From contig DATIYL010000013.1 of assembly GCA_035517635.1 (NCBI GenBank), positions 10,224-74,223 on the forward strand: DNA of 64,000 bases, written 5' to 3'. The number at the start of each line of letters is the position of its first letter. Position 1 is the first letter of the stretch. Positions 1 through 64,000 of the stretch are shown here, piece after piece. The position numbers and the translations under genes were made by a program. Source of the DNA: Stellaceae bacterium (GTDB lineage: Bacteria > Pseudomonadota > Alphaproteobacteria > ATCC43930 > CGMCC-115725). The notes under the pieces are model-generated. The model worked only from the letters and a program-made list of their open reading frames with translations, ran no database searches and had not been told where the DNA came from.

Positions 1-9207: not shown

Positions 9208-10575
9208 ATGCTGCAGAAACTACGCGTAGAGGCCGAAGTCGCGAATGCCTATAGAGACCACGTCAACCCGCAATGGGTGAAGTTTCTCGACACTCTGCAA
9301 ATGAACGTCGCCTACCTCCGATGCACGGGCGCGGAGCTTCACACAACGGACGGCCGGGTGATCCTGGACTTCATCTCGGGCTACTGTGTCCACAATATCG
9401 GTCACAACCACCCTCGCCTGGTGGCCGCGCTCAAGGCAGAGCTGGACCGCGCGGGCCCCGCCATGCTGCAAAGCCATGTCTCGGATTTGGCGGGAGAGCT
9501 TGCCCAGAAGCTGTGTCGGCGCAGCGGCGGCCGGCTGGCGAAAGCTTTCTTCGCGAGTTCAGGCAGTGAGGGCGTCGAAACCGTCATCAAGTTCGCGCGC
9601 GCGCATACCGGACGAAGCGGCATCGTTTATGCGGCAGGAGGCTTCCACGGCCTCACCTGCGGCGCGCTCTCGCTGATGTCGAACGGGTTCTGGACCGAAC
9701 GGTTCGGGCCCTTCCTGCCGGAGACGTCTTCCGTTCCCTTCGGCGATGTCGACGCCTTGGAGCGCAAGCTGGCGACCCGGGCCATTGCCGCCTTTGTACT
9801 CGAGCCGATTCAGGCCGAGAGCGGCGTGCTTCTCGCGCCATCGACGTATCTGCGCGAGGCTCAGGCGCTCTGCCGGCGCTACGGGACGCTTTTCGTTCTC
9901 GACGAGGTGCAGACCGGCCTATATCGAACCGGCCCCTTCCTGGCCGCGCACCATTTCGGCGTCGAGCCCGACATGGTGATACTCGCCAAGGCGCTCAGCG
10001 GCGGTCTTGTTCCCTGCAGCGCCGTGCTGATGTCGGATCCGATCTACCACTCGGTCTACAGCTCGTTGCGGCGTGCCGTCATCCACACATCGACCTACAG
10101 CGAAAACAGCCTGGCGATGCGCGCCGGTCTCGCCACGCTCGACATCCTGGAAGATGAAGGGCTCGGACCGCGCGCGGCGAAAGCGGGCGAGGCTCTCCGC
10201 GCTGCGCTCACCGATCGCCTCGCCAAATATGAAATGGTCGGGGATGTTCGCGGCCTCGGGCTCCTCAACGCCATCGAGTTCAGAGCGCCGCGCTCGCCAT
10301 CCCTGCAGATCCCGTTCCTGGCGTTTGCTCACATCCACCCGGCATTGTTCGGGCAGATGCTGGTCAGGCGACTGTTCAGGGATCATGGCATCCTGAGCCA
10401 GATCTGCGGCAACAACTTCATGGCGCTGAAAGTTGCGCCGCCTCTCATCATCCATGACGCGCAGCTCGAGCGCTATGTGAGCGCCGTCGAGCAGCTCGTC
10501 CATTCATTGCACACGTCAAAGGCGTTTTGGTCCGATGCGCTCGGCATTGGGCGGCGAGCCCTGGCGTCGATCTGA
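9208..10575 (+). CDS. Class-III PLP-dependent aminotransferase
   Basis: SGSEGVETVIKFAR, DEVQTGLYRTG, PLP-lysine context ILAKALSGG. Start set at Met 9208 (MLQKLRVEAE). Confidence 0.85.
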   Translation: MLQKLRVEAEVANAYRDHVNPQWVKFLDTLQMNVAYLRCTGAELHTTDGRVILDFISGYCVHNIGHNHPRLVAALKAELDRAGPAMLQSHVSDLAGELAQKLCRRSGGRLAKAFFASSGSEGVETVIKFARAHTGRSGIVYAAGGFHGLTCGALSLMSNGFWTERFGPFLPETSSVPFGDVDALERKLATRAIAAFVLEPIQAESGVLLAPSTYLREAQALCRRYGTLFVLDEVQTGLYRTGPFLAAHHFGVEPDMVILAKALSGGLVPCSAVLMSDPIYHSVYSSLRRAVIHTSTYSENSLAMRAGLATLDILEDEGLGPRAAKAGEALRAALTDRLAKYEMVGDVRGLGLLNAIEFRAPRSPSLQIPFLAFAHIHPALFGQMLVRRLFRDHGILSQICGNNFMALKVAPPLIIHDAQLERYVSAVEQLVHSLHTSKAFWSDALGIGRRALASI

Positions 10576-10607
10576 ATCGATCCGATTTTCTGAAAGGAAT
10601 TTCAGCC

Positions 10608-11735
10608 ATGGATTCTTCTGGCTTGCTCGCTGTCGAGCCGATGCAACGCATGCGGATTGCCGGCATCGCGAGCGCCCTGCCGAAGCACCGTTACGGTCAG
10701 CACGCCATCACCGAAGCGCTGAAGGGGCTTTGGCGCAACAGGCTGGAAAATCCCGAACTGCTCGACCGTCTCCATAGCCGCACCGGCGTCGATTCGCGCC
10801 ATCTGGCGTTTCCGCTGCAACGCTATGCAGAGTTCTCCTCGTGGGGAGAAACGAATGCCGCCTGGCTGGAAGTCGCCGGAGAGCTCGGTGTCGCGGCGAT
10901 CGACGGTGCGCTGCGCAATGCCGGGATGCAACGCCATGATCTGGACGCGCTCTTCGTCGTCTCGATCACGGGCATCGCCAGCCCGTCGCTTGACGCGCGC
11001 CTCATCAATCGCCTCGGTCTGCGCCCGGACATAAAGCGCACGCCCATCTTCGGCGTCGGCTGCGCCGGTGGTGCGATCGGCCTCTCCCGCGCCGCCGACT
11101 ATGCGCGCGGTTACCCTCGTCATTGCGCCGCGATTCTCGCCGTCGAGGCCTGCTCGCTGACATTGCAGCGAGACGATCTATCGACTGCGAACCTGATTTC
11201 GACCGGGCTCTTCGGCGACGGCGCCGCCGCCGTTATCGTTGCCGGCGAGCAGAGAGCGGGTGACCTCGTGTCCGAAGAGCAACATCCGTCTGCCCATTCA
11301 AGGCCGAGGATATTGGGATCCGGCTCGGTCTTCTATCCCGACTCAGAAGACGTCATGGGTTGGGAAATCTCGCAACAGGGGCTGCGGATCGTGCTGTCGC
11401 CGCGGCTGCCGGACGTCATCGAGGAGAACCTGGCCGGCGATGTGGATGCTTTCCTGGACAGATACGGTCTCTGCCGCGCGGACATCGGAAGCTGGGTGAT
11501 CCATACCGGCGGGCCCAAGGTCTTGCGCGCGATCCAGGACTCCCTTGATCTCCGAGACCGCGATCTCGATCGCTCGTGGGATTGTCTCAGCCGGTTCGGG
11601 AATCTGTCTTCCGCCTCGGTGCTGCTCGTGCTCGAAGACGTCGTCGCGAATCACCCGCCGCCTCCCGGGACGTACGGCCTGCTGCTCGCTATGGGACCCG
11701 GCTTCTGCTCCGAAATGGTGCTGCTGCAATGGTGA
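10608..11735 (+). CDS. Type III polyketide synthase (chalcone/stilbene synthase family)
   Basis: Cys-His-Asn triad contexts FGVGCAGGA, VIHTGGPKVL, RFGNLSSASV. SD GAAAGGAA at 10592-10599 precedes ATG 10608. Confidence 0.85.
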   Translation: MDSSGLLAVEPMQRMRIAGIASALPKHRYGQHAITEALKGLWRNRLENPELLDRLHSRTGVDSRHLAFPLQRYAEFSSWGETNAAWLEVAGELGVAAIDGALRNAGMQRHDLDALFVVSITGIASPSLDARLINRLGLRPDIKRTPIFGVGCAGGAIGLSRAADYARGYPRHCAAILAVEACSLTLQRDDLSTANLISTGLFGDGAAAVIVAGEQRAGDLVSEEQHPSAHSRPRILGSGSVFYPDSEDVMGWEISQQGLRIVLSPRLPDVIEENLAGDVDAFLDRYGLCRADIGSWVIHTGGPKVLRAIQDSLDLRDRDLDRSWDCLSRFGNLSSASVLLVLEDVVANHPPPPGTYGLLLAMGPGFCSEMVLLQW

Positions 11736-12967
11736 GCCTTGGCGGGCCGGTCACGGAAGCGGACGTCCTCGTGATCGGCGGCGGTCCGGCCGGCCTTGCC
11801 GCGGCTCTGGCTGCTCGCGAGCAAGGTCTCAGCGTCGTCCTCGCGGATCGGGGACAGCCGCCGCTCGACAAGGCCTGTGGCGAAGGCTTGTTGCCGGATG
11901 GCGTCGCCGCCTTGCAGGGTGCGGGTGTCGAGCCGAACCCGCGTGAAGCGTTTCCGCTCCGCGGTATCCGCTTTATCGAAGCCGATCTCGCGGCCGAGGC
12001 ATCGTTCCCGGAGGGCCATGGCCTCGGCCTTCGGCGCACGCGCCTGCATCGGTTATTGGCGGAGCGGGCCCATGATGTCGGCGTGAAATTGCACTGGCGC
12101 ACGCAGATCGATGCCGACGATCCTGATCGGATGCGCATCGGCGGCCGCGCCGTTGATTGTCGATGGATCGTCGGTGCGGACGGCGTTCAGTCCCGTATTC
12201 GCCGGGCGATCGGGTTGGCGCCGGCTTGGACCGGCCCTCGCCGGATCGGCGTGCGGCAGCATTTTCGTCTCCGCCCGTGGTCCGATTTCGTCGAGGTGCA
12301 TTGGTGCCGCGGAACCCAAGCCTACGTCACGCCGGTCGGGACGGACGAGGTTTGTATCGCTGTTCTCGGCGGCGGGGCGGCCGCGCGCCTGGCGGATATC
12401 ACGACGATGTTTCCCGCGCTCGCGCGGCGGCTGAGCGGCGCCGAACGAATCGGCCCGATGCGCGGCGCCGTATCGGCCTCTCTCTCGCTGCGCGCCGTCT
12501 CGCGGGGAAAAGTCGCTTTGGTCGGCGATGCGTCGGGCATGGTCGACGCGATCACGGGTGAGGGAGTGTCGTTGGCGCTGCAACAGGCGACCGCTCTGGG
12601 GGTGGCCTTCGGTATCGGCGATCTCACACGCTACGAGGCAGCTCATCGCCGCATGCTCCGAAGGCCACTGCTGATGGCGCGCTTGTTGCTCCTGATGGGC
12701 GCACATGATCGCTTGCGCCACAGCGCCCTGCGCGCGTTGGCGGAGCGGCCGCGCCTGTTCGAGCATTTGCTGGCCGTACATCTGGACCGCCGCAATCCAG
12801 CGGCGCGCCCATTCGAGCTCTGCCGACTTGGGTTGCGCTTGCTCCAAGGAGGCCTGCCCCCGTTAACCGAGGCGCAAGGCGCGGCAGGCTTTGCTCCCGA
12901 GCGGCAAGAGGTGTGGATCGGCTCGAGGGAGCAATACCTCGGTCGATCTGCGGAACGTGACTCGTGA
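11729..12967 (+). CDS. FAD-dependent oxidoreductase (geranylgeranyl-reductase / aromatic hydroxylase-like)
   Basis: DVLVIGGGPAGLAAALAA dinucleotide fold; GDASGMVDAITGEG. ATG 11729 overlaps the PKS stop at 11733-11735. Confidence 0.75.
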   Translation: MVSLGGPVTEADVLVIGGGPAGLAAALAAREQGLSVVLADRGQPPLDKACGEGLLPDGVAALQGAGVEPNPREAFPLRGIRFIEADLAAEASFPEGHGLGLRRTRLHRLLAERAHDVGVKLHWRTQIDADDPDRMRIGGRAVDCRWIVGADGVQSRIRRAIGLAPAWTGPRRIGVRQHFRLRPWSDFVEVHWCRGTQAYVTPVGTDEVCIAVLGGGAAARLADITTMFPALARRLSGAERIGPMRGAVSASLSLRAVSRGKVALVGDASGMVDAITGEGVSLALQQATALGVAFGIGDLTRYEAAHRRMLRRPLLMARLLLLMGAHDRLRHSALRALAERPRLFEHLLAVHLDRRNPAARPFELCRLGLRLLQGGLPPLTEAQGAAGFAPERQEVWIGSREQYLGRSAERDS

Positions 12968-13239
12968 AAGTCGGTCCCGTCATCTCGATGGCAGCGGCGA
13001 TCGCACTTGCGGGATGCGTCGCCGTCTGGGGCGGCGCCTACGAGGTCGAATCGGCTGACGCGCAGGCGGTGATCATCAAATATGACGGGCACTTCACCTC
13101 TGCGGACAAAATCCGCGGAGTTGCCCAGGCGAACTGCTCCCGATACGGCGAAGACGCGATCCCGCAGCGCGAGTCCACGAGCGTATGGGGCCTGACCACC
13201 GCTGGGTTTGCGTGCGTCACGCAGCAATCCCGACGCTAG
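12964..13239 (+). CDS. Small lipoprotein, unknown function
   Basis: GTG 12964 overlaps TGA of the flavoprotein (GTGA). Lipobox AIALAGC. Confidence 0.45.
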   Translation: MKVGPVISMAAAIALAGCVAVWGGAYEVESADAQAVIIKYDGHFTSADKIRGVAQANCSRYGEDAIPQRESTSVWGLTTAGFACVTQQSRR

Positions 13240-13374
13240 GCGCGGGCTTCAGCCGGCGGTCGTGACGCGACGCCATAGCTCTTGGACCTTCTACACACAA
13301 CTCCGACGACGACGCTCCTAGCTTGCGCCTGAAGGCCGCCTGCTCCGGCGCGGCTCGTCAGACAGACCGATTTT

Positions 13375-15021
13375 GTGTCCCTAGTTCCCGTTGGCCAAGA
13401 AAGCCTGCTCGAACGGCCGAGCGCGTTGCCGCCGCGGGCCGCGTCGAGGAGAAACCGTCCAGCGTCGCGGCGCACGCGAGGAGCCGTCCAGTGGCTGGTG
13501 GCGTGCCCCGATCTGCCGGTTGTGGCCGGCGTCCTGGCAATTCTATCCATCGCTCTCCTGGCGATTGCTGTTCCCGGAGTGACGATCGGTTTCGATTTCG
13601 AAAAATCTTACAATGAAGGCTGGAACGCCTACCAAGCGGCACGGGCCGCCGCGGGCCAAGTCTTGTACAATGGCGATCCGGCCCGGCTCGTCAACTATCC
13701 CTTTCTTTCCTTTTACATCATCGCCTGGCTGAAGCCGCTTTTCGGCAATGTTCTTTTGATCGGACGCGGGCTCAACGCCCTGTCTTTCGCGATGACCGGC
13801 GTTCTGAGTGCACTTATCGTCAGGCGCTTGGGCGGTAGCGGCATCGGAATGCTGTTCGGTGCCGCCTGCACCCTCGCCTTTCAATCGATCCAGGCGCAGA
13901 CCTGGATCGCGGTCGACGAGCCGCAGATGCTGGCCGAAGCTTTGATGCTCGGCGGACTTCTCTGCTATGTCTCTGGACCTCGAACCTTCTGCCGACTCGC
14001 CGGATCCGCGCTGCTTTTTGCCGCGGGCGGCTTCGTCAAGCAGCTCCTGATCGCGATTCCGTTCGCCGTCACGCTGGACGTGCTGGGCAACGATCGCCGA
14101 CGCTTTGTCGTCTGGTGTCTCTGCGGCGCGCTCGCAATCATAGCCTTTTCGGCGCTGAGCAGTTTGGTCGCCGGTGGCGATTTCTGGTCGGAGATTTTTA
14201 CCCCAAGGATCTATCACTGGAGCCGACTGCCCTATCACGGCAGAAAGCTGCTGATCGCGTTCAAGTGGCCGCTCGTCGCGAGCCTCGTCTACTGGTTGCG
14301 GTCTCCACCGCCGCGTTACGCGGCTCTGATGCGCGGCTATGGCGCCGCGGCGTTGCTGTCCGGCGTCGTCTTGTCGGGGATGGATGGCGTTGCCAGCAAT
14401 ATCTTTCTCGATTTCACCGTGTTCATGGGGATGACCTGCGGCTTGGCGCTCGAACGCTGGCGCCGGGCGCTGAGAGGTCGAGCGTCGGGTGCGCTCGCCG
14501 GGGCGGCGCTGCCGGCACTCCTGGCACTTCCGGTCCTGACGAGATTGCTGCCCAGCCTGCATCCTCTCTTCAACTTCGCTGCGACGATGCAGGATTGCCG
14601 GGATCAGGAAGCCGACTTTCAGAAGGCGAAGGCATTCTTGCGGGTGCAGACCGGTGCGGTCCTCTGCGAAAACCTTTTGCTGTGCTTAGAAAGCGGCAAG
14701 CCCTTGCTTGTCGATCCCTTCAACCTCCGCGGCGAAGTGCTTGTCGGGCGCGTCAGCCAAGCGGCCATGACCGGCGAGATCGCGCGCCTGCGCTTCCGGA
14801 TCATCGAATTGCCCACATACGTCTACGAGCGGGCGCATCCCGGACAATTTACGCCGTATCTGCTCGAGCAGGCGCGTTTCACGGAGGACACGCTCAAAGC
14901 GATAGGGGCGTCCTACGCGCCGCGCTTTCGCACGGATCACGCGGTCTTCCTCTTTCCCCGCCCGGATACGCCGCAGGATCAGGCAAGTGCTCATATCGTC
15001 GCTCCGGTACCGAGGGATTGA
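13375..15021 (+). CDS. Polytopic membrane protein, GT-C-like (ArnT/PMT-type fold suspected)
   Basis: About 10 hydrophobic segments followed by a ~150-aa soluble C-terminal domain. GTG start is uncertain. Confidence 0.45.
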   Translation: MSLVPVGQESLLERPSALPPRAASRRNRPASRRTRGAVQWLVACPDLPVVAGVLAILSIALLAIAVPGVTIGFDFEKSYNEGWNAYQAARAAAGQVLYNGDPARLVNYPFLSFYIIAWLKPLFGNVLLIGRGLNALSFAMTGVLSALIVRRLGGSGIGMLFGAACTLAFQSIQAQTWIAVDEPQMLAEALMLGGLLCYVSGPRTFCRLAGSALLFAAGGFVKQLLIAIPFAVTLDVLGNDRRRFVVWCLCGALAIIAFSALSSLVAGGDFWSEIFTPRIYHWSRLPYHGRKLLIAFKWPLVASLVYWLRSPPPRYAALMRGYGAAALLSGVVLSGMDGVASNIFLDFTVFMGMTCGLALERWRRALRGRASGALAGAALPALLALPVLTRLLPSLHPLFNFAATMQDCRDQEADFQKAKAFLRVQTGAVLCENLLLCLESGKPLLVDPFNLRGEVLVGRVSQAAMTGEIARLRFRIIELPTYVYERAHPGQFTPYLLEQARFTEDTLKAIGASYAPRFRTDHAVFLFPRPDTPQDQASAHIVAPVPRD

Positions 15022-15056
15022 ACGAAGGCGCCCGGGCGGCGCCGCAGTGCTCGCAT

Positions 15057-16892
15057 TCAGCGATGTGTGGTCGGAACCGCCGCGTGGAGAGCGGGAAGCT
15101 CGAACTCGACGACGAGCCCGTGCGGGTCGTTGTTCCTGGCACGGACGTTGCCGTCATGGAGCTGGACAACGCGCTGGCAGATGGCGAGGCCGATCCCCGT
15201 GCCGCCCGTTTCGCGCGCTCTCGCCTCGTCAACTCGGTAGAAAGGCTCGAAGAGATGCGCCAATGCCGGCTCCGGCACGCCTGGCCCGTGATCGGCCACG
15301 GTTAGGGCGACAAGGCCGGGCGCTTTGTTGGAAAGGCTGATCTCCACTTTGGTGCTTTCTGCCGTATAAAAGATCGCGTTTCTCACCACGTTCTCGATAG
15401 CCCGGCGCAGCAGGTCGGCATCGCCAAGAACGAGCGCGGGCCTCTCGAGACGCAAGACGATGTCGCGCGCGCGATCCGGCTTCTCGAACCGCGCATCGGC
15501 CACGATCTCTTGGACGACGTCCGCGAGGTCGACCGTAGTGAATTCGGACGGTACGGCCGAGCCGTCGAGACGGGCGAGGGTCAGCAGCTCGCTTGCCAAG
15601 GCGGAGATGTTCTGCACCTCTCGCTCGATTCGGTCGAACTGCCGCTGCCGATCGGATTCCGGGGATCGGCGCGCCAGGCCGAGTGCCATGCTGAGCCGCG
15701 CGAGCGGCGACTTGATCTCATGCGAGATATCCCCGATGAAGCGTCGTTGCGCGGTCATCGCAGCTTCGAGTTCCGTGGTTCGGGCGGCGATCTTCGCTTC
15801 GAGCGTCTGGTTGAGCGCAGCGAGCTCGCGGAGAAATTGCTCGCGTTCGCGCGTCGTGCGCTCGAGATTCTCCGTCATGCGGTTGAACGAATGCGCGAGC
15901 GAGCCGAGCTCATCCGATGACGTGATCGGCGCGCGCGCCTCGAGCTTATCGGTATCCGCGATCTCCCGTACCACCCGGGTCAGGTCGGCGATGGGAGCCG
16001 TCAGACGTTGCGAAAGCCAGCGACCCAAAATGACGATCGGCAGGCCGAGAACGGCGCCAAGAAGCGCCAGCTCCAGCGCGACCCAATGCAAGGGGCGGGT
16101 GGCGGCTTTCGAAGCCTGCAGCGTGACAACCTGCCAATTGGCCAATAGGCCGCTACGGGGCAGCGACCGGCCGGCGACGAAGCGGCTGGCCAGGTTGCGG
16201 TCCTGTTTCCGACCAGGATCGAAATCCGTTTGCGACGCCAAATCCGCGGGATTGGCCGCGAGGACCCTCGCGTGTTCCCCTTTCTCCAACAGGAGCGTGC
16301 CGTATTCGAGACCGAACAGCTGATTCTCGACCGACGACCACGGATACGTCATCACCAGCGTGCCGATACGATAGCTTCGGTCGAACGTACCGAAAACGGG
16401 GACCGCCAGCGCGATGATCTGATGTCTCGTTATCGGATCCGTTTCCTTGTCGAAAAAGACGAGATGGGGGCTATCGCTCTTCCACTGCGAGGGAAGTCCA
16501 ATCCGGCTTGCGTCGATCGGATAGGCCCCAGAACTCGCGAGCAGCTTTCCGGCGGCGTCGAACGCATAGATATCGCCGGCCAGGCCGTAGAGGCGCTTCA
16601 GCGCTTCGAGCGTCTCAGCCACCCGCTTGTCGATGTCGCCCGACACCAGGTCATTCATCACGTCGAGTTCCGACCACGCCCTGAGGTCCGTCGCCAGTGC
16701 GCCGATCACATTCACGAGCTGCTCGTATTTCAGGTCCGCGAGCTGATTGAGGGAGGTTGCATCGGATTCGAGCAATGACGCCCGGACCCCGGAATAGACG
16801 ACAATGGCGGTGGCGAAGTAGGTGGCGACATAGATGCTGAGGAGCGCCGCCAGGATCCGCCGTGGAATCGAGCGGGAGATAAAGCCGATCAC
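15057..16892 (-). CDS. Sensor histidine kinase with large periplasmic Cache-like domain and HAMP
   Basis: TM1 ILAALLSIYVATYFATAIVVY, ~250-aa periplasmic region, TM2, HAMP. H-box FIGDISHEIKSPL; HATPase VRNAIFYT, DHGPGVP, GTGIGLAI. GTG start. Confidence 0.85.
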   Translation of the reverse strand: MIGFISRSIPRRILAALLSIYVATYFATAIVVYSGVRASLLESDATSLNQLADLKYEQLVNVIGALATDLRAWSELDVMNDLVSGDIDKRVAETLEALKRLYGLAGDIYAFDAAGKLLASSGAYPIDASRIGLPSQWKSDSPHLVFFDKETDPITRHQIIALAVPVFGTFDRSYRIGTLVMTYPWSSVENQLFGLEYGTLLLEKGEHARVLAANPADLASQTDFDPGRKQDRNLASRFVAGRSLPRSGLLANWQVVTLQASKAATRPLHWVALELALLGAVLGLPIVILGRWLSQRLTAPIADLTRVVREIADTDKLEARAPITSSDELGSLAHSFNRMTENLERTTREREQFLRELAALNQTLEAKIAARTTELEAAMTAQRRFIGDISHEIKSPLARLSMALGLARRSPESDRQRQFDRIEREVQNISALASELLTLARLDGSAVPSEFTTVDLADVVQEIVADARFEKPDRARDIVLRLERPALVLGDADLLRRAIENVVRNAIFYTAESTKVEISLSNKAPGLVALTVADHGPGVPEPALAHLFEPFYRVDEARARETGGTGIGLAICQRVVQLHDGNVRARNNDPHGLVVEFELPALHAAVPTTHR

Positions 16893-16916
16893 CGACGCCG
16901 CCTCCGGGCGCAGCCA

Positions 16917-17345
16917 TCATGGAACATGGGCCAGAACCTTGACGCCCGCCGGCGCAGTGGACGCGCTGATATAGCCAATCGATCCGGGCACGTTCCGGAT
17001 GAAAGCCAGCATGGCTTGCTCGGATTCCTGCACGACTGGCGGCAGCTTGCCCATATAGTGCATCTCGTTCCAATACGCCGCGAGGCTCGCATCATCCGCT
17101 TGCAAGACATCTGCCGTGAACTCGGCCCTCGTCTCGCTGGTCGCGTCGCGATTAACCGGGACAATGTGGCTGCCGTCGGGCCAGGCAGTCACCCGAAGCA
17201 GATAGATCGCGGCGATTTGGCTCAAGGTCAATGGCGCGGGCGAGACGACTGACGGATTGGCGATGATGAGTAGGCCCGCAGCCTTTGCCGAATTTGCAAA
17301 CAGCAGCCCCGCAACGATGGCGATCGCAAGGTGCAGCCGCGTCAT
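16917..17345 (-). CDS. Half-size periplasmic PstS/PBP-like binding protein
   Basis: Signal peptide MTRLHLAIAIVAGLLFANSAKA. Body LTLSQIAAIYL...WPDG...VPVNR resembles lobe 1 of phosphate-type PBPs. Only 142 aa. Confidence 0.55.
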   Translation of the reverse strand: MTRLHLAIAIVAGLLFANSAKAAGLLIIANPSVVSPAPLTLSQIAAIYLLRVTAWPDGSHIVPVNRDATSETRAEFTADVLQADDASLAAYWNEMHYMGKLPPVVQESEQAMLAFIRNVPGSIGYISASTAPAGVKVLAHVP

Positions 17346-17354
17346 CGTCGCGGC

Positions 17355-18371
17355 TCAGAAGAGGACGGCCCAAGAAGCAAAAACTCCCGTGGGATTGACC
17401 GGCGGCCCCCCGAAATTTTGCAGATACTCCACTCTGAAAACCATGGGCGGCTGTGGCCGGTAGGCTACGCCGAACAGCAGATCATCGGCGGGCGACGGGG
17501 AGGATCGGTCCCCGAAGCCCTCGTACCACGAATAAGCGGACCATTTGTCGGTAAAGGCATAGGAGGCGGCGGCGTAGGCGCCCCATTCGGTGTTGTGAAT
17601 GTGAACGGCGGGCGGCCGAGATAGAGCGGAAACGGTTCCTTCCCCCTGCAACGTGACTTTGCCGAGGGTGTAGTGGAAATCGGCACCGAACAGCGACTGA
17701 TCGACCCCCTGCACGTCGCGGGACTGCTGAAACGAGACGCCGACCATGTCGAGCAGACCGATGGGAAAACTGACATGGGCTCCCTCGACCTGCTTGTACT
17801 GATGAAACGTGATCGTGCTCGGCCGCTCGGAAAACTCGCTAGCCGGCTGCCAGTAAACCTGAATGTCCGGGAATTTCGAGAATGGGTCGCTGTAGAGGGC
17901 GGAAACGCCCGTCGCATATTCGCTGAAATTCCGTTCAGTGACGGCCGGTCGCACCGTGGTCAGCACCAGAGGTGCCGCGTGGATTTGGTTCCACTCGCCC
18001 ACGGGCGTCAACATTTTGCCGATGCGAAGGGTGGCCGCGTCGGTCAAATAGGAATCGTTGTAAAGACGTTCCAGGACGAAATCGCCGTCGCCGTGGTCTG
18101 GTCCGGTCGGACCCGAGCGAACGAGGTCGAAGTCGGTGAGCTCCGCTTCGGTAAAGGGGTTGAAGAATCGGCCGAGATGGCCGGTGACGAAGAGGCTCAA
18201 ATCCTCGAGGGCAAGCGACTTCGTCCCGCTGGTCGGCAGGTTTCCGACCAGATTGCTGTAGCCCGCCAGGTTGAAGGGGCCGAGATCGTAGCCGTGTCCG
18301 AGCTGATAGCCGCTGTCGGCGCGAGCGGCCGACTCGGCGAGGCCCCAAGTGAGGCAAAGCAGTACGAGCAA
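17355..18371 (-). CDS. Outer-membrane beta-barrel protein
   Basis: Alternating aromatic/Gly-rich strands; C-terminus ...FASWAVLF (terminal Phe). Track start is TTG. The in-frame upstream sequence ...LRWR would supply the missing positive n-region. Confidence 0.5.
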   Translation of the reverse strand: MLVLLCLTWGLAESAARADSGYQLGHGYDLGPFNLAGYSNLVGNLPTSGTKSLALEDLSLFVTGHLGRFFNPFTEAELTDFDLVRSGPTGPDHGDGDFVLERLYNDSYLTDAATLRIGKMLTPVGEWNQIHAAPLVLTTVRPAVTERNFSEYATGVSALYSDPFSKFPDIQVYWQPASEFSERPSTITFHQYKQVEGAHVSFPIGLLDMVGVSFQQSRDVQGVDQSLFGADFHYTLGKVTLQGEGTVSALSRPPAVHIHNTEWGAYAAASYAFTDKWSAYSWYEGFGDRSSPSPADDLLFGVAYRPQPPMVFRVEYLQNFGGPPVNPTGVFASWAVLF

Positions 18372-18454
18372 CCGCCAACGCAGGAAGAGCGGGTTCCTCT
18401 GATTTGAAATTCGACTCTCTCCCTCGGAGGCGGGGCGCAGCGCGTGAAAGCGGC

Positions 18455-19192
18455 CTATCGATTGCCGGAATGCGCGGGCGAAGGCGCATCTCCGCCGGTC
18501 GAGGTGGCGGGCAGCGCATAGATGTACCCGGCGTTGCGAACCGTCTTGATCCGCTGGTCGAGGTCGCTCGCGGGACCCAGTTTGCGCCGCACTTTGCTGA
18601 CCAAAGTGTCGACATTGCGGTCGGCACCCGCGGTGGAGAGCTGTCTTCCGAAGGCTGCGGCAGAGAGTTCGTCGCGCGGCACGACCCTGCCTGCGTTGCG
18701 CAGGAGATGTTCGAGTAGATTGAATTCTGCGGTCGTGAGCTCGAGCTTTTGGTCGTTCGACCAGGCATTGCGGGATGCGGGATTGAGGCGGATTTCGCCT
18801 ACCGCCACATCGCCGGCCGATGCCGGGCCGGCCATCCCTATGCGCCGCAGCACGGCCCGAATGCGGGCCACCAGCTCCCGCGGATTGACTGGCTTGGCAA
18901 CGTAGTCATCGGCGCCGATCTCCAGGCCGACGATCCTGTCGACATCCTCGCCCCGCGCGGTCAGCATGATGACCGGAACGTTCGATTTCTGCCTGATCTG
19001 CTTCAACACCTCGAATCCCGACAGCGCGGGGAGCATGACGTCGAGAACGACCAGATCGACGCGGTCCAGATCACTGCGCAAACATGACGGGCCATCCGGT
19101 ACCGCCTGCACGGCGAAGCCTTCGAGCTCCAAGAACTCGCGGATCATGTCCGTAAGCTTGACGTCGTCATCCACGAGTAAGATACGCTGCAT
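18455..19192 (-). CDS. OmpR-family response regulator
   Basis: MQRILLVDDD, DLVVLDVMLP, DDYVAKP; winged helix LTTAEFNLLEHL...VRNAGYIY. Start moved to Met 19192. Confidence 0.9.
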   Translation of the reverse strand: MQRILLVDDDVKLTDMIREFLELEGFAVQAVPDGPSCLRSDLDRVDLVVLDVMLPALSGFEVLKQIRQKSNVPVIMLTARGEDVDRIVGLEIGADDYVAKPVNPRELVARIRAVLRRIGMAGPASAGDVAVGEIRLNPASRNAWSNDQKLELTTAEFNLLEHLLRNAGRVVPRDELSAAAFGRQLSTAGADRNVDTLVSKVRRKLGPASDLDQRIKTVRNAGYIYALPATSTGGDAPSPAHSGNR

Positions 19193-19363
19193 CCCCCAAA
19201 CTCCGGCGCCACGAGCTTCGAAGTGAATTTGGATAATACGGGTCCCGATCTTTCGGCGATAGCTCCTTTGAACTGCTGCGAATCTATGGCGCCGTAGCGA
19301 TACTGCCGCTCCGCGGTCGAATGGCTGCATCGCAACCTGACATTTCAGTTCGCGCATGAATTT

Positions 19364-19393
19364 GGAGTTTTGTGGAAAGCCGAGGAGTTTTGT
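19364..19393. repeat. Direct repeat GGAGTTTTGT x2, 20-bp periodicity
   Basis: Exact 10-mers at 19364-19373 and 19384-19393, in the AT-richer leader upstream of the RR operon. Confidence 0.5.
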
Positions 19394-19461
19394 CGCACTC
19401 CCTCGGGCGGAGGTCTCTTCGCCGCGCGCACATCAAATGGCCAAGCAACGCGATCGCCTTT

Positions 19462-19998
19462 TCAGACGCCAGACAGCATGCGCAGCATGACGCGGTCTCG
19501 GTAGATGAAGAGATGGATCAGCGCCGCGCTCACATGGATGCCGGCAATGCCAAGCAGTACCCAGATGAACGTGCCGTGCAGCGCACCGATCGAACGACCG
19601 AGGGAGGAGCCTTCCGCGGCGATTCGCGGTATCGCCAAAGCCCCGAAGGCCGTGATTGTCCATCCGCGCATCGACGCGAAGGCCCATCCCGTGAGCGTGG
19701 TCGCGAGGACCAGCGCGTAGAGTAGCCAATGCACCGCCTCCGCACTGACCCGTTGCCAGGCGGGGAGGCTTCCCTCCGGCGCAACAGGGTGCGTGACGCG
19801 CCAGAGAGAACGCAGCAGCGCGACGAACAGGATGAGGAGGCCGAACGACATGTGCAGGTTCATCGCCTCGCCGGGCTTCATGCCGCGTCGGATGTCAGGC
19901 ATGAGCCAGCCGATCGAATATTGCACCGTCAGCAGCAGAACCGTCGCCCAGTGCAGGAGCCGCGCCGTCCGTCCATAGCCCTGGAGAGCCTGTGCCAC
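19462..19998 (-). CDS. Cytochrome b561 family membrane protein
   Basis: TARLLHWATVLLL start, four TM segments with conserved His (HWLLY, HGTFIW, IHVSAALIH). 13 nt downstream of the HiPIP gene. Confidence 0.75.
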   Translation of the reverse strand: MAQALQGYGRTARLLHWATVLLLTVQYSIGWLMPDIRRGMKPGEAMNLHMSFGLLILFVALLRSLWRVTHPVAPEGSLPAWQRVSAEAVHWLLYALVLATTLTGWAFASMRGWTITAFGALAIPRIAAEGSSLGRSIGALHGTFIWVLLGIAGIHVSAALIHLFIYRDRVMLRMLSGV

Positions 19999-20011
19999 GC
20001 CTCGGCTCCGC

Positions 20012-20308
20012 TCAGCTCGACGGCTTCTTCACATAGACCTTGCACCAACCGGTCGGGCTGATCGTTCCGTCGACGACCTTGCATGAAGAAGGCGCATCGA
20101 ACTGGGAGCAATTGTCGCACTGCTGTGCGCCGTGCGGCGTATCCTGATAGCCGACCAGCTTTTGCGCCGCTTTGGCCTCTGCCGGTCGGCTGATCACCGT
20201 GCTGAACACGGCAATGCCGCCCGCGGCGACGGCGGCATTCCCCAACAGGCACCGGCGAGAAAGTCGATTCGACGGGAGTTTCACTTGCTCTTTCACGGTT
20301 TTCTCCAT
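20012..20308 (-). CDS. High-potential iron-sulfur protein (HiPIP), Tat-exported
   Basis: Twin-arginine LSRRCLLG. Four-Cys pattern CDNCSQFDAPSSCKVVDGTISPTGWCKVY. Confidence 0.8.
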   Translation of the reverse strand: MEKTVKEQVKLPSNRLSRRCLLGNAAVAAGGIAVFSTVISRPAEAKAAQKLVGYQDTPHGAQQCDNCSQFDAPSSCKVVDGTISPTGWCKVYVKKPSS

Positions 20309-20418
20309 CTCAAAAAGGACGGCCTGCGTATCGACCGGCGAGCGGTCTCGATACCCGGCGCCGACGCGTGCCGAGAATGACCGCAGCGACTACGATAGTC
20401 GCCGCGGCCGGGTTTGCG

Positions 20419-20432
20419 TTGACCTGGATCAA
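20419..20432. promoter_or_regulatory. FixK/FNR-type box TTGAC-CTGG-ATCAA
   Basis: Perfect match to TTGAY-N4-RTCAA, centred ~117 nt upstream of the HiPIP ATG in the 168-nt gap after the c4 gene. Confidence 0.45.
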
Positions 20433-20476
20433 ACGGTCCTTGGTGACGCGGCAGCGCTTGCCGCGCCGCGAACCCG

Positions 20477-21145
20477 CTACTGTGCCGCCAAATACGTCGC
20501 GACTTGGGTGATCTCGGCAGGGGTCAGGTTCTTCGAGTTCTCGTGCATGATCTCGTTGGCTCGAGACTGCGATGCGAACGCCGCCAATTGCTCCTCGAGA
20601 TAGCTGCGGTGTTGCCCGGCGAGACGCGGAAAGACTGCTTGACCCTCGGCCTTGTCGCCATGACATCCCTTGCACGCCGGAACGTTCCTGTTCGGGATTC
20701 CCTCTTCGTAGATCTTTTGCCCGTCGGCCATGTCCGCCGGATCGCCGGACGAGCCGACCGCCGGCGTCTGCGCGGAATAAAAGGCAGCGAGGCCTTCGAT
20801 CGTCGGGTCGGTGAGCCGCGCCGCCATGCCCCACATGTAAGTGTGGGCATGGGGATCGGCGCGGGAATGGTCGCGAAACGCCTTGAGCTGGGTCTCGAGA
20901 TACTGCGCCTGCTGCCCCGCGAGGTTCGGGAAAGTCGGCGAGACGCTTCTGCCGTCCATGCCGTGACAGGACGAGCAGACATGTTCCGTGTTTACGACCT
21001 CGGCCTGCGCCGGGGGATTGCTCTTCACGGCGCAGGCCGCCATGAACGCGATCGGCGCCAGAATCGCGGCCGAACATGCACCGCGAACGCACCAGCCCGC
21101 GACCGCTTGCCACCGCACGCCACCGCGTGCCGCTCCTTCGATCAT
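20477..21145 (-). CDS. Dihaem cytochrome c4-type protein (possibly lipid-anchored)
   Basis: Two CXXCH motifs (CSSCHG, CKGCHG), each followed by PNLAGQ/PRLAGQ and a distal Met. SD GGAGAGG precedes ATG 21145. FMAAC is lipobox-like. Confidence 0.8.
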   Translation of the reverse strand: MIEGAARGGVRWQAVAGWCVRGACSAAILAPIAFMAACAVKSNPPAQAEVVNTEHVCSSCHGMDGRSVSPTFPNLAGQQAQYLETQLKAFRDHSRADPHAHTYMWGMAARLTDPTIEGLAAFYSAQTPAVGSSGDPADMADGQKIYEEGIPNRNVPACKGCHGDKAEGQAVFPRLAGQHRSYLEEQLAAFASQSRANEIMHENSKNLTPAEITQVATYLAAQ

Positions 21146-21197
21146 TTTCCTCTCCCGCATTTCCGGATGTCCGCGCCCGAGCCGGCGGCCTGCACGG

Positions 21198-22571
21198 TCA
21201 AAACGCCAGCCAGGCGAACAAGAAGAGCGTGTTGTTGTCGCTGGCATTGTGACCGGCGCCGTCGAAATTGTCGGTGCCGCCATTGACCTGCTGATAGTAG
21301 ACGTATTGCAGGCCGAGCTTCAGGTTGAACCACGGCCACAAGGACGGGCCGCCATGGGCGAAGGGCACATAATCCACTTCGCCGATCCACCCATGCGTGT
21401 TCGGCGAGTTGGTCGCCGAGACCGAGCTGAAGAGGAGCGGATCGCCGCTGCCATCGACATGGAAGTAACCGATGGTCGCGCCGTAGGTCTGGTCGCGCCA
21501 GTAGCTCACCTTGCCTTTGAAGCTGTGCAGATTGTTGTGGCTGTTGGTCGAGGCGCCCTGGGCAAAGGAAGAGGAAAGCGACTGGTTCTCGTTGACGTAG
21601 CTCGATTGCAGCGAAAAACTGTCGCGATCACCCAGCCACTGGTACTGCGTGTCGATGCCGACATCGACGGTGTGGTCGGTGCCGAACCCGGTCACCCGCC
21701 CGGGGCTCAGATTCGCGTAAAGGCCGAACGTGCCGACCTCCCACGAGTTTCGCCCCCATTTCGGCTCGACGCCGAGCCGCCAATAGGGGATGACGCCTTT
21801 GGCGGAGCTTGTCCCGGTCGGGTCGATACCGAGGTTGGTCTGCATGTTCCGCGTCAGCGTTCCGTAGCCGCCGGCTTCGAAATAGACCAACCGGTTCCAA
21901 TAGCCGTAAGCGGTCGCCCCGAGGACCTGCTGGGCGAAACCGCCTTCGATCAGAGTTCCCGTCACGGCCGGCCCCACCACCGGCGACAGCGCGGTCGAGA
22001 CGAAGGGGAAGCTCCAGGCCGGCGTCGAGTTCCAAGGGTCGGTGACCGTCGGGTTGTTGTTGAGCGAGACCCCGTACACGACCTCGTCGCCGTAGACGTT
22101 CGCCGACTGGGCGTAGCGGATGTCGGTGTTGTCCCAGTGGATTTTGTTCGGAACGTTGTCATAGGTGCCCTGGATGAAGGCACCGACATGAGGAGCGATG
22201 GCACCGCCGTAGAACAGGCTCGCGGTCTGGACCATGAAATTGTCGTTGGGACCGAAGCCCGGGTTGGCGCCCGGCTGGCCTTGATTGAAATGGGTGTAGG
22301 ACGGGATCACCATAGCCGCCAGCGGCGGCAGATCCGACTGGCCGCTGGTGAAGGTATAGCCGTTCATCTTGAAGAGCCGGCCGTAGGGCGTCAGCTCGGG
22401 AAAACCGTTATGGCACGCGGCGCATTCCTGGCCGGTCTGCCGCGCATAACTGGGTAAGGCGTGCGCTGCCGGCGATCCCAGGAGCAGCGTGACAATCGCA
22501 ATGGTGGAAAAAGAGACAACCGCAGCCGCCGCCGAGGCGATTCGCCCGGTTTTCCCGTGCTCGCGTCCCAT
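21198..22571 (-). CDS. Cyc2-like fused monohaem cytochrome c / outer-membrane porin
   Basis: Signal peptide ...LLLGSPAAHA|LP. Single CXXCH within ALPSYARQTGQECAACHNGFPELTPYGRLFKMNGYTF. Then ~400 aa of Gly/Tyr/Asn/Thr-rich beta-strand-like sequence ending LFAWLAF. Confidence 0.55.
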   Translation of the reverse strand: MGREHGKTGRIASAAAAVVSFSTIAIVTLLLGSPAAHALPSYARQTGQECAACHNGFPELTPYGRLFKMNGYTFTSGQSDLPPLAAMVIPSYTHFNQGQPGANPGFGPNDNFMVQTASLFYGGAIAPHVGAFIQGTYDNVPNKIHWDNTDIRYAQSANVYGDEVVYGVSLNNNPTVTDPWNSTPAWSFPFVSTALSPVVGPAVTGTLIEGGFAQQVLGATAYGYWNRLVYFEAGGYGTLTRNMQTNLGIDPTGTSSAKGVIPYWRLGVEPKWGRNSWEVGTFGLYANLSPGRVTGFGTDHTVDVGIDTQYQWLGDRDSFSLQSSYVNENQSLSSSFAQGASTNSHNNLHSFKGKVSYWRDQTYGATIGYFHVDGSGDPLLFSSVSATNSPNTHGWIGEVDYVPFAHGGPSLWPWFNLKLGLQYVYYQQVNGGTDNFDGAGHNASDNNTLFLFAWLAF

Positions 22572-22846
22572 AACCAGATTCCCCCGGACGTCCCATCCCC
22601 CCTCAAGGACGGTGCGCCCCGACACCTCGCCCGACTGTTGTGATCCCTCTTTCTCGTTGGCGAGGCACTAGGAAGCTACCAGACGTTACGCGCATTTTCC
22701 ACCATGGAAACTATTGCTCCAGGCTTCAAGCCTCGGGGTTTCATTGGCCTCTCACCAAGTGCCGAAAATTCGAAAACGGGCTCCGCCGATCGCCAGCGAG
22801 ATCGCTCCCTGCGGTAACCGCTTTGGGAAGACCGCCATGATTGTCG

Positions 22847-22860
22847 TTGACCTGAGTCAT
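22847..22860. promoter_or_regulatory. Near-consensus FixK/FNR half-palindrome TTGAC-CTGA-GTCAT
   Basis: One mismatch to TTGAY-N4-RTCAA. It lies in the divergent region between the Cyc2-like gene and the P-type ATPase. Confidence 0.25.
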
Positions 22861-22915
22861 GGCGCGACGTTGGCCCGGGCGACAGCCTCACGGAACCGGA
22901 CAGCGCGAGCACGAC

Positions 22916-25462
<2,547 letters not shown>

Positions 25463-25470
25463 GCCGCCGC

Positions 25471-26532
25471 TCAACCTCGCGCCGGCTGCGCTTGCGCGAC
25501 GCGATCCAGCGCCTCGGAGCGGTGGCCTTTCTGGTGGAAGTAGTTGGCGCGGTAGAAGGCGAGCACGAGATCGCGATAGACGGCGGGCGGGTAGCGCGCG
25601 GGATTGCCCGGGCCGGTGCAGCTCGGCAGGCATTCGATCACCCGGTCCGGGTTCGGGCTGTGGAAATAGGCGAGGGAATAGCGGTCGGTGCCGCTGTCGT
25701 TGAGCACGCCATGCGGCGTCGAGAGAAAGCGATCGTTCGACCAGCGCCGCATCATATTGCCGAGATTGACCAGGAAGGTGCCGGGGATGAGCGGCGGCGC
25801 GAGCCATTCGCCCGACGGCAGGCGCACGGCGAGGCCCGGCACCTCGTTGCGCGCCAGCACCGTCATGAAGCTGTTGTCGGTGTGCGGCGCCTGGCCGAAG
25901 AGATTGTCCTCGGCCGCGAGCTGCGGTGGGTAGTGCAAGAGGCGCAAGGTGATGTGCGCCTCGTCGGCAAAATAGGGCGCGAAGTGGTCCGGCGGCAGGT
26001 CGAGCGCCACGGCGAAGGCCGGCAGCATGCGGTCGCACAGCGCCGCCATCGCCTTCATATAGGCGATGGCATCCTCGCGGAATCCGGGCAGCCCTTCCGG
26101 CCACTGGTTGCGGCCGCGCAAGGGCTTGCCGGCGATGACATCGGGATGATCGGCGCCGCGGTCACGGCTGACGAAGAAGCTCTCATTTTGATTGGGCCGC
26201 GTCGCCTTGTGCACGGTGGAGGCGCCCTGCACCGAAGCGTTGGTCGGGAGATAGCCGATATTGTTCTCGTTGAGGCGCAGCGCCAGCTTCTGCTCCAGCG
26301 GCAGCGCGTGAAAGCGGCGCGACGCGGCAAAGGCCCGCTCGACCAGCGCCTCGGGCACGCCGTGATTGCGGATATAGAAGAAGCCGACGCTCTCGCAGGC
26401 CGCGCGCACTTGACCCGCCAGCCGCTCGAGCGCACCGCTTTCGCCGGCAAAGCAGGGGCCGTAATCGAGCACCGGGATGGCCGCCACCGCGGCCTCGGGA
26501 TCGCTCACCGCATGTTGCTTGAAGAGGTGCAT
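25471..26532 (-). CDS. 2-oxoglutarate/Fe(II)-dependent oxygenase (isopenicillin N synthase-like)
   Basis: GFFYIRNHGVP; facial triad HTDNSF...STPHGV; RYSLAYF. 353 aa from MHLFKQH (ATG 26532). The track ORF is over-extended. Confidence 0.85.
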   Translation of the reverse strand: MHLFKQHAVSDPEAAVAAIPVLDYGPCFAGESGALERLAGQVRAACESVGFFYIRNHGVPEALVERAFAASRRFHALPLEQKLALRLNENNIGYLPTNASVQGASTVHKATRPNQNESFFVSRDRGADHPDVIAGKPLRGRNQWPEGLPGFREDAIAYMKAMAALCDRMLPAFAVALDLPPDHFAPYFADEAHITLRLLHYPPQLAAEDNLFGQAPHTDNSFMTVLARNEVPGLAVRLPSGEWLAPPLIPGTFLVNLGNMMRRWSNDRFLSTPHGVLNDSGTDRYSLAYFHSPNPDRVIECLPSCTGPGNPARYPPAVYRDLVLAFYRANYFHQKGHRSEALDRVAQAQPARG

Positions 26533-26555
26533 CGCCGCCTCCTGTCGCTCGGACT

Positions 26556-27983
26556 TTAGACCGCCGGCCGCTCGCGGATTTCCGCCGCCACTTTGCGCGG
26601 CAGGAACATGCCATGGCCGGGATCGCCGCGGAACTCGCCGTTCTCGACGACGATCTTGCCGCGCAGCATGGTCAGCGACGGCCAGGCCGCGACCTCCCGC
26701 CCCTCCCAGGGCGTGTAGTCGGCCTCGTGCAGCGCCGCCGCGGTGAGCGTGCGCCGCCGCCGCGGATCGAGCAGCACGATATCGGCGTCCGAGCCGACGG
26801 CGAGCGCGCCCTTGCGCGGATAGAGACCGAGGATCTTGGCAGCGTTGGTGGAGACGAGGCCGACGAATTCGGGCAGCGTGTAGCCGCGCTTCTCCACCGT
26901 CTCGGTATAGATGAGCGCCAGGCGCGGCTCGACGCCGGCATTGCCGCCGGTAACGTCGTCGATGCGCCGGCCTTGCAGCTTCACCTTCAAGGGGCAGCAG
27001 ATCTCGTCGGTGGCGACGCATTGGATGGCGCCGCCATGCGTCGCCGCCCACAGCGCCGCGCGATCCTCGGCGAATTTGAGCGAAGGATAGGTGTGGTACA
27101 TCTGCCCGCCGGGCTTCTTGTAGTCCTCGGCGCCGTAGAGCAGGTATTGGTGCAGCGTCTCGCCATAGATCGGCACGCCGCGCCCGCGCGCTTCGGCGAT
27201 GGCGCGGACGCCGGTCGCGGCCGAAGTGTGCATCATGTAGAGCGCGGCGCCCGGGATGTTCGAGGCGAGGCGAATGACGCGGTTGAAGGAGAGGTCCTCC
27301 GACAGCGTGTTGTGCACCTCGGCCATGTTCTCGAAGCCGGTGCGGTCCTCGCGCATCAGCTTCTCGTACATGTGCATGACGATGTCGTTGTCCTCGGCAT
27401 GGATGACGGCGATGCCGCCTTTGGCCGAGGTCACCTTGAGGATCTCCCAGATATCGCCGAAGCCGATCATCCGGCCGCGCCGGCTCGGCGTGATGTCGGT
27501 GGTGAAGATCTTGACGCTGGCATGGCCCTCTCCGATCGCTTCGCCGAGCTCGCCCAGGATCTCGGGCGGGACCTTGCCTTGCAGCATCAGGTGGAAGCCG
27601 TAATCGCAGCAGCAGGCGCCGGCCCATTCCTGGCGCCGGCGCGCAATCGCCTGCTCGAGCCGCTCGCCGGGGTTCCACAGGGCGAAATCGATGATCGTGG
27701 TCGTGCCGCCATGGAGCGCAGCGCGGCTCACCTGCTCGGGCGGGCCGCTCAGGGTCGGCGATTGCCCCGGCACGGGGATCGGCCAGGAGCAATGCACATG
27801 CGGATCGATGCCGCCGGGAAGCACGAGCTGGCCCGCGGCATCGATGGTGCGCGCCGCGCCGAGCGCGGCCAGCGCGCCCGGGCCGGCAATGGCGGCGATG
27901 CGCCCTCCGGCGATGCCGAGATCGGCGGGTTCGGCGCCGGACGGCAGCACCGCGGTGCCGCCGGTGATGATCAGGTCAAGCAT
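26556..27983 (-). CDS. Cyclic amidohydrolase (D-hydantoinase/dihydropyrimidinase family)
   Basis: MLDLIITGG...PGGIDPHVHC metal motif, VKIF carbamyl-Lys context, IHAED, ATDE. 475 aa from ATG 27983. Confidence 0.8.
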   Translation of the reverse strand: MLDLIITGGTAVLPSGAEPADLGIAGGRIAAIAGPGALAALGAARTIDAAGQLVLPGGIDPHVHCSWPIPVPGQSPTLSGPPEQVSRAALHGGTTTIIDFALWNPGERLEQAIARRRQEWAGACCCDYGFHLMLQGKVPPEILGELGEAIGEGHASVKIFTTDITPSRRGRMIGFGDIWEILKVTSAKGGIAVIHAEDNDIVMHMYEKLMREDRTGFENMAEVHNTLSEDLSFNRVIRLASNIPGAALYMMHTSAATGVRAIAEARGRGVPIYGETLHQYLLYGAEDYKKPGGQMYHTYPSLKFAEDRAALWAATHGGAIQCVATDEICCPLKVKLQGRRIDDVTGGNAGVEPRLALIYTETVEKRGYTLPEFVGLVSTNAAKILGLYPRKGALAVGSDADIVLLDPRRRRTLTAAALHEADYTPWEGREVAAWPSLTMLRGKIVVENGEFRGDPGHGMFLPRKVAAEIRERPAV

Positions 27984-28975
27984 GCCTCTTCCCCCTCGGT
28001 ATGATCTTCGTTCGCCGGTGCCGCAGCGGCAAAAGCAAAGCGCGCCAGAATCTCGTCTCGCACGATGCCGTGCACGATGAATTGCAGCCGGCTGCGCCGG
28101 TCGTCGTCGGGCCAGCGCTCGAGCCAGACCGGCGGATAGAGCGCGTGCTGCGCCCCCTGGATGAAGGCGGGCCAGTCGGGCCGGTCGCTGAAGCAGAGGA
28201 TGCCCTTGACGCGCAGCAGCGCTTCGCCGCGCTCGCGCGCGAGCCCACCCAGCGCGCGGGCGAAATCGAGCCGCGAGCAGGGACCGTGCAGCAGCACGGC
28301 ATGGCTCTCGATACCGTGCGTGTGATGGCCGGACGGCGCCGCAGCGGGAAGCGCCGGCCGCGCGCCGAGCGGTGGTCCGAAGAGGAGCGCGCCGATATCG
28401 TCGGGAGCAGCCGCAAGGCGCCGCGCGGCCGCGGGGTTGAGCGCGGCGAGCATGGCGCGCAAGCCGGCATCGCCGGGCGCCAGATCCGTCTTGGTCAGCA
28501 CCAGGTGGTCGGCGATCGCGACCTGCCGCGCCGCCTCGACATAGCGCGCGAGGATCGCCGCACCGGAGACGGCATCGACCGTGGCGGTGACGGAGCCGAG
28601 CTGGAGCTGCATTTCGAGCAGCGCGTCGGCGCCGAGGGTGAACAGGATCGGCGCCGGATCGGCGAGCCCGGTCGTCTCGATGGCGATGCGGCGGAACGGC
28701 GGCAGGAGACCGGCGTCGCGGCGCTCGAGCAGGCGCCGCAGGCTCAGCGCGAGGTCCTCGCGGATGGCGCAACAGAGACACCCGCCCGGCAGCTCCAGCA
28801 CCGGGCCGTCGACGGTGTCGACGAGGTAGTGGTCGAGCCCGATCTCGCCGAGCTCGTTGATCAGCACCGCGGTATCCGTCCAGGCGCCGCCGGCCAGCGC
28901 CCGCCTGAGCAGGCTGGTCTTGCCGCTGCCGAGAAAGCCGGTCAGCAGCGCCACCGGCAGCCTCGCCTCCGCCAT
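27971..28975 (-). CDS. COG0523 (CobW/YjiA/ZigA-type) G3E GTPase metallochaperone
   Basis: P-loop LTGFLGSGKTSLL, metal motif GGCLCCAIRED, LTKTD. ATG 28975. The 3' end overlaps the hydantoinase start by 13 nt. Confidence 0.8.
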   Translation of the reverse strand: MAEARLPVALLTGFLGSGKTSLLRRALAGGAWTDTAVLINELGEIGLDHYLVDTVDGPVLELPGGCLCCAIREDLALSLRRLLERRDAGLLPPFRRIAIETTGLADPAPILFTLGADALLEMQLQLGSVTATVDAVSGAAILARYVEAARQVAIADHLVLTKTDLAPGDAGLRAMLAALNPAAARRLAAAPDDIGALLFGPPLGARPALPAAAPSGHHTHGIESHAVLLHGPCSRLDFARALGGLARERGEALLRVKGILCFSDRPDWPAFIQGAQHALYPPVWLERWPDDDRRSRLQFIVHGIVRDEILARFAFAAAAPANEDHTEGEEACLT

Positions 28976-29110
28976 GCGGGCCTCCTCGTGCGATCCTCCC
29001 ACCGGGGCCGGCGCGCGGCAAGCGTCCCCTCGCCCGCAAGCGGGAGAGGGGGCGATTTGCAGGCTGGCGAAAGAATCGCTTATCCTCGGCGAGGCGCAGG
29101 AGAATCCGCC

Positions 29111-29296
29111 ATGACGACAGCTTCGCTCCGCGAAATGGCCCATGCCCTTGGGCTCGACCGCCTGACCGACGCGCATCTGGCGCAGTTCGGACACGCGCTC
29201 GAGATCGTTGCGCAGCACGTGCAGCGCCTGCCGCGCGACCTGCCGCCGTCGCGCGAGATGGCGCTGATTTTCCGCGCCAAGGGCACCGCGTCATGA
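29111..29296 (+). CDS. AtzG/GatC-like small amidase partner (DUF4089-type)
   Basis: 61 aa. SD AGGAGA at 29098-29103. TGA overlaps the amidase ATG (ATGA at 29293-29296). The pattern ALGL...H...F...A..V...P..L...E.A.IFR recalls AtzG. Confidence 0.45.
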   Translation: MTTASLREMAHALGLDRLTDAHLAQFGHALEIVAQHVQRLPRDLPPSREMALIFRAKGTAS

Positions 29297-30693
29297 GCGG
29301 GCTCGGCTTCCTCGGCATCGCCGAAGCCGGCGACCTGCTGCGCGCAAAGAAGCTCTCGCCGGTCGAGCTGACCAAGGCGCTGCTCGAGCGCATCGATCGT
29401 CTCGACAAGGACTACAACGCCTTCATCGCGGTGACGCCCGAGGCGGCGCTGGCGGCGGCGCGGCAAGCGGAAGCCGAGATCGCCGCCGGGCGCTGGCGCG
29501 GGCCGTTCCACGGCATTCCCTATGCGCTCAAGGACATCATCGATGTCGAGGGCCTGCCGACGACGGCGCATTCGAAGCTGCTGCAGGGCGTCGTCGCCGC
29601 GGCCGATGCGCCGGTCGCGGCGCGGCTCAAAGCGGCCGGCGGCATTCTGCTGGGCAAGCTCTCGACGCATGAATTCGCCATCGGCGGCCCCTCTTTCGAC
29701 CTGCCCTGGCCGCCGGCGCGCAATCCCTGGAACCGCGATTATTTCGCCGGCGGCTCCTCGAGCGGCAGCGGCGCCGGGCTCGCCGCCGGGCTGTTTCCGG
29801 CGGCGCTCGGCACCGATACCGGCGGCTCGGTCCGCAACCCGGCGTCGCAATGCGGCATCACCGGGATGAAGCCGACCTATGGCCGCGTCAGCCGGCGCGG
29901 CGTGCTGCCCCTCGCCTTCTCGCTCGACCATGTCGGGCCGATGACGCGCGACGTGCGCGACAATGCGCTGATGCTGCAGGTGATCGCCGGCCACGATCCC
30001 GGCGACCCCGCCAGCGCGGACGAGCCGGTGCCCGACTACGCCGCAGCGCTCGGGCAAGGCGTCAAGGGCCTCCGCGTCGGCGTCATCCGCCAGTTCTACA
30101 CCAAGGATATCGCCGCCCATCCCGAGATGGCCGCTGCCGTCGAGGCGGCGGCGCGCTTCTTTGCCGAAGCCGGCGCCGAGACCCGCGAGATCCACTTGCC
30201 GCCGCTGCAGGATCTCAGTTCCTGCGGCCAGGTCATCATGCTGGCCGAAGCCTATGCGGTGCACGAGCGCTGGCTCAAGGAGCGGCCGGAGGATTACGGC
30301 GCGCGCGGGCGCGAGCGGCTACTGGCGGGCGCCGGCTTGCGCGCGGCCGACTATATCCAGGCGGTGCGCTGGCGGCTTCAGCTGCGCGATGCGGCCGCGG
30401 CGGCTTTCCGCGATATCGACCTCGCGCTCACCGTCTCGAGCCACGATCCCGCCTGCCGCATCGACGATGATGCGGCGCTGGCGACAACCTATTCACGCCA
30501 GGCGCGGATGGCGTTCAACGTCACCGGCCAGCCGGCGCTGGTCATACCGGCGGGATTTGCCGCCAGCGGCATGCCGCTCTCCGTACAGCTCGTCGGCCGG
30601 CCTTTCGCCGAAGCCCTGCTCTACCGCGCCGCAGCCGCGTATGAGGCCGCGACCCAATGGACGAAGCGGCATCCGGCGGGGCTGGCGGGCTGA
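29293..30693 (+). CDS. Amidase-signature enzyme (GatA/AtzE-like)
   Basis: Amidase signature [14 protein letters not shown]...[13 protein letters not shown]. 466 aa. Confidence 0.85.
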
Positions 30694-30712
30694 GAGAACG
30701 AGCGGCGCCCGC

Positions 30713-31177
30713 TCAGGGCATCAGCCACCATGTCATGTCGTTGCGATGCACGCAGTCATCGGTCGAGCGGTAGTTCTGAAGGGCGATCACCACCGCCCCG
30801 TCCATTCGGCGGTCCAGGTTCACGGCCGCGGCGCACTCCACCTTCGAAACGCCGCTCAGCGTCACCGCGACATTGGGCCAATGCCGCGCCGTGTCGACGG
30901 CGACATCGGCTTCGCGGAAATGCCGCCGAATATCCTCGCCCAGAGCCGCGCTCGGCAGCGGCACCAGCGCGTGATCGAGCTCGCCCGCCGCGCCCTGCAG
31001 CTCGTAGCGGAGCGCCACGCCGGGCGGCTCGAACGCCCAATAGACGGCGTATTCGGCGCTCCAGCTCAAGAGGATAGCGACCACGATCCAGACGCTGCTG
31101 GGAACGCGCCGCAGCGTTTCCCGGAGGCCGGCGCCGGTGCCGGGTCTTGGACCATGGATCGACGTGGCAAGCGACAT
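30713..31177 (-). CDS. Hypothetical single-pass membrane protein
   Basis: ATG 31177 with GGAAGGA upstream. One TM (VWIVVAILLSW) followed by a ~110-aa domain. No motif recognised. Confidence 0.35.
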   Translation of the reverse strand: MSLATSIHGPRPGTGAGLRETLRRVPSSVWIVVAILLSWSAEYAVYWAFEPPGVALRYELQGAAGELDHALVPLPSAALGEDIRRHFREADVAVDTARHWPNVAVTLSGVSKVECAAAVNLDRRMDGAVVIALQNYRSTDDCVHRNDMTWWLMP

Positions 31178-31365
31178 GGCGGTCGTCCTTCCCCCCGCAA
31201 GCGCTAGACGGACTGGAGAATGGGGCGGCGGGCCATGCCGGGGTGTGATGGGCGTCACAACTAAGGCGCGGGGCCCCCGGCCCTACCGTGCATCGGCGGC
31301 ATCCGCTATGAAGCGGCCGAGAGAGGCTGCAGAAGCAAGGCTTCTAAACGCGCAAGGGAGGCAAG

Positions 31366-32346
<981 letters not shown>

Positions 32347-32403
32347 GCGCTCGCGGGCGCGGCCAGCGCCCGTCACGCCAAAGTACCGGGATGAGCCTAC
32401 GCC

Positions 32404-32419
32404 CCTGGTGTACACCAGG
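32404..32419. repeat. Perfect 16-bp palindrome CCTGGTGTACACCAGG
   Basis: Self-complementary, 58 nt after the AKR stop, with no U-tract. Confidence 0.5.
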
Positions 32420-32968
32420 AGCGCCTTTCCGCGTGTTTCACGTGAAGCGTGGGTTCCAGGTGGAGGCCTTGCACACGCAGCCTCGCGTGCCCGATCAGTC
32501 GCCCAACCACACTACCACGCGCACCCCATAAAAGAGTGGAGTGGCCGACGCCGACAATGCCCCTTCACGCCTGATATGGATCAATGCAGCCCGCATAGAA
32601 CCGACCGATCCTGCCCAATTGCGGCATCGACTTGGCGATCCCCGAGGGTGGCCAGGGCAGGTTCAACGCTGCAATAGGGGGGACCGAAACCGCGATGTTT
32701 GCTCCCGATCCCTATGGCGGAACGGAGCGTCAGCCGGAACACCACTTTTTCCTTCAGCATGCACACGCCTTTGAAATCGACGCCTTCCTGAACCGCTTCA
32801 CCGCCGGTGCGCGCCATTCGCTTCGCTCAGGGCAGTTCATGCGGGTGACGATCGCCGACGCGGACGACGCTCGGTGCTTCCGCCTCTTCTTCGCCGGCGA
32901 CATCGTGCTTTATTTCCAGAGCGTCATCGGCTCGGCGGGCGTCCCGAAGGGGCAGGTCAGGACGGCCG

Positions 32969-33172
32969 ATGAACCAACGCCATGAGGCCGAGCGCTATCT
33001 GCGCAACAAGGCCGACCAGTACAGGCGGCAAGCCGCAGCCATAAATCACCCCGGCACGGCGAAGCGGCTCATTACCATGGCGACGCAGCTCGAATTCACC
33101 CTGGCCAAGATCGGCGTCGACCGCGCGCCACCGGTCGCGAGACGGCAAGCGCTCAGGCGGGTCCAGATTTAG
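32969..33172 (+). CDS. Small helical hypothetical protein (tentative)
   Basis: 67 aa, MNQRHEAERYLRNKADQYRRQAAA... Resembles small Arg/Ala-rich helical proteins common in Rhizobiales. It overlaps the upstream 32695-32985 ORF by 17 nt. Confidence 0.25.
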   Translation: MNQRHEAERYLRNKADQYRRQAAAINHPGTAKRLITMATQLEFTLAKIGVDRAPPVARRQALRRVQI

Positions 33173-33373
33173 GACTCAGAATCAGAATTTCCTGACACGG
33201 CCTGCGACCGCTTCGACGCCCCACCTCACCCTCCCGCTTACGCGGGGGCCGCGCTTCCGCGTTCTCTGTGTTCTCCGTGGTGCACCTCACATGCAATCGC
33301 GCCCGCGACCTCGCTTGCTTCCGCGAACGGACCCACTCTAGGCTTTTCGTCTCCATCCCAGAGGGAGGTCCCC

Positions 33374-34231
33374 ATGCGTCTCAGCGCGTTTTTTCCGACC
33401 CGCGATATCGGCAACGATCCCGTCAAAATCCGGGATTGGGCGCAGGCGGCGGAGGATCTCGGCTACGTCTATATCGAGGTCCCCGACCATGTCTTCGGCG
33501 CGACGGCGCGCGACGGCTGGACACCGCTCTACAACGAGACCGACCCGTTTCACGAGACCTTCACGACGCTCGCCTTCCTCGCCGCGGCGACCGAGAACAT
33601 CAAGCTGTCGAGCGGCATCCTCATCCTGCCGCAGCGGCAGACCGGCGTCGTCGCCAAGCAGGCCGCCGAGGTCGACATCCTCAGCGGGGGACGCCTGCGT
33701 TTGGGCATCGGCGGCGGCTGGAACCATGTCGAATACCAGGCGCTCGGCGCCGAGTGGAAGACGCGCGGGGCGCGCCAGGCCGAACAAGTCGAGGTGTTGC
33801 GCCGGTTGTGGACCGAAGATCTCGTGACCTTCGCCGGCCGGTTTCACGATCTGCGCGAGGTCAATATCCTGCCGCGACCGATCCAGCAGCCGATCCCGAT
33901 CTGGTTCGGCGGCTCGTCGGACGCGATCATCGAGCGCGCGGCGCGGCTGGGCGATGGCTGGATGCCGATCATGCCGCCGGATGAGGACGCCGCCGCGAAG
34001 CTGGCGGCGCTGCGCCATCATCTCCGGTCGTTCGGGCGGGATCCGGCGGCGTTCGGCTTGGAGGCATGGCTGCGCATGAAAGAGCCCGACCCTCAGCTTT
34101 GGTCCGCCGCCGCCGAGGGCTGGCGCCGGCTTGGCGCCGCGGTGGTGATGCTCTATCCGACCTATCGGATCGCAAGTTTTGACGAGCAGATCCAGACTTT
34201 GCGGCGCTTCAAGGAGGTGGTGGAGGGCTAG
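33374..34231 (+). CDS. Luciferase-like (LLM class) flavin/F420-type oxidoreductase
   Basis: SD GGAGG. DHVFG, LSGGRLRLGIGGGW, TIM-barrel LLM pattern. Confidence 0.75.
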   Translation: MRLSAFFPTRDIGNDPVKIRDWAQAAEDLGYVYIEVPDHVFGATARDGWTPLYNETDPFHETFTTLAFLAAATENIKLSSGILILPQRQTGVVAKQAAEVDILSGGRLRLGIGGGWNHVEYQALGAEWKTRGARQAEQVEVLRRLWTEDLVTFAGRFHDLREVNILPRPIQQPIPIWFGGSSDAIIERAARLGDGWMPIMPPDEDAAAKLAALRHHLRSFGRDPAAFGLEAWLRMKEPDPQLWSAAAEGWRRLGAAVVMLYPTYRIASFDEQIQTLRRFKEVVEG

Positions 34232-34264
34232 CGCGCCCCCTCCCCTTTTTCGCCGGTTTTCGCC

Positions 34265-35482
34265 ATGATGCGGGCGGCGGAACGGAACGAGGACATGGCG
34301 AAGGCGCGCAAGGATAAGACGGCGAAGGCGGTCGGCGGCACACGCGCCCTCGCCGATACCGAGCGGGCCCTCCGCCTCAGCGAAGCGCATCTGCGCTCGG
34401 TGCTGGAGACGGTGCCGGACGCGATCATCGTCATCGACGATCACGGCATCATCGAATCCTTCAGCCCGGCCGCCGAGCGGCTCTTCGGCTACAAGGAAGC
34501 GGCGGTGGCAGGCAAGAACGTCAATGTTCTGATGCCTTCCCCCTATCGCGAACAGCATGACGGCTATCTCGCGCGCTATCTGACGACCGGGGAGCGGCGC
34601 ATCATCGGCATCGGCCGTGTCGTGGTCGGCCAGCGCGCCGACGGCTCGACCTTTCCGATGGAGCTGGCCGTCGGCGAGATCAACCTCGACGACGGGCGCC
34701 GCCTCTTCACCGGCTTCGTGCGCGACATCACCGAGCGTCAGACGACGCGCGAGCGGCTGCACGAGCTGCAGTCGGAGCTGTTGCGCGCGTCGCGCCTCTC
34801 CTCCATGGGGCAGATGGCCTCGGCGCTCGCCCATGAGCTGAACCAGCCGCTCACGGCGGTCATCAATTACGTCCAGGCGTGCCGGCGGCTGCTGGCAAGC
34901 GGCGATGGCGTTGCGCTCGAGCGGCTGCAGGACACGATGGACAAGGCGGTGAGCCAGGCCAACCGCGCCGGCCAGATCATCCACCGCATGCGCCAGTTCA
35001 TCCAGAAGGGCGATACCGACCGACAGGTCGAGAGCATCAACAAGCTGATCGAAGAGGCGAGCGCGCTGGCGCTGGTCGGCGCCAAGGAGAGCGGCATCCT
35101 CGTGCGCCTCGAGCTCAGTCCGGAGCTGCCGCCGGTGCTCGTCGACCGCATTCAGATCCAGCAGGTGCTGGTGAACCTGATCCGCAACAGCGTCGAAGCG
35201 CTCAGCACCGTGCCGCGCCGCGAGCTGACGATCAAGACGTACAAGTCGAACGGAGAGATGGTCGAGGTCGCCGTCGCCGATAGCGGCCCCGGCCTCGACG
35301 AGGCCGTCGCCAAGCAGCTCTTCCAGCCCTTCATCACCACCAAGGCCCGCGGCATGGGGCTCGGCCTGTCGATCAGCCGCTCGATCATCGATGCGCATGG
35401 CGGCAGGCTTTGGGCCGTGCCGGTGCCCCAATCCGGCGTCAGCTTCCAGTTCACGCTTCCTGCCGCCGAGCCCGCCCCATGA
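34265..35482 (+). CDS. fixL: Oxygen-sensing haem-PAS histidine kinase FixL (soluble form)
   Basis: The haem-PAS block [52 protein letters not shown] is near-identical in pattern to rhizobial FixL. H-box [10 protein letters not shown]. No TM segments. Confidence 0.8.
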
Positions 35483-36099
35483 GCGAGGATGCCCGCATCT
35501 TCATTGTCGACGACGACGAGGCGGTTCGCGATTCGCTGGAGCTGCTGCTGCGATCCTCGGGCTTCGAGACGATCGTCGCCTATCCCTCGGCACGCAGCTT
35601 CCTGGCGGAGGCGGTACCGATGCCGGGCGCGTGCCTGCTTCTCGATGTGCGCATGCCGGACATGGACGGGCTCGAGCTGCAGGAAGAGCTCAACCGCCGC
35701 GGCATCAAGCTGCCCGTGATCATGATGACCGGCCATGGCGACGTGCCGATCGCCGTCCGCGCGATGAAGGCCGGGGCGATGGATTTCATCGAGAAGCCTT
35801 TCTCCGACGAGCTGCTGGTCGATTGCGTGCGCCGCGCGCGGCGGCAGGCCGACGAAGCACGGCGCGAAAGCGCCGAGGCCGACGATGTGCGCCGCCGGCT
35901 GGAGATCCTGACGCCGCGCGAGCGCGAGGTACTTCAGGGAATGATTGCCGGCCAGCCGAACAAGCTCATCGCCCATGCGCTCGGCATCAGCCCGCGCACG
36001 GTCGAGATCCACCGCGCCCGCGTCATGGACAAGATGGCGGCACGCAGCCTTTCGGCGCTGGTGCGGATGGCGCTGGCGGCCGGGATCGAGCCGGCCTGA
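35479..36099 (+). CDS. fixJ: Response regulator FixJ (REC + LuxR-type HTH)
   Basis: ATG 35479 overlaps the fixL TGA (ATGA). [34 protein letters not shown]...[19 protein letters not shown]. Confidence 0.85.
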
Positions 36100-36112
36100 G
36101 CGCGAAGCGGCG

Positions 36113-37435
36113 TCAGCCCTTCTGCGCGGTCGGTCTCGCCGCGCGCGCCTTGTCGATGTCGACCTCGACCATCGTCGCATCGTTGAGCAGCGCCCCGCCG
36201 AAATCGGCGTCCTGAACCCGCGCTTTTTTCAGGCTGGCGCTGCGCAGGTCGGCCGCGAAGAATTTGGCGCCTTCGAGGTTCGAGGGAAGATCTTGCGAAC
36301 CGGAGCCGACGCGCTCCAAGGGACCGAGATTGGCACCGATCAGCACGGCGGCACCGAGATGCGCGTGCGACAGGCAGGCGCCCCTCAGATCGGCGTTGGA
36401 CAGGTTGGCCTCGCGCAGATCGGAAAACGACAGATCCACCATCGACAACATGGCACCGGTCAGATTGACACGCCGAAGCCGTGCGCCGACGATCGTCGCC
36501 ATCGCCAAATTGACATGGCTCAGGTCATAGCCGCTCAAATCGGCGTGGTTCAGCACGGCGCGTTGGCCGTTCCTGCCGCTGCTCTCGACCCAGATCGCAT
36601 GGTGGCGCAGCGCCTCGACGAGCGTGTCGCGGGAGATGCTGGAGATGGCCGGCTTGGTCAGCCCCTCCACCTTCAGCGCGCCGGCGAAGACCTCCCCATC
36701 CATGATCGCGCCGCTGATATCGACGCCCTGAACCTCGGCCCCCTTGAAGATGGCTTTGCTCAGGCAGGCGCCGCGCAAAACGGCGTCGTTCAATCTGGCA
36801 TTGGTCATGTCGGCGCGCTCGAGCACCGCCCCGGTCAGGTCGGCGCGACGCATATCGACATTGCGCAGATCGGCATGGTTCAGAACGGCATCCCTGAGAT
36901 CCGCGCCGGTCAGGACGGCATCGGTGAGCTTCGCCTCGGAAAAGTCGGCGCCGCGGGCGCGCACTTTCGTGGCATCCGCCGATTGCGGCCGGAGCGCAGC
37001 GCTAGCGGCAAGCTCGCCGCTGTCCATCCTCGCAAAGGTGCCCTGTCGGAGATCCGCGCCGCGAAAGCAGGCTCGCTCCATTTGCGCGCCGCGCAGGCAG
37101 GCGCCTCTGAGGTCGGATTTCGACAGGTCCGCGCCATCCAAATTCGACAGGCGCAAATCGGCCCCGAACAAATTGGCACCGGACAACCGCGTGTCGCTCA
37201 GCTTCGATCCGCGAAGATTGGCGCCTGTCAGGTCGGCGCGGGAGAGATCGTGTCCGCTGAGATCGAGACCCGAGAGGTCATGGCGGGCGAAGGACGCGGG
37301 ACGGCCGCCCGAGCGGCCGCGAACGTAAAGCTCGTGCAACTGCAGCACCTGACGGAATTGCTGCGGCGTAAGGCGCTTGTAGTCCGGGCCCGAATATCCG
37401 GCGTCTTCGAACGGCATGCCACTATTATTAGGCAA
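36113..37435 (-). CDS. Pentapeptide-repeat protein (two repeat blocks)
   Basis: Dozens of A(D/N)LxG-type pentads (ADLTGANLRGSKLSDTRLSGANLFGADLRLSNL...), interrupted near residue ~265-290. Confidence 0.8.
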   Translation of the reverse strand: MPNNSGMPFEDAGYSGPDYKRLTPQQFRQVLQLHELYVRGRSGGRPASFARHDLSGLDLSGHDLSRADLTGANLRGSKLSDTRLSGANLFGADLRLSNLDGADLSKSDLRGACLRGAQMERACFRGADLRQGTFARMDSGELAASAALRPQSADATKVRARGADFSEAKLTDAVLTGADLRDAVLNHADLRNVDMRRADLTGAVLERADMTNARLNDAVLRGACLSKAIFKGAEVQGVDISGAIMDGEVFAGALKVEGLTKPAISSISRDTLVEALRHHAIWVESSGRNGQRAVLNHADLSGYDLSHVNLAMATIVGARLRRVNLTGAMLSMVDLSFSDLREANLSNADLRGACLSHAHLGAAVLIGANLGPLERVGSGSQDLPSNLEGAKFFAADLRSASLKKARVQDADFGGALLNDATMVEVDIDKARAARPTAQKG

Positions 37436-37736
37436 AAGCGTTATGAATTACTGAATTGACGGGTGCATCGGAGCTGTGCGCCCAGGAAACCTGGAGCGGC
37501 GCGACCCCGCACGCGACCGCGTGCCAGCGGCCCGACATCAGCGCGCTTCCGCCGTCCGACCGCGCGCGTCACGATCGTGTGAGCAATCCTCCGGAATCCG
37601 GGTTTTCCCTCCGCAGGTCTGCTTCCCCAAGAGATACGGAAGGTGGCGATAATTCCCTCTTAACGAGTATTCGCCATAGTGCGGCGGCATCGAGTTCTCG
37701 CCCGCTTCACCCGGAAGCCAGGCCGGAGGCGCGTCG

Positions 37737-39212
37737 TTGCAGCGCAGAATTGACATCCACGAGTTCGCCACGTCGCGGACAGGACGGAGCTATTTCAAGT
37801 TCCTCCTCTTCTGCGCGCTGTTCTCGTTCGGCATCGGCTTCGTCTTCTACCAGACCAATCTGCGCTCCTATACCGTAAGCAAGGGTGAGGAGAAGATCAC
37901 GGCGCTGCAGCTGGTGGATGCGTTTGTGAATGAGTATTCGAATATTCGCGGCGACCTCCGCAATGACAAGGCGCCCGTCCCTGCCACGTTCCGCGCTCAC
38001 GCCATCGATCGCTTCAACCGCTCGCGCGACGGCGACCACCTCTTGCGTCTCGACCTCGTCGGTCGGACGGGCCGGGCGATCGTGACGCCACCGCGAGACA
38101 AGGCGATGGCCGAGGTCATCGAGGAATTCGCCCACTCGACGACGCCCCAACCGCGCTCCGCGTTCATCGCTGTCGACGGACATACGATCTTCCGGACGAT
38201 GTATCCTTCGATCGCCAGTCAGCAGAGCTGCGTCGATTGTCACAACCAACTCCAAGGCGACAAGGGGCGCTGGCAGCTCAATGACGTCATGGGCGCGTTT
38301 TCGGTCGACGTTCCCGCCGGCCCCTTCCTGCGCCGCAATCTCCTGCAGAGCGCCGGCATGGGGCTCGGAATATTCACTGCGCTGAGCACGGTAAGCCTAT
38401 GGATCGCGCTGCTCTATTTCCATCGGCTCCGCGAACGCGAGGCCGCCTTTCTCACCGTACAACGAGCAAAGGAAGAGGCAGAGGCGGCAAGCCGTTCCAA
38501 ATCCGAGTTCCTGGCGAATATGAGCCATGAATTGCGCACGCCCTTGAATGCCATCATCGGTTTCTCGGACGTCATGGCGGGCGAAAAATTCGGTCCCCTT
38601 GGAAATGCGCGCTATGTGCAATACGTCCACGATGTCGGCGACAGCGGGCGACATCTCCTGAGCCTCATCAACGACGTGCTCGATATCTCGAAAGTCGAAT
38701 GCGGCAAGCTTGATCTCCATGAAGAGACCGTCGATCTTGCCGAGATCATCGACGGCTGCATCCGTCTCATGCGCGAACGCGCCGAAGCGGCACAAATTTC
38801 GCTGACGGCCGAAGTGGCGGCGCCGCTGCCGCAGCTTTGGGCGGATGATCGCCGCATCAAGCAGGTCGTGCTCAACCTGGTTTCGAATGCCGTCAAATTC
38901 ACACCGGCGGGCGGCAGCGTCTCGGTGCGCGCGTCCGCCGACAAGGACGGTCTCCGTTTCGCGGTCAGCGATAGCGGGATCGGCATGGACGCGGCCGGCA
39001 TCGAGCTGGCATTGCGGCCGTTCGGTCAGGTCGATTCCAGCCTCGCCCGCAAATATTCCGGCACCGGCCTTGGCTTGCCGCTGAGCAAGGCGATTGCGGA
39101 ATTGCACGGCGGCACACTCGAGATCGCCAGCCGACCGGGCGAGGGAACGGTCGTGACGGTCGCTTTACCGCCGCACCGGATCATCGCGAAGCGAGCCGAC
39201 ACCGCCGCTTGA
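37737..39212 (+). CDS. Histidine kinase with periplasmic c-type-haem (DUF3365/Tll0287-like) sensor domain
   Basis: N-terminal TM, then a ~180-aa domain ending SQQSCVDCHNQL (CXXCH), TM2. H-box FLANMSHELRTPLNAI, HATPase GTGLGLPL. No adjacent regulator. Confidence 0.7.
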   Translation: MQRRIDIHEFATSRTGRSYFKFLLFCALFSFGIGFVFYQTNLRSYTVSKGEEKITALQLVDAFVNEYSNIRGDLRNDKAPVPATFRAHAIDRFNRSRDGDHLLRLDLVGRTGRAIVTPPRDKAMAEVIEEFAHSTTPQPRSAFIAVDGHTIFRTMYPSIASQQSCVDCHNQLQGDKGRWQLNDVMGAFSVDVPAGPFLRRNLLQSAGMGLGIFTALSTVSLWIALLYFHRLREREAAFLTVQRAKEEAEAASRSKSEFLANMSHELRTPLNAIIGFSDVMAGEKFGPLGNARYVQYVHDVGDSGRHLLSLINDVLDISKVECGKLDLHEETVDLAEIIDGCIRLMRERAEAAQISLTAEVAAPLPQLWADDRRIKQVVLNLVSNAVKFTPAGGSVSVRASADKDGLRFAVSDSGIGMDAAGIELALRPFGQVDSSLARKYSGTGLGLPLSKAIAELHGGTLEIASRPGEGTVVTVALPPHRIIAKRADTAA

Positions 39213-39351
39213 CGCGACGCGGTCGCGTTGCTTGCGCCAAGTCACCGACACTCCGTCATCAAATCATCATAAATCTTCGCGCAACGAAGCCTTTCAGATC
39301 GTCCGCGCCTCGCAGTAAAGTGGAGCGGGGATCGGCATTTGGAGCAGCAAC

Positions 39352-40275
39352 ATGGCGGCGCCGGGGGATCAGCCGACAAATGGGCGAGACTGGTTGGACG
39401 CGGAACTCGCCGATGCGATCGATGAGGATTATGAGCTCGAGCTCTCCGAGCCGGAACTGTCGCTCGAGATCCAGAAAGTCTATCGGAAGGCGCATCCGCC
39501 AGCGCTTTCGCGCGTCGACTATTTTCGCACCCTGCTGAAACTCCAGGCCGAGCTGATCAAGCTCCAGGACTGGATCGCTCATCACAAGGAAAAAGTCGTC
39601 GTCATCTTCGAAGGCAGGGACAGCGCCGGCAAGGGAGGCGTCATCAAGCGCATCACCCAGCGGCTCAATCCGCGGGTCTGCCGCGTCGTTGCGCTCCCCG
39701 CCCCCACCGAGCGCGAGCGCTCCCAATGGTACTTCCAGCGCTACGTCCCGCATCTTCCAGCCGGCGGCGAGATCGTGCTGTTCGATCGCTCCTGGTACAA
39801 CCGGTCGGGCGTCGAGCGCGTCATGGGCTTCGCCACCGCGGAGCAGGTCGAGCAATTCTTTCACGACGTCCCCGAGTTCGAACGCATGCTGGTCCGCTCG
39901 GGCATCCGGCTGATCAAATATTGGTTCTCGATCACCGACCAGGAGCAGCAGCTGCGCTTCCTGATGCGCATCCACGACCCGCTGAAGCAATGGAAGCTTT
40001 CGCCCATGGATCTGCAGTCCAGGATCCGCTGGGAGGACTATACGAGGGCGAAGGAGGAGACCTTCGCCCGGACCAATATCCCGGAAGCGCCATGGCACAT
40101 CGTCGAGGCGAACGACAAAAAACGGGCGCGCCTCAACTGCATCGACCATCTGCTCTCTCAAATAGCCTATGAAGAGGTTCCGCATGAGGAGGTGACGTTG
40201 CCCGACCGGGTCTTCAATCCGGATTACGAGCGACATGTCTTGCCCCCGGAACTTTTCGTTCCGTCGAAGTACTGA
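39352..40275 (+). CDS. ppk2: Polyphosphate kinase 2
   Basis: Walker A EGRDSAGKGG, RYVPHLPAGGEIVLFDRSWYNR, PPK2 lid region. Confidence 0.85.
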   Translation: MAAPGDQPTNGRDWLDAELADAIDEDYELELSEPELSLEIQKVYRKAHPPALSRVDYFRTLLKLQAELIKLQDWIAHHKEKVVVIFEGRDSAGKGGVIKRITQRLNPRVCRVVALPAPTERERSQWYFQRYVPHLPAGGEIVLFDRSWYNRSGVERVMGFATAEQVEQFFHDVPEFERMLVRSGIRLIKYWFSITDQEQQLRFLMRIHDPLKQWKLSPMDLQSRIRWEDYTRAKEETFARTNIPEAPWHIVEANDKKRARLNCIDHLLSQIAYEEVPHEEVTLPDRVFNPDYERHVLPPELFVPSKY

Positions 40276-40486
40276 GGCGGACGTGACGGCTCGCCGTAAG
40301 CAAAATTCGACTTGCGACAGCAAACCGTCATTTGCATACCCGATTCGGCGCTCTCATACTCCTATGAGGCATCCGCCGGACAAGTTGAGCGCGGCGGCGG
40401 TGGCCTCGTCAGCCGACGTCGAGCCCTCACCTCCTTGAGCACCCCCGCGCCCAACGTGAAGGTGACTTGAAAAAGGAGCCATCGCT

Positions 40487-41071
40487 ATGTCGGCGACGCC
40501 GAATCTAAACGCTTCCGGCGCGGCCATGCCGGAGAGCCAATCCATCCGCGAGCACTGGCGGCTGTTTCTGATCGAAGGCATCATCCTGGTGCTGCTGGGC
40601 CTCGGTGCCATCCTGGTGCCGCCGATCGCCGGTCTTGCGGCCACGGTGTTTCTCGGCTGGCTGTTTCTGATCGGTGGCATTGTCGGCCTGGTGGCGACGT
40701 TTCGGGCGCGAGGCGTCCCCGGATTCTGGTGGTCGGTGTTCTCGGCGATTGTCGCCCTGCTCGCCGGCGCGGTGCTGTTGTGGAATCCGCTGCAGGGCCT
40801 GGTCACGCTGACCTATGTGCTGATCGCTTATTTCTTCGTGGACGGCGTTTTCATGATCGCCCTCGGCATCGCGCATCGCCGCGAGGTCTCGCACCGCTGG
40901 CAAGGCCTCGTGCTGAACGGCGTTATCGATGTGATCCTCGCCATCATCATCTTGTCGGGCTTGCCGGGCTCCTTTGCATGGGCGCTTGGGCTCTTGCTCG
41001 GCATCGACCTTACGTTCGGCGGCGCGACGCTCATCGCCATGGCGCTGGCGGCACGCCACCCTGCCGGGTGA
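40487..41071 (+). CDS. HdeD/DUF308 family membrane protein
   Basis: SD AAGGAG. Six TM segments with the repeated GxxxxxxG pattern typical of DUF308. Confidence 0.65.
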   Translation: MSATPNLNASGAAMPESQSIREHWRLFLIEGIILVLLGLGAILVPPIAGLAATVFLGWLFLIGGIVGLVATFRARGVPGFWWSVFSAIVALLAGAVLLWNPLQGLVTLTYVLIAYFFVDGVFMIALGIAHRREVSHRWQGLVLNGVIDVILAIIILSGLPGSFAWALGLLLGIDLTFGGATLIAMALAARHPAG

Positions 41072-41110
41072 TCTGAGGGAACTTCGCGCAAAGCGAAGCC
41101 GCGCTTCGCC

Positions 41111-42479
41111 CTATCCGCGCAGCAGATCGAGCTCAATCCGGGGCGCGCCGCGCAGCGTCTTCAGCTTTGCCAAGGCTTCGGCTGCACGGGCCGCAGTCCA
41201 GCCGCCATAGCGGCAATTGGCCACGAATTTGGCTTCGAGGGCCGCCCGGGAGAGCGGTTCTTCTCGGCCGCCGCGGAAATGATCCTGACTTTCTTCGTGC
41301 ACGTCGCCATTGCGCAAGGTCACGCGCAAATGTCCGGTGAACCGTCGCGGATAGGGATTGTCGGGATCGACCGCGTAGCGAATCTTTTCGGCGAGGGCGC
41401 GCACGGCCGGATCGCGCACGATCGATTCTTCGTATTCCTTCAGGCCGGCGTCGTCATGGAGCATGGCGACCGCAATCGCATAGGGAATGCTGAACTTGGC
41501 GGCATAGCCGTTGGCGGGATCGCGCTTGGCCGCCAGGGGTTCCCACAAGCGATGCACAATGCCCTCCGCCGTCTTGCACTCGATCGAAACGATCTCCGAG
41601 GGCCGCACACCAGCGGCGACGAGTTTGCGCGCACAATCGATGTAGGGATGCGCCATGGTGCCGCAAGCGTAAGGCTTGAAGGCGATGTCGGCGCAGAGCC
41701 ACCGCTCACCCACGCCATCGAGCATCGCAGCGAAATTTCCGCCCACGGTGTTGGCGAACGCATGGAAAAAGCCGTGTTCGCCCTCGAACAAGGTACGCGG
41801 CCCGGTGAAGCCGGCTTGCGCCAAGCGCGCCGCACGATAGCCGGCTTGCGCCGCCCAGCCAGGATGCATCCGCTTGGTCCAGGCGCCTTCGGCAAGGTAC
41901 TCGATGATGCCCGACGCCATGCTCCCGGCGATGCCGAGCGCATGGCACCATTGGGTTGCATCGAGCGACAAGGCCGAACCAACGGCCGCCGCAGCGCCAA
42001 GCACGCCGAACACGGCAGTGGGATGAAAGCCCCGCTTTGTGCACGCGCATGGGTGCCACGGCGCAGAGCCGGCACATCACCTCGCAACCCACCGCGATGC
42101 CGCGCTCGAGATCTTGACCCGCCAGCGCGTGCTGCTCGGCGGTGGCGAGCATGGCCGGAATCACCACCGCGCCGGCATGCACCGGGCCGCCCTCGAAGGT
42201 GTCGTCGTAATCTTCGCCATGAGCGGCGGTGCCGTTGCAGAGCGCGGCGGTGGCAACGTTGAACCCGCCGGCATGACCGATCGCCGTGCAGGCTCCGGGT
42301 TCGCCGCTCGCGCCGAGCGTCGCTCTGACATAGTCGGTATTGCGCGCCGCAATGCAGAGGCCGGCGACATCGACGAGAAGAGCATCGCAGATGCCGGCGA
42401 CGCTCGCCGGAAGCCGTTGCGCCCCCCCGGCGAGCGCCGCGGCCAGCTGCTGCGATATGGAGATTTCAGGCAGTGTCAT
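41111..42479 (-). pseudogene. MmgE/PrpD-family dehydratase, disrupted by a +1 frameshift
   Basis: N-terminal frame (42479 down) reads ...AHGEDYDDT...RVHKAG then junk. C-terminal frame from 42013 reads (A)GFHPTAVFGVLGAAAAVG... The frames rejoin if one C is removed from the CCCC run at 42030-42033. Confidence 0.7.
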
Positions 42480-42487
42480 GATCAGGC

Positions 42488-43237
42488 CTACCCCAGATAG
42501 GCGCCCCCGTTGGCATGGATCGTCTGACCCGTGATGTAGCGAGCCGAAGGTTCACAGAGGAAGCGCACGAGATGAGCGACTTCCTCGGGGGTGCCGCGAC
42601 GTCCCAAGAGCGTGGCGCGCACCCCGTGGAGCGCCGGGGTGCCGGCAGATTTGTCCCGCTCCGTCGCGATCAGGCCTGGTACGACACAATTGACGGTAAT
42701 TCCTTTAGGGCTCAGATCATGCGCCAGCGCGCGCGTCAGGCCGACCAGGCCGCTCTTGGCCGCAAGCACATGCGCGCGGCCGGACGATCCGGAATGAGCC
42801 GACATGCCGCCGATATTGACGATCGAGGCGAGGTCCGACTTGAGCAGATGAGGCAGCGCCGCCTGCGCGCAGAGGAAGGCGCCGTCGAGGATGATCGACA
42901 GGACGTTGCGCCACTCCTGCCATTCCAGCTTTTCGAACGCCGTCTCTCGTCGAAGCGCGGCATTGTTGACGAGCATGTCGATGCGTCCGAACTTCGACAT
43001 CGCGGCTTTTGCCAATCCGGCGACCGCATCCGGGTCGGCAACATCCGCGAGATGCGCCAGAGCCTTGCCGCCCGCCGCTTCAATGCTCCGTACCACGTCC
43101 TCGGCCTGTTTTGCCGAGGTCTTGGCATTGACCACAACCGCCGCGCCGGCATCGGCCAGTTCGAGCGCGATCGCGCGACCAATGTTGCGGGCGCCGCCCG
43201 TGACAATCGCAACGCGACCAGCCAATGAATGGGTCAC
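42488..43237 (-). CDS. Short-chain dehydrogenase/reductase (FabG-like)
   Basis: GTG 43237 overlaps the MFS TGA (GTGA). TGGARNIGRA, NNAA, S...AAKSG. Confidence 0.8.
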   Translation of the reverse strand: MTHSLAGRVAIVTGGARNIGRAIALELADAGAAVVVNAKTSAKQAEDVVRSIEAAGGKALAHLADVADPDAVAGLAKAAMSKFGRIDMLVNNAALRRETAFEKLEWQEWRNVLSIILDGAFLCAQAALPHLLKSDLASIVNIGGMSAHSGSSGRAHVLAAKSGLVGLTRALAHDLSPKGITVNCVVPGLIATERDKSAGTPALHGVRATLLGRRGTPEEVAHLVRFLCEPSARYITGQTIHANGGAYLG

Positions 43238-44517
43238 CCTACGACCTCCCTTATCTTGCCAACCGCCGGTCTCTCGGCAACCGCGAGGTCGGCGCGCATG
43301 AAGAATGCGAGGACAACGCCCAACACAAGAAAGCCGAGCGACATCAGGAACGGCGGCAAGAGGCCGCCGGTGAGATCCGCCACGATGCCAAAGGCGGCCG
43401 GTGAGAGGATTGCGGCAAGGCCGGCGGCGGTGCTGATAAAGCCTCCGGCCACGCCCGCATAACGCGGCGCGATGTCCATCGGTATTGCCCAGACCGGGCC
43501 TTCGATCATCTCGAGGAAGAAGAGCGACGCCGCCAGACAAAGCGCGATCTCAACCGGATCGCGGGTGAAGAACACGAGCGACATGAAGGTGAAAGATCCG
43601 AGAAATCCCAAGACCACGGTATTGCGCCGCGCGGCATTGACATTGCCCGTCCGCCGGTAAATCCAGTCCGTGAGCAGTCCCCCGGCGCCGTCACCGATCA
43701 TGCCCGCAGCGAAGACGCCCGATGTGAACATCGCCGAATCCTTGATGTCGACGTGGTATTCGCCGACAAAGAAACTCGGTAACCAGCTCAGATAGAGCCA
43801 CAGCGTCCAAGCATGGCAGAAGAACACCATCATCACCGGCATGACGCGCGGGACAAGATGGCGCCACGGCACGTCGGGTCGCTCCCTTGCAATCTCGAAG
43901 AGCGGCAGCTCGGCCAGCGCCAGGGCCGTGACCCCGCGGTGCTCGCGCGGATCGTCGCGAAAGTAGGAATACCAGACGACAGCCCAGACAAGGCTGACGC
44001 AGCCAAGCAGCGCAAAGGTCGCGCGCCAACCGGTAAAGTACATCATGGCGGCGACAAGCGGCGGCGCCACGGCGGCCGCGAGGCGGGCCGCCATGTGGGT
44101 GACGCCTTGGGCGAACCCGCGGCGGCCGCGTGGCACCCAGTCGGCCATCGCGCGCGTCGCGGTCGGGATGGTGCCGGCTTCGCCAAGCCCCACCAGGATC
44201 CGGGCAAGCACGAGCGAATAGAAACCGCTGACCAGAGCCGTCGCCAGCGTCCCGAGCGACCAGAAAATTCCGAGAGCCGAGAGCACCTTGCGCGGCCCGA
44301 AACGGTCACCGAGATACCCGTTCACGATTTGCAGCAACGCATAGCAAACCCCGAACGCGGAGAGCGCCAATCCGAGCTGCGTGTTGGTGATCTGCATTTC
44401 ATGCTGGATTGTCGGCGCGGCCAGCGAAATGTTCACGCGATCGATGTACATGATGAAATACATCACGCACAGCAGCATGAAGACCCTGCCGGTCGCGCCG
44501 CCGAAGATGCGCGCCAT
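43234..44517 (-). CDS. MFS transporter (anion:cation symporter-like)
   Basis: 12 TM segments. Loop 2-3 GYLGDRFGPRK. Confidence 0.85.
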   Translation of the reverse strand: MARIFGGATGRVFMLLCVMYFIMYIDRVNISLAAPTIQHEMQITNTQLGLALSAFGVCYALLQIVNGYLGDRFGPRKVLSALGIFWSLGTLATALVSGFYSLVLARILVGLGEAGTIPTATRAMADWVPRGRRGFAQGVTHMAARLAAAVAPPLVAAMMYFTGWRATFALLGCVSLVWAVVWYSYFRDDPREHRGVTALALAELPLFEIARERPDVPWRHLVPRVMPVMMVFFCHAWTLWLYLSWLPSFFVGEYHVDIKDSAMFTSGVFAAGMIGDGAGGLLTDWIYRRTGNVNAARRNTVVLGFLGSFTFMSLVFFTRDPVEIALCLAASLFFLEMIEGPVWAIPMDIAPRYAGVAGGFISTAAGLAAILSPAAFGIVADLTGGLLPPFLMSLGFLVLGVVLAFFMRADLAVAERPAVGKIREVVG

Positions 44518-44793
44518 CCTCCGCTTCCCAACCCCGTCGTAACGATCGACAGGCTAGGTGATACGATCGGACGCGTCAAAACGGGTACTACATCGTTCCC
44601 GGGCGGTTCGACGGGCAGCGCGGCATCTATGAGTTAGTGTAGGGCCTGCGCATCAAGGTGACAGAGCTCTCGGCATGGGCGCTCACCTTCCCTGGGGTTC
44701 ATCACTTGCTTAGGCCGAAAGGATACGCAATGTTGCGTCGAATCCTCGCGCAACGCAGGTGGCGACGCCACAGGCTTGGGAGGGAGCCGAGCG

Positions 44794-46812
44794 ATGCGTT
44801 CGCTTCGTGTGCTCATGGTGCTCTCGCTGGCGGTGTTGATGTGCGTTGCCGCCCTGGCGTCCTGGTATGATCGCAGCGCAGCGCTGCGTGCGGCCGAAGA
44901 CCATGTCGCATTGACCGTCAACGTCATGCGCGAACAGGCCTTGAACGTCTTCGAAACGCAGGAACTCGTGCTCGACCAGATCAGGCAGCGAACGGCCGGA
45001 CTGGATTGGGACGCCATCAGCCACTCCGCCGAGCTTGCGCAGTTCCTGAGCAAGACCCGGGATCGGATGGATGGGATCTCGTCGATTTGGTTGGCCGATG
45101 CTGCGGGCCACGTCCGTGCGTCCGCCGGCGGGATCTATCCGCCTGCCCTGACCTTCGAGAACCGGGACGATTTTCGAACGCTGCAGAGGGGCGATGCGGG
45201 CTCCCTTGTCGACAAGCCTCATCTCGGCACCTTCGCGCTCAGCGAGCGCAGATCGTCACCGGCCGGCGACTTCGACGGCGTCATTGCCATCGAGATGTCC
45301 GTTGCGTATTTCGAACGTTTCTTCCGCGGTCTCGACGAGCGCGACGATCATCGCGCGGTTCTCGTCCGCGCGGACGGCACCGTGCTCGCCGCCGATTCGG
45401 CTGACAGCGAGCCGCAACGCTTCCCGCCCAGCTCCGAATTGATGCGGTCCATCGCCAGCGGCATCCAGGACCACCGCTGGAACCCCTCGCCGGGAGGCGG
45501 CGCGCATTTCTTCCAATGGCGACAACTCGCGCCCTATCCCGTCTATGTGGCCTATGCCATGGATCGAAGCGTCGCGCTCCGCTCATGGTACGGCCATGCC
45601 GCGTTCTACGCGTTTCTGTGCGTCGGGGTCTGGATCGCGCTGTGCCTCATCGCCTATCTGGCATCACAGCGCGCGGCGGCGGAGGCGGCCTTGCAGCAGG
45701 CCCAGAGAATGGAGGCGATCGGACAACTCGCCAGCGGCGTCGCGCATGATTTCAACAACCTGCTGACGACGGTGGTGGGCAATGTCGATCGCATCGCCCT
45801 TGACCCGCAGGCGACACTGCGCATCCGACGCCTTGCCGATGCGGCATTGGGCGCGGCGATGCGCGGGGCGAGCCTGACGGCCCAGCTCTTGGCCTTTGCG
45901 CGGCGACAGCCGCTCAACCCGAGCATCGTCCGGGTCGACCAGCTTCTCGACGCCATGCTCCCTCTGATCAAGGATGCCGTGGGAGAGACGGTCAGCGTGT
46001 CCTGCGCCTCGGCTGCCGATCTGTCGCCGATCCGGATCGACCCGGGGCAGCTCCAGGCGGCGATGTTGAATGTGGCCCTCAATGCGCGGGATGCCATGCC
46101 GCAGGGCGGCGATCTGCGGATCGAAGCGCGGAACGTAACGATAGACACAAGCGAGGCGACGCGCCGCGCCATCCCGCGGGGCGACTATGTCGTCGTCGAG
46201 ATCGCCGATACGGGCACCGGGATGCGGGCCGACGTCGCAAATCGCGCCTTCGAGCCGTTTTTCACCACCAAAGAAACGGGCAAGGGCAGCGGGCTTGGCT
46301 TGTCGATGGTGTATGGCTTCGCCCGCCAGTCGGGAGGTACGGCAGAGCTCGACACCCAGGTCGGCGTTGGAACGACGATAACGCTCTACATCCCGCGCTC
46401 ACCAGAGGCCGAACGGAGCCAGCAGCCCCGCACCGCGCCGCCCTCGCCGCCGCACAAAAGTGCAATTCTCGTCGTCGAAGATCAGGACGGGGTGCGTCAG
46501 ATGATGGCGAACTCGCTCGAAGAATGCGGCCACGACGTCAAGACCGCGCGCACCGCCGAAGAGGCCATCGAGGTTCTCGCCCGCGATGCAGGGATCCACG
46601 TGCTGGTGACCGATATCATCCTGCCCGGCGCCATGAACGGCGCGGAGCTGGTCCGCAAGGCCCGGGAGCTGGCGCCCGATGTAAAGGTCCTGACCATCTC
46701 CGGAAACGCCAGCGAAGAGACGATCCGGGCCATCCATCCCGATGGCTGCGCCTTCCTCGCCAAGCCGTTTCGCGCGAGCGATCTGGCCAGGGCGGTCGAC
46801 GACCTGCTGTAG
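44794..46812 (+). CDS. Hybrid sensor histidine kinase/response regulator with periplasmic Cache-like domain
   Basis: SD GGGAGGGAG precedes ATG 44794. H-box GVAHDFNNLLT, HATPase GSGLGLSMVYG, C-terminal REC ILVVEDQ...VTDIILPG...LAKPF. Confidence 0.8.
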   Translation: MRSLRVLMVLSLAVLMCVAALASWYDRSAALRAAEDHVALTVNVMREQALNVFETQELVLDQIRQRTAGLDWDAISHSAELAQFLSKTRDRMDGISSIWLADAAGHVRASAGGIYPPALTFENRDDFRTLQRGDAGSLVDKPHLGTFALSERRSSPAGDFDGVIAIEMSVAYFERFFRGLDERDDHRAVLVRADGTVLAADSADSEPQRFPPSSELMRSIASGIQDHRWNPSPGGGAHFFQWRQLAPYPVYVAYAMDRSVALRSWYGHAAFYAFLCVGVWIALCLIAYLASQRAAAEAALQQAQRMEAIGQLASGVAHDFNNLLTTVVGNVDRIALDPQATLRIRRLADAALGAAMRGASLTAQLLAFARRQPLNPSIVRVDQLLDAMLPLIKDAVGETVSVSCASAADLSPIRIDPGQLQAAMLNVALNARDAMPQGGDLRIEARNVTIDTSEATRRAIPRGDYVVVEIADTGTGMRADVANRAFEPFFTTKETGKGSGLGLSMVYGFARQSGGTAELDTQVGVGTTITLYIPRSPEAERSQQPRTAPPSPPHKSAILVVEDQDGVRQMMANSLEECGHDVKTARTAEEAIEVLARDAGIHVLVTDIILPGAMNGAELVRKARELAPDVKVLTISGNASEETIRAIHPDGCAFLAKPFRASDLARAVDDLL

Positions 46813-46857
46813 GCGGTTCCTGCGGCCCCGAACGCGCGCGCCTCGTCGGCCGGCGGA

Positions 46858-47538
46858 TCAGCTCGACGGGCGCGGCGCGGTCCGATCAAAGAGCCCGAAG
46901 ACGGCGAGGCCGCAGGCAAAGCCGCCGAGATGCGCCACCCAGGCAATTTGGGCGCCCGGTTGACCGGGCAAGCCGATTTGTCCGGCGACGACCGTCACGA
47001 TGATCCATAACGCCAGCAACGGCCAGAGACCGGTCCTCCGCCCGGCGGCGCTGCGCGCCTGCATGCGGAGCACAGCGCCGAACAGCCCGCTGATAGCGCC
47101 CGAAGCCCCGATCACGGGCAATGTCGAGGAGGGATAGACGGCCGCGTGAGAGCCGGCGGCTACGACGCCGGAGAGGATCGTCAGCGTGAGCATTCGCCAA
47201 CGACCGAGGCGGCGCTCCACACCGGATCCGAAGGCCAACAGCGCAAGCATGTTGATGAAGAGGTGGGTGACGTTGGCGTGCAGGAATTGATAGCTGACCG
47301 GATCGATCAACGCCGGCCAGCCCAAGCGGCCCACCGTGTATCGCGCCGGGATGAAGGCGAAGAGGCGGATGACGCGCTCGTCGGATCCTTCCGGAAGCAA
47401 CAGCCGAAACCCATGAACCGCGATGTTGGCGATCAGCAAGGTCCTGGTGATCGGCGGGATGTTGAAGATCGGTTGTCGCGCGGAGCGTGCCGGCTGATCG
47501 CTCATAATCCCCAGGGCCTCGTCGGGCGCATCGGCCAC
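46858..47538 (-). CDS. Rhomboid-family intramembrane serine protease
   Basis: HANVTHLFINM, catalytic GASGAISGLFGA, AHLGGF. Confidence 0.8.
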   Translation of the reverse strand: MADAPDEALGIMSDQPARSARQPIFNIPPITRTLLIANIAVHGFRLLLPEGSDERVIRLFAFIPARYTVGRLGWPALIDPVSYQFLHANVTHLFINMLALLAFGSGVERRLGRWRMLTLTILSGVVAAGSHAAVYPSSTLPVIGASGAISGLFGAVLRMQARSAAGRRTGLWPLLALWIIVTVVAGQIGLPGQPGAQIAWVAHLGGFACGLAVFGLFDRTAPRPSS

Positions 47539-47917
47539 TCTAGCGAACCCGGTGCCGTTCCTGCGAGCCGCGCAAAATGCCGGCGGTGGCGCTGCGCTAT
47601 AAGCTGGTCTCGCAGGCTATCCGGCGGCACGTCCCCACCGCCGCCTCGACCGCCTCGATTTCCCGGATGTAGCGCGCCAGCGCGAGCGCCAAAGCGATAT
47701 CAGTCCCGAGCCGGTTGCTGCGGGCACGGTCGAAAAGCTCCTCCAAGCTCGCGACATCCCCGAGCCCGGCGGCGGCGCAGATGGCCGCAACGTCCGCGCT
47801 TGTGGTCATGGTCATGACCCCCGCCGCCGCGAAGGCCGCCGGCGCAACCTCCGCCGCTTCGTAGCGCCGCCGGTGGCGAAGGCTGCCCTGGCTGACATCG
47901 GGGTGCGCCGTCCAACG

Positions 47918-48256
47918 CTATTCGCCGTGAATCTGCTTGCTGACCTGGTTCTCCTGACGGTTCAGCGTATTCCGCTCTTGCCTGCTGATGTGGCTGCGGT
48001 TCTGGCTCGCCATATCGCGCTCTTCCTGGCGGATCTGCCGATCGTCCTTGTGGAGCGCGGCGGCCTGCGGCCGCGTCATCTGGCCATTCGCCACTTTCCG
48101 GTGGATACGCAGGTTTTGGGTCTTCAGCCGGTGATTCACCTCGACGCGACGAGGATGATCCTTGTCCCATTGCGACTGGGCCAGAGCGGGGCCGGCGATA
48201 CCTGCTGCGAACGCTCCCGCCAGCGCCAGAGCGGCGACAGTTCGGATCTTGCGCAT
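47918..48256 (-). CDS. Secreted Arg/Gln-rich helical protein, unknown function
   Basis: Signal peptide MRKIRTVAALALAGAFAAGIAGPALA. Charged repeat-like body. Confidence 0.45.
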   Translation of the reverse strand: MRKIRTVAALALAGAFAAGIAGPALAQSQWDKDHPRRVEVNHRLKTQNLRIHRKVANGQMTRPQAAALHKDDRQIRQEERDMASQNRSHISRQERNTLNRQENQVSKQIHGE

Positions 48257-48404
48257 TTAACCCTCCCAGAACGAGGAGACGCCGGATGCGTCATCACTCG
48301 ATTCTTAGGCGGCGTCGCAGGCGACTATCCCCAGCGGTGTGTTCCGACTTAACGGTATTAAATGTAAATTTCGAATGTAATTTGGTCTTTGCCTGCGGCG
48401 CCGT

Positions 48405-49166
48405 TCAATAGGCGGAGATGCCGCCTTCGGCCGGTATCGCCGCGCCGTTCACCATGCGCGCTTCGTCGGAGGCGAGGAAGAGCGCGACATGTGCAATGTC
48501 CTCCGGCTGGCCGACACCGAAGGGGTAGCGCTCGGTCATGTTCTCGATGCCGCCGAAGCGAATCTGGTTGCCGTCGACGAAGCGGCCCTTCACCCGTTCC
48601 GTCAGCACGACGCCGGGACAAATGGCGTTGACGCGGACGCCTTTCGGCGAGTAGGCGCCGGCGAGAGCCCGCGTGAAGGAGATCAAGCCACCCTTCGCCA
48701 TGACGTAGACATGCGCGAGGTGATTGCCGCGAAGCGCGACCACCGATGAGAAGTTGACCACACTGCCGTTGCCTTGCTCGACCATCACCGGGATGACGTG
48801 CCGGCAGCAGAGGAAAGGGCCCTTCAGGTCGAGGTCCATGGTGTGGTCCCACACCGAAAGCTCGACGTCGGTCACGTGCCGATCCTCGCGCAGCGAGCCG
48901 CCGGCGCAATTCAGCAGCACGTCGATGCGGCCGAAGGCGTCCCGCGCCTGCCGCACCATCTGCTTGACGCTGGCTTCGTCGGTCACATCGGTGCGCAGGA
49001 AGCGCGCGCCGGCACCAGCCTCGCGCGCGCTCGCCTCGCCGAGCGCCTCGTCGATCTCGGCCACGACCACCTTGGCGCCCTCGGCAACGAACATCTTGGC
49101 CGAGGCCCGGCCGATGCCGGAGCCGGCGCCGGTGATCACCGCAACCTTGCCCGCGAGACGATTCAT
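48405..49166 (-). CDS. Short-chain dehydrogenase/reductase
   Basis: TGAGSGIGRA, NCAG, Y..AKGG. Confidence 0.85.
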   Translation of the reverse strand: MNRLAGKVAVITGAGSGIGRASAKMFVAEGAKVVVAEIDEALGEASAREAGAGARFLRTDVTDEASVKQMVRQARDAFGRIDVLLNCAGGSLREDRHVTDVELSVWDHTMDLDLKGPFLCCRHVIPVMVEQGNGSVVNFSSVVALRGNHLAHVYVMAKGGLISFTRALAGAYSPKGVRVNAICPGVVLTERVKGRFVDGNQIRFGGIENMTERYPFGVGQPEDIAHVALFLASDEARMVNGAAIPAEGGISAY

Positions 49167-49291
49167 CTGCCCCTCCCCCTGTCTGCGTCGCGGCGTGCTG
49201 GCCGCGGGAGCGCCGATCTCGGCATGACCCGGACGTTGTGCGCGCCGCTTTTCCGGTTAAAGCTAGCCCGAAACAACGACGGGAGGAAACC

Positions 49292-50062
49292 ATGGCTGAT
49301 CAGCAGACAGTCCTGGTCACCGGCGGCGCTTCCGGTATCGGGCTCGCCATCGCGAAGGCCGTGCTCGCGGAGGGCTGGCGGGTGGTCGTCGCGGATCTGA
49401 ACCAAACGAGCCTCGACCGGAGCCGGGAAGCTTTCAGGAAAGCGGGCGGCAAGGTGCGGTTCGCGCCGCTGGATGTCACGGACGAGGCAAGCGTCATCCG
49501 ATGCATCGCGACCTGCGACGAGGAGTTCGGCGCGCTGACGGGCGTCGTCAACTCGGCGGGTATCGCCAGGGCCGTGCCGGCGCTCGACACGACGATCGAG
49601 ATGTTCCGCAGCATGCTCGAAGTCAACCTGATCGGCAGCTTCGTGGTCGCGCGAGAAGCGGCCAGAAGGATGCAGCCGCGCGGCGCCGGATCGATCGTCA
49701 ACATCGCCTCCGTGTCGGGTATCTTGGGGAACGAAAACCGCGTCGCCTATGGCGCCTCGAAGGGCGGCGTCATCGTCATGACCAGGGTCATGGCCGTCGA
49801 GCTCGCCGGCGCCGGCATTCGCGTCAACGCCATTGCACCGGGTCCCGTCGACACCCCTTTGGCGCAACAAGTCCATACGCCCGAGGTGCGGGCGGCCTGG
49901 ACGTCCGCCGTCCCGCAGCGGCGCTACGCCTCTCCGGCCGACATCGCGGCAGCGGCGGTCTTCCTGCTCGACGGCCGCAAATCCGGCTACGTCACCGGGC
50001 AAACCCTCTGCGTCGATGGCGGCTTCACCATCGCCGGCATCATGAGCAGCGCTTCGACCTAA
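49292..50062 (+). CDS. Short-chain dehydrogenase/reductase
   Basis: SD GGGAGGAAA precedes ATG 49292. TGGASGIGLA, NSAG, YGASKGG. Confidence 0.85.
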   Translation: MADQQTVLVTGGASGIGLAIAKAVLAEGWRVVVADLNQTSLDRSREAFRKAGGKVRFAPLDVTDEASVIRCIATCDEEFGALTGVVNSAGIARAVPALDTTIEMFRSMLEVNLIGSFVVAREAARRMQPRGAGSIVNIASVSGILGNENRVAYGASKGGVIVMTRVMAVELAGAGIRVNAIAPGPVDTPLAQQVHTPEVRAAWTSAVPQRRYASPADIAAAAVFLLDGRKSGYVTGQTLCVDGGFTIAGIMSSAST

Positions 50063-51111
50063 ACCTTCGACGCGAGCAGGTCGCCGAGGTGCTTGTCGAT
50101 CTGACCGAGCGCGTCCCGGTCCGCGCCGAAGAGGGCGAGATGCCCGTCGATGGTCTCGATCGGCCGGAATTCCGCGTTCGGAAGGAGCCGCCATTCGGCC
50201 TCGCAGTCCGCCGGCCGGAAGAACATGTCCGACGACATCGGCATGACGAAGGTCTTGGCTTGGACCCGCCGCAGCGCCTCCCGCAGATCGCCGCCGGTGT
50301 GCCGGCTGACATCGCCGCGCTGCCACTTCCACGCCATGCACAAGAGGTCGTTCGGATCCATGGGCGCAAAGTACGCGTACATGAAGTTGATGATGAAGTC
50401 GTCGAGCGACGAGAAACCCAGCGCCTTATGCCGGTTCCGCTGAAAGAACTCGGTGCTCCACCCCATCACCGCCCACATCTTGGCGTGGCGCAGCAGCCCC
50501 TCCCGGACCTCGGCGGGCGAGGCGTAGAATCCGCCCTTGAAGCCGGGATCCGAAGTGATCGCGTCCACCAGCGTCTCGGTGAAGAGAAAATCGTGGACGG
50601 TGTTCCTGGCGGTCCCGGCGAGCGGCGCGGCGCGCTTCACCATCTCCGGATAACGCACGGCCCATTCATAGGTCTGCTGCGCGCCCATCGAGCCGCCGAC
50701 CACCAGCGCAAGGCTCTTGAGGCCGAACTTTTCGGTGAGAAGCTTGTGCTGCGCGCGAACGTCGTCGCCGATGCGCACACGCGGGAAGTTCCCCATCCCG
50801 GCGGGTGCAGGTGTGTTGTGCGGCGACGTCGACAGGCCGCTGCCGATCTGGTTGACCACGATGATGAAGTACTTGTCGGGATCGAGCGCCCGGCCAGGGC
50901 CGATGAAGACCTGCTCGATGATCTTGTTCGTGCCGGAGTACCAGGTCGGCACCAGAATGGCGTTGCCGCCATTGGCGTCGAGCTTGCCGAAGGTCGCGTA
51001 GGCCAGAGTGCATTTGCGGATGGTTCCGCCCTCCTCGAGCGCCAGGTCTCCGATGTCGTGCATCTCGTAAGGGCCGTGCAGCTCCTGACCGTAGTAGCTG
51101 TTCTCAATCAT
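50059..51111 (-). CDS. Alpha/beta hydrolase of the homoserine O-acetyltransferase (MetX)-like family, probable esterase
   Basis: Nucleophile elbow GGSMGAQQ; C-terminal DGHLA His context. The gene follows the BVMO gene after a 76-nt gap. Confidence 0.7.
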   Translation of the reverse strand: MIENSYYGQELHGPYEMHDIGDLALEEGGTIRKCTLAYATFGKLDANGGNAILVPTWYSGTNKIIEQVFIGPGRALDPDKYFIIVVNQIGSGLSTSPHNTPAPAGMGNFPRVRIGDDVRAQHKLLTEKFGLKSLALVVGGSMGAQQTYEWAVRYPEMVKRAAPLAGTARNTVHDFLFTETLVDAITSDPGFKGGFYASPAEVREGLLRHAKMWAVMGWSTEFFQRNRHKALGFSSLDDFIINFMYAYFAPMDPNDLLCMAWKWQRGDVSRHTGGDLREALRRVQAKTFVMPMSSDMFFRPADCEAEWRLLPNAEFRPIETIDGHLALFGADRDALGQIDKHLGDLLASKV

Positions 51112-51187
51112 CGTTCCCTCCCCGTCTCATGTTGGGACGGGATGGGGCCGACGCCGCCACCCCGTCCGGATCTGCCGCGACCAGCGA

Positions 51188-52804
51188 CTAAGCCAGCGCG
51201 AAGCCTTCATAGTTCTTTGCCGCGATCTCGATGCATTTTTTCCGGTACCCGCCGACGCCTGCGGGCCCGAGATAGGGCAGGAAGGCGCGCGGCTTGCCGG
51301 CAATGTTGGCGCCCATGTACCAGGAGTTGGCGCGGGTCATCAGCGTCGCGCCGACGACCTCGTTGACATGGCTGACCCATTGATCCTGCGCTTCCGGCTT
51401 GGCCTCGATCGTCGTCATCCCGGCCTCGCGCATGTCGGCGATGCAGTCCGCGATCCACTCCACATGCTGTTCGATGGCGACGGGCATGTTGGTCAGGACG
51501 GACGGGCTCTGCGGCCCGGTGATCGTGAAGAAGTTCGGAAAGCCGGCAACCGAGATGCCGAGATAGCTGCGCGGCCCCTCGGCCCATTCCGCGCCCAGCG
51601 CACGCCCGCCGCGGCCTTTGAGGTTCAACGCCTTCAGCGGACCGGTCATGGCATCGAAGCCGGTGGCGAAGACGATGATGTCGAACTCGTATTCCTTGCC
51701 GCCGGCGCGGATGCCCTTTTCGGTGATCTCCTCGATGCCGCCGTCGGTCTTGGCATCGACCAGCAGGACGTTCTGCTTGTTGAAGGTCTCGTAATAGTTC
51801 GTGTCGAGCGGCTGGCGCTTGGTGCCGTAGGGATGGCCCTTCGGGATCAGCTTCTCGGCGATCGCCGGGTCCTTCACCGTGCTGCGGATCTTGCGCCGGA
51901 TGTAGTCGGCGCAGAGGTCGTTGGCCTCCTCGCTGAAGAACATGTCCTGGTAGTTGGCGAGCCAGAACGCGAAGCCGCCGGCGTCCCACATCCGGTCGAA
52001 CTCGCGCTCGCGCTCGGCGGCCGTGACATTGAGAGCCGATTGCGGGATGAAGTAATGCTCCTGGCCGAAGAACGAGTCGCGGATGCGCTGGACGATGCCT
52101 TCGTAATCCGATTTTCGCGACCGGACGAGGTCCGGGTCGACCTTGCCGTTGCGGGCCGGAACGCAATAGTTGGCGGTGCGCTGAAAGACGGTGAGGTGCT
52201 TTGCCTGCTGGGCGATTTCCGGAATGGCCTGCACGGCGGTGGCGCCGGTGCCGACGACGGCGACGCGCTTCCCGGTGAAGTCGACGCCCTCCTTTGGAAA
52301 GCGGCTGGTGTGGTACCATTTGCCCTTGAACCGCTCCAAGCCCTTGAACGGCGGCATGTTGGTTTCCGACAGGCTGCCGACGGCGGCGATCAGGTACTGC
52401 GCCGTGACCTCGTCGCCCTTGTCCGTGCGCACCCGCCATAGATTGGCTTTCTCGTCGAACTCGCCGCCGACGACGCGCGTGTTGAACTGGATGTCGCGCT
52501 TCAAGTCGTGGCGCGCCGCGACATGCTCGAGATACCTCAGAATCTCGGGCTGCTCCGGATAGCGCTCGGACCATTCCCAGTCCTGCAACAGCTGCTTGTC
52601 CCAGGTGTAGCAGTAGATGTAGGAGTCGGAATCGCAGCGGGCGCCGGGATAGCGGTTCCAGTACCAGGTGCCGCCCACCGTATCGCCCGCCTCATAGACC
52701 CGGACGTTGAGGCCGAGCTGATCGCGCAGCGCCTTCAGCATGTAAAGGCCGGAAAAGCCAGCGCCAATCACGACGGCGTCAAAGCTCTGAGTTGAATCAG
52801 GCAT
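51188..52804 (-). CDS. Baeyer-Villiger (type I flavin) monooxygenase
   Basis: VVIGAGFSGLY, GGTWYWNRYPGARCD, fingerprint FKGKWYHTSRFP, second fold VVGTGATAVQ. SD GGGGAGGAA precedes ATG 52804. Confidence 0.85.
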   Translation of the reverse strand: MPDSTQSFDAVVIGAGFSGLYMLKALRDQLGLNVRVYEAGDTVGGTWYWNRYPGARCDSDSYIYCYTWDKQLLQDWEWSERYPEQPEILRYLEHVAARHDLKRDIQFNTRVVGGEFDEKANLWRVRTDKGDEVTAQYLIAAVGSLSETNMPPFKGLERFKGKWYHTSRFPKEGVDFTGKRVAVVGTGATAVQAIPEIAQQAKHLTVFQRTANYCVPARNGKVDPDLVRSRKSDYEGIVQRIRDSFFGQEHYFIPQSALNVTAAEREREFDRMWDAGGFAFWLANYQDMFFSEEANDLCADYIRRKIRSTVKDPAIAEKLIPKGHPYGTKRQPLDTNYYETFNKQNVLLVDAKTDGGIEEITEKGIRAGGKEYEFDIIVFATGFDAMTGPLKALNLKGRGGRALGAEWAEGPRSYLGISVAGFPNFFTITGPQSPSVLTNMPVAIEQHVEWIADCIADMREAGMTTIEAKPEAQDQWVSHVNEVVGATLMTRANSWYMGANIAGKPRAFLPYLGPAGVGGYRKKCIEIAAKNYEGFALA

Positions 52805-53018
52805 CGTCGTTCCTCCCCGACAGGCTACTTTGTGGCTTCGCCGATGGAGCGATGCTCCGCGGCGGCCTTCAATGATCCACGGTAGGGGTTTGCCGCCGCA
52901 ACCAACTTTTTCGGGCAAGCGAAACGCGCCGAATTGTGCGGAACGCGATAGCGTTCAGAAGCGCGGGCCGCCGTCCTCGTGGCGGCCCGCTCCTCCGGCT
53001 GAGCGCGCCAAGGGCTCG

Positions 53019-56000
53019 CTACTCCGCGGCCCGTTCCGCCCCTGCCGCCGCACGCCGCCGCGCCACGAGGCCGCGGATCACGACGTAGAAGACCGGTGTG
53101 AAGATGAGGCCGAAGAAAGTGACGCCGATCATGCCGAAGAACACGGCGGTGCCGAGCGACTGACGCATCTCGGCGCCGGCGCCCGTCGCGATCGCGAGCG
53201 GCAGCACGCCCAGAATGAAGGCGAAGGACGTCATCATGATCGGCCGCAGGCGCGTGCGCGCCGCCTGCACGGCGGCGGCGAACCGGTCCGCGCCTTGTTC
53301 CTCGGCCTGACGGGCGAATTCGACGATGAGGATCGCGTTCTTGGCGGCAAGGCCGATCAGCACGACGAACCCGACTTGCGCCAGGATATTGATCTCGATG
53401 CCGCGCGCGAGCAGCCCCGCCATGGCGGCGAAGAGACACATCGGCACAATGAGCACGATGGTGAGCGGCAGCGCCCAGCTCTCGTATTGCGCGGCGAGCA
53501 CGAGGAAGACGAAGACGACCGAGGCGCCGAACACCAGCGAGCCGGTGCCGCCCGCCAGCTTTTGCTGATAGGCGAGCTCGGTCCATTCGAAGCTGAAGCC
53601 TTGGGGCAAGTGCTCCGCTGCGAGCTTCTCCATCGCCGCAAGCGCCGTGCCGGTCGCGACCCCGGGCGCCGCCGTTCCCTGGATTTCGGCGGCGTAATAG
53701 AGATTGTAGCGCGGCACGCGATAGGGACCGGTGATGTTGCGGAAGCTCGCCACCGAGCCGATCGGCACCATCTGTCCGGCGTTGTTGCGCGTCTTGTAGT
53801 TGGCGATCTCCTGCAGGCTCTGCCGGAAGCGTCCATCGGCCTGCGCCGTGACGTGGTAGGTGCGGCCGAGATAGTTGAAGTCATTGACGTAGGTCGAGCC
53901 GAGATAGGTCTCGAAGGTATCGAACACGTTCTGCGCCGGCACACCGAGCATCTCGGCACGCACCCGGTCGATATCGGCATAGAGCTTGGGCGTGCCGGTG
54001 TTGAACAGCGAGAACACGCCGACGAGGCCGGGCGTACGGTTGGCCGCCGCCACCATCTCCTGCGTCGCGGCGTCGAGCGCGCGCAGGCCGCGGCCGCGCC
54101 TGTCCTCGATCATCATCTTGAAGCCGCCGGAATTGCCAATGCCCTGCACCGGCGGCGGCGGGATCGTTATGATGAAGGCGTCCTGGATGACCGCGAGGCG
54201 GCGACGCAGATCGGCCAGGATGTGATTGGCGGAGAGCCCCTTGGCGACGCGCTCGTCGAAGGGCGCGAGCGGCGTGAAGATCGTGCCGGCGTTGGGGGCG
54301 TTGGTGAAGGTGGCGCCATCGAGCCCGGCGAAGGGAACGGCGTGAGCGATGCCCGGCGTCTCGAGCATGATCTTGGTCGCCCGGCGGACGACCGCATCGG
54401 TGCGCTCGAGCGAGGCGCCGGGCGGCAGCTGGATGACGTTGATGAGGTAGCCCTGATCCGCCTCGGGGATGAAGCCCCCCGGCGCGCGCGTGAACTCGAA
54501 GGCGGTCAGCGCGATGAGGCCGGCATAGACGATCAACATGAGGGCCGCGACACGCACGAGGCGCCCGGTGAGCCGGCCATAGCCCGAGGCGAAGCGGTCG
54601 AAGCCGAGATTGAAGAGGTGGAAGAAGCGGCGCGGCAGCCGCGCGACGAGCGACCCCTTGGCCTCGCCCTCCGCCGCGTGCGGCTGGAACAGCAAGGCGC
54701 AGAGCGCCGGGCTGAGCGTCAACGATACGAAGGCCGAGATCACCGTGGCGGTGGCGATGGTGACGGCGAATTGCCGGAAGAACTGGCCGGAAATGCCCGA
54801 GACGAAGGCCGAAGGGATGAACACCGCCGCAAGCACGAGCGCGATGGCGATGAGCGCCGTGCCCACCTCGTCCATGGTATGGTGCGCCGCTTCCTTGGGC
54901 GTCATGCCCTGCCGGATGTTGCGCTCGACGTTCTCGACGACGACGATCGCGTCGTCGACGACGATGCCGACCGCCAGCACCAGGCCGAACAGCGTGAGGT
55001 CATTGATGGAGTAGCCTATCGCCGCCAGCACGATGAACGTGCCGATGAGCGACACCGGGATGGCGACGATCGGGATGATCGAAGCGCGCCAGGTCTGAAG
55101 GAAGAGAATGACGACGGCGATGACGAGCGCCAGCGCCTCGAAGATCGTCTTGATCAGCTCGCGTACGGATTCGGCGATGAATTCGGTCGTGTTGTAGACG
55201 ACGTCGTAGCGCAACCCCTGGGGAAAATCGGCCGAAAGCTCTTTCATCTTGGCGAGGACCGCCTTCGCCGTCGCCAGCGCGTTCGATCCCGGCCGCTGAT
55301 AGATGAGGATCGGCACTGCCGGCCGCTCGTCGAGATAGCCGTTGGCGTTGTAGTCGAGCGCGCCCAATTCGACGCGCGCGATGTCACGGACCCGCGTCAG
55401 CCTGCCATCGGGATCCGACTTGACGATGACGGCGCCGAATTGCTCGGGATCGATCAACCGCCCGAGGGTTTCGACATTGAGCTCGAAGGCGCCGGGCTTC
55501 GGCACTGGCGGCTCGTTGACCACCCCCGAGGCGACCTGCACGTTCTGCGCGCGGAGCGCCGACACCACTTCTTCGACCGTCAGGTTTCGCGCCGCGATCT
55601 CGTCGGGATTGAGCCAGATCCGCATCGAATAGTTGCGGGCGCCGAAGACCTGCACATCGCCGACACCGCCGAGCCGGGCCAAGGGATCGACGACTTGCAG
55701 TGTCGCGTAGTTGGACATGTAGAGCTGGTCGCGCGAGCCATCGGGCGAGCTCAGATGGATGACCATCAGCAGGTTCGGCGAATTCTTGCGCACGGTGACG
55801 CCGATGCGCTGGACCTCGTCGGGGAGCTGCGGCTGGGCGACGGCGAGACGGTTCTGCACCAGCACCTGCGAGGTATCGAGATCGGTGCCGAGCGCGAAGG
55901 TGACGGTGATCTGCAGATTGCCGTCCGAGGTCGCCTGCGACACCATGTAGAGCATGTTGTCGACGCCGTTCAGCTGTTCCTCGATCGGCGTTGCCACCGT

Positions 56001-56183
56001 TTCGGCGATCACCTCGGCCGAGGCGCCGGGATAGCTGGTGGTGATGACCACCGTCGGCGGCGCGATGTCGGGATATTCCGCGACCGGCAGCGTGTAATAG
56101 GCGAAGCCGCCGATGAGCACGAGAAAGATCGAGAGCACCGCCGCGAAGATCGGCCGGTCGACGAAGAAATGCGTGAACCCCAT
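53019..56183 (-). CDS. RND multidrug efflux pump (AcrB/HAE1 family)
   Basis: 1054 aa. MGFTHFFVDRPIFA N-terminus, 12 TM segments and two large periplasmic loops. Confidence 0.9.
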   Translation of the reverse strand: MGFTHFFVDRPIFAAVLSIFLVLIGGFAYYTLPVAEYPDIAPPTVVITTSYPGASAEVIAETVATPIEEQLNGVDNMLYMVSQATSDGNLQITVTFALGTDLDTSQVLVQNRLAVAQPQLPDEVQRIGVTVRKNSPNLLMVIHLSSPDGSRDQLYMSNYATLQVVDPLARLGGVGDVQVFGARNYSMRIWLNPDEIAARNLTVEEVVSALRAQNVQVASGVVNEPPVPKPGAFELNVETLGRLIDPEQFGAVIVKSDPDGRLTRVRDIARVELGALDYNANGYLDERPAVPILIYQRPGSNALATAKAVLAKMKELSADFPQGLRYDVVYNTTEFIAESVRELIKTIFEALALVIAVVILFLQTWRASIIPIVAIPVSLIGTFIVLAAIGYSINDLTLFGLVLAVGIVVDDAIVVVENVERNIRQGMTPKEAAHHTMDEVGTALIAIALVLAAVFIPSAFVSGISGQFFRQFAVTIATATVISAFVSLTLSPALCALLFQPHAAEGEAKGSLVARLPRRFFHLFNLGFDRFASGYGRLTGRLVRVAALMLIVYAGLIALTAFEFTRAPGGFIPEADQGYLINVIQLPPGASLERTDAVVRRATKIMLETPGIAHAVPFAGLDGATFTNAPNAGTIFTPLAPFDERVAKGLSANHILADLRRRLAVIQDAFIITIPPPPVQGIGNSGGFKMMIEDRRGRGLRALDAATQEMVAAANRTPGLVGVFSLFNTGTPKLYADIDRVRAEMLGVPAQNVFDTFETYLGSTYVNDFNYLGRTYHVTAQADGRFRQSLQEIANYKTRNNAGQMVPIGSVASFRNITGPYRVPRYNLYYAAEIQGTAAPGVATGTALAAMEKLAAEHLPQGFSFEWTELAYQQKLAGGTGSLVFGASVVFVFLVLAAQYESWALPLTIVLIVPMCLFAAMAGLLARGIEINILAQVGFVVLIGLAAKNAILIVEFARQAEEQGADRFAAAVQAARTRLRPIMMTSFAFILGVLPLAIATGAGAEMRQSLGTAVFFGMIGVTFFGLIFTPVFYVVIRGLVARRRAAAGAERAAE

Positions 56184-56202
56184 GAGCCCCCCGGACCGCG
56201 CG

Positions 56203-57447
56203 CTACTGGTGGGGCGGCGGCTCGACGGCGCCGTCCTGGGCCGCGACCTTGACGCCGGGACGGATGCGCATCAGCCCGTTGATCACGACGCGGTCGCTGG
56301 GAGCGATGCCGCTGCGGATCACGCGGAGGCTGCCCTCAAGCGGCCCAAGCTCGACCACATGCGGGTCGACCGAACCATCGTCGCGCACCACCATCAGCAG
56401 CTTGCGCGACTGGTCCGAAAGCACGGCGCTGTCCGGGACGAGCAGTGCCTGGTGCGGCGGCGACGCGGGTATGCGCACGCGTCCGAATTCGCCGGCCACG
56501 ATCGTGGCCGAGGGGTTGGGAAAGACCGCGCGCACCCTGAGCGTGCCGGAGCCGCGATCGACCTCGTTCTCGACGAAATTGAGCTGCCCCTTCAGCGTCC
56601 AGTCGGTTTCGTTCAGCCGGTGCGCCTCGATCGGCGGCGGCTCGCCATCACCCGCGCGGGTGCGGTCTTCGGCGGCGACGCGCTGAAAATTGAGCAGATC
56701 CGCTTCGCTGATGTCGAAGTAGAAGTAGATGGGATCGGTCGTCACGATCGTCGTCAGCAGCGTCGCGGTTCCGCTCGTACCGCCGAAGACGAGATTGCCG
56801 ATACTGACGAGATGGCGGCTCACATGCCCGTCCATCGGTGCGCTGACATGGGCGAATTCGAGATCGAGCTCGGCCGAAGCGACGGCTGCACGCGCGGCGT
56901 CGAGCTCGGCGGTCGCCGCGCGCTGGTCCTGGAACCGCTCGTCATAGGTGCTGGCGGAGACAACGTCGCCCTTGCGCAGATTTTCGGCGCGTGCGAGCTG
57001 CTGGTTGGCGAGGTTGAGTTTGGCCTCCGCTTGCGCAACCTGGGCCTTGGCCGAATCAAGCGCGATCTGGAAGGGACGCGGATCGATGACGAAGAGCAGG
57101 TCGCCTTTCCTGACGAACTGGCCGTCCTGGAAATGGATTTCGGTGAGGTAGCCGCTAACCCGGGCGCGCACGTCGACGGATTCGGTGGCCGCGAATTGTC
57201 CGGTGTATTCGTTCCACTCGACGATCTCGCGGCTGACGGGCTTGCTCACCGTCACGACCGGGGGCGCCGCTCCCTGCGCCGAAGCGCTGCGCGGGCCAAA
57301 AGCAAGGCTTGCCGCGGCGAACATGACGAGGGCCGCGACGCCGCGGCGGCGGAGCGCGCGCGATATCACCCTTTCGAGGCAGAATAGGCCGGCGGCCGGA
57401 TCGCCGGCGGAAGCAATGGTCCTGCGCCACCTACGTCGTTCTGGCAT
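56203..57447 (-). CDS. RND periplasmic adaptor (membrane fusion protein)
   Basis: Lipoyl/hairpin pattern VRARVSGYLTEIHFQDGQFVRKGDLLFVID...coiled coil...APMDGHVS. Start uncertain (ATG 57447 or a downstream GTG). Confidence 0.8.
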   Translation of the reverse strand: MPERRRWRRTIASAGDPAAGLFCLERVISRALRRRGVAALVMFAAASLAFGPRSASAQGAAPPVVTVSKPVSREIVEWNEYTGQFAATESVDVRARVSGYLTEIHFQDGQFVRKGDLLFVIDPRPFQIALDSAKAQVAQAEAKLNLANQQLARAENLRKGDVVSASTYDERFQDQRAATAELDAARAAVASAELDLEFAHVSAPMDGHVSRHLVSIGNLVFGGTSGTATLLTTIVTTDPIYFYFDISEADLLNFQRVAAEDRTRAGDGEPPPIEAHRLNETDWTLKGQLNFVENEVDRGSGTLRVRAVFPNPSATIVAGEFGRVRIPASPPHQALLVPDSAVLSDQSRKLLMVVRDDGSVDPHVVELGPLEGSLRVIRSGIAPSDRVVINGLMRIRPGVKVAAQDGAVEPPPHQ

Positions 57448-57573
57448 AGCACCGCCTGATGCGAGAAGGGGAATTCGCACGCTGCCACAAAATCGCCGGA
57501 GGATCGAGGGGCGGAATCAGAGCATCGCCGGGGCGGATCATCCGGGATGGAGCGGCGGGCCGCCGCCTGGGCG

Positions 57574-58809
57574 TCACTTCGGGCGCAGCCAGCCCGAATC
57601 TTCAAGGATCCGAAGCGCGCCGTTCACGACCGTTTTGCCGAACTGATCCTCCCCCTCAGGGGGCTGACTGTTGGTGATGGCGGTGATGACGAGATCGTGC
57701 TGCGGCCAATAGGCGAAGATGGCGCGGAACCCGAGCGTGGTGCCTTGATAGAACCAGAGCGCGCCGCCGGGCTCGGGCGCATACATCCGCGCGAGATTGA
57801 GTCCGAAGCCGGCCGGATTCTCGGCGCTCACCTCGGGGATCGGCAGCCCGGTCTTCTCCGAGACGATGGCGGTCATCTCGTCGAGCTGTTTGCGCGGAAA
57901 GACCCGCAGGGAAAACAGGTCGCGAATCCATCGATCGAGATCGCGCGGGGTCGAGATCATGGCGCCTGCCGCTCCGGCCCAGGACAGGTTTTGCCTGCGC
58001 ATGTCCTGGCCGATGAGCGGCGCCAAAGTCGATAGCGTGCAAGGCGTCGGCTGATAGAGAAGGCAGTCCCGGTTTTCGTAGCGGCCGCGCGGCACGCGCT
58101 GCAGCACCGCGGAGGGATAAGGGCCGTCGGAGTAGAAGGTGTCGCGGAGGCGCAACGGCTCGAGGATGAGAGTCTCGAGCGCGGCCTTGTAGGACATGCC
58201 GGAAGCCGCCTCGATGATGAGGCCGGCGAGGATGTCGTTGGTGTTGGAGTAGAACCAGCCGCTGGGCGATGGCAGGCGTTTTCCTGCATCCGGATCGACC
58301 GCCGCGATCAACCGCTTGGGGGTGAATTGGTGCTTGAGGTCGGCGCCGACGATCGCGCCGATCTCCTCCGTCTCCGTGTAGTTGGGAACAGGGCTGGTCA
58401 TGTTGAGCAGGGATTGGATGCTGATGTCGCGCCAAGCCCGGTATTGCGGGAGCCAGCGACCGACGGTTTGGTGGATGTCGAGCTTGCCCATGGCCTCGAG
58501 CTTCAGAACGAGGGCGGCGGTGAAATGCTTGGTGTTGCTGCCGATCTGGAACAGCGTGTCGGGCCCGATCGGCTTCTCGTCCGCGAGGCCGTCCGTGCCC
58601 GAGAACACGGCAACAATCCGGCGCCGGGTCCCGATATCGGCGCGCAAGGCGGCGCCGGAAATACCCTCTGCCTGGCTCCGCTGCGCCACATAATCATCGA
58701 GCAGATGCTGCAAACGCGCCTTGACCGTCGCGTCGGCGGCGCGCGCCGGGAGGCAAAACGGGCCTACGGCCAAAAAGAAGGCGATGACGCAGGCTGTCGC
58801 TCGGCCCAT
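57574..58809 (-). CDS. Serine hydrolase, class C beta-lactamase/DD-peptidase fold
   Basis: SD GAGGAGG precedes ATG 58809. Signal peptide. SxxK motif IGSNTKHF and YSN. Confidence 0.75.
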   Translation of the reverse strand: MGRATACVIAFFLAVGPFCLPARAADATVKARLQHLLDDYVAQRSQAEGISGAALRADIGTRRRIVAVFSGTDGLADEKPIGPDTLFQIGSNTKHFTAALVLKLEAMGKLDIHQTVGRWLPQYRAWRDISIQSLLNMTSPVPNYTETEEIGAIVGADLKHQFTPKRLIAAVDPDAGKRLPSPSGWFYSNTNDILAGLIIEAASGMSYKAALETLILEPLRLRDTFYSDGPYPSAVLQRVPRGRYENRDCLLYQPTPCTLSTLAPLIGQDMRRQNLSWAGAAGAMISTPRDLDRWIRDLFSLRVFPRKQLDEMTAIVSEKTGLPIPEVSAENPAGFGLNLARMYAPEPGGALWFYQGTTLGFRAIFAYWPQHDLVITAITNSQPPEGEDQFGKTVVNGALRILEDSGWLRPK

Positions 58810-58919
58810 GTTCCACCTCCTCAGCGTCGCCTCGACGCGGCGCATTGAGATGCCTATCTTGAAGCATCTGCGTTCTCAAACGGGCCTATTCCGGTTCGCC
58901 GATCTGGACCCGAACGGCG

Positions 58920-59312
58920 ATGGAGCCTCTCATGCCGTTTATCGATGAGCGTACGATCCCCGAGGTGCTGATGCGCCCCGGTATTCACGGAAAGTTTCTG
59001 GCGCACAAGGATCTGGGCGCGCAGGGAGCGAGCCTGCTCATGAACAGAGCGGCGTCCGGTGCTGCGGTCCCGTTCCATATGCATCAGGTCGAAGAGACCG
59101 TCATCCTGTTCGAAGGACGGATCTGGGTGCAGCTCGGCACAGAGCGCCGCGTCATCGGTCCCCAAGAAACCGTGATCATCCCGCCGCGCATGCCGCATGC
59201 ATGGGGCAATGACGGCCCGGAAGAGGCTCGGATGCTGTGGGTCTATGCCGGTCCCGATCCCTTTGGCGATTCTACCTACTTCGAAGGAGCGCCGCCGAAC
59301 CTGCAGGCGTAG
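58920..59312 (+). CDS. Cupin domain protein
   Basis: HMHQVEETV...PPRMPHAW two-motif cupin pattern. Confidence 0.65.
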   Translation: MEPLMPFIDERTIPEVLMRPGIHGKFLAHKDLGAQGASLLMNRAASGAAVPFHMHQVEETVILFEGRIWVQLGTERRVIGPQETVIIPPRMPHAWGNDGPEEARMLWVYAGPDPFGDSTYFEGAPPNLQA

Positions 59313-59494
59313 CGTCCTGCGCCACCATGCTGGCAAAGGTGAGGAAGTTTGATGGCGTTCGTCTCGGATGCCTTGCCGTGCCTCGCGGCCGGCAATGCCA
59401 AATCGAATTTGGCGATCACCGTCCCGAAAACAATCAATTAGCTAAATCGCCGGTGCACGATCATGTCTCCTCCGGATGCCCGAAGGAGTTTTCG

Positions 59495-59653
59495 ATGACC
59501 GCCGGTCAAATCACCACACCGTTCGCGCTGAAAAATCCGCTCGGCGTGTTGACGCGCCTATGTTTCGTCTCGCTGCTCGCCGCGCCCACGGCGCTGATGC
59601 TCGTGGCGATGAGCCAGATCATTCAAAATCAACGGTTGCGCGATGGCCTGTAA
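59495..59653 (+). CDS. Small single-TM protein (tentative)
   Basis: SD GAAGGAG 6 nt upstream of ATG 59495. 52 aa with one hydrophobic helix. Confidence 0.25.
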   Translation: MTAGQITTPFALKNPLGVLTRLCFVSLLAAPTALMLVAMSQIIQNQRLRDGL

Positions 59654-59736
59654 CGCACGAACGCACGCCCGACGGTCGCAACGCAGGGGCATTGCGACGC
59701 GCCGGGCGCCTTGCCGATCTGAAACGGCTGTCGGCC

Positions 59737-60597
59737 TCAACTTCCTCCGGTTGGCCCCGAGACGCTACCGTTGGGCTGGACGCCAGGCAGCTCGCGGCCG
59801 TTCACCCCGGCCGGCGAATCTTCCGTGGTGGTAAACAATACTTGGCGCGGCAGAATGACCGGCGCCGGTGGTGCGCTGCTGCCGACCAGCATCGTGGTCG
59901 TCATGGCGACCACGCGGTTGCGCGCTTCGCGGACGCCCCTCGCGGTCGGCACCGGCGGCTCGCGATCGCCGACCCAGCGCGTCTCGATGCGACTGGCGGC
60001 GACGCCTTCGGCGACAAGCTGATTGCGCACGGTGTCGGCGCGCCGCTGCGACAGCTTCAGATTGTAGGCCTCCGTGCCAGACAAATCGGCCTTGCCGACG
60101 AGCGCGACTTGCGACGACGGGTCAGCGTTCGCCGACCTCGCGATCGCGCTCACCACGCGACGCCCTTCGGGCGTGAGCGTTGCCTTATCCCAATCGAAGA
60201 AGACACGGTTTTCGCGCTCCGCCGACCGGGTTGCCGGCGGCTGGGTTCCCCCCGCCATGGCCTGCGATGCCTGTGCCGACGCCACCTGAGCCCGGTACGC
60301 GGCCGGATCTTGATAGAGATTGGGACGCGACATCAGCTGCGTGTTCGAATAGATCGCGGGATTGGAAGCGAGGAGCACGCCTCGCATCTGATCACGATCG
60401 ACGACATAGGCCGGACTGTAGGTGGTCGTCTGCTGCACCTGCGGCTCGGGCGCAGCAGCGACCACGGCGCCCGTAGCCTCCGCGGTTGTCGGAGCGACGA
60501 CGCTCGTATTCTCCGCCGGCGGCGGGGAGCTGCTGCATCCCGCGGCTGCGAGCGCAAGCAAGGAGACGGCGGACAGCGTTAGAGGGCCAGCTTTCAT
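59737..60597 (-). CDS. OmpA-family lipoprotein (peptidoglycan-binding)
   Basis: Lipobox LAAAGCSS, Pro/Ala-rich linker. OmpA_C block FFDWDKATLTPEG...GKADLSGTEAYNLKLSQRRADTV. Confidence 0.75.
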   Translation of the reverse strand: MKAGPLTLSAVSLLALAAAGCSSSPPPAENTSVVAPTTAEATGAVVAAAPEPQVQQTTTYSPAYVVDRDQMRGVLLASNPAIYSNTQLMSRPNLYQDPAAYRAQVASAQASQAMAGGTQPPATRSAERENRVFFDWDKATLTPEGRRVVSAIARSANADPSSQVALVGKADLSGTEAYNLKLSQRRADTVRNQLVAEGVAASRIETRWVGDREPPVPTARGVREARNRVVAMTTTMLVGSSAPPAPVILPRQVLFTTTEDSPAGVNGRELPGVQPNGSVSGPTGGS

Positions 60598-61189
60598 CGG
60601 CTAACTCCCATCTGGTCGGCGGACAAAAAAAGCACTGCGCCTCAGTCAACATCGTCGACCGCAAACGATGCATCGAGTGAACACCTGATTGAGCCGCGCT
60701 GATCCCCTGAATCGGTGCGTGCTGCAGTGCGAACAACAACTGCGACAACCCGACGGGCAATTGCTGAGCGATCAGCACGACGCTGTCCCAACGTCGCACG
60801 AGCAATGCACGATCGATGTGATCTCGACGCGAATAAGATCGCGCCGGAGCAACGCACCGAGATAAGTGCAACGCGGATCTGACAGGAGCGGAGCGGCGTG
60901 TCCCGTGCTTCGCACACAAGAATGTGATCCACTCAGTTGGGTCGGACGCCTCGTGCATAACGGGATGCCGACCAATGCCGCTAAGACGCGAGTGACTCGA
61001 TCTGTTCGGAAGAAACAATGGACGGAGTGCTTCGATGCCGGCGTGTCCGATACAAGATCAAGCCCGGACCGAAGCAGCCCGCTTACGTCGCAGAGTCGAG
61101 CTACGTGCTGACGTCTTGCCAGCTCGCGGACGGAAGCTGGAAGCTCGACAGCCAGGCTCGGCCCGACAAATCCCCTTGACGCGTCCGCC

Positions 61190-61585
61190 TCAGCGCTGGG
61201 CGGCCTCGGCGCTCGGCGGCGCAGCCGGTGGGGCGGCCGCGTGCTGCGGCAGCGACGTCAACCCCTCCGCGGCGATGCTCATCATCATGCGCGAGAGCTT
61301 GGCGATCTCATCCGAATATTGATCGGCCAGCTTCGCCGCGAACCGGCGTTGGCAGTCGACCGCTTGTTCGGGGCTGCTGCAGGTGGCGAGCATCGACCAT
61401 ACCGCCATGTCCTCCTGCAGCCGGCTCTGGGTGAATTGGGTGATCTCCTGCGACAACGCGAACATCCCGGCGAGCCAGCGCGCGAACGCATGCTGGTTGC
61501 TTTCGAACAGCGTCGCGTAGAGTGGCGCGCGCGGATCGGCCGCGGGCTTCGATGAGGCCGCCGCGGATCTCGGATCATCTGGCAT
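61190..61585 (-). CDS. Phasin-like protein (tentative)
   Basis: 131-aa helical protein with a Pro/Ala tail. The pattern QRRFAAKLADQYSDEIAKL resembles the Phasin_2 family. Confidence 0.4.
   Translation of the reverse strand: MPDDPRSAAASSKPAADPRAPLYATLFESNQHAFARWLAGMFALSQEITQFTQSRLQEDMAVWSMLATCSSPEQAVDCQRRFAAKLADQYSDEIAKLSRMMMSIAAEGLTSLPQHAAAPPAAPPSAEAAQR

Positions 61586-64000: not shown

Follow-up and report, generated by a model that had tools for sequence, protein, structure and literature searches.

The characterised homologues of the Cyc2 cytochrome-porin, AfCyc2 of Acidithiobacillus ferrooxidans, Cyc2PV-1, and Cyt572, all oxidise Fe(II). In the A. ferrooxidans rus operon, cyc2 and cyc1 are the first two genes, and the operon also encodes rusticyanin and an aa3 oxidase (coxBACD). 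Cyc2PV-1, a Cluster 1 protein of Mariprofundus ferrooxydans, has demonstrated Fe(II) oxidase activity in vitro and a potential of +208 mV, and caution has been urged over the function of homologues that fall outside Cluster 1 or come from hosts with no known iron oxidation (Keffer et al. 2021). Cyc2 also occurs in the Fe(III) reducers Acidiphilium and Acidocella, and the isoforms Cyc2B and Cyc1B, as a pair, have been implicated in Fe(III) reduction by acidithiobacilli (PMC10715153). Among Alphaproteobacteria, Acetobacteraceae carry Cyc2 with an adjoining mono- or dihaem c-type cytochrome, and the authors of that work discuss HiPIP within the same electron-transfer scheme and consider iron redox chemistry in both directions (Degli Esposti et al. 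2023, PMC10715153). As relayed by He et al. 2017 (PMC5566968) from Percak-Dennett 2017, a Bradyrhizobium sp. from a pyrite-oxidising enrichment has Cyc2, HiPIP, and periplasmic c-type cytochromes that include a Cyc1 homologue. An AfCyc2 similarity network further includes homologues from Hyphomicrobiales and Rhodospirillales (PMC10654088). A preliminary description of the locus reported here had called its physiology poorly described for the group, a view that these reports do not support. This kind of cluster is not new: Acetobacteraceae are known to combine Cyc2 with c-type cytochromes, and in Bradyrhizobium a HiPIP joins the two. As far as those accounts go, what sets the present cluster apart from described alphaproteobacterial Cyc2 clusters is an extra membrane cytochrome b561.

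The window, by which we mean the whole 64,000-nt stretch of DNA that was analysed, comes from an uncultured soil alphaproteobacterium that looks heterotrophic, by contrast with the acidophilic lithoautotroph that hosts the rus operon. Its minus strand holds a four-gene cluster whose products, by homology, are a fused cytochrome-porin of the Cyc2 family, a dihaem c4, a HiPIP exported by the Tat route, and a cytochrome b561. The features are as follows:

21198–22571, minus strand: Cyc2-family fused monohaem cytochrome-porin, 457 aa (open reading frame; full-length BLASTP match to A. ferrooxidans Cyc2; one CXXCH; AF2; Foldseek)
20477–21145, minus strand: dihaem cytochrome c4, Cyc1-like, 222 aa (two CXXCH; Pfam Cytochrom_C twice; 1H1O)
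20012–20308, minus strand: HiPIP, Tat-exported, 98 aa (Pfam HIPIP; NCBIfam Iro; PioC 6XYV; twin-arginine and four-Cys patterns)
19462–19998, minus strand: cytochrome b561 of the CybB/PF01292 type, 178 aa (Pfam Ni_hydr_CYTB; CybB 5OC0)
18455–19192, minus strand: OmpR-family response regulator (Pfam Response_reg and Trans_reg_C; best NCBIfam model CpxR, under cut-off)
17355–18371, minus strand: porin-like outer-membrane protein within the sensory module, 338 aa (weak Porin_O_P match, E 8e-5)
16917–17345, minus strand: PstS/PBP-like periplasmic protein, 142 aa (Pfam PBP_like_2, E 3e-5, under cut-off; weak TIGR02136)
15057–16892, minus strand: sensor histidine kinase, dCache-HAMP-HisKA-HATPase (Pfam domains; best NCBIfam models CpxA, under cut-offs)
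22859–25462, plus strand: P-type cation ATPase, divergent, context only (open reading frame; Pfam families on the identical gene in contig L002)
34265–36099: FixLJ-like pair (window context)
62644–63951: Nramp/MntH gene (window context)

The open reading frame listing agrees with the preliminary description on the positions and shared orientation of the four cluster genes, and the fixLJ and mntH genes mentioned there as context are present. The raw c4 reading frame reaches 21283, and we took the gene as 20477–21145. Only 13 nt separate the HiPIP gene from the b561 gene downstream of it. The response regulator, 245 aa as called in the identical contig L002, sits a further 269 nt downstream and is a possible regulator of the cluster; on the basis of adjacency, the two-component module as a whole may regulate these genes. 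The 338-aa porin-like protein had no detectable sequence similarity to the Cyc2 barrel, and no such gene was found beside cyc2 in other loci. An ATPase 61% identical to that of the window also adjoins cyc2-c4 in another locus (L009). No terminal oxidase, bc1, or RuBisCO genes were seen within the window, and promoter and terminator scans gave no signal above chance. G+C content is 0.61–0.64 across 14–23 kb vs. 0.68–0.70 across 23–28 kb.

A BLASTP alignment of the 457-aa protein with A. ferrooxidans Cyc2 covers both from end to end (33% identity, 181 bits, E 3e-56), with equal haem-motif spacing. Its gene starts at an ATG preceded by a ribosome-binding-like GGGGGA, and its Sec signal peptide is predicted to end in AHA, followed by LPSY. 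The single CXXCH, at position 50, lies within residues 38–74 (ALPSYARQTGQECAACHNGFPELTPYGRLFKMNGYTF), and the C-terminus (...FAWLAF) ends in Phe. The haem motif reads ALPSYARQTGQE-CAACH-NGF-PEL, and the published defining motif, AXPXFAR[Q/K][T/Y]...CXXCH...PXL, is found with AfCyc2 spacing and one F-to-Y change, a Tyr standing where A. ferrooxidans Cyc2 has Phe. Pfam and NCBIfam searches matched zero models. The AF2 model contains a 16-strand barrel (pLDDT 70.7) and a low-confidence haem domain (residues 33–80), and the top Foldseek matches include OprO and OprP, which also served as templates for models of Cyc2PV-1 (Keffer et al.) and AfCyc2. These results bear out the signal peptide, single CXXCH, terminal Phe, Cyc2 architecture, N-terminal motif, and barrel of ~16 strands that had been noticed or anticipated earlier. 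Sequence and model together place the protein in the Cyc2 fused cytochrome-porin family, as a predicted outer-membrane 16-strand barrel with one N-terminal c-type haem domain. Cyc2PV-1 shares this architecture, the defining motif, the OprO/OprP-like 16-strand barrel, and the one haem, but it belongs to a different cluster; by pairwise comparison, the window protein resembles the Cluster 2 AfCyc2 over its full length.

The Cyc2 profile family comprises 4,294 clusters at 50% identity. Among the best 150 of these 4,294 cluster representatives, every full-length sequence except one has just one CXXCH. Of these single-CXXCH sequences, two thirds carry a strict P.[FY]ARQT-type motif, with near variants in the remainder. 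The nearest genome matches to the window gene come from Aliidongia, Stellaceae, Rhodospirillales, and Xanthobacteraceae MAGs, and Acetobacteraceae MAGs were also among the relatives found. At only 62–66% identity, these best matches do not fix the host order, and the earlier label of a “Rhizobiales-like” genome is not supported.

The partner genes also have counterparts in known iron systems, as had been proposed by likening the c4 to Cyc1 of the rus operon and the HiPIP to Iro. With its two CXXCH motifs and two Pfam Cytochrom_C domains, the c4 has A. ferrooxidans Cyc41/Cyc1 (1H1O) as its closest solved relative, at E 4e-43 over the whole dihaem length (Pseudomonas c4, E 5e-27), and cyc2-c4 repeats the cyc2-cyc1 order. 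It carries an FMAAC lipobox, most c4 homologues also show a lipobox, and the protein is probably lipid-anchored. The HiPIP scores 22.0 bits on Pfam HIPIP, exactly the cut-off, and 79 bits on the NCBIfam Iro model, under the cut-off of 100. Of the solved structures, PioC comes nearest (6XYV, E 1.5e-13); the HiPIP's twin-arginine stretch is SRRCLLG, and the mature four-cysteine pattern is CxxC-x8-C-x12-C. Where the rus operon has rusticyanin and aa3 oxidase genes, however, the window has HiPIP and b561. Compared by description, the Bradyrhizobium cluster likewise groups an alphaproteobacterial cyc2 with HiPIP and a Cyc1-type gene, but that account lists three periplasmic cytochromes and does not report a b561 (PMC5566968). 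The Acetobacteraceae, also Rhodospirillales-type alphaproteobacteria, place a Cyc1-like c-cytochrome alongside Cyc2, but these hosts are acidophiles, and neither a b561 nor a two-component module is described there.

To place this arrangement among relatives, we surveyed 50 related alphaproteobacterial cyc2 loci, each with at least 1.5 kb on either side. A c4 gene follows cyc2 in all 50, and 29 have a HiPIP gene no more than 1.5 kb away. Counting HiPIP, monohaem c, and cupredoxin together as small carriers, 38 loci have one adjoining cyc2-c4. The association of cyc2, c4, and HiPIP genes is therefore far beyond chance. Because of the Cyc2 homology, the Cyc1-, PioC-, and Iro-like partners, and this kept synteny, a putative role in Fe(II) oxidation is well founded by homology. 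By contrast, b561 was next to cyc2 in none of the 50 loci, and the sensory module (response regulator, porin, PBP, and kinase) was found beside cyc2 nowhere else. Other neighbours differ widely and include lactate permease, cytochrome bd, glycosyltransferases, and, in two loci, VIT1. A more distant beta/gamma clade keeps the order response regulator, histidine kinase, b561, cyc2, and monohaem c, with b561 in 12 of 14 loci and monohaem c in all 14; its b561s are only 27–42% identical to that of the window.

The b561 family assignment is upheld by Pfam Ni_hydr_CYTB (91.7 bits). The best solved relative is the E. coli superoxide:ubiquinone oxidoreductase CybB (PF01292; 5OC0), with a full-length alignment and conserved His columns, but the two are distant (E 2.7e-10), and the equivalog score of 50 bits is under the cut-off of 170. 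CybB receives its electrons at the periplasmic face and reduces quinone on the cytoplasmic side, and the Burkholderia b561 LcoA detoxifies lipid radicals, as outlined in PMC9113575. In both, periplasmic radicals supply the electrons for quinone reduction. The genomic partners of the window b561 are HiPIP and the Cyc2-c4 pair instead of a YceI/lipocalin. None of ~70 metagenome loci carrying the closest b561 homologues contained cyc2, c4, or HiPIP. Instead, a rubrerythrin-VIT1 gene (an MbfA-type iron exporter) lies directly upstream in 32 of 63 loci of 55–64% identical homologues. Because CybB has its quinone site at the cytoplasmic face, reduction of b561 by high-potential c4 or HiPIP would be uphill. 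Given these contexts and this geometry, the placing of b561 as the chain's inner-membrane acceptor is a weak part of the earlier proposal, and the most likely role of b561 is that of an accessory, not of the main terminus. Still, since the beta/gamma clade keeps b561, cyc2, and cytochrome c together, some functional link is plausible, and that arrangement may argue for an integral electron-transfer partner rather than a merely protective accessory.

Overall, we favor, with moderate confidence, a Cyc2-type iron redox relay with b561 as an accessory. Were b561 instead a dedicated inner-membrane acceptor, the four genes would form a self-contained inward chain from Fe(II) or a cathode through Cyc2 and c4/HiPIP to b561 and the quinone pool. 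The co-directional genes and the 13-nt gap agree with this, as do the independent arrival of b561 beside the Cyc2 gene in the beta/gamma clade and the ability of CybB-type proteins to reduce quinone with periplasmic-side electrons. A comparable role was proposed for “Cytbc” of a Gallionellaceae in enrichment culture KS, which joins a b561 domain to a dihaem c in an Fe(II)-oxidation neighbourhood, downstream of mtoAB, as a quinone-reducing inner-membrane acceptor (He et al. 2017, PMC5566968). However, Cytbc is a fusion associated with a decahaem MtoAB conduit, whereas the window has separate genes with Cyc2, and the two surveys found no b561 in the 50 alphaproteobacterial cyc2-c4 loci and, conversely, no cyc2, c4, or HiPIP in the ~70 metagenome loci of its closest homologues. 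Potentials also oppose such a chain, at +50 to +450 mV for neutrophile HiPIPs, +450 mV for PioC, and +208 mV for Cyc2PV-1. That of ubiquinone is near +100 mV. With the membrane potential also opposing transfer to a cytoplasmic-side quinone site, the inward step would be doubly uphill unless the carriers are of unusually low potential, and we judge this route unlikely.

Electrons could also run outward, from quinol through b561, HiPIP/c4, and Cyc2 to Fe(III) or another high-potential extracellular oxidant, serving dissimilatory or assimilatory reduction or a redox safety valve around bc1. Electron flow in this direction would be downhill, with the membrane potential helping it along, and b561 would provide the connection to the quinone pool that the chain otherwise lacks. 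Cyc2/Cyc1 isoforms have also been implicated in Fe(III) reduction in acidithiobacilli, and the Fe(III) reducers Acidiphilium and Acidocella have Cyc2 with an adjoining c-cytochrome (PMC10715153). Yet AfCyc2, Cyc2PV-1, and Cyt572 oxidise Fe(II), all 50 close cyc2-c4 loci do without b561, energy would be dissipated rather than conserved, and our search turned up no evidence of CybB-type proteins as physiological quinol oxidases, leaving this direction quite improbable. We are similarly doubtful that only cyc2-c4, perhaps with HiPIP, forms the functional unit, with b561 and the two-component module brought in by rearrangement or horizontal transfer and a clade substrate that may not be iron: the variable surroundings, the sensory module found nowhere else, a G+C step hinting at mosaic origin, and clade members that are annotated “hypothetical protein” throughout, none of them characterised, fit this, but the beta/gamma clade has independently acquired a b561 and a two-component system beside Cyc2, iron is a theme across contexts (b561 relatives with the iron exporter, VIT1 by cyc2), and the window Cyc2 is homologous over its full length to an enzyme with established Fe(II) oxidase activity.

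Under the favored relay with an accessory b561, and by analogy with the characterised homologues, Fe2+ in solution would enter the Cyc2 barrel and reduce its haem. Electrons would then pass to the probably lipid-anchored c4, the soluble HiPIP, or both, and on to a cbb3 or aa3 terminal oxidase or another acceptor encoded beyond the window. The b561, as a CybB-like dihaem protein, would carry electrons from low-potential periplasmic species to quinone, with superoxide or other radicals arising from the reaction of Fe(II) with O2 as candidate donors, and perhaps Fe2+ too. For this organism, supplementary energy gain or protection against Fe(II) at oxic-anoxic interfaces would be a likelier role than obligate lithoautotrophy.

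The cluster consists of four consecutive genes at 19462-22571. As the preliminary description had it, all four ORFs run in the same direction; they lie on the minus strand, and the families of the latter three were assigned by Pfam.

21198-22571, minus strand: Cyc2-like protein, 457 aa (ORF scan)
20477-21145, minus strand: dihaem cytochrome c (c4), raw ORF extending to 21283 (ORF scan, Pfam)
20012-20308, minus strand: HiPIP, 98 aa (ORF scan, Pfam HIPIP)
19462-19998, minus strand: cytochrome b561, 178 aa (ORF scan, Pfam Ni_hydr_CYTB)

The gaps between successive genes measure ~52 nt (cyc2/c4), 168 nt (c4/HiPIP), and 13 nt (HiPIP/b561), and promoter and terminator scans of the cluster returned nothing above shuffle expectation.

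Cyc2 is the main genetic marker for inferring microbial Fe(II) oxidation. We used the definition of Keffer et al. (2021, PMC8406198), in which a Cyc2 combines a signal peptide, a single CXXCH, the motif AXPXFAR[Q/K][T/Y] just upstream of it, PXL four residues downstream, a length of at least 365 aa, and a 16-strand barrel like that of OprO/OprP. The ATG start codon of the 457-aa protein is preceded by a purine-rich stretch, and by sequence reading the protein carries a signal peptide, MGREHGKTGRIASAAAAVVSFSTIAIVTLLLGSPAAHA before LPSY, made up of a charged n-region, hydrophobic core, and AXA site (AHA). Its single CXXCH is the CAACH at residue 50 of 457; the peptide quoted when the cluster was first noticed, ALPSYARQTGQECAACHNGFPELTPYGRLFKMNGYTF, does occur in this protein, at residues 38-74, and the C-terminus reads FAWLAF. 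In the haem motif, ALPSYARQT-GQE-CAACH-NGF-PEL, the segment ALPSYARQT matches the published consensus with one conservative F-to-Y change, and PEL provides the PXL. That change is common among relatives, as F occurs in 16 and Y in 51 of the 67 that have the full motif. Three residues separate the motif from CXXCH, the same as in ALPSFARQTGWSCAACH of AfCyc2, the Fe(II) oxidase of Acidithiobacillus ferrooxidans, whose motif (ALPSFARQTG-WS-CAACH-TSY-PQL, with PQL as its PXL) has identical spacing; the wording of Keffer et al. is “5 amino acids upstream” of CXXCH (PMC8406198).

The predicted fold and the wider family agree with this assignment. An AF2 model built with 49 homologues has 16 strands over residues 84-456 (pLDDT 70.7, pTM 0.71), which is the barrel that AlphaFold had been proposed to look for, with low confidence in the N-terminal haem region. 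Foldseek matched the model to outer-membrane porins in the PDB, with OprO (4rjx) at rank 2 and OprP (2o4v) at rank 4 (TM ~0.5, E ~1e-7). By BLASTP, residues 24-457 aligned with residues 17-483 of AfCyc2 (B7JAQ7) at 33% identity (181 bits, E 3e-56), the reference having been machine-read from the PDF supplement of a modelling preprint and possibly containing a few errors. The protein had no match among Pfam models, NCBIfam models, or PDB sequences, and all public copies of the family with any name are called “hypothetical protein.” A family profile search recovered 4294 clusters at 50% identity, 733 of them at E<=1e-30. Among the best 150 representatives, all full-length ones but one contain a single CXXCH, and the proteins with this single CXXCH carry a strict P.[FY]ARQT-type motif in two thirds of cases and near variants in the rest. 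Together, the Keffer features, the 16-strand fold, the end-to-end AfCyc2 alignment, and the motif survey establish, to the extent that sequence and fold allow, that the 457-aa protein is a member of the Cyc2 family, and the cytochrome-porin identity originally proposed for it stands.

The second gene encodes a protein with two haem motifs (CSSCH and CKGCH) in two Pfam Cytochrom_C stretches. Its best solved relative is 1H1O (E 4e-43 over residues 55-220, the whole dihaem length), which is Cyc41/Cyc1 of A. ferrooxidans; a Pseudomonas c4 comes next (5e-27). It thus has what defines a cytochrome c4 of the Cyc1 kind, namely two class-I haem c domains in one ~20-kDa periplasmic protein with homology to Cyc1. 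Because this c4 is, among solved structures, closest to A. ferrooxidans Cyc1, the cyc2-c4 pair corresponds to the opening pair of genes in the rus operon, and the parallel that had been drawn with Cyc1 in that operon is borne out by both structure match and gene order. The window shares the cyc2-cyc1 pair with rus but lacks its rusticyanin and aa3 oxidase, and so does not hold a complete chain of the rus type with all four components at one locus; no cupredoxin gene was found anywhere in the window, the cluster included. Since a lipobox is carried by most c4 homologues (c4 genes of the compared loci L004-L085; L-A-[AG]-C) and by the window protein (FMAAC), this c4 is probably lipid-anchored. 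None of those read has Asp at position +2, and the pattern suggests a lipid-anchored c4 that possibly faces Cyc2 from the outer membrane.

The 98-aa product of the third gene scores 22.0 bits on Pfam HIPIP, exactly the cut-off, and contains the four-Cys pattern and an SRR twin-arginine (Tat) motif. Among solved structures, PioC of the R. palustris pio system comes nearest to it (E 1.5e-13), and by these features it is a HiPIP. The preliminary description had likened it to Iro; a HiPIP with a twin-arginine signal is what we find, but calling it Iro itself is unjustified at 79 bits on the NCBI Iro model (NF041615), where the cut-off is 100. Taken together, the sequence assignments give good homology-based support for reading the first three genes as a putative relay for Fe(II) electrons from Cyc2 through Cyc1 and HiPIP. 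The end of the chain lies outside the window; among the window ORFs scanned, none was found to encode an oxidase, bc1, or RuBisCO.

To place this arrangement among its relatives, we scanned GTDB species genomes with the Cyc2-like gene and obtained 79 loci. Alpha-type loci (50-66% identity) come from soils and bogs and belong to Stellaceae, Aliidongia, Rhodospirillales, Acetobacteraceae, Xanthobacteraceae, Pseudolabrys, and unclassified alphaproteobacterial MAGs. These relatives do not place the host in any one order, as matches reach only 62-66% identity and are spread over several orders. Neighbors were counted within 1.5 kb of cyc2 in the 50 alpha-type loci that had 1.5 kb or more of flanking sequence on either side. 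A c4 gene was present in 50/50, a HiPIP gene in 29/50, a c2-like monohaem cytochrome in 11/50, a cupredoxin in 1/50, and b561 in 0/50. The sole cupredoxin case is an 80%-identical relative (L001), where the cupredoxin gene precedes cyc2.

A second group of beta/gamma-type loci (41-43% identical) came from Zoogloea, Cognatazoarcus, Burkholderiales, and Chromatium MAGs. Here the order is response regulator, histidine kinase (2CSK_N), b561, cyc2-like gene, and monohaem cytochrome c (L063-L082), with b561 in 12 of 14 loci and monohaem c in all 14 of 14. Cultured strains with this arrangement include Zoogloea sp. LCSB751 (L073, 3036-7662) and Cognatazoarcus halotolerans HKLI-1 (L074). In this clade, the PXL-like motif follows CXXCH after six residues instead of four. 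Proteins of both groups are full-length AfCyc2 homologues, with median identities of 32% (alpha-type) and 30% (beta/gamma-type).

Several individual loci had features of their own. In one (L054, 7322-10379), five or six c4-like units come in tandem after the cyc2-like gene, partly in one ~700-aa ORF, and would form a multi-dihaem c4 array. The MAG CAVWJX01 has three near-identical HiPIP / cyc2 / c4 loci on separate contigs (L019, L020, L024); either the locus is present in several copies or it was duplicated in assembly. Two loci that are not otherwise related have a gene for a plain VIT1-family iron/manganese transporter directly upstream of cyc2 (L084, 6044-6736; L085, 6035-6736), and cytochrome bd genes occur near cyc2 in L083 and L085. 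Neither VIT1 nor FixLJ genes are regular cyc2 neighbors, since each was seen in only 2 loci.

The fourth gene, b561, has a different history. Its product scores 91.7 bits on PF01292, the model for four-helix dihaem b proteins, well within the family (cut-off 30.1). E. coli CybB is a distant relative (E 2.7e-10), with the aligned His columns kept, but the window protein is not a CybB orthologue, because it reaches only 50 bits on the equivalog model (NF008566), where 170 are needed. We then reversed the comparison and scanned metagenomes for relatives of the window b561, which yielded ~70 loci at 55-64% identity. With the exception of two contigs from the same organism, all of the ~70 lacked cyc2, c4, and HiPIP nearby. 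What 32 of 63 loci have instead is a rubrerythrin-VIT1 fusion gene directly before b561 and in the same orientation (metagenome loci L088-L147; in L132, for example, fusion at 54-944 and b561 at 1112-1615). By its domains, this fusion has the architecture of the MbfA iron exporter. On this reverse test, the window b561 belongs to a common, iron-stress-linked alphaproteobacterial family, and among the loci compared it stands beside cyc2-c4-HiPIP in this lineage only. The b561 proteins of the beta/gamma loci are 27-42% identical to that of the window, which points to recruitment of a different b561 next to Cyc2 in that clade. The mbfA-b561 pair is apparently recurrent in soil bacteria.

We favor an accessory role for b561. 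It is dispensable in 50 of 50 close relatives, and its own family goes with an iron exporter. Energetics argue in the same direction: CybB takes electrons in from the periplasm and reduces quinone on the cytoplasmic side (PMC11869295), and the potentials of the carriers are roughly +200 to +450 mV (Cyc2PV-1, PMC8406198; HiPIPs). Given a cytoplasmic quinone site like that of CybB, reduction through b561 by such carriers would be uphill in redox potential and opposed by the membrane potential as well. Moreover, Fe(II)/O2 chemistry yields radicals of just the kind that CybB- and LcoA-type proteins oxidise (PMC11869295; PMC9113575).

The convergent adjacency of b561 and Cyc2 in the beta/gamma clade leaves room for b561 as a genuine partner of Cyc2 in electron transfer, in one direction or the other. 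Outward flow, from quinol to an extracellular oxidant, would be thermodynamically easier and fits the Cyc2/Cyc1 isoforms reported in Fe(III) reduction (PMC10715153). Were b561 an unrecognised inner-membrane partner, outer-membrane Cyc2, periplasmic c/HiPIP, and inner-membrane b561 would make up a minimal three-tier trans-envelope wire that runs in either direction and joins extracellular iron redox to the quinone pool without further intermediates; such a wire would have arisen at least twice independently, in the alphaproteobacterial lineage of the window and in the beta/gamma clade. We regard this as unlikely. The weak part of the preliminary description is its proposal that b561 is the inner-membrane terminus of the chain; its absence from the alpha loci, its MbfA-linked family, and the uphill energetics all tell against it.

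The genes around the cluster are heterotrophic in appearance. The window does contain a FixLJ-like pair (34265-36099) and an Nramp gene (62644-63951), in line with the fixLJ and mntH initially reported, at distances of 12 and 40 kb. Directly downstream of b561 is a sensory module in which porin- and binding-protein-like genes sit between regulator and kinase.

15057-19192, minus strand: sensory module of an OmpR-type regulator, a 338-aa porin-like protein (weak Porin_O_P), a 142-aa PstS-like fragment, and a dCache-HAMP histidine kinase

This module was beside cyc2 in no other locus seen, and its tie to the cluster is one of position only. We considered whether the 338-aa porin-like protein could be a haem-less Cyc2 barrel and ruled this out, as similarity to the Cyc2 barrel was undetectable. 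G+C content is 0.61-0.64 over ~14-23 kb, spanning the sensory module and the cyc2 cluster, vs. 0.68-0.70 over 23-28 kb, and this contrast within 14000-28000 may indicate DNA of mosaic or acquired origin. Elsewhere, 6774-12967 encodes an AMP-ligase, a thermostable-hemolysin-family protein, a class-III aminotransferase, a type III polyketide synthase, and an FAD monooxygenase. Type III PKS-like proteins, judged by eye and not by Pfam, recur near the three CAVWJX01 cyc2 loci and also near b561 loci.

The Cyc2 cluster is of an already-known kind, and the claim of a poorly described physiology for this group is not supported by the literature. He 2017 (PMC5566968) describes a Bradyrhizobium from a pyrite-oxidising enrichment with Cyc2 clustered with HiPIP and Cyc1-like cytochromes; its supplements list Bradyrhizobium and Burkholderia homologues and contain nothing decisive for the Cyc2 clade of the window. 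In Acetobacteraceae, a mono- or dihaem c lies next to Cyc2 (PMC10715153), and homologues in Hyphomicrobiales and Rhodospirillales have been linked to AfCyc2 (PMC10654088). Still, Cyc2 function outside Cluster 1 needs verification, according to Keffer et al. (PMC8406198). We found no description of b561-Cyc2 adjacency in a non-exhaustive body of literature searched full-text for both terms, and the b561 association is the only element of the cluster that we did not find described.

The Cyc2-like family comprises thousands of soil and peat metagenome proteins and is without a Pfam domain. This large unnamed family, its full-length AfCyc2 homology, and the kept cyc2-cyc1 pair support, on sequence grounds, the view of Keffer et al. 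that iron-oxidation potential may be widespread in soil Alphaproteobacteria, here Stellaceae and relatives. If b561 is a working partner, it would either fill a gap at the inner membrane in Cyc2 pathways or act as built-in protection from Fe(II)/O2 radicals, and the related operon in cultured carriers makes this link testable.
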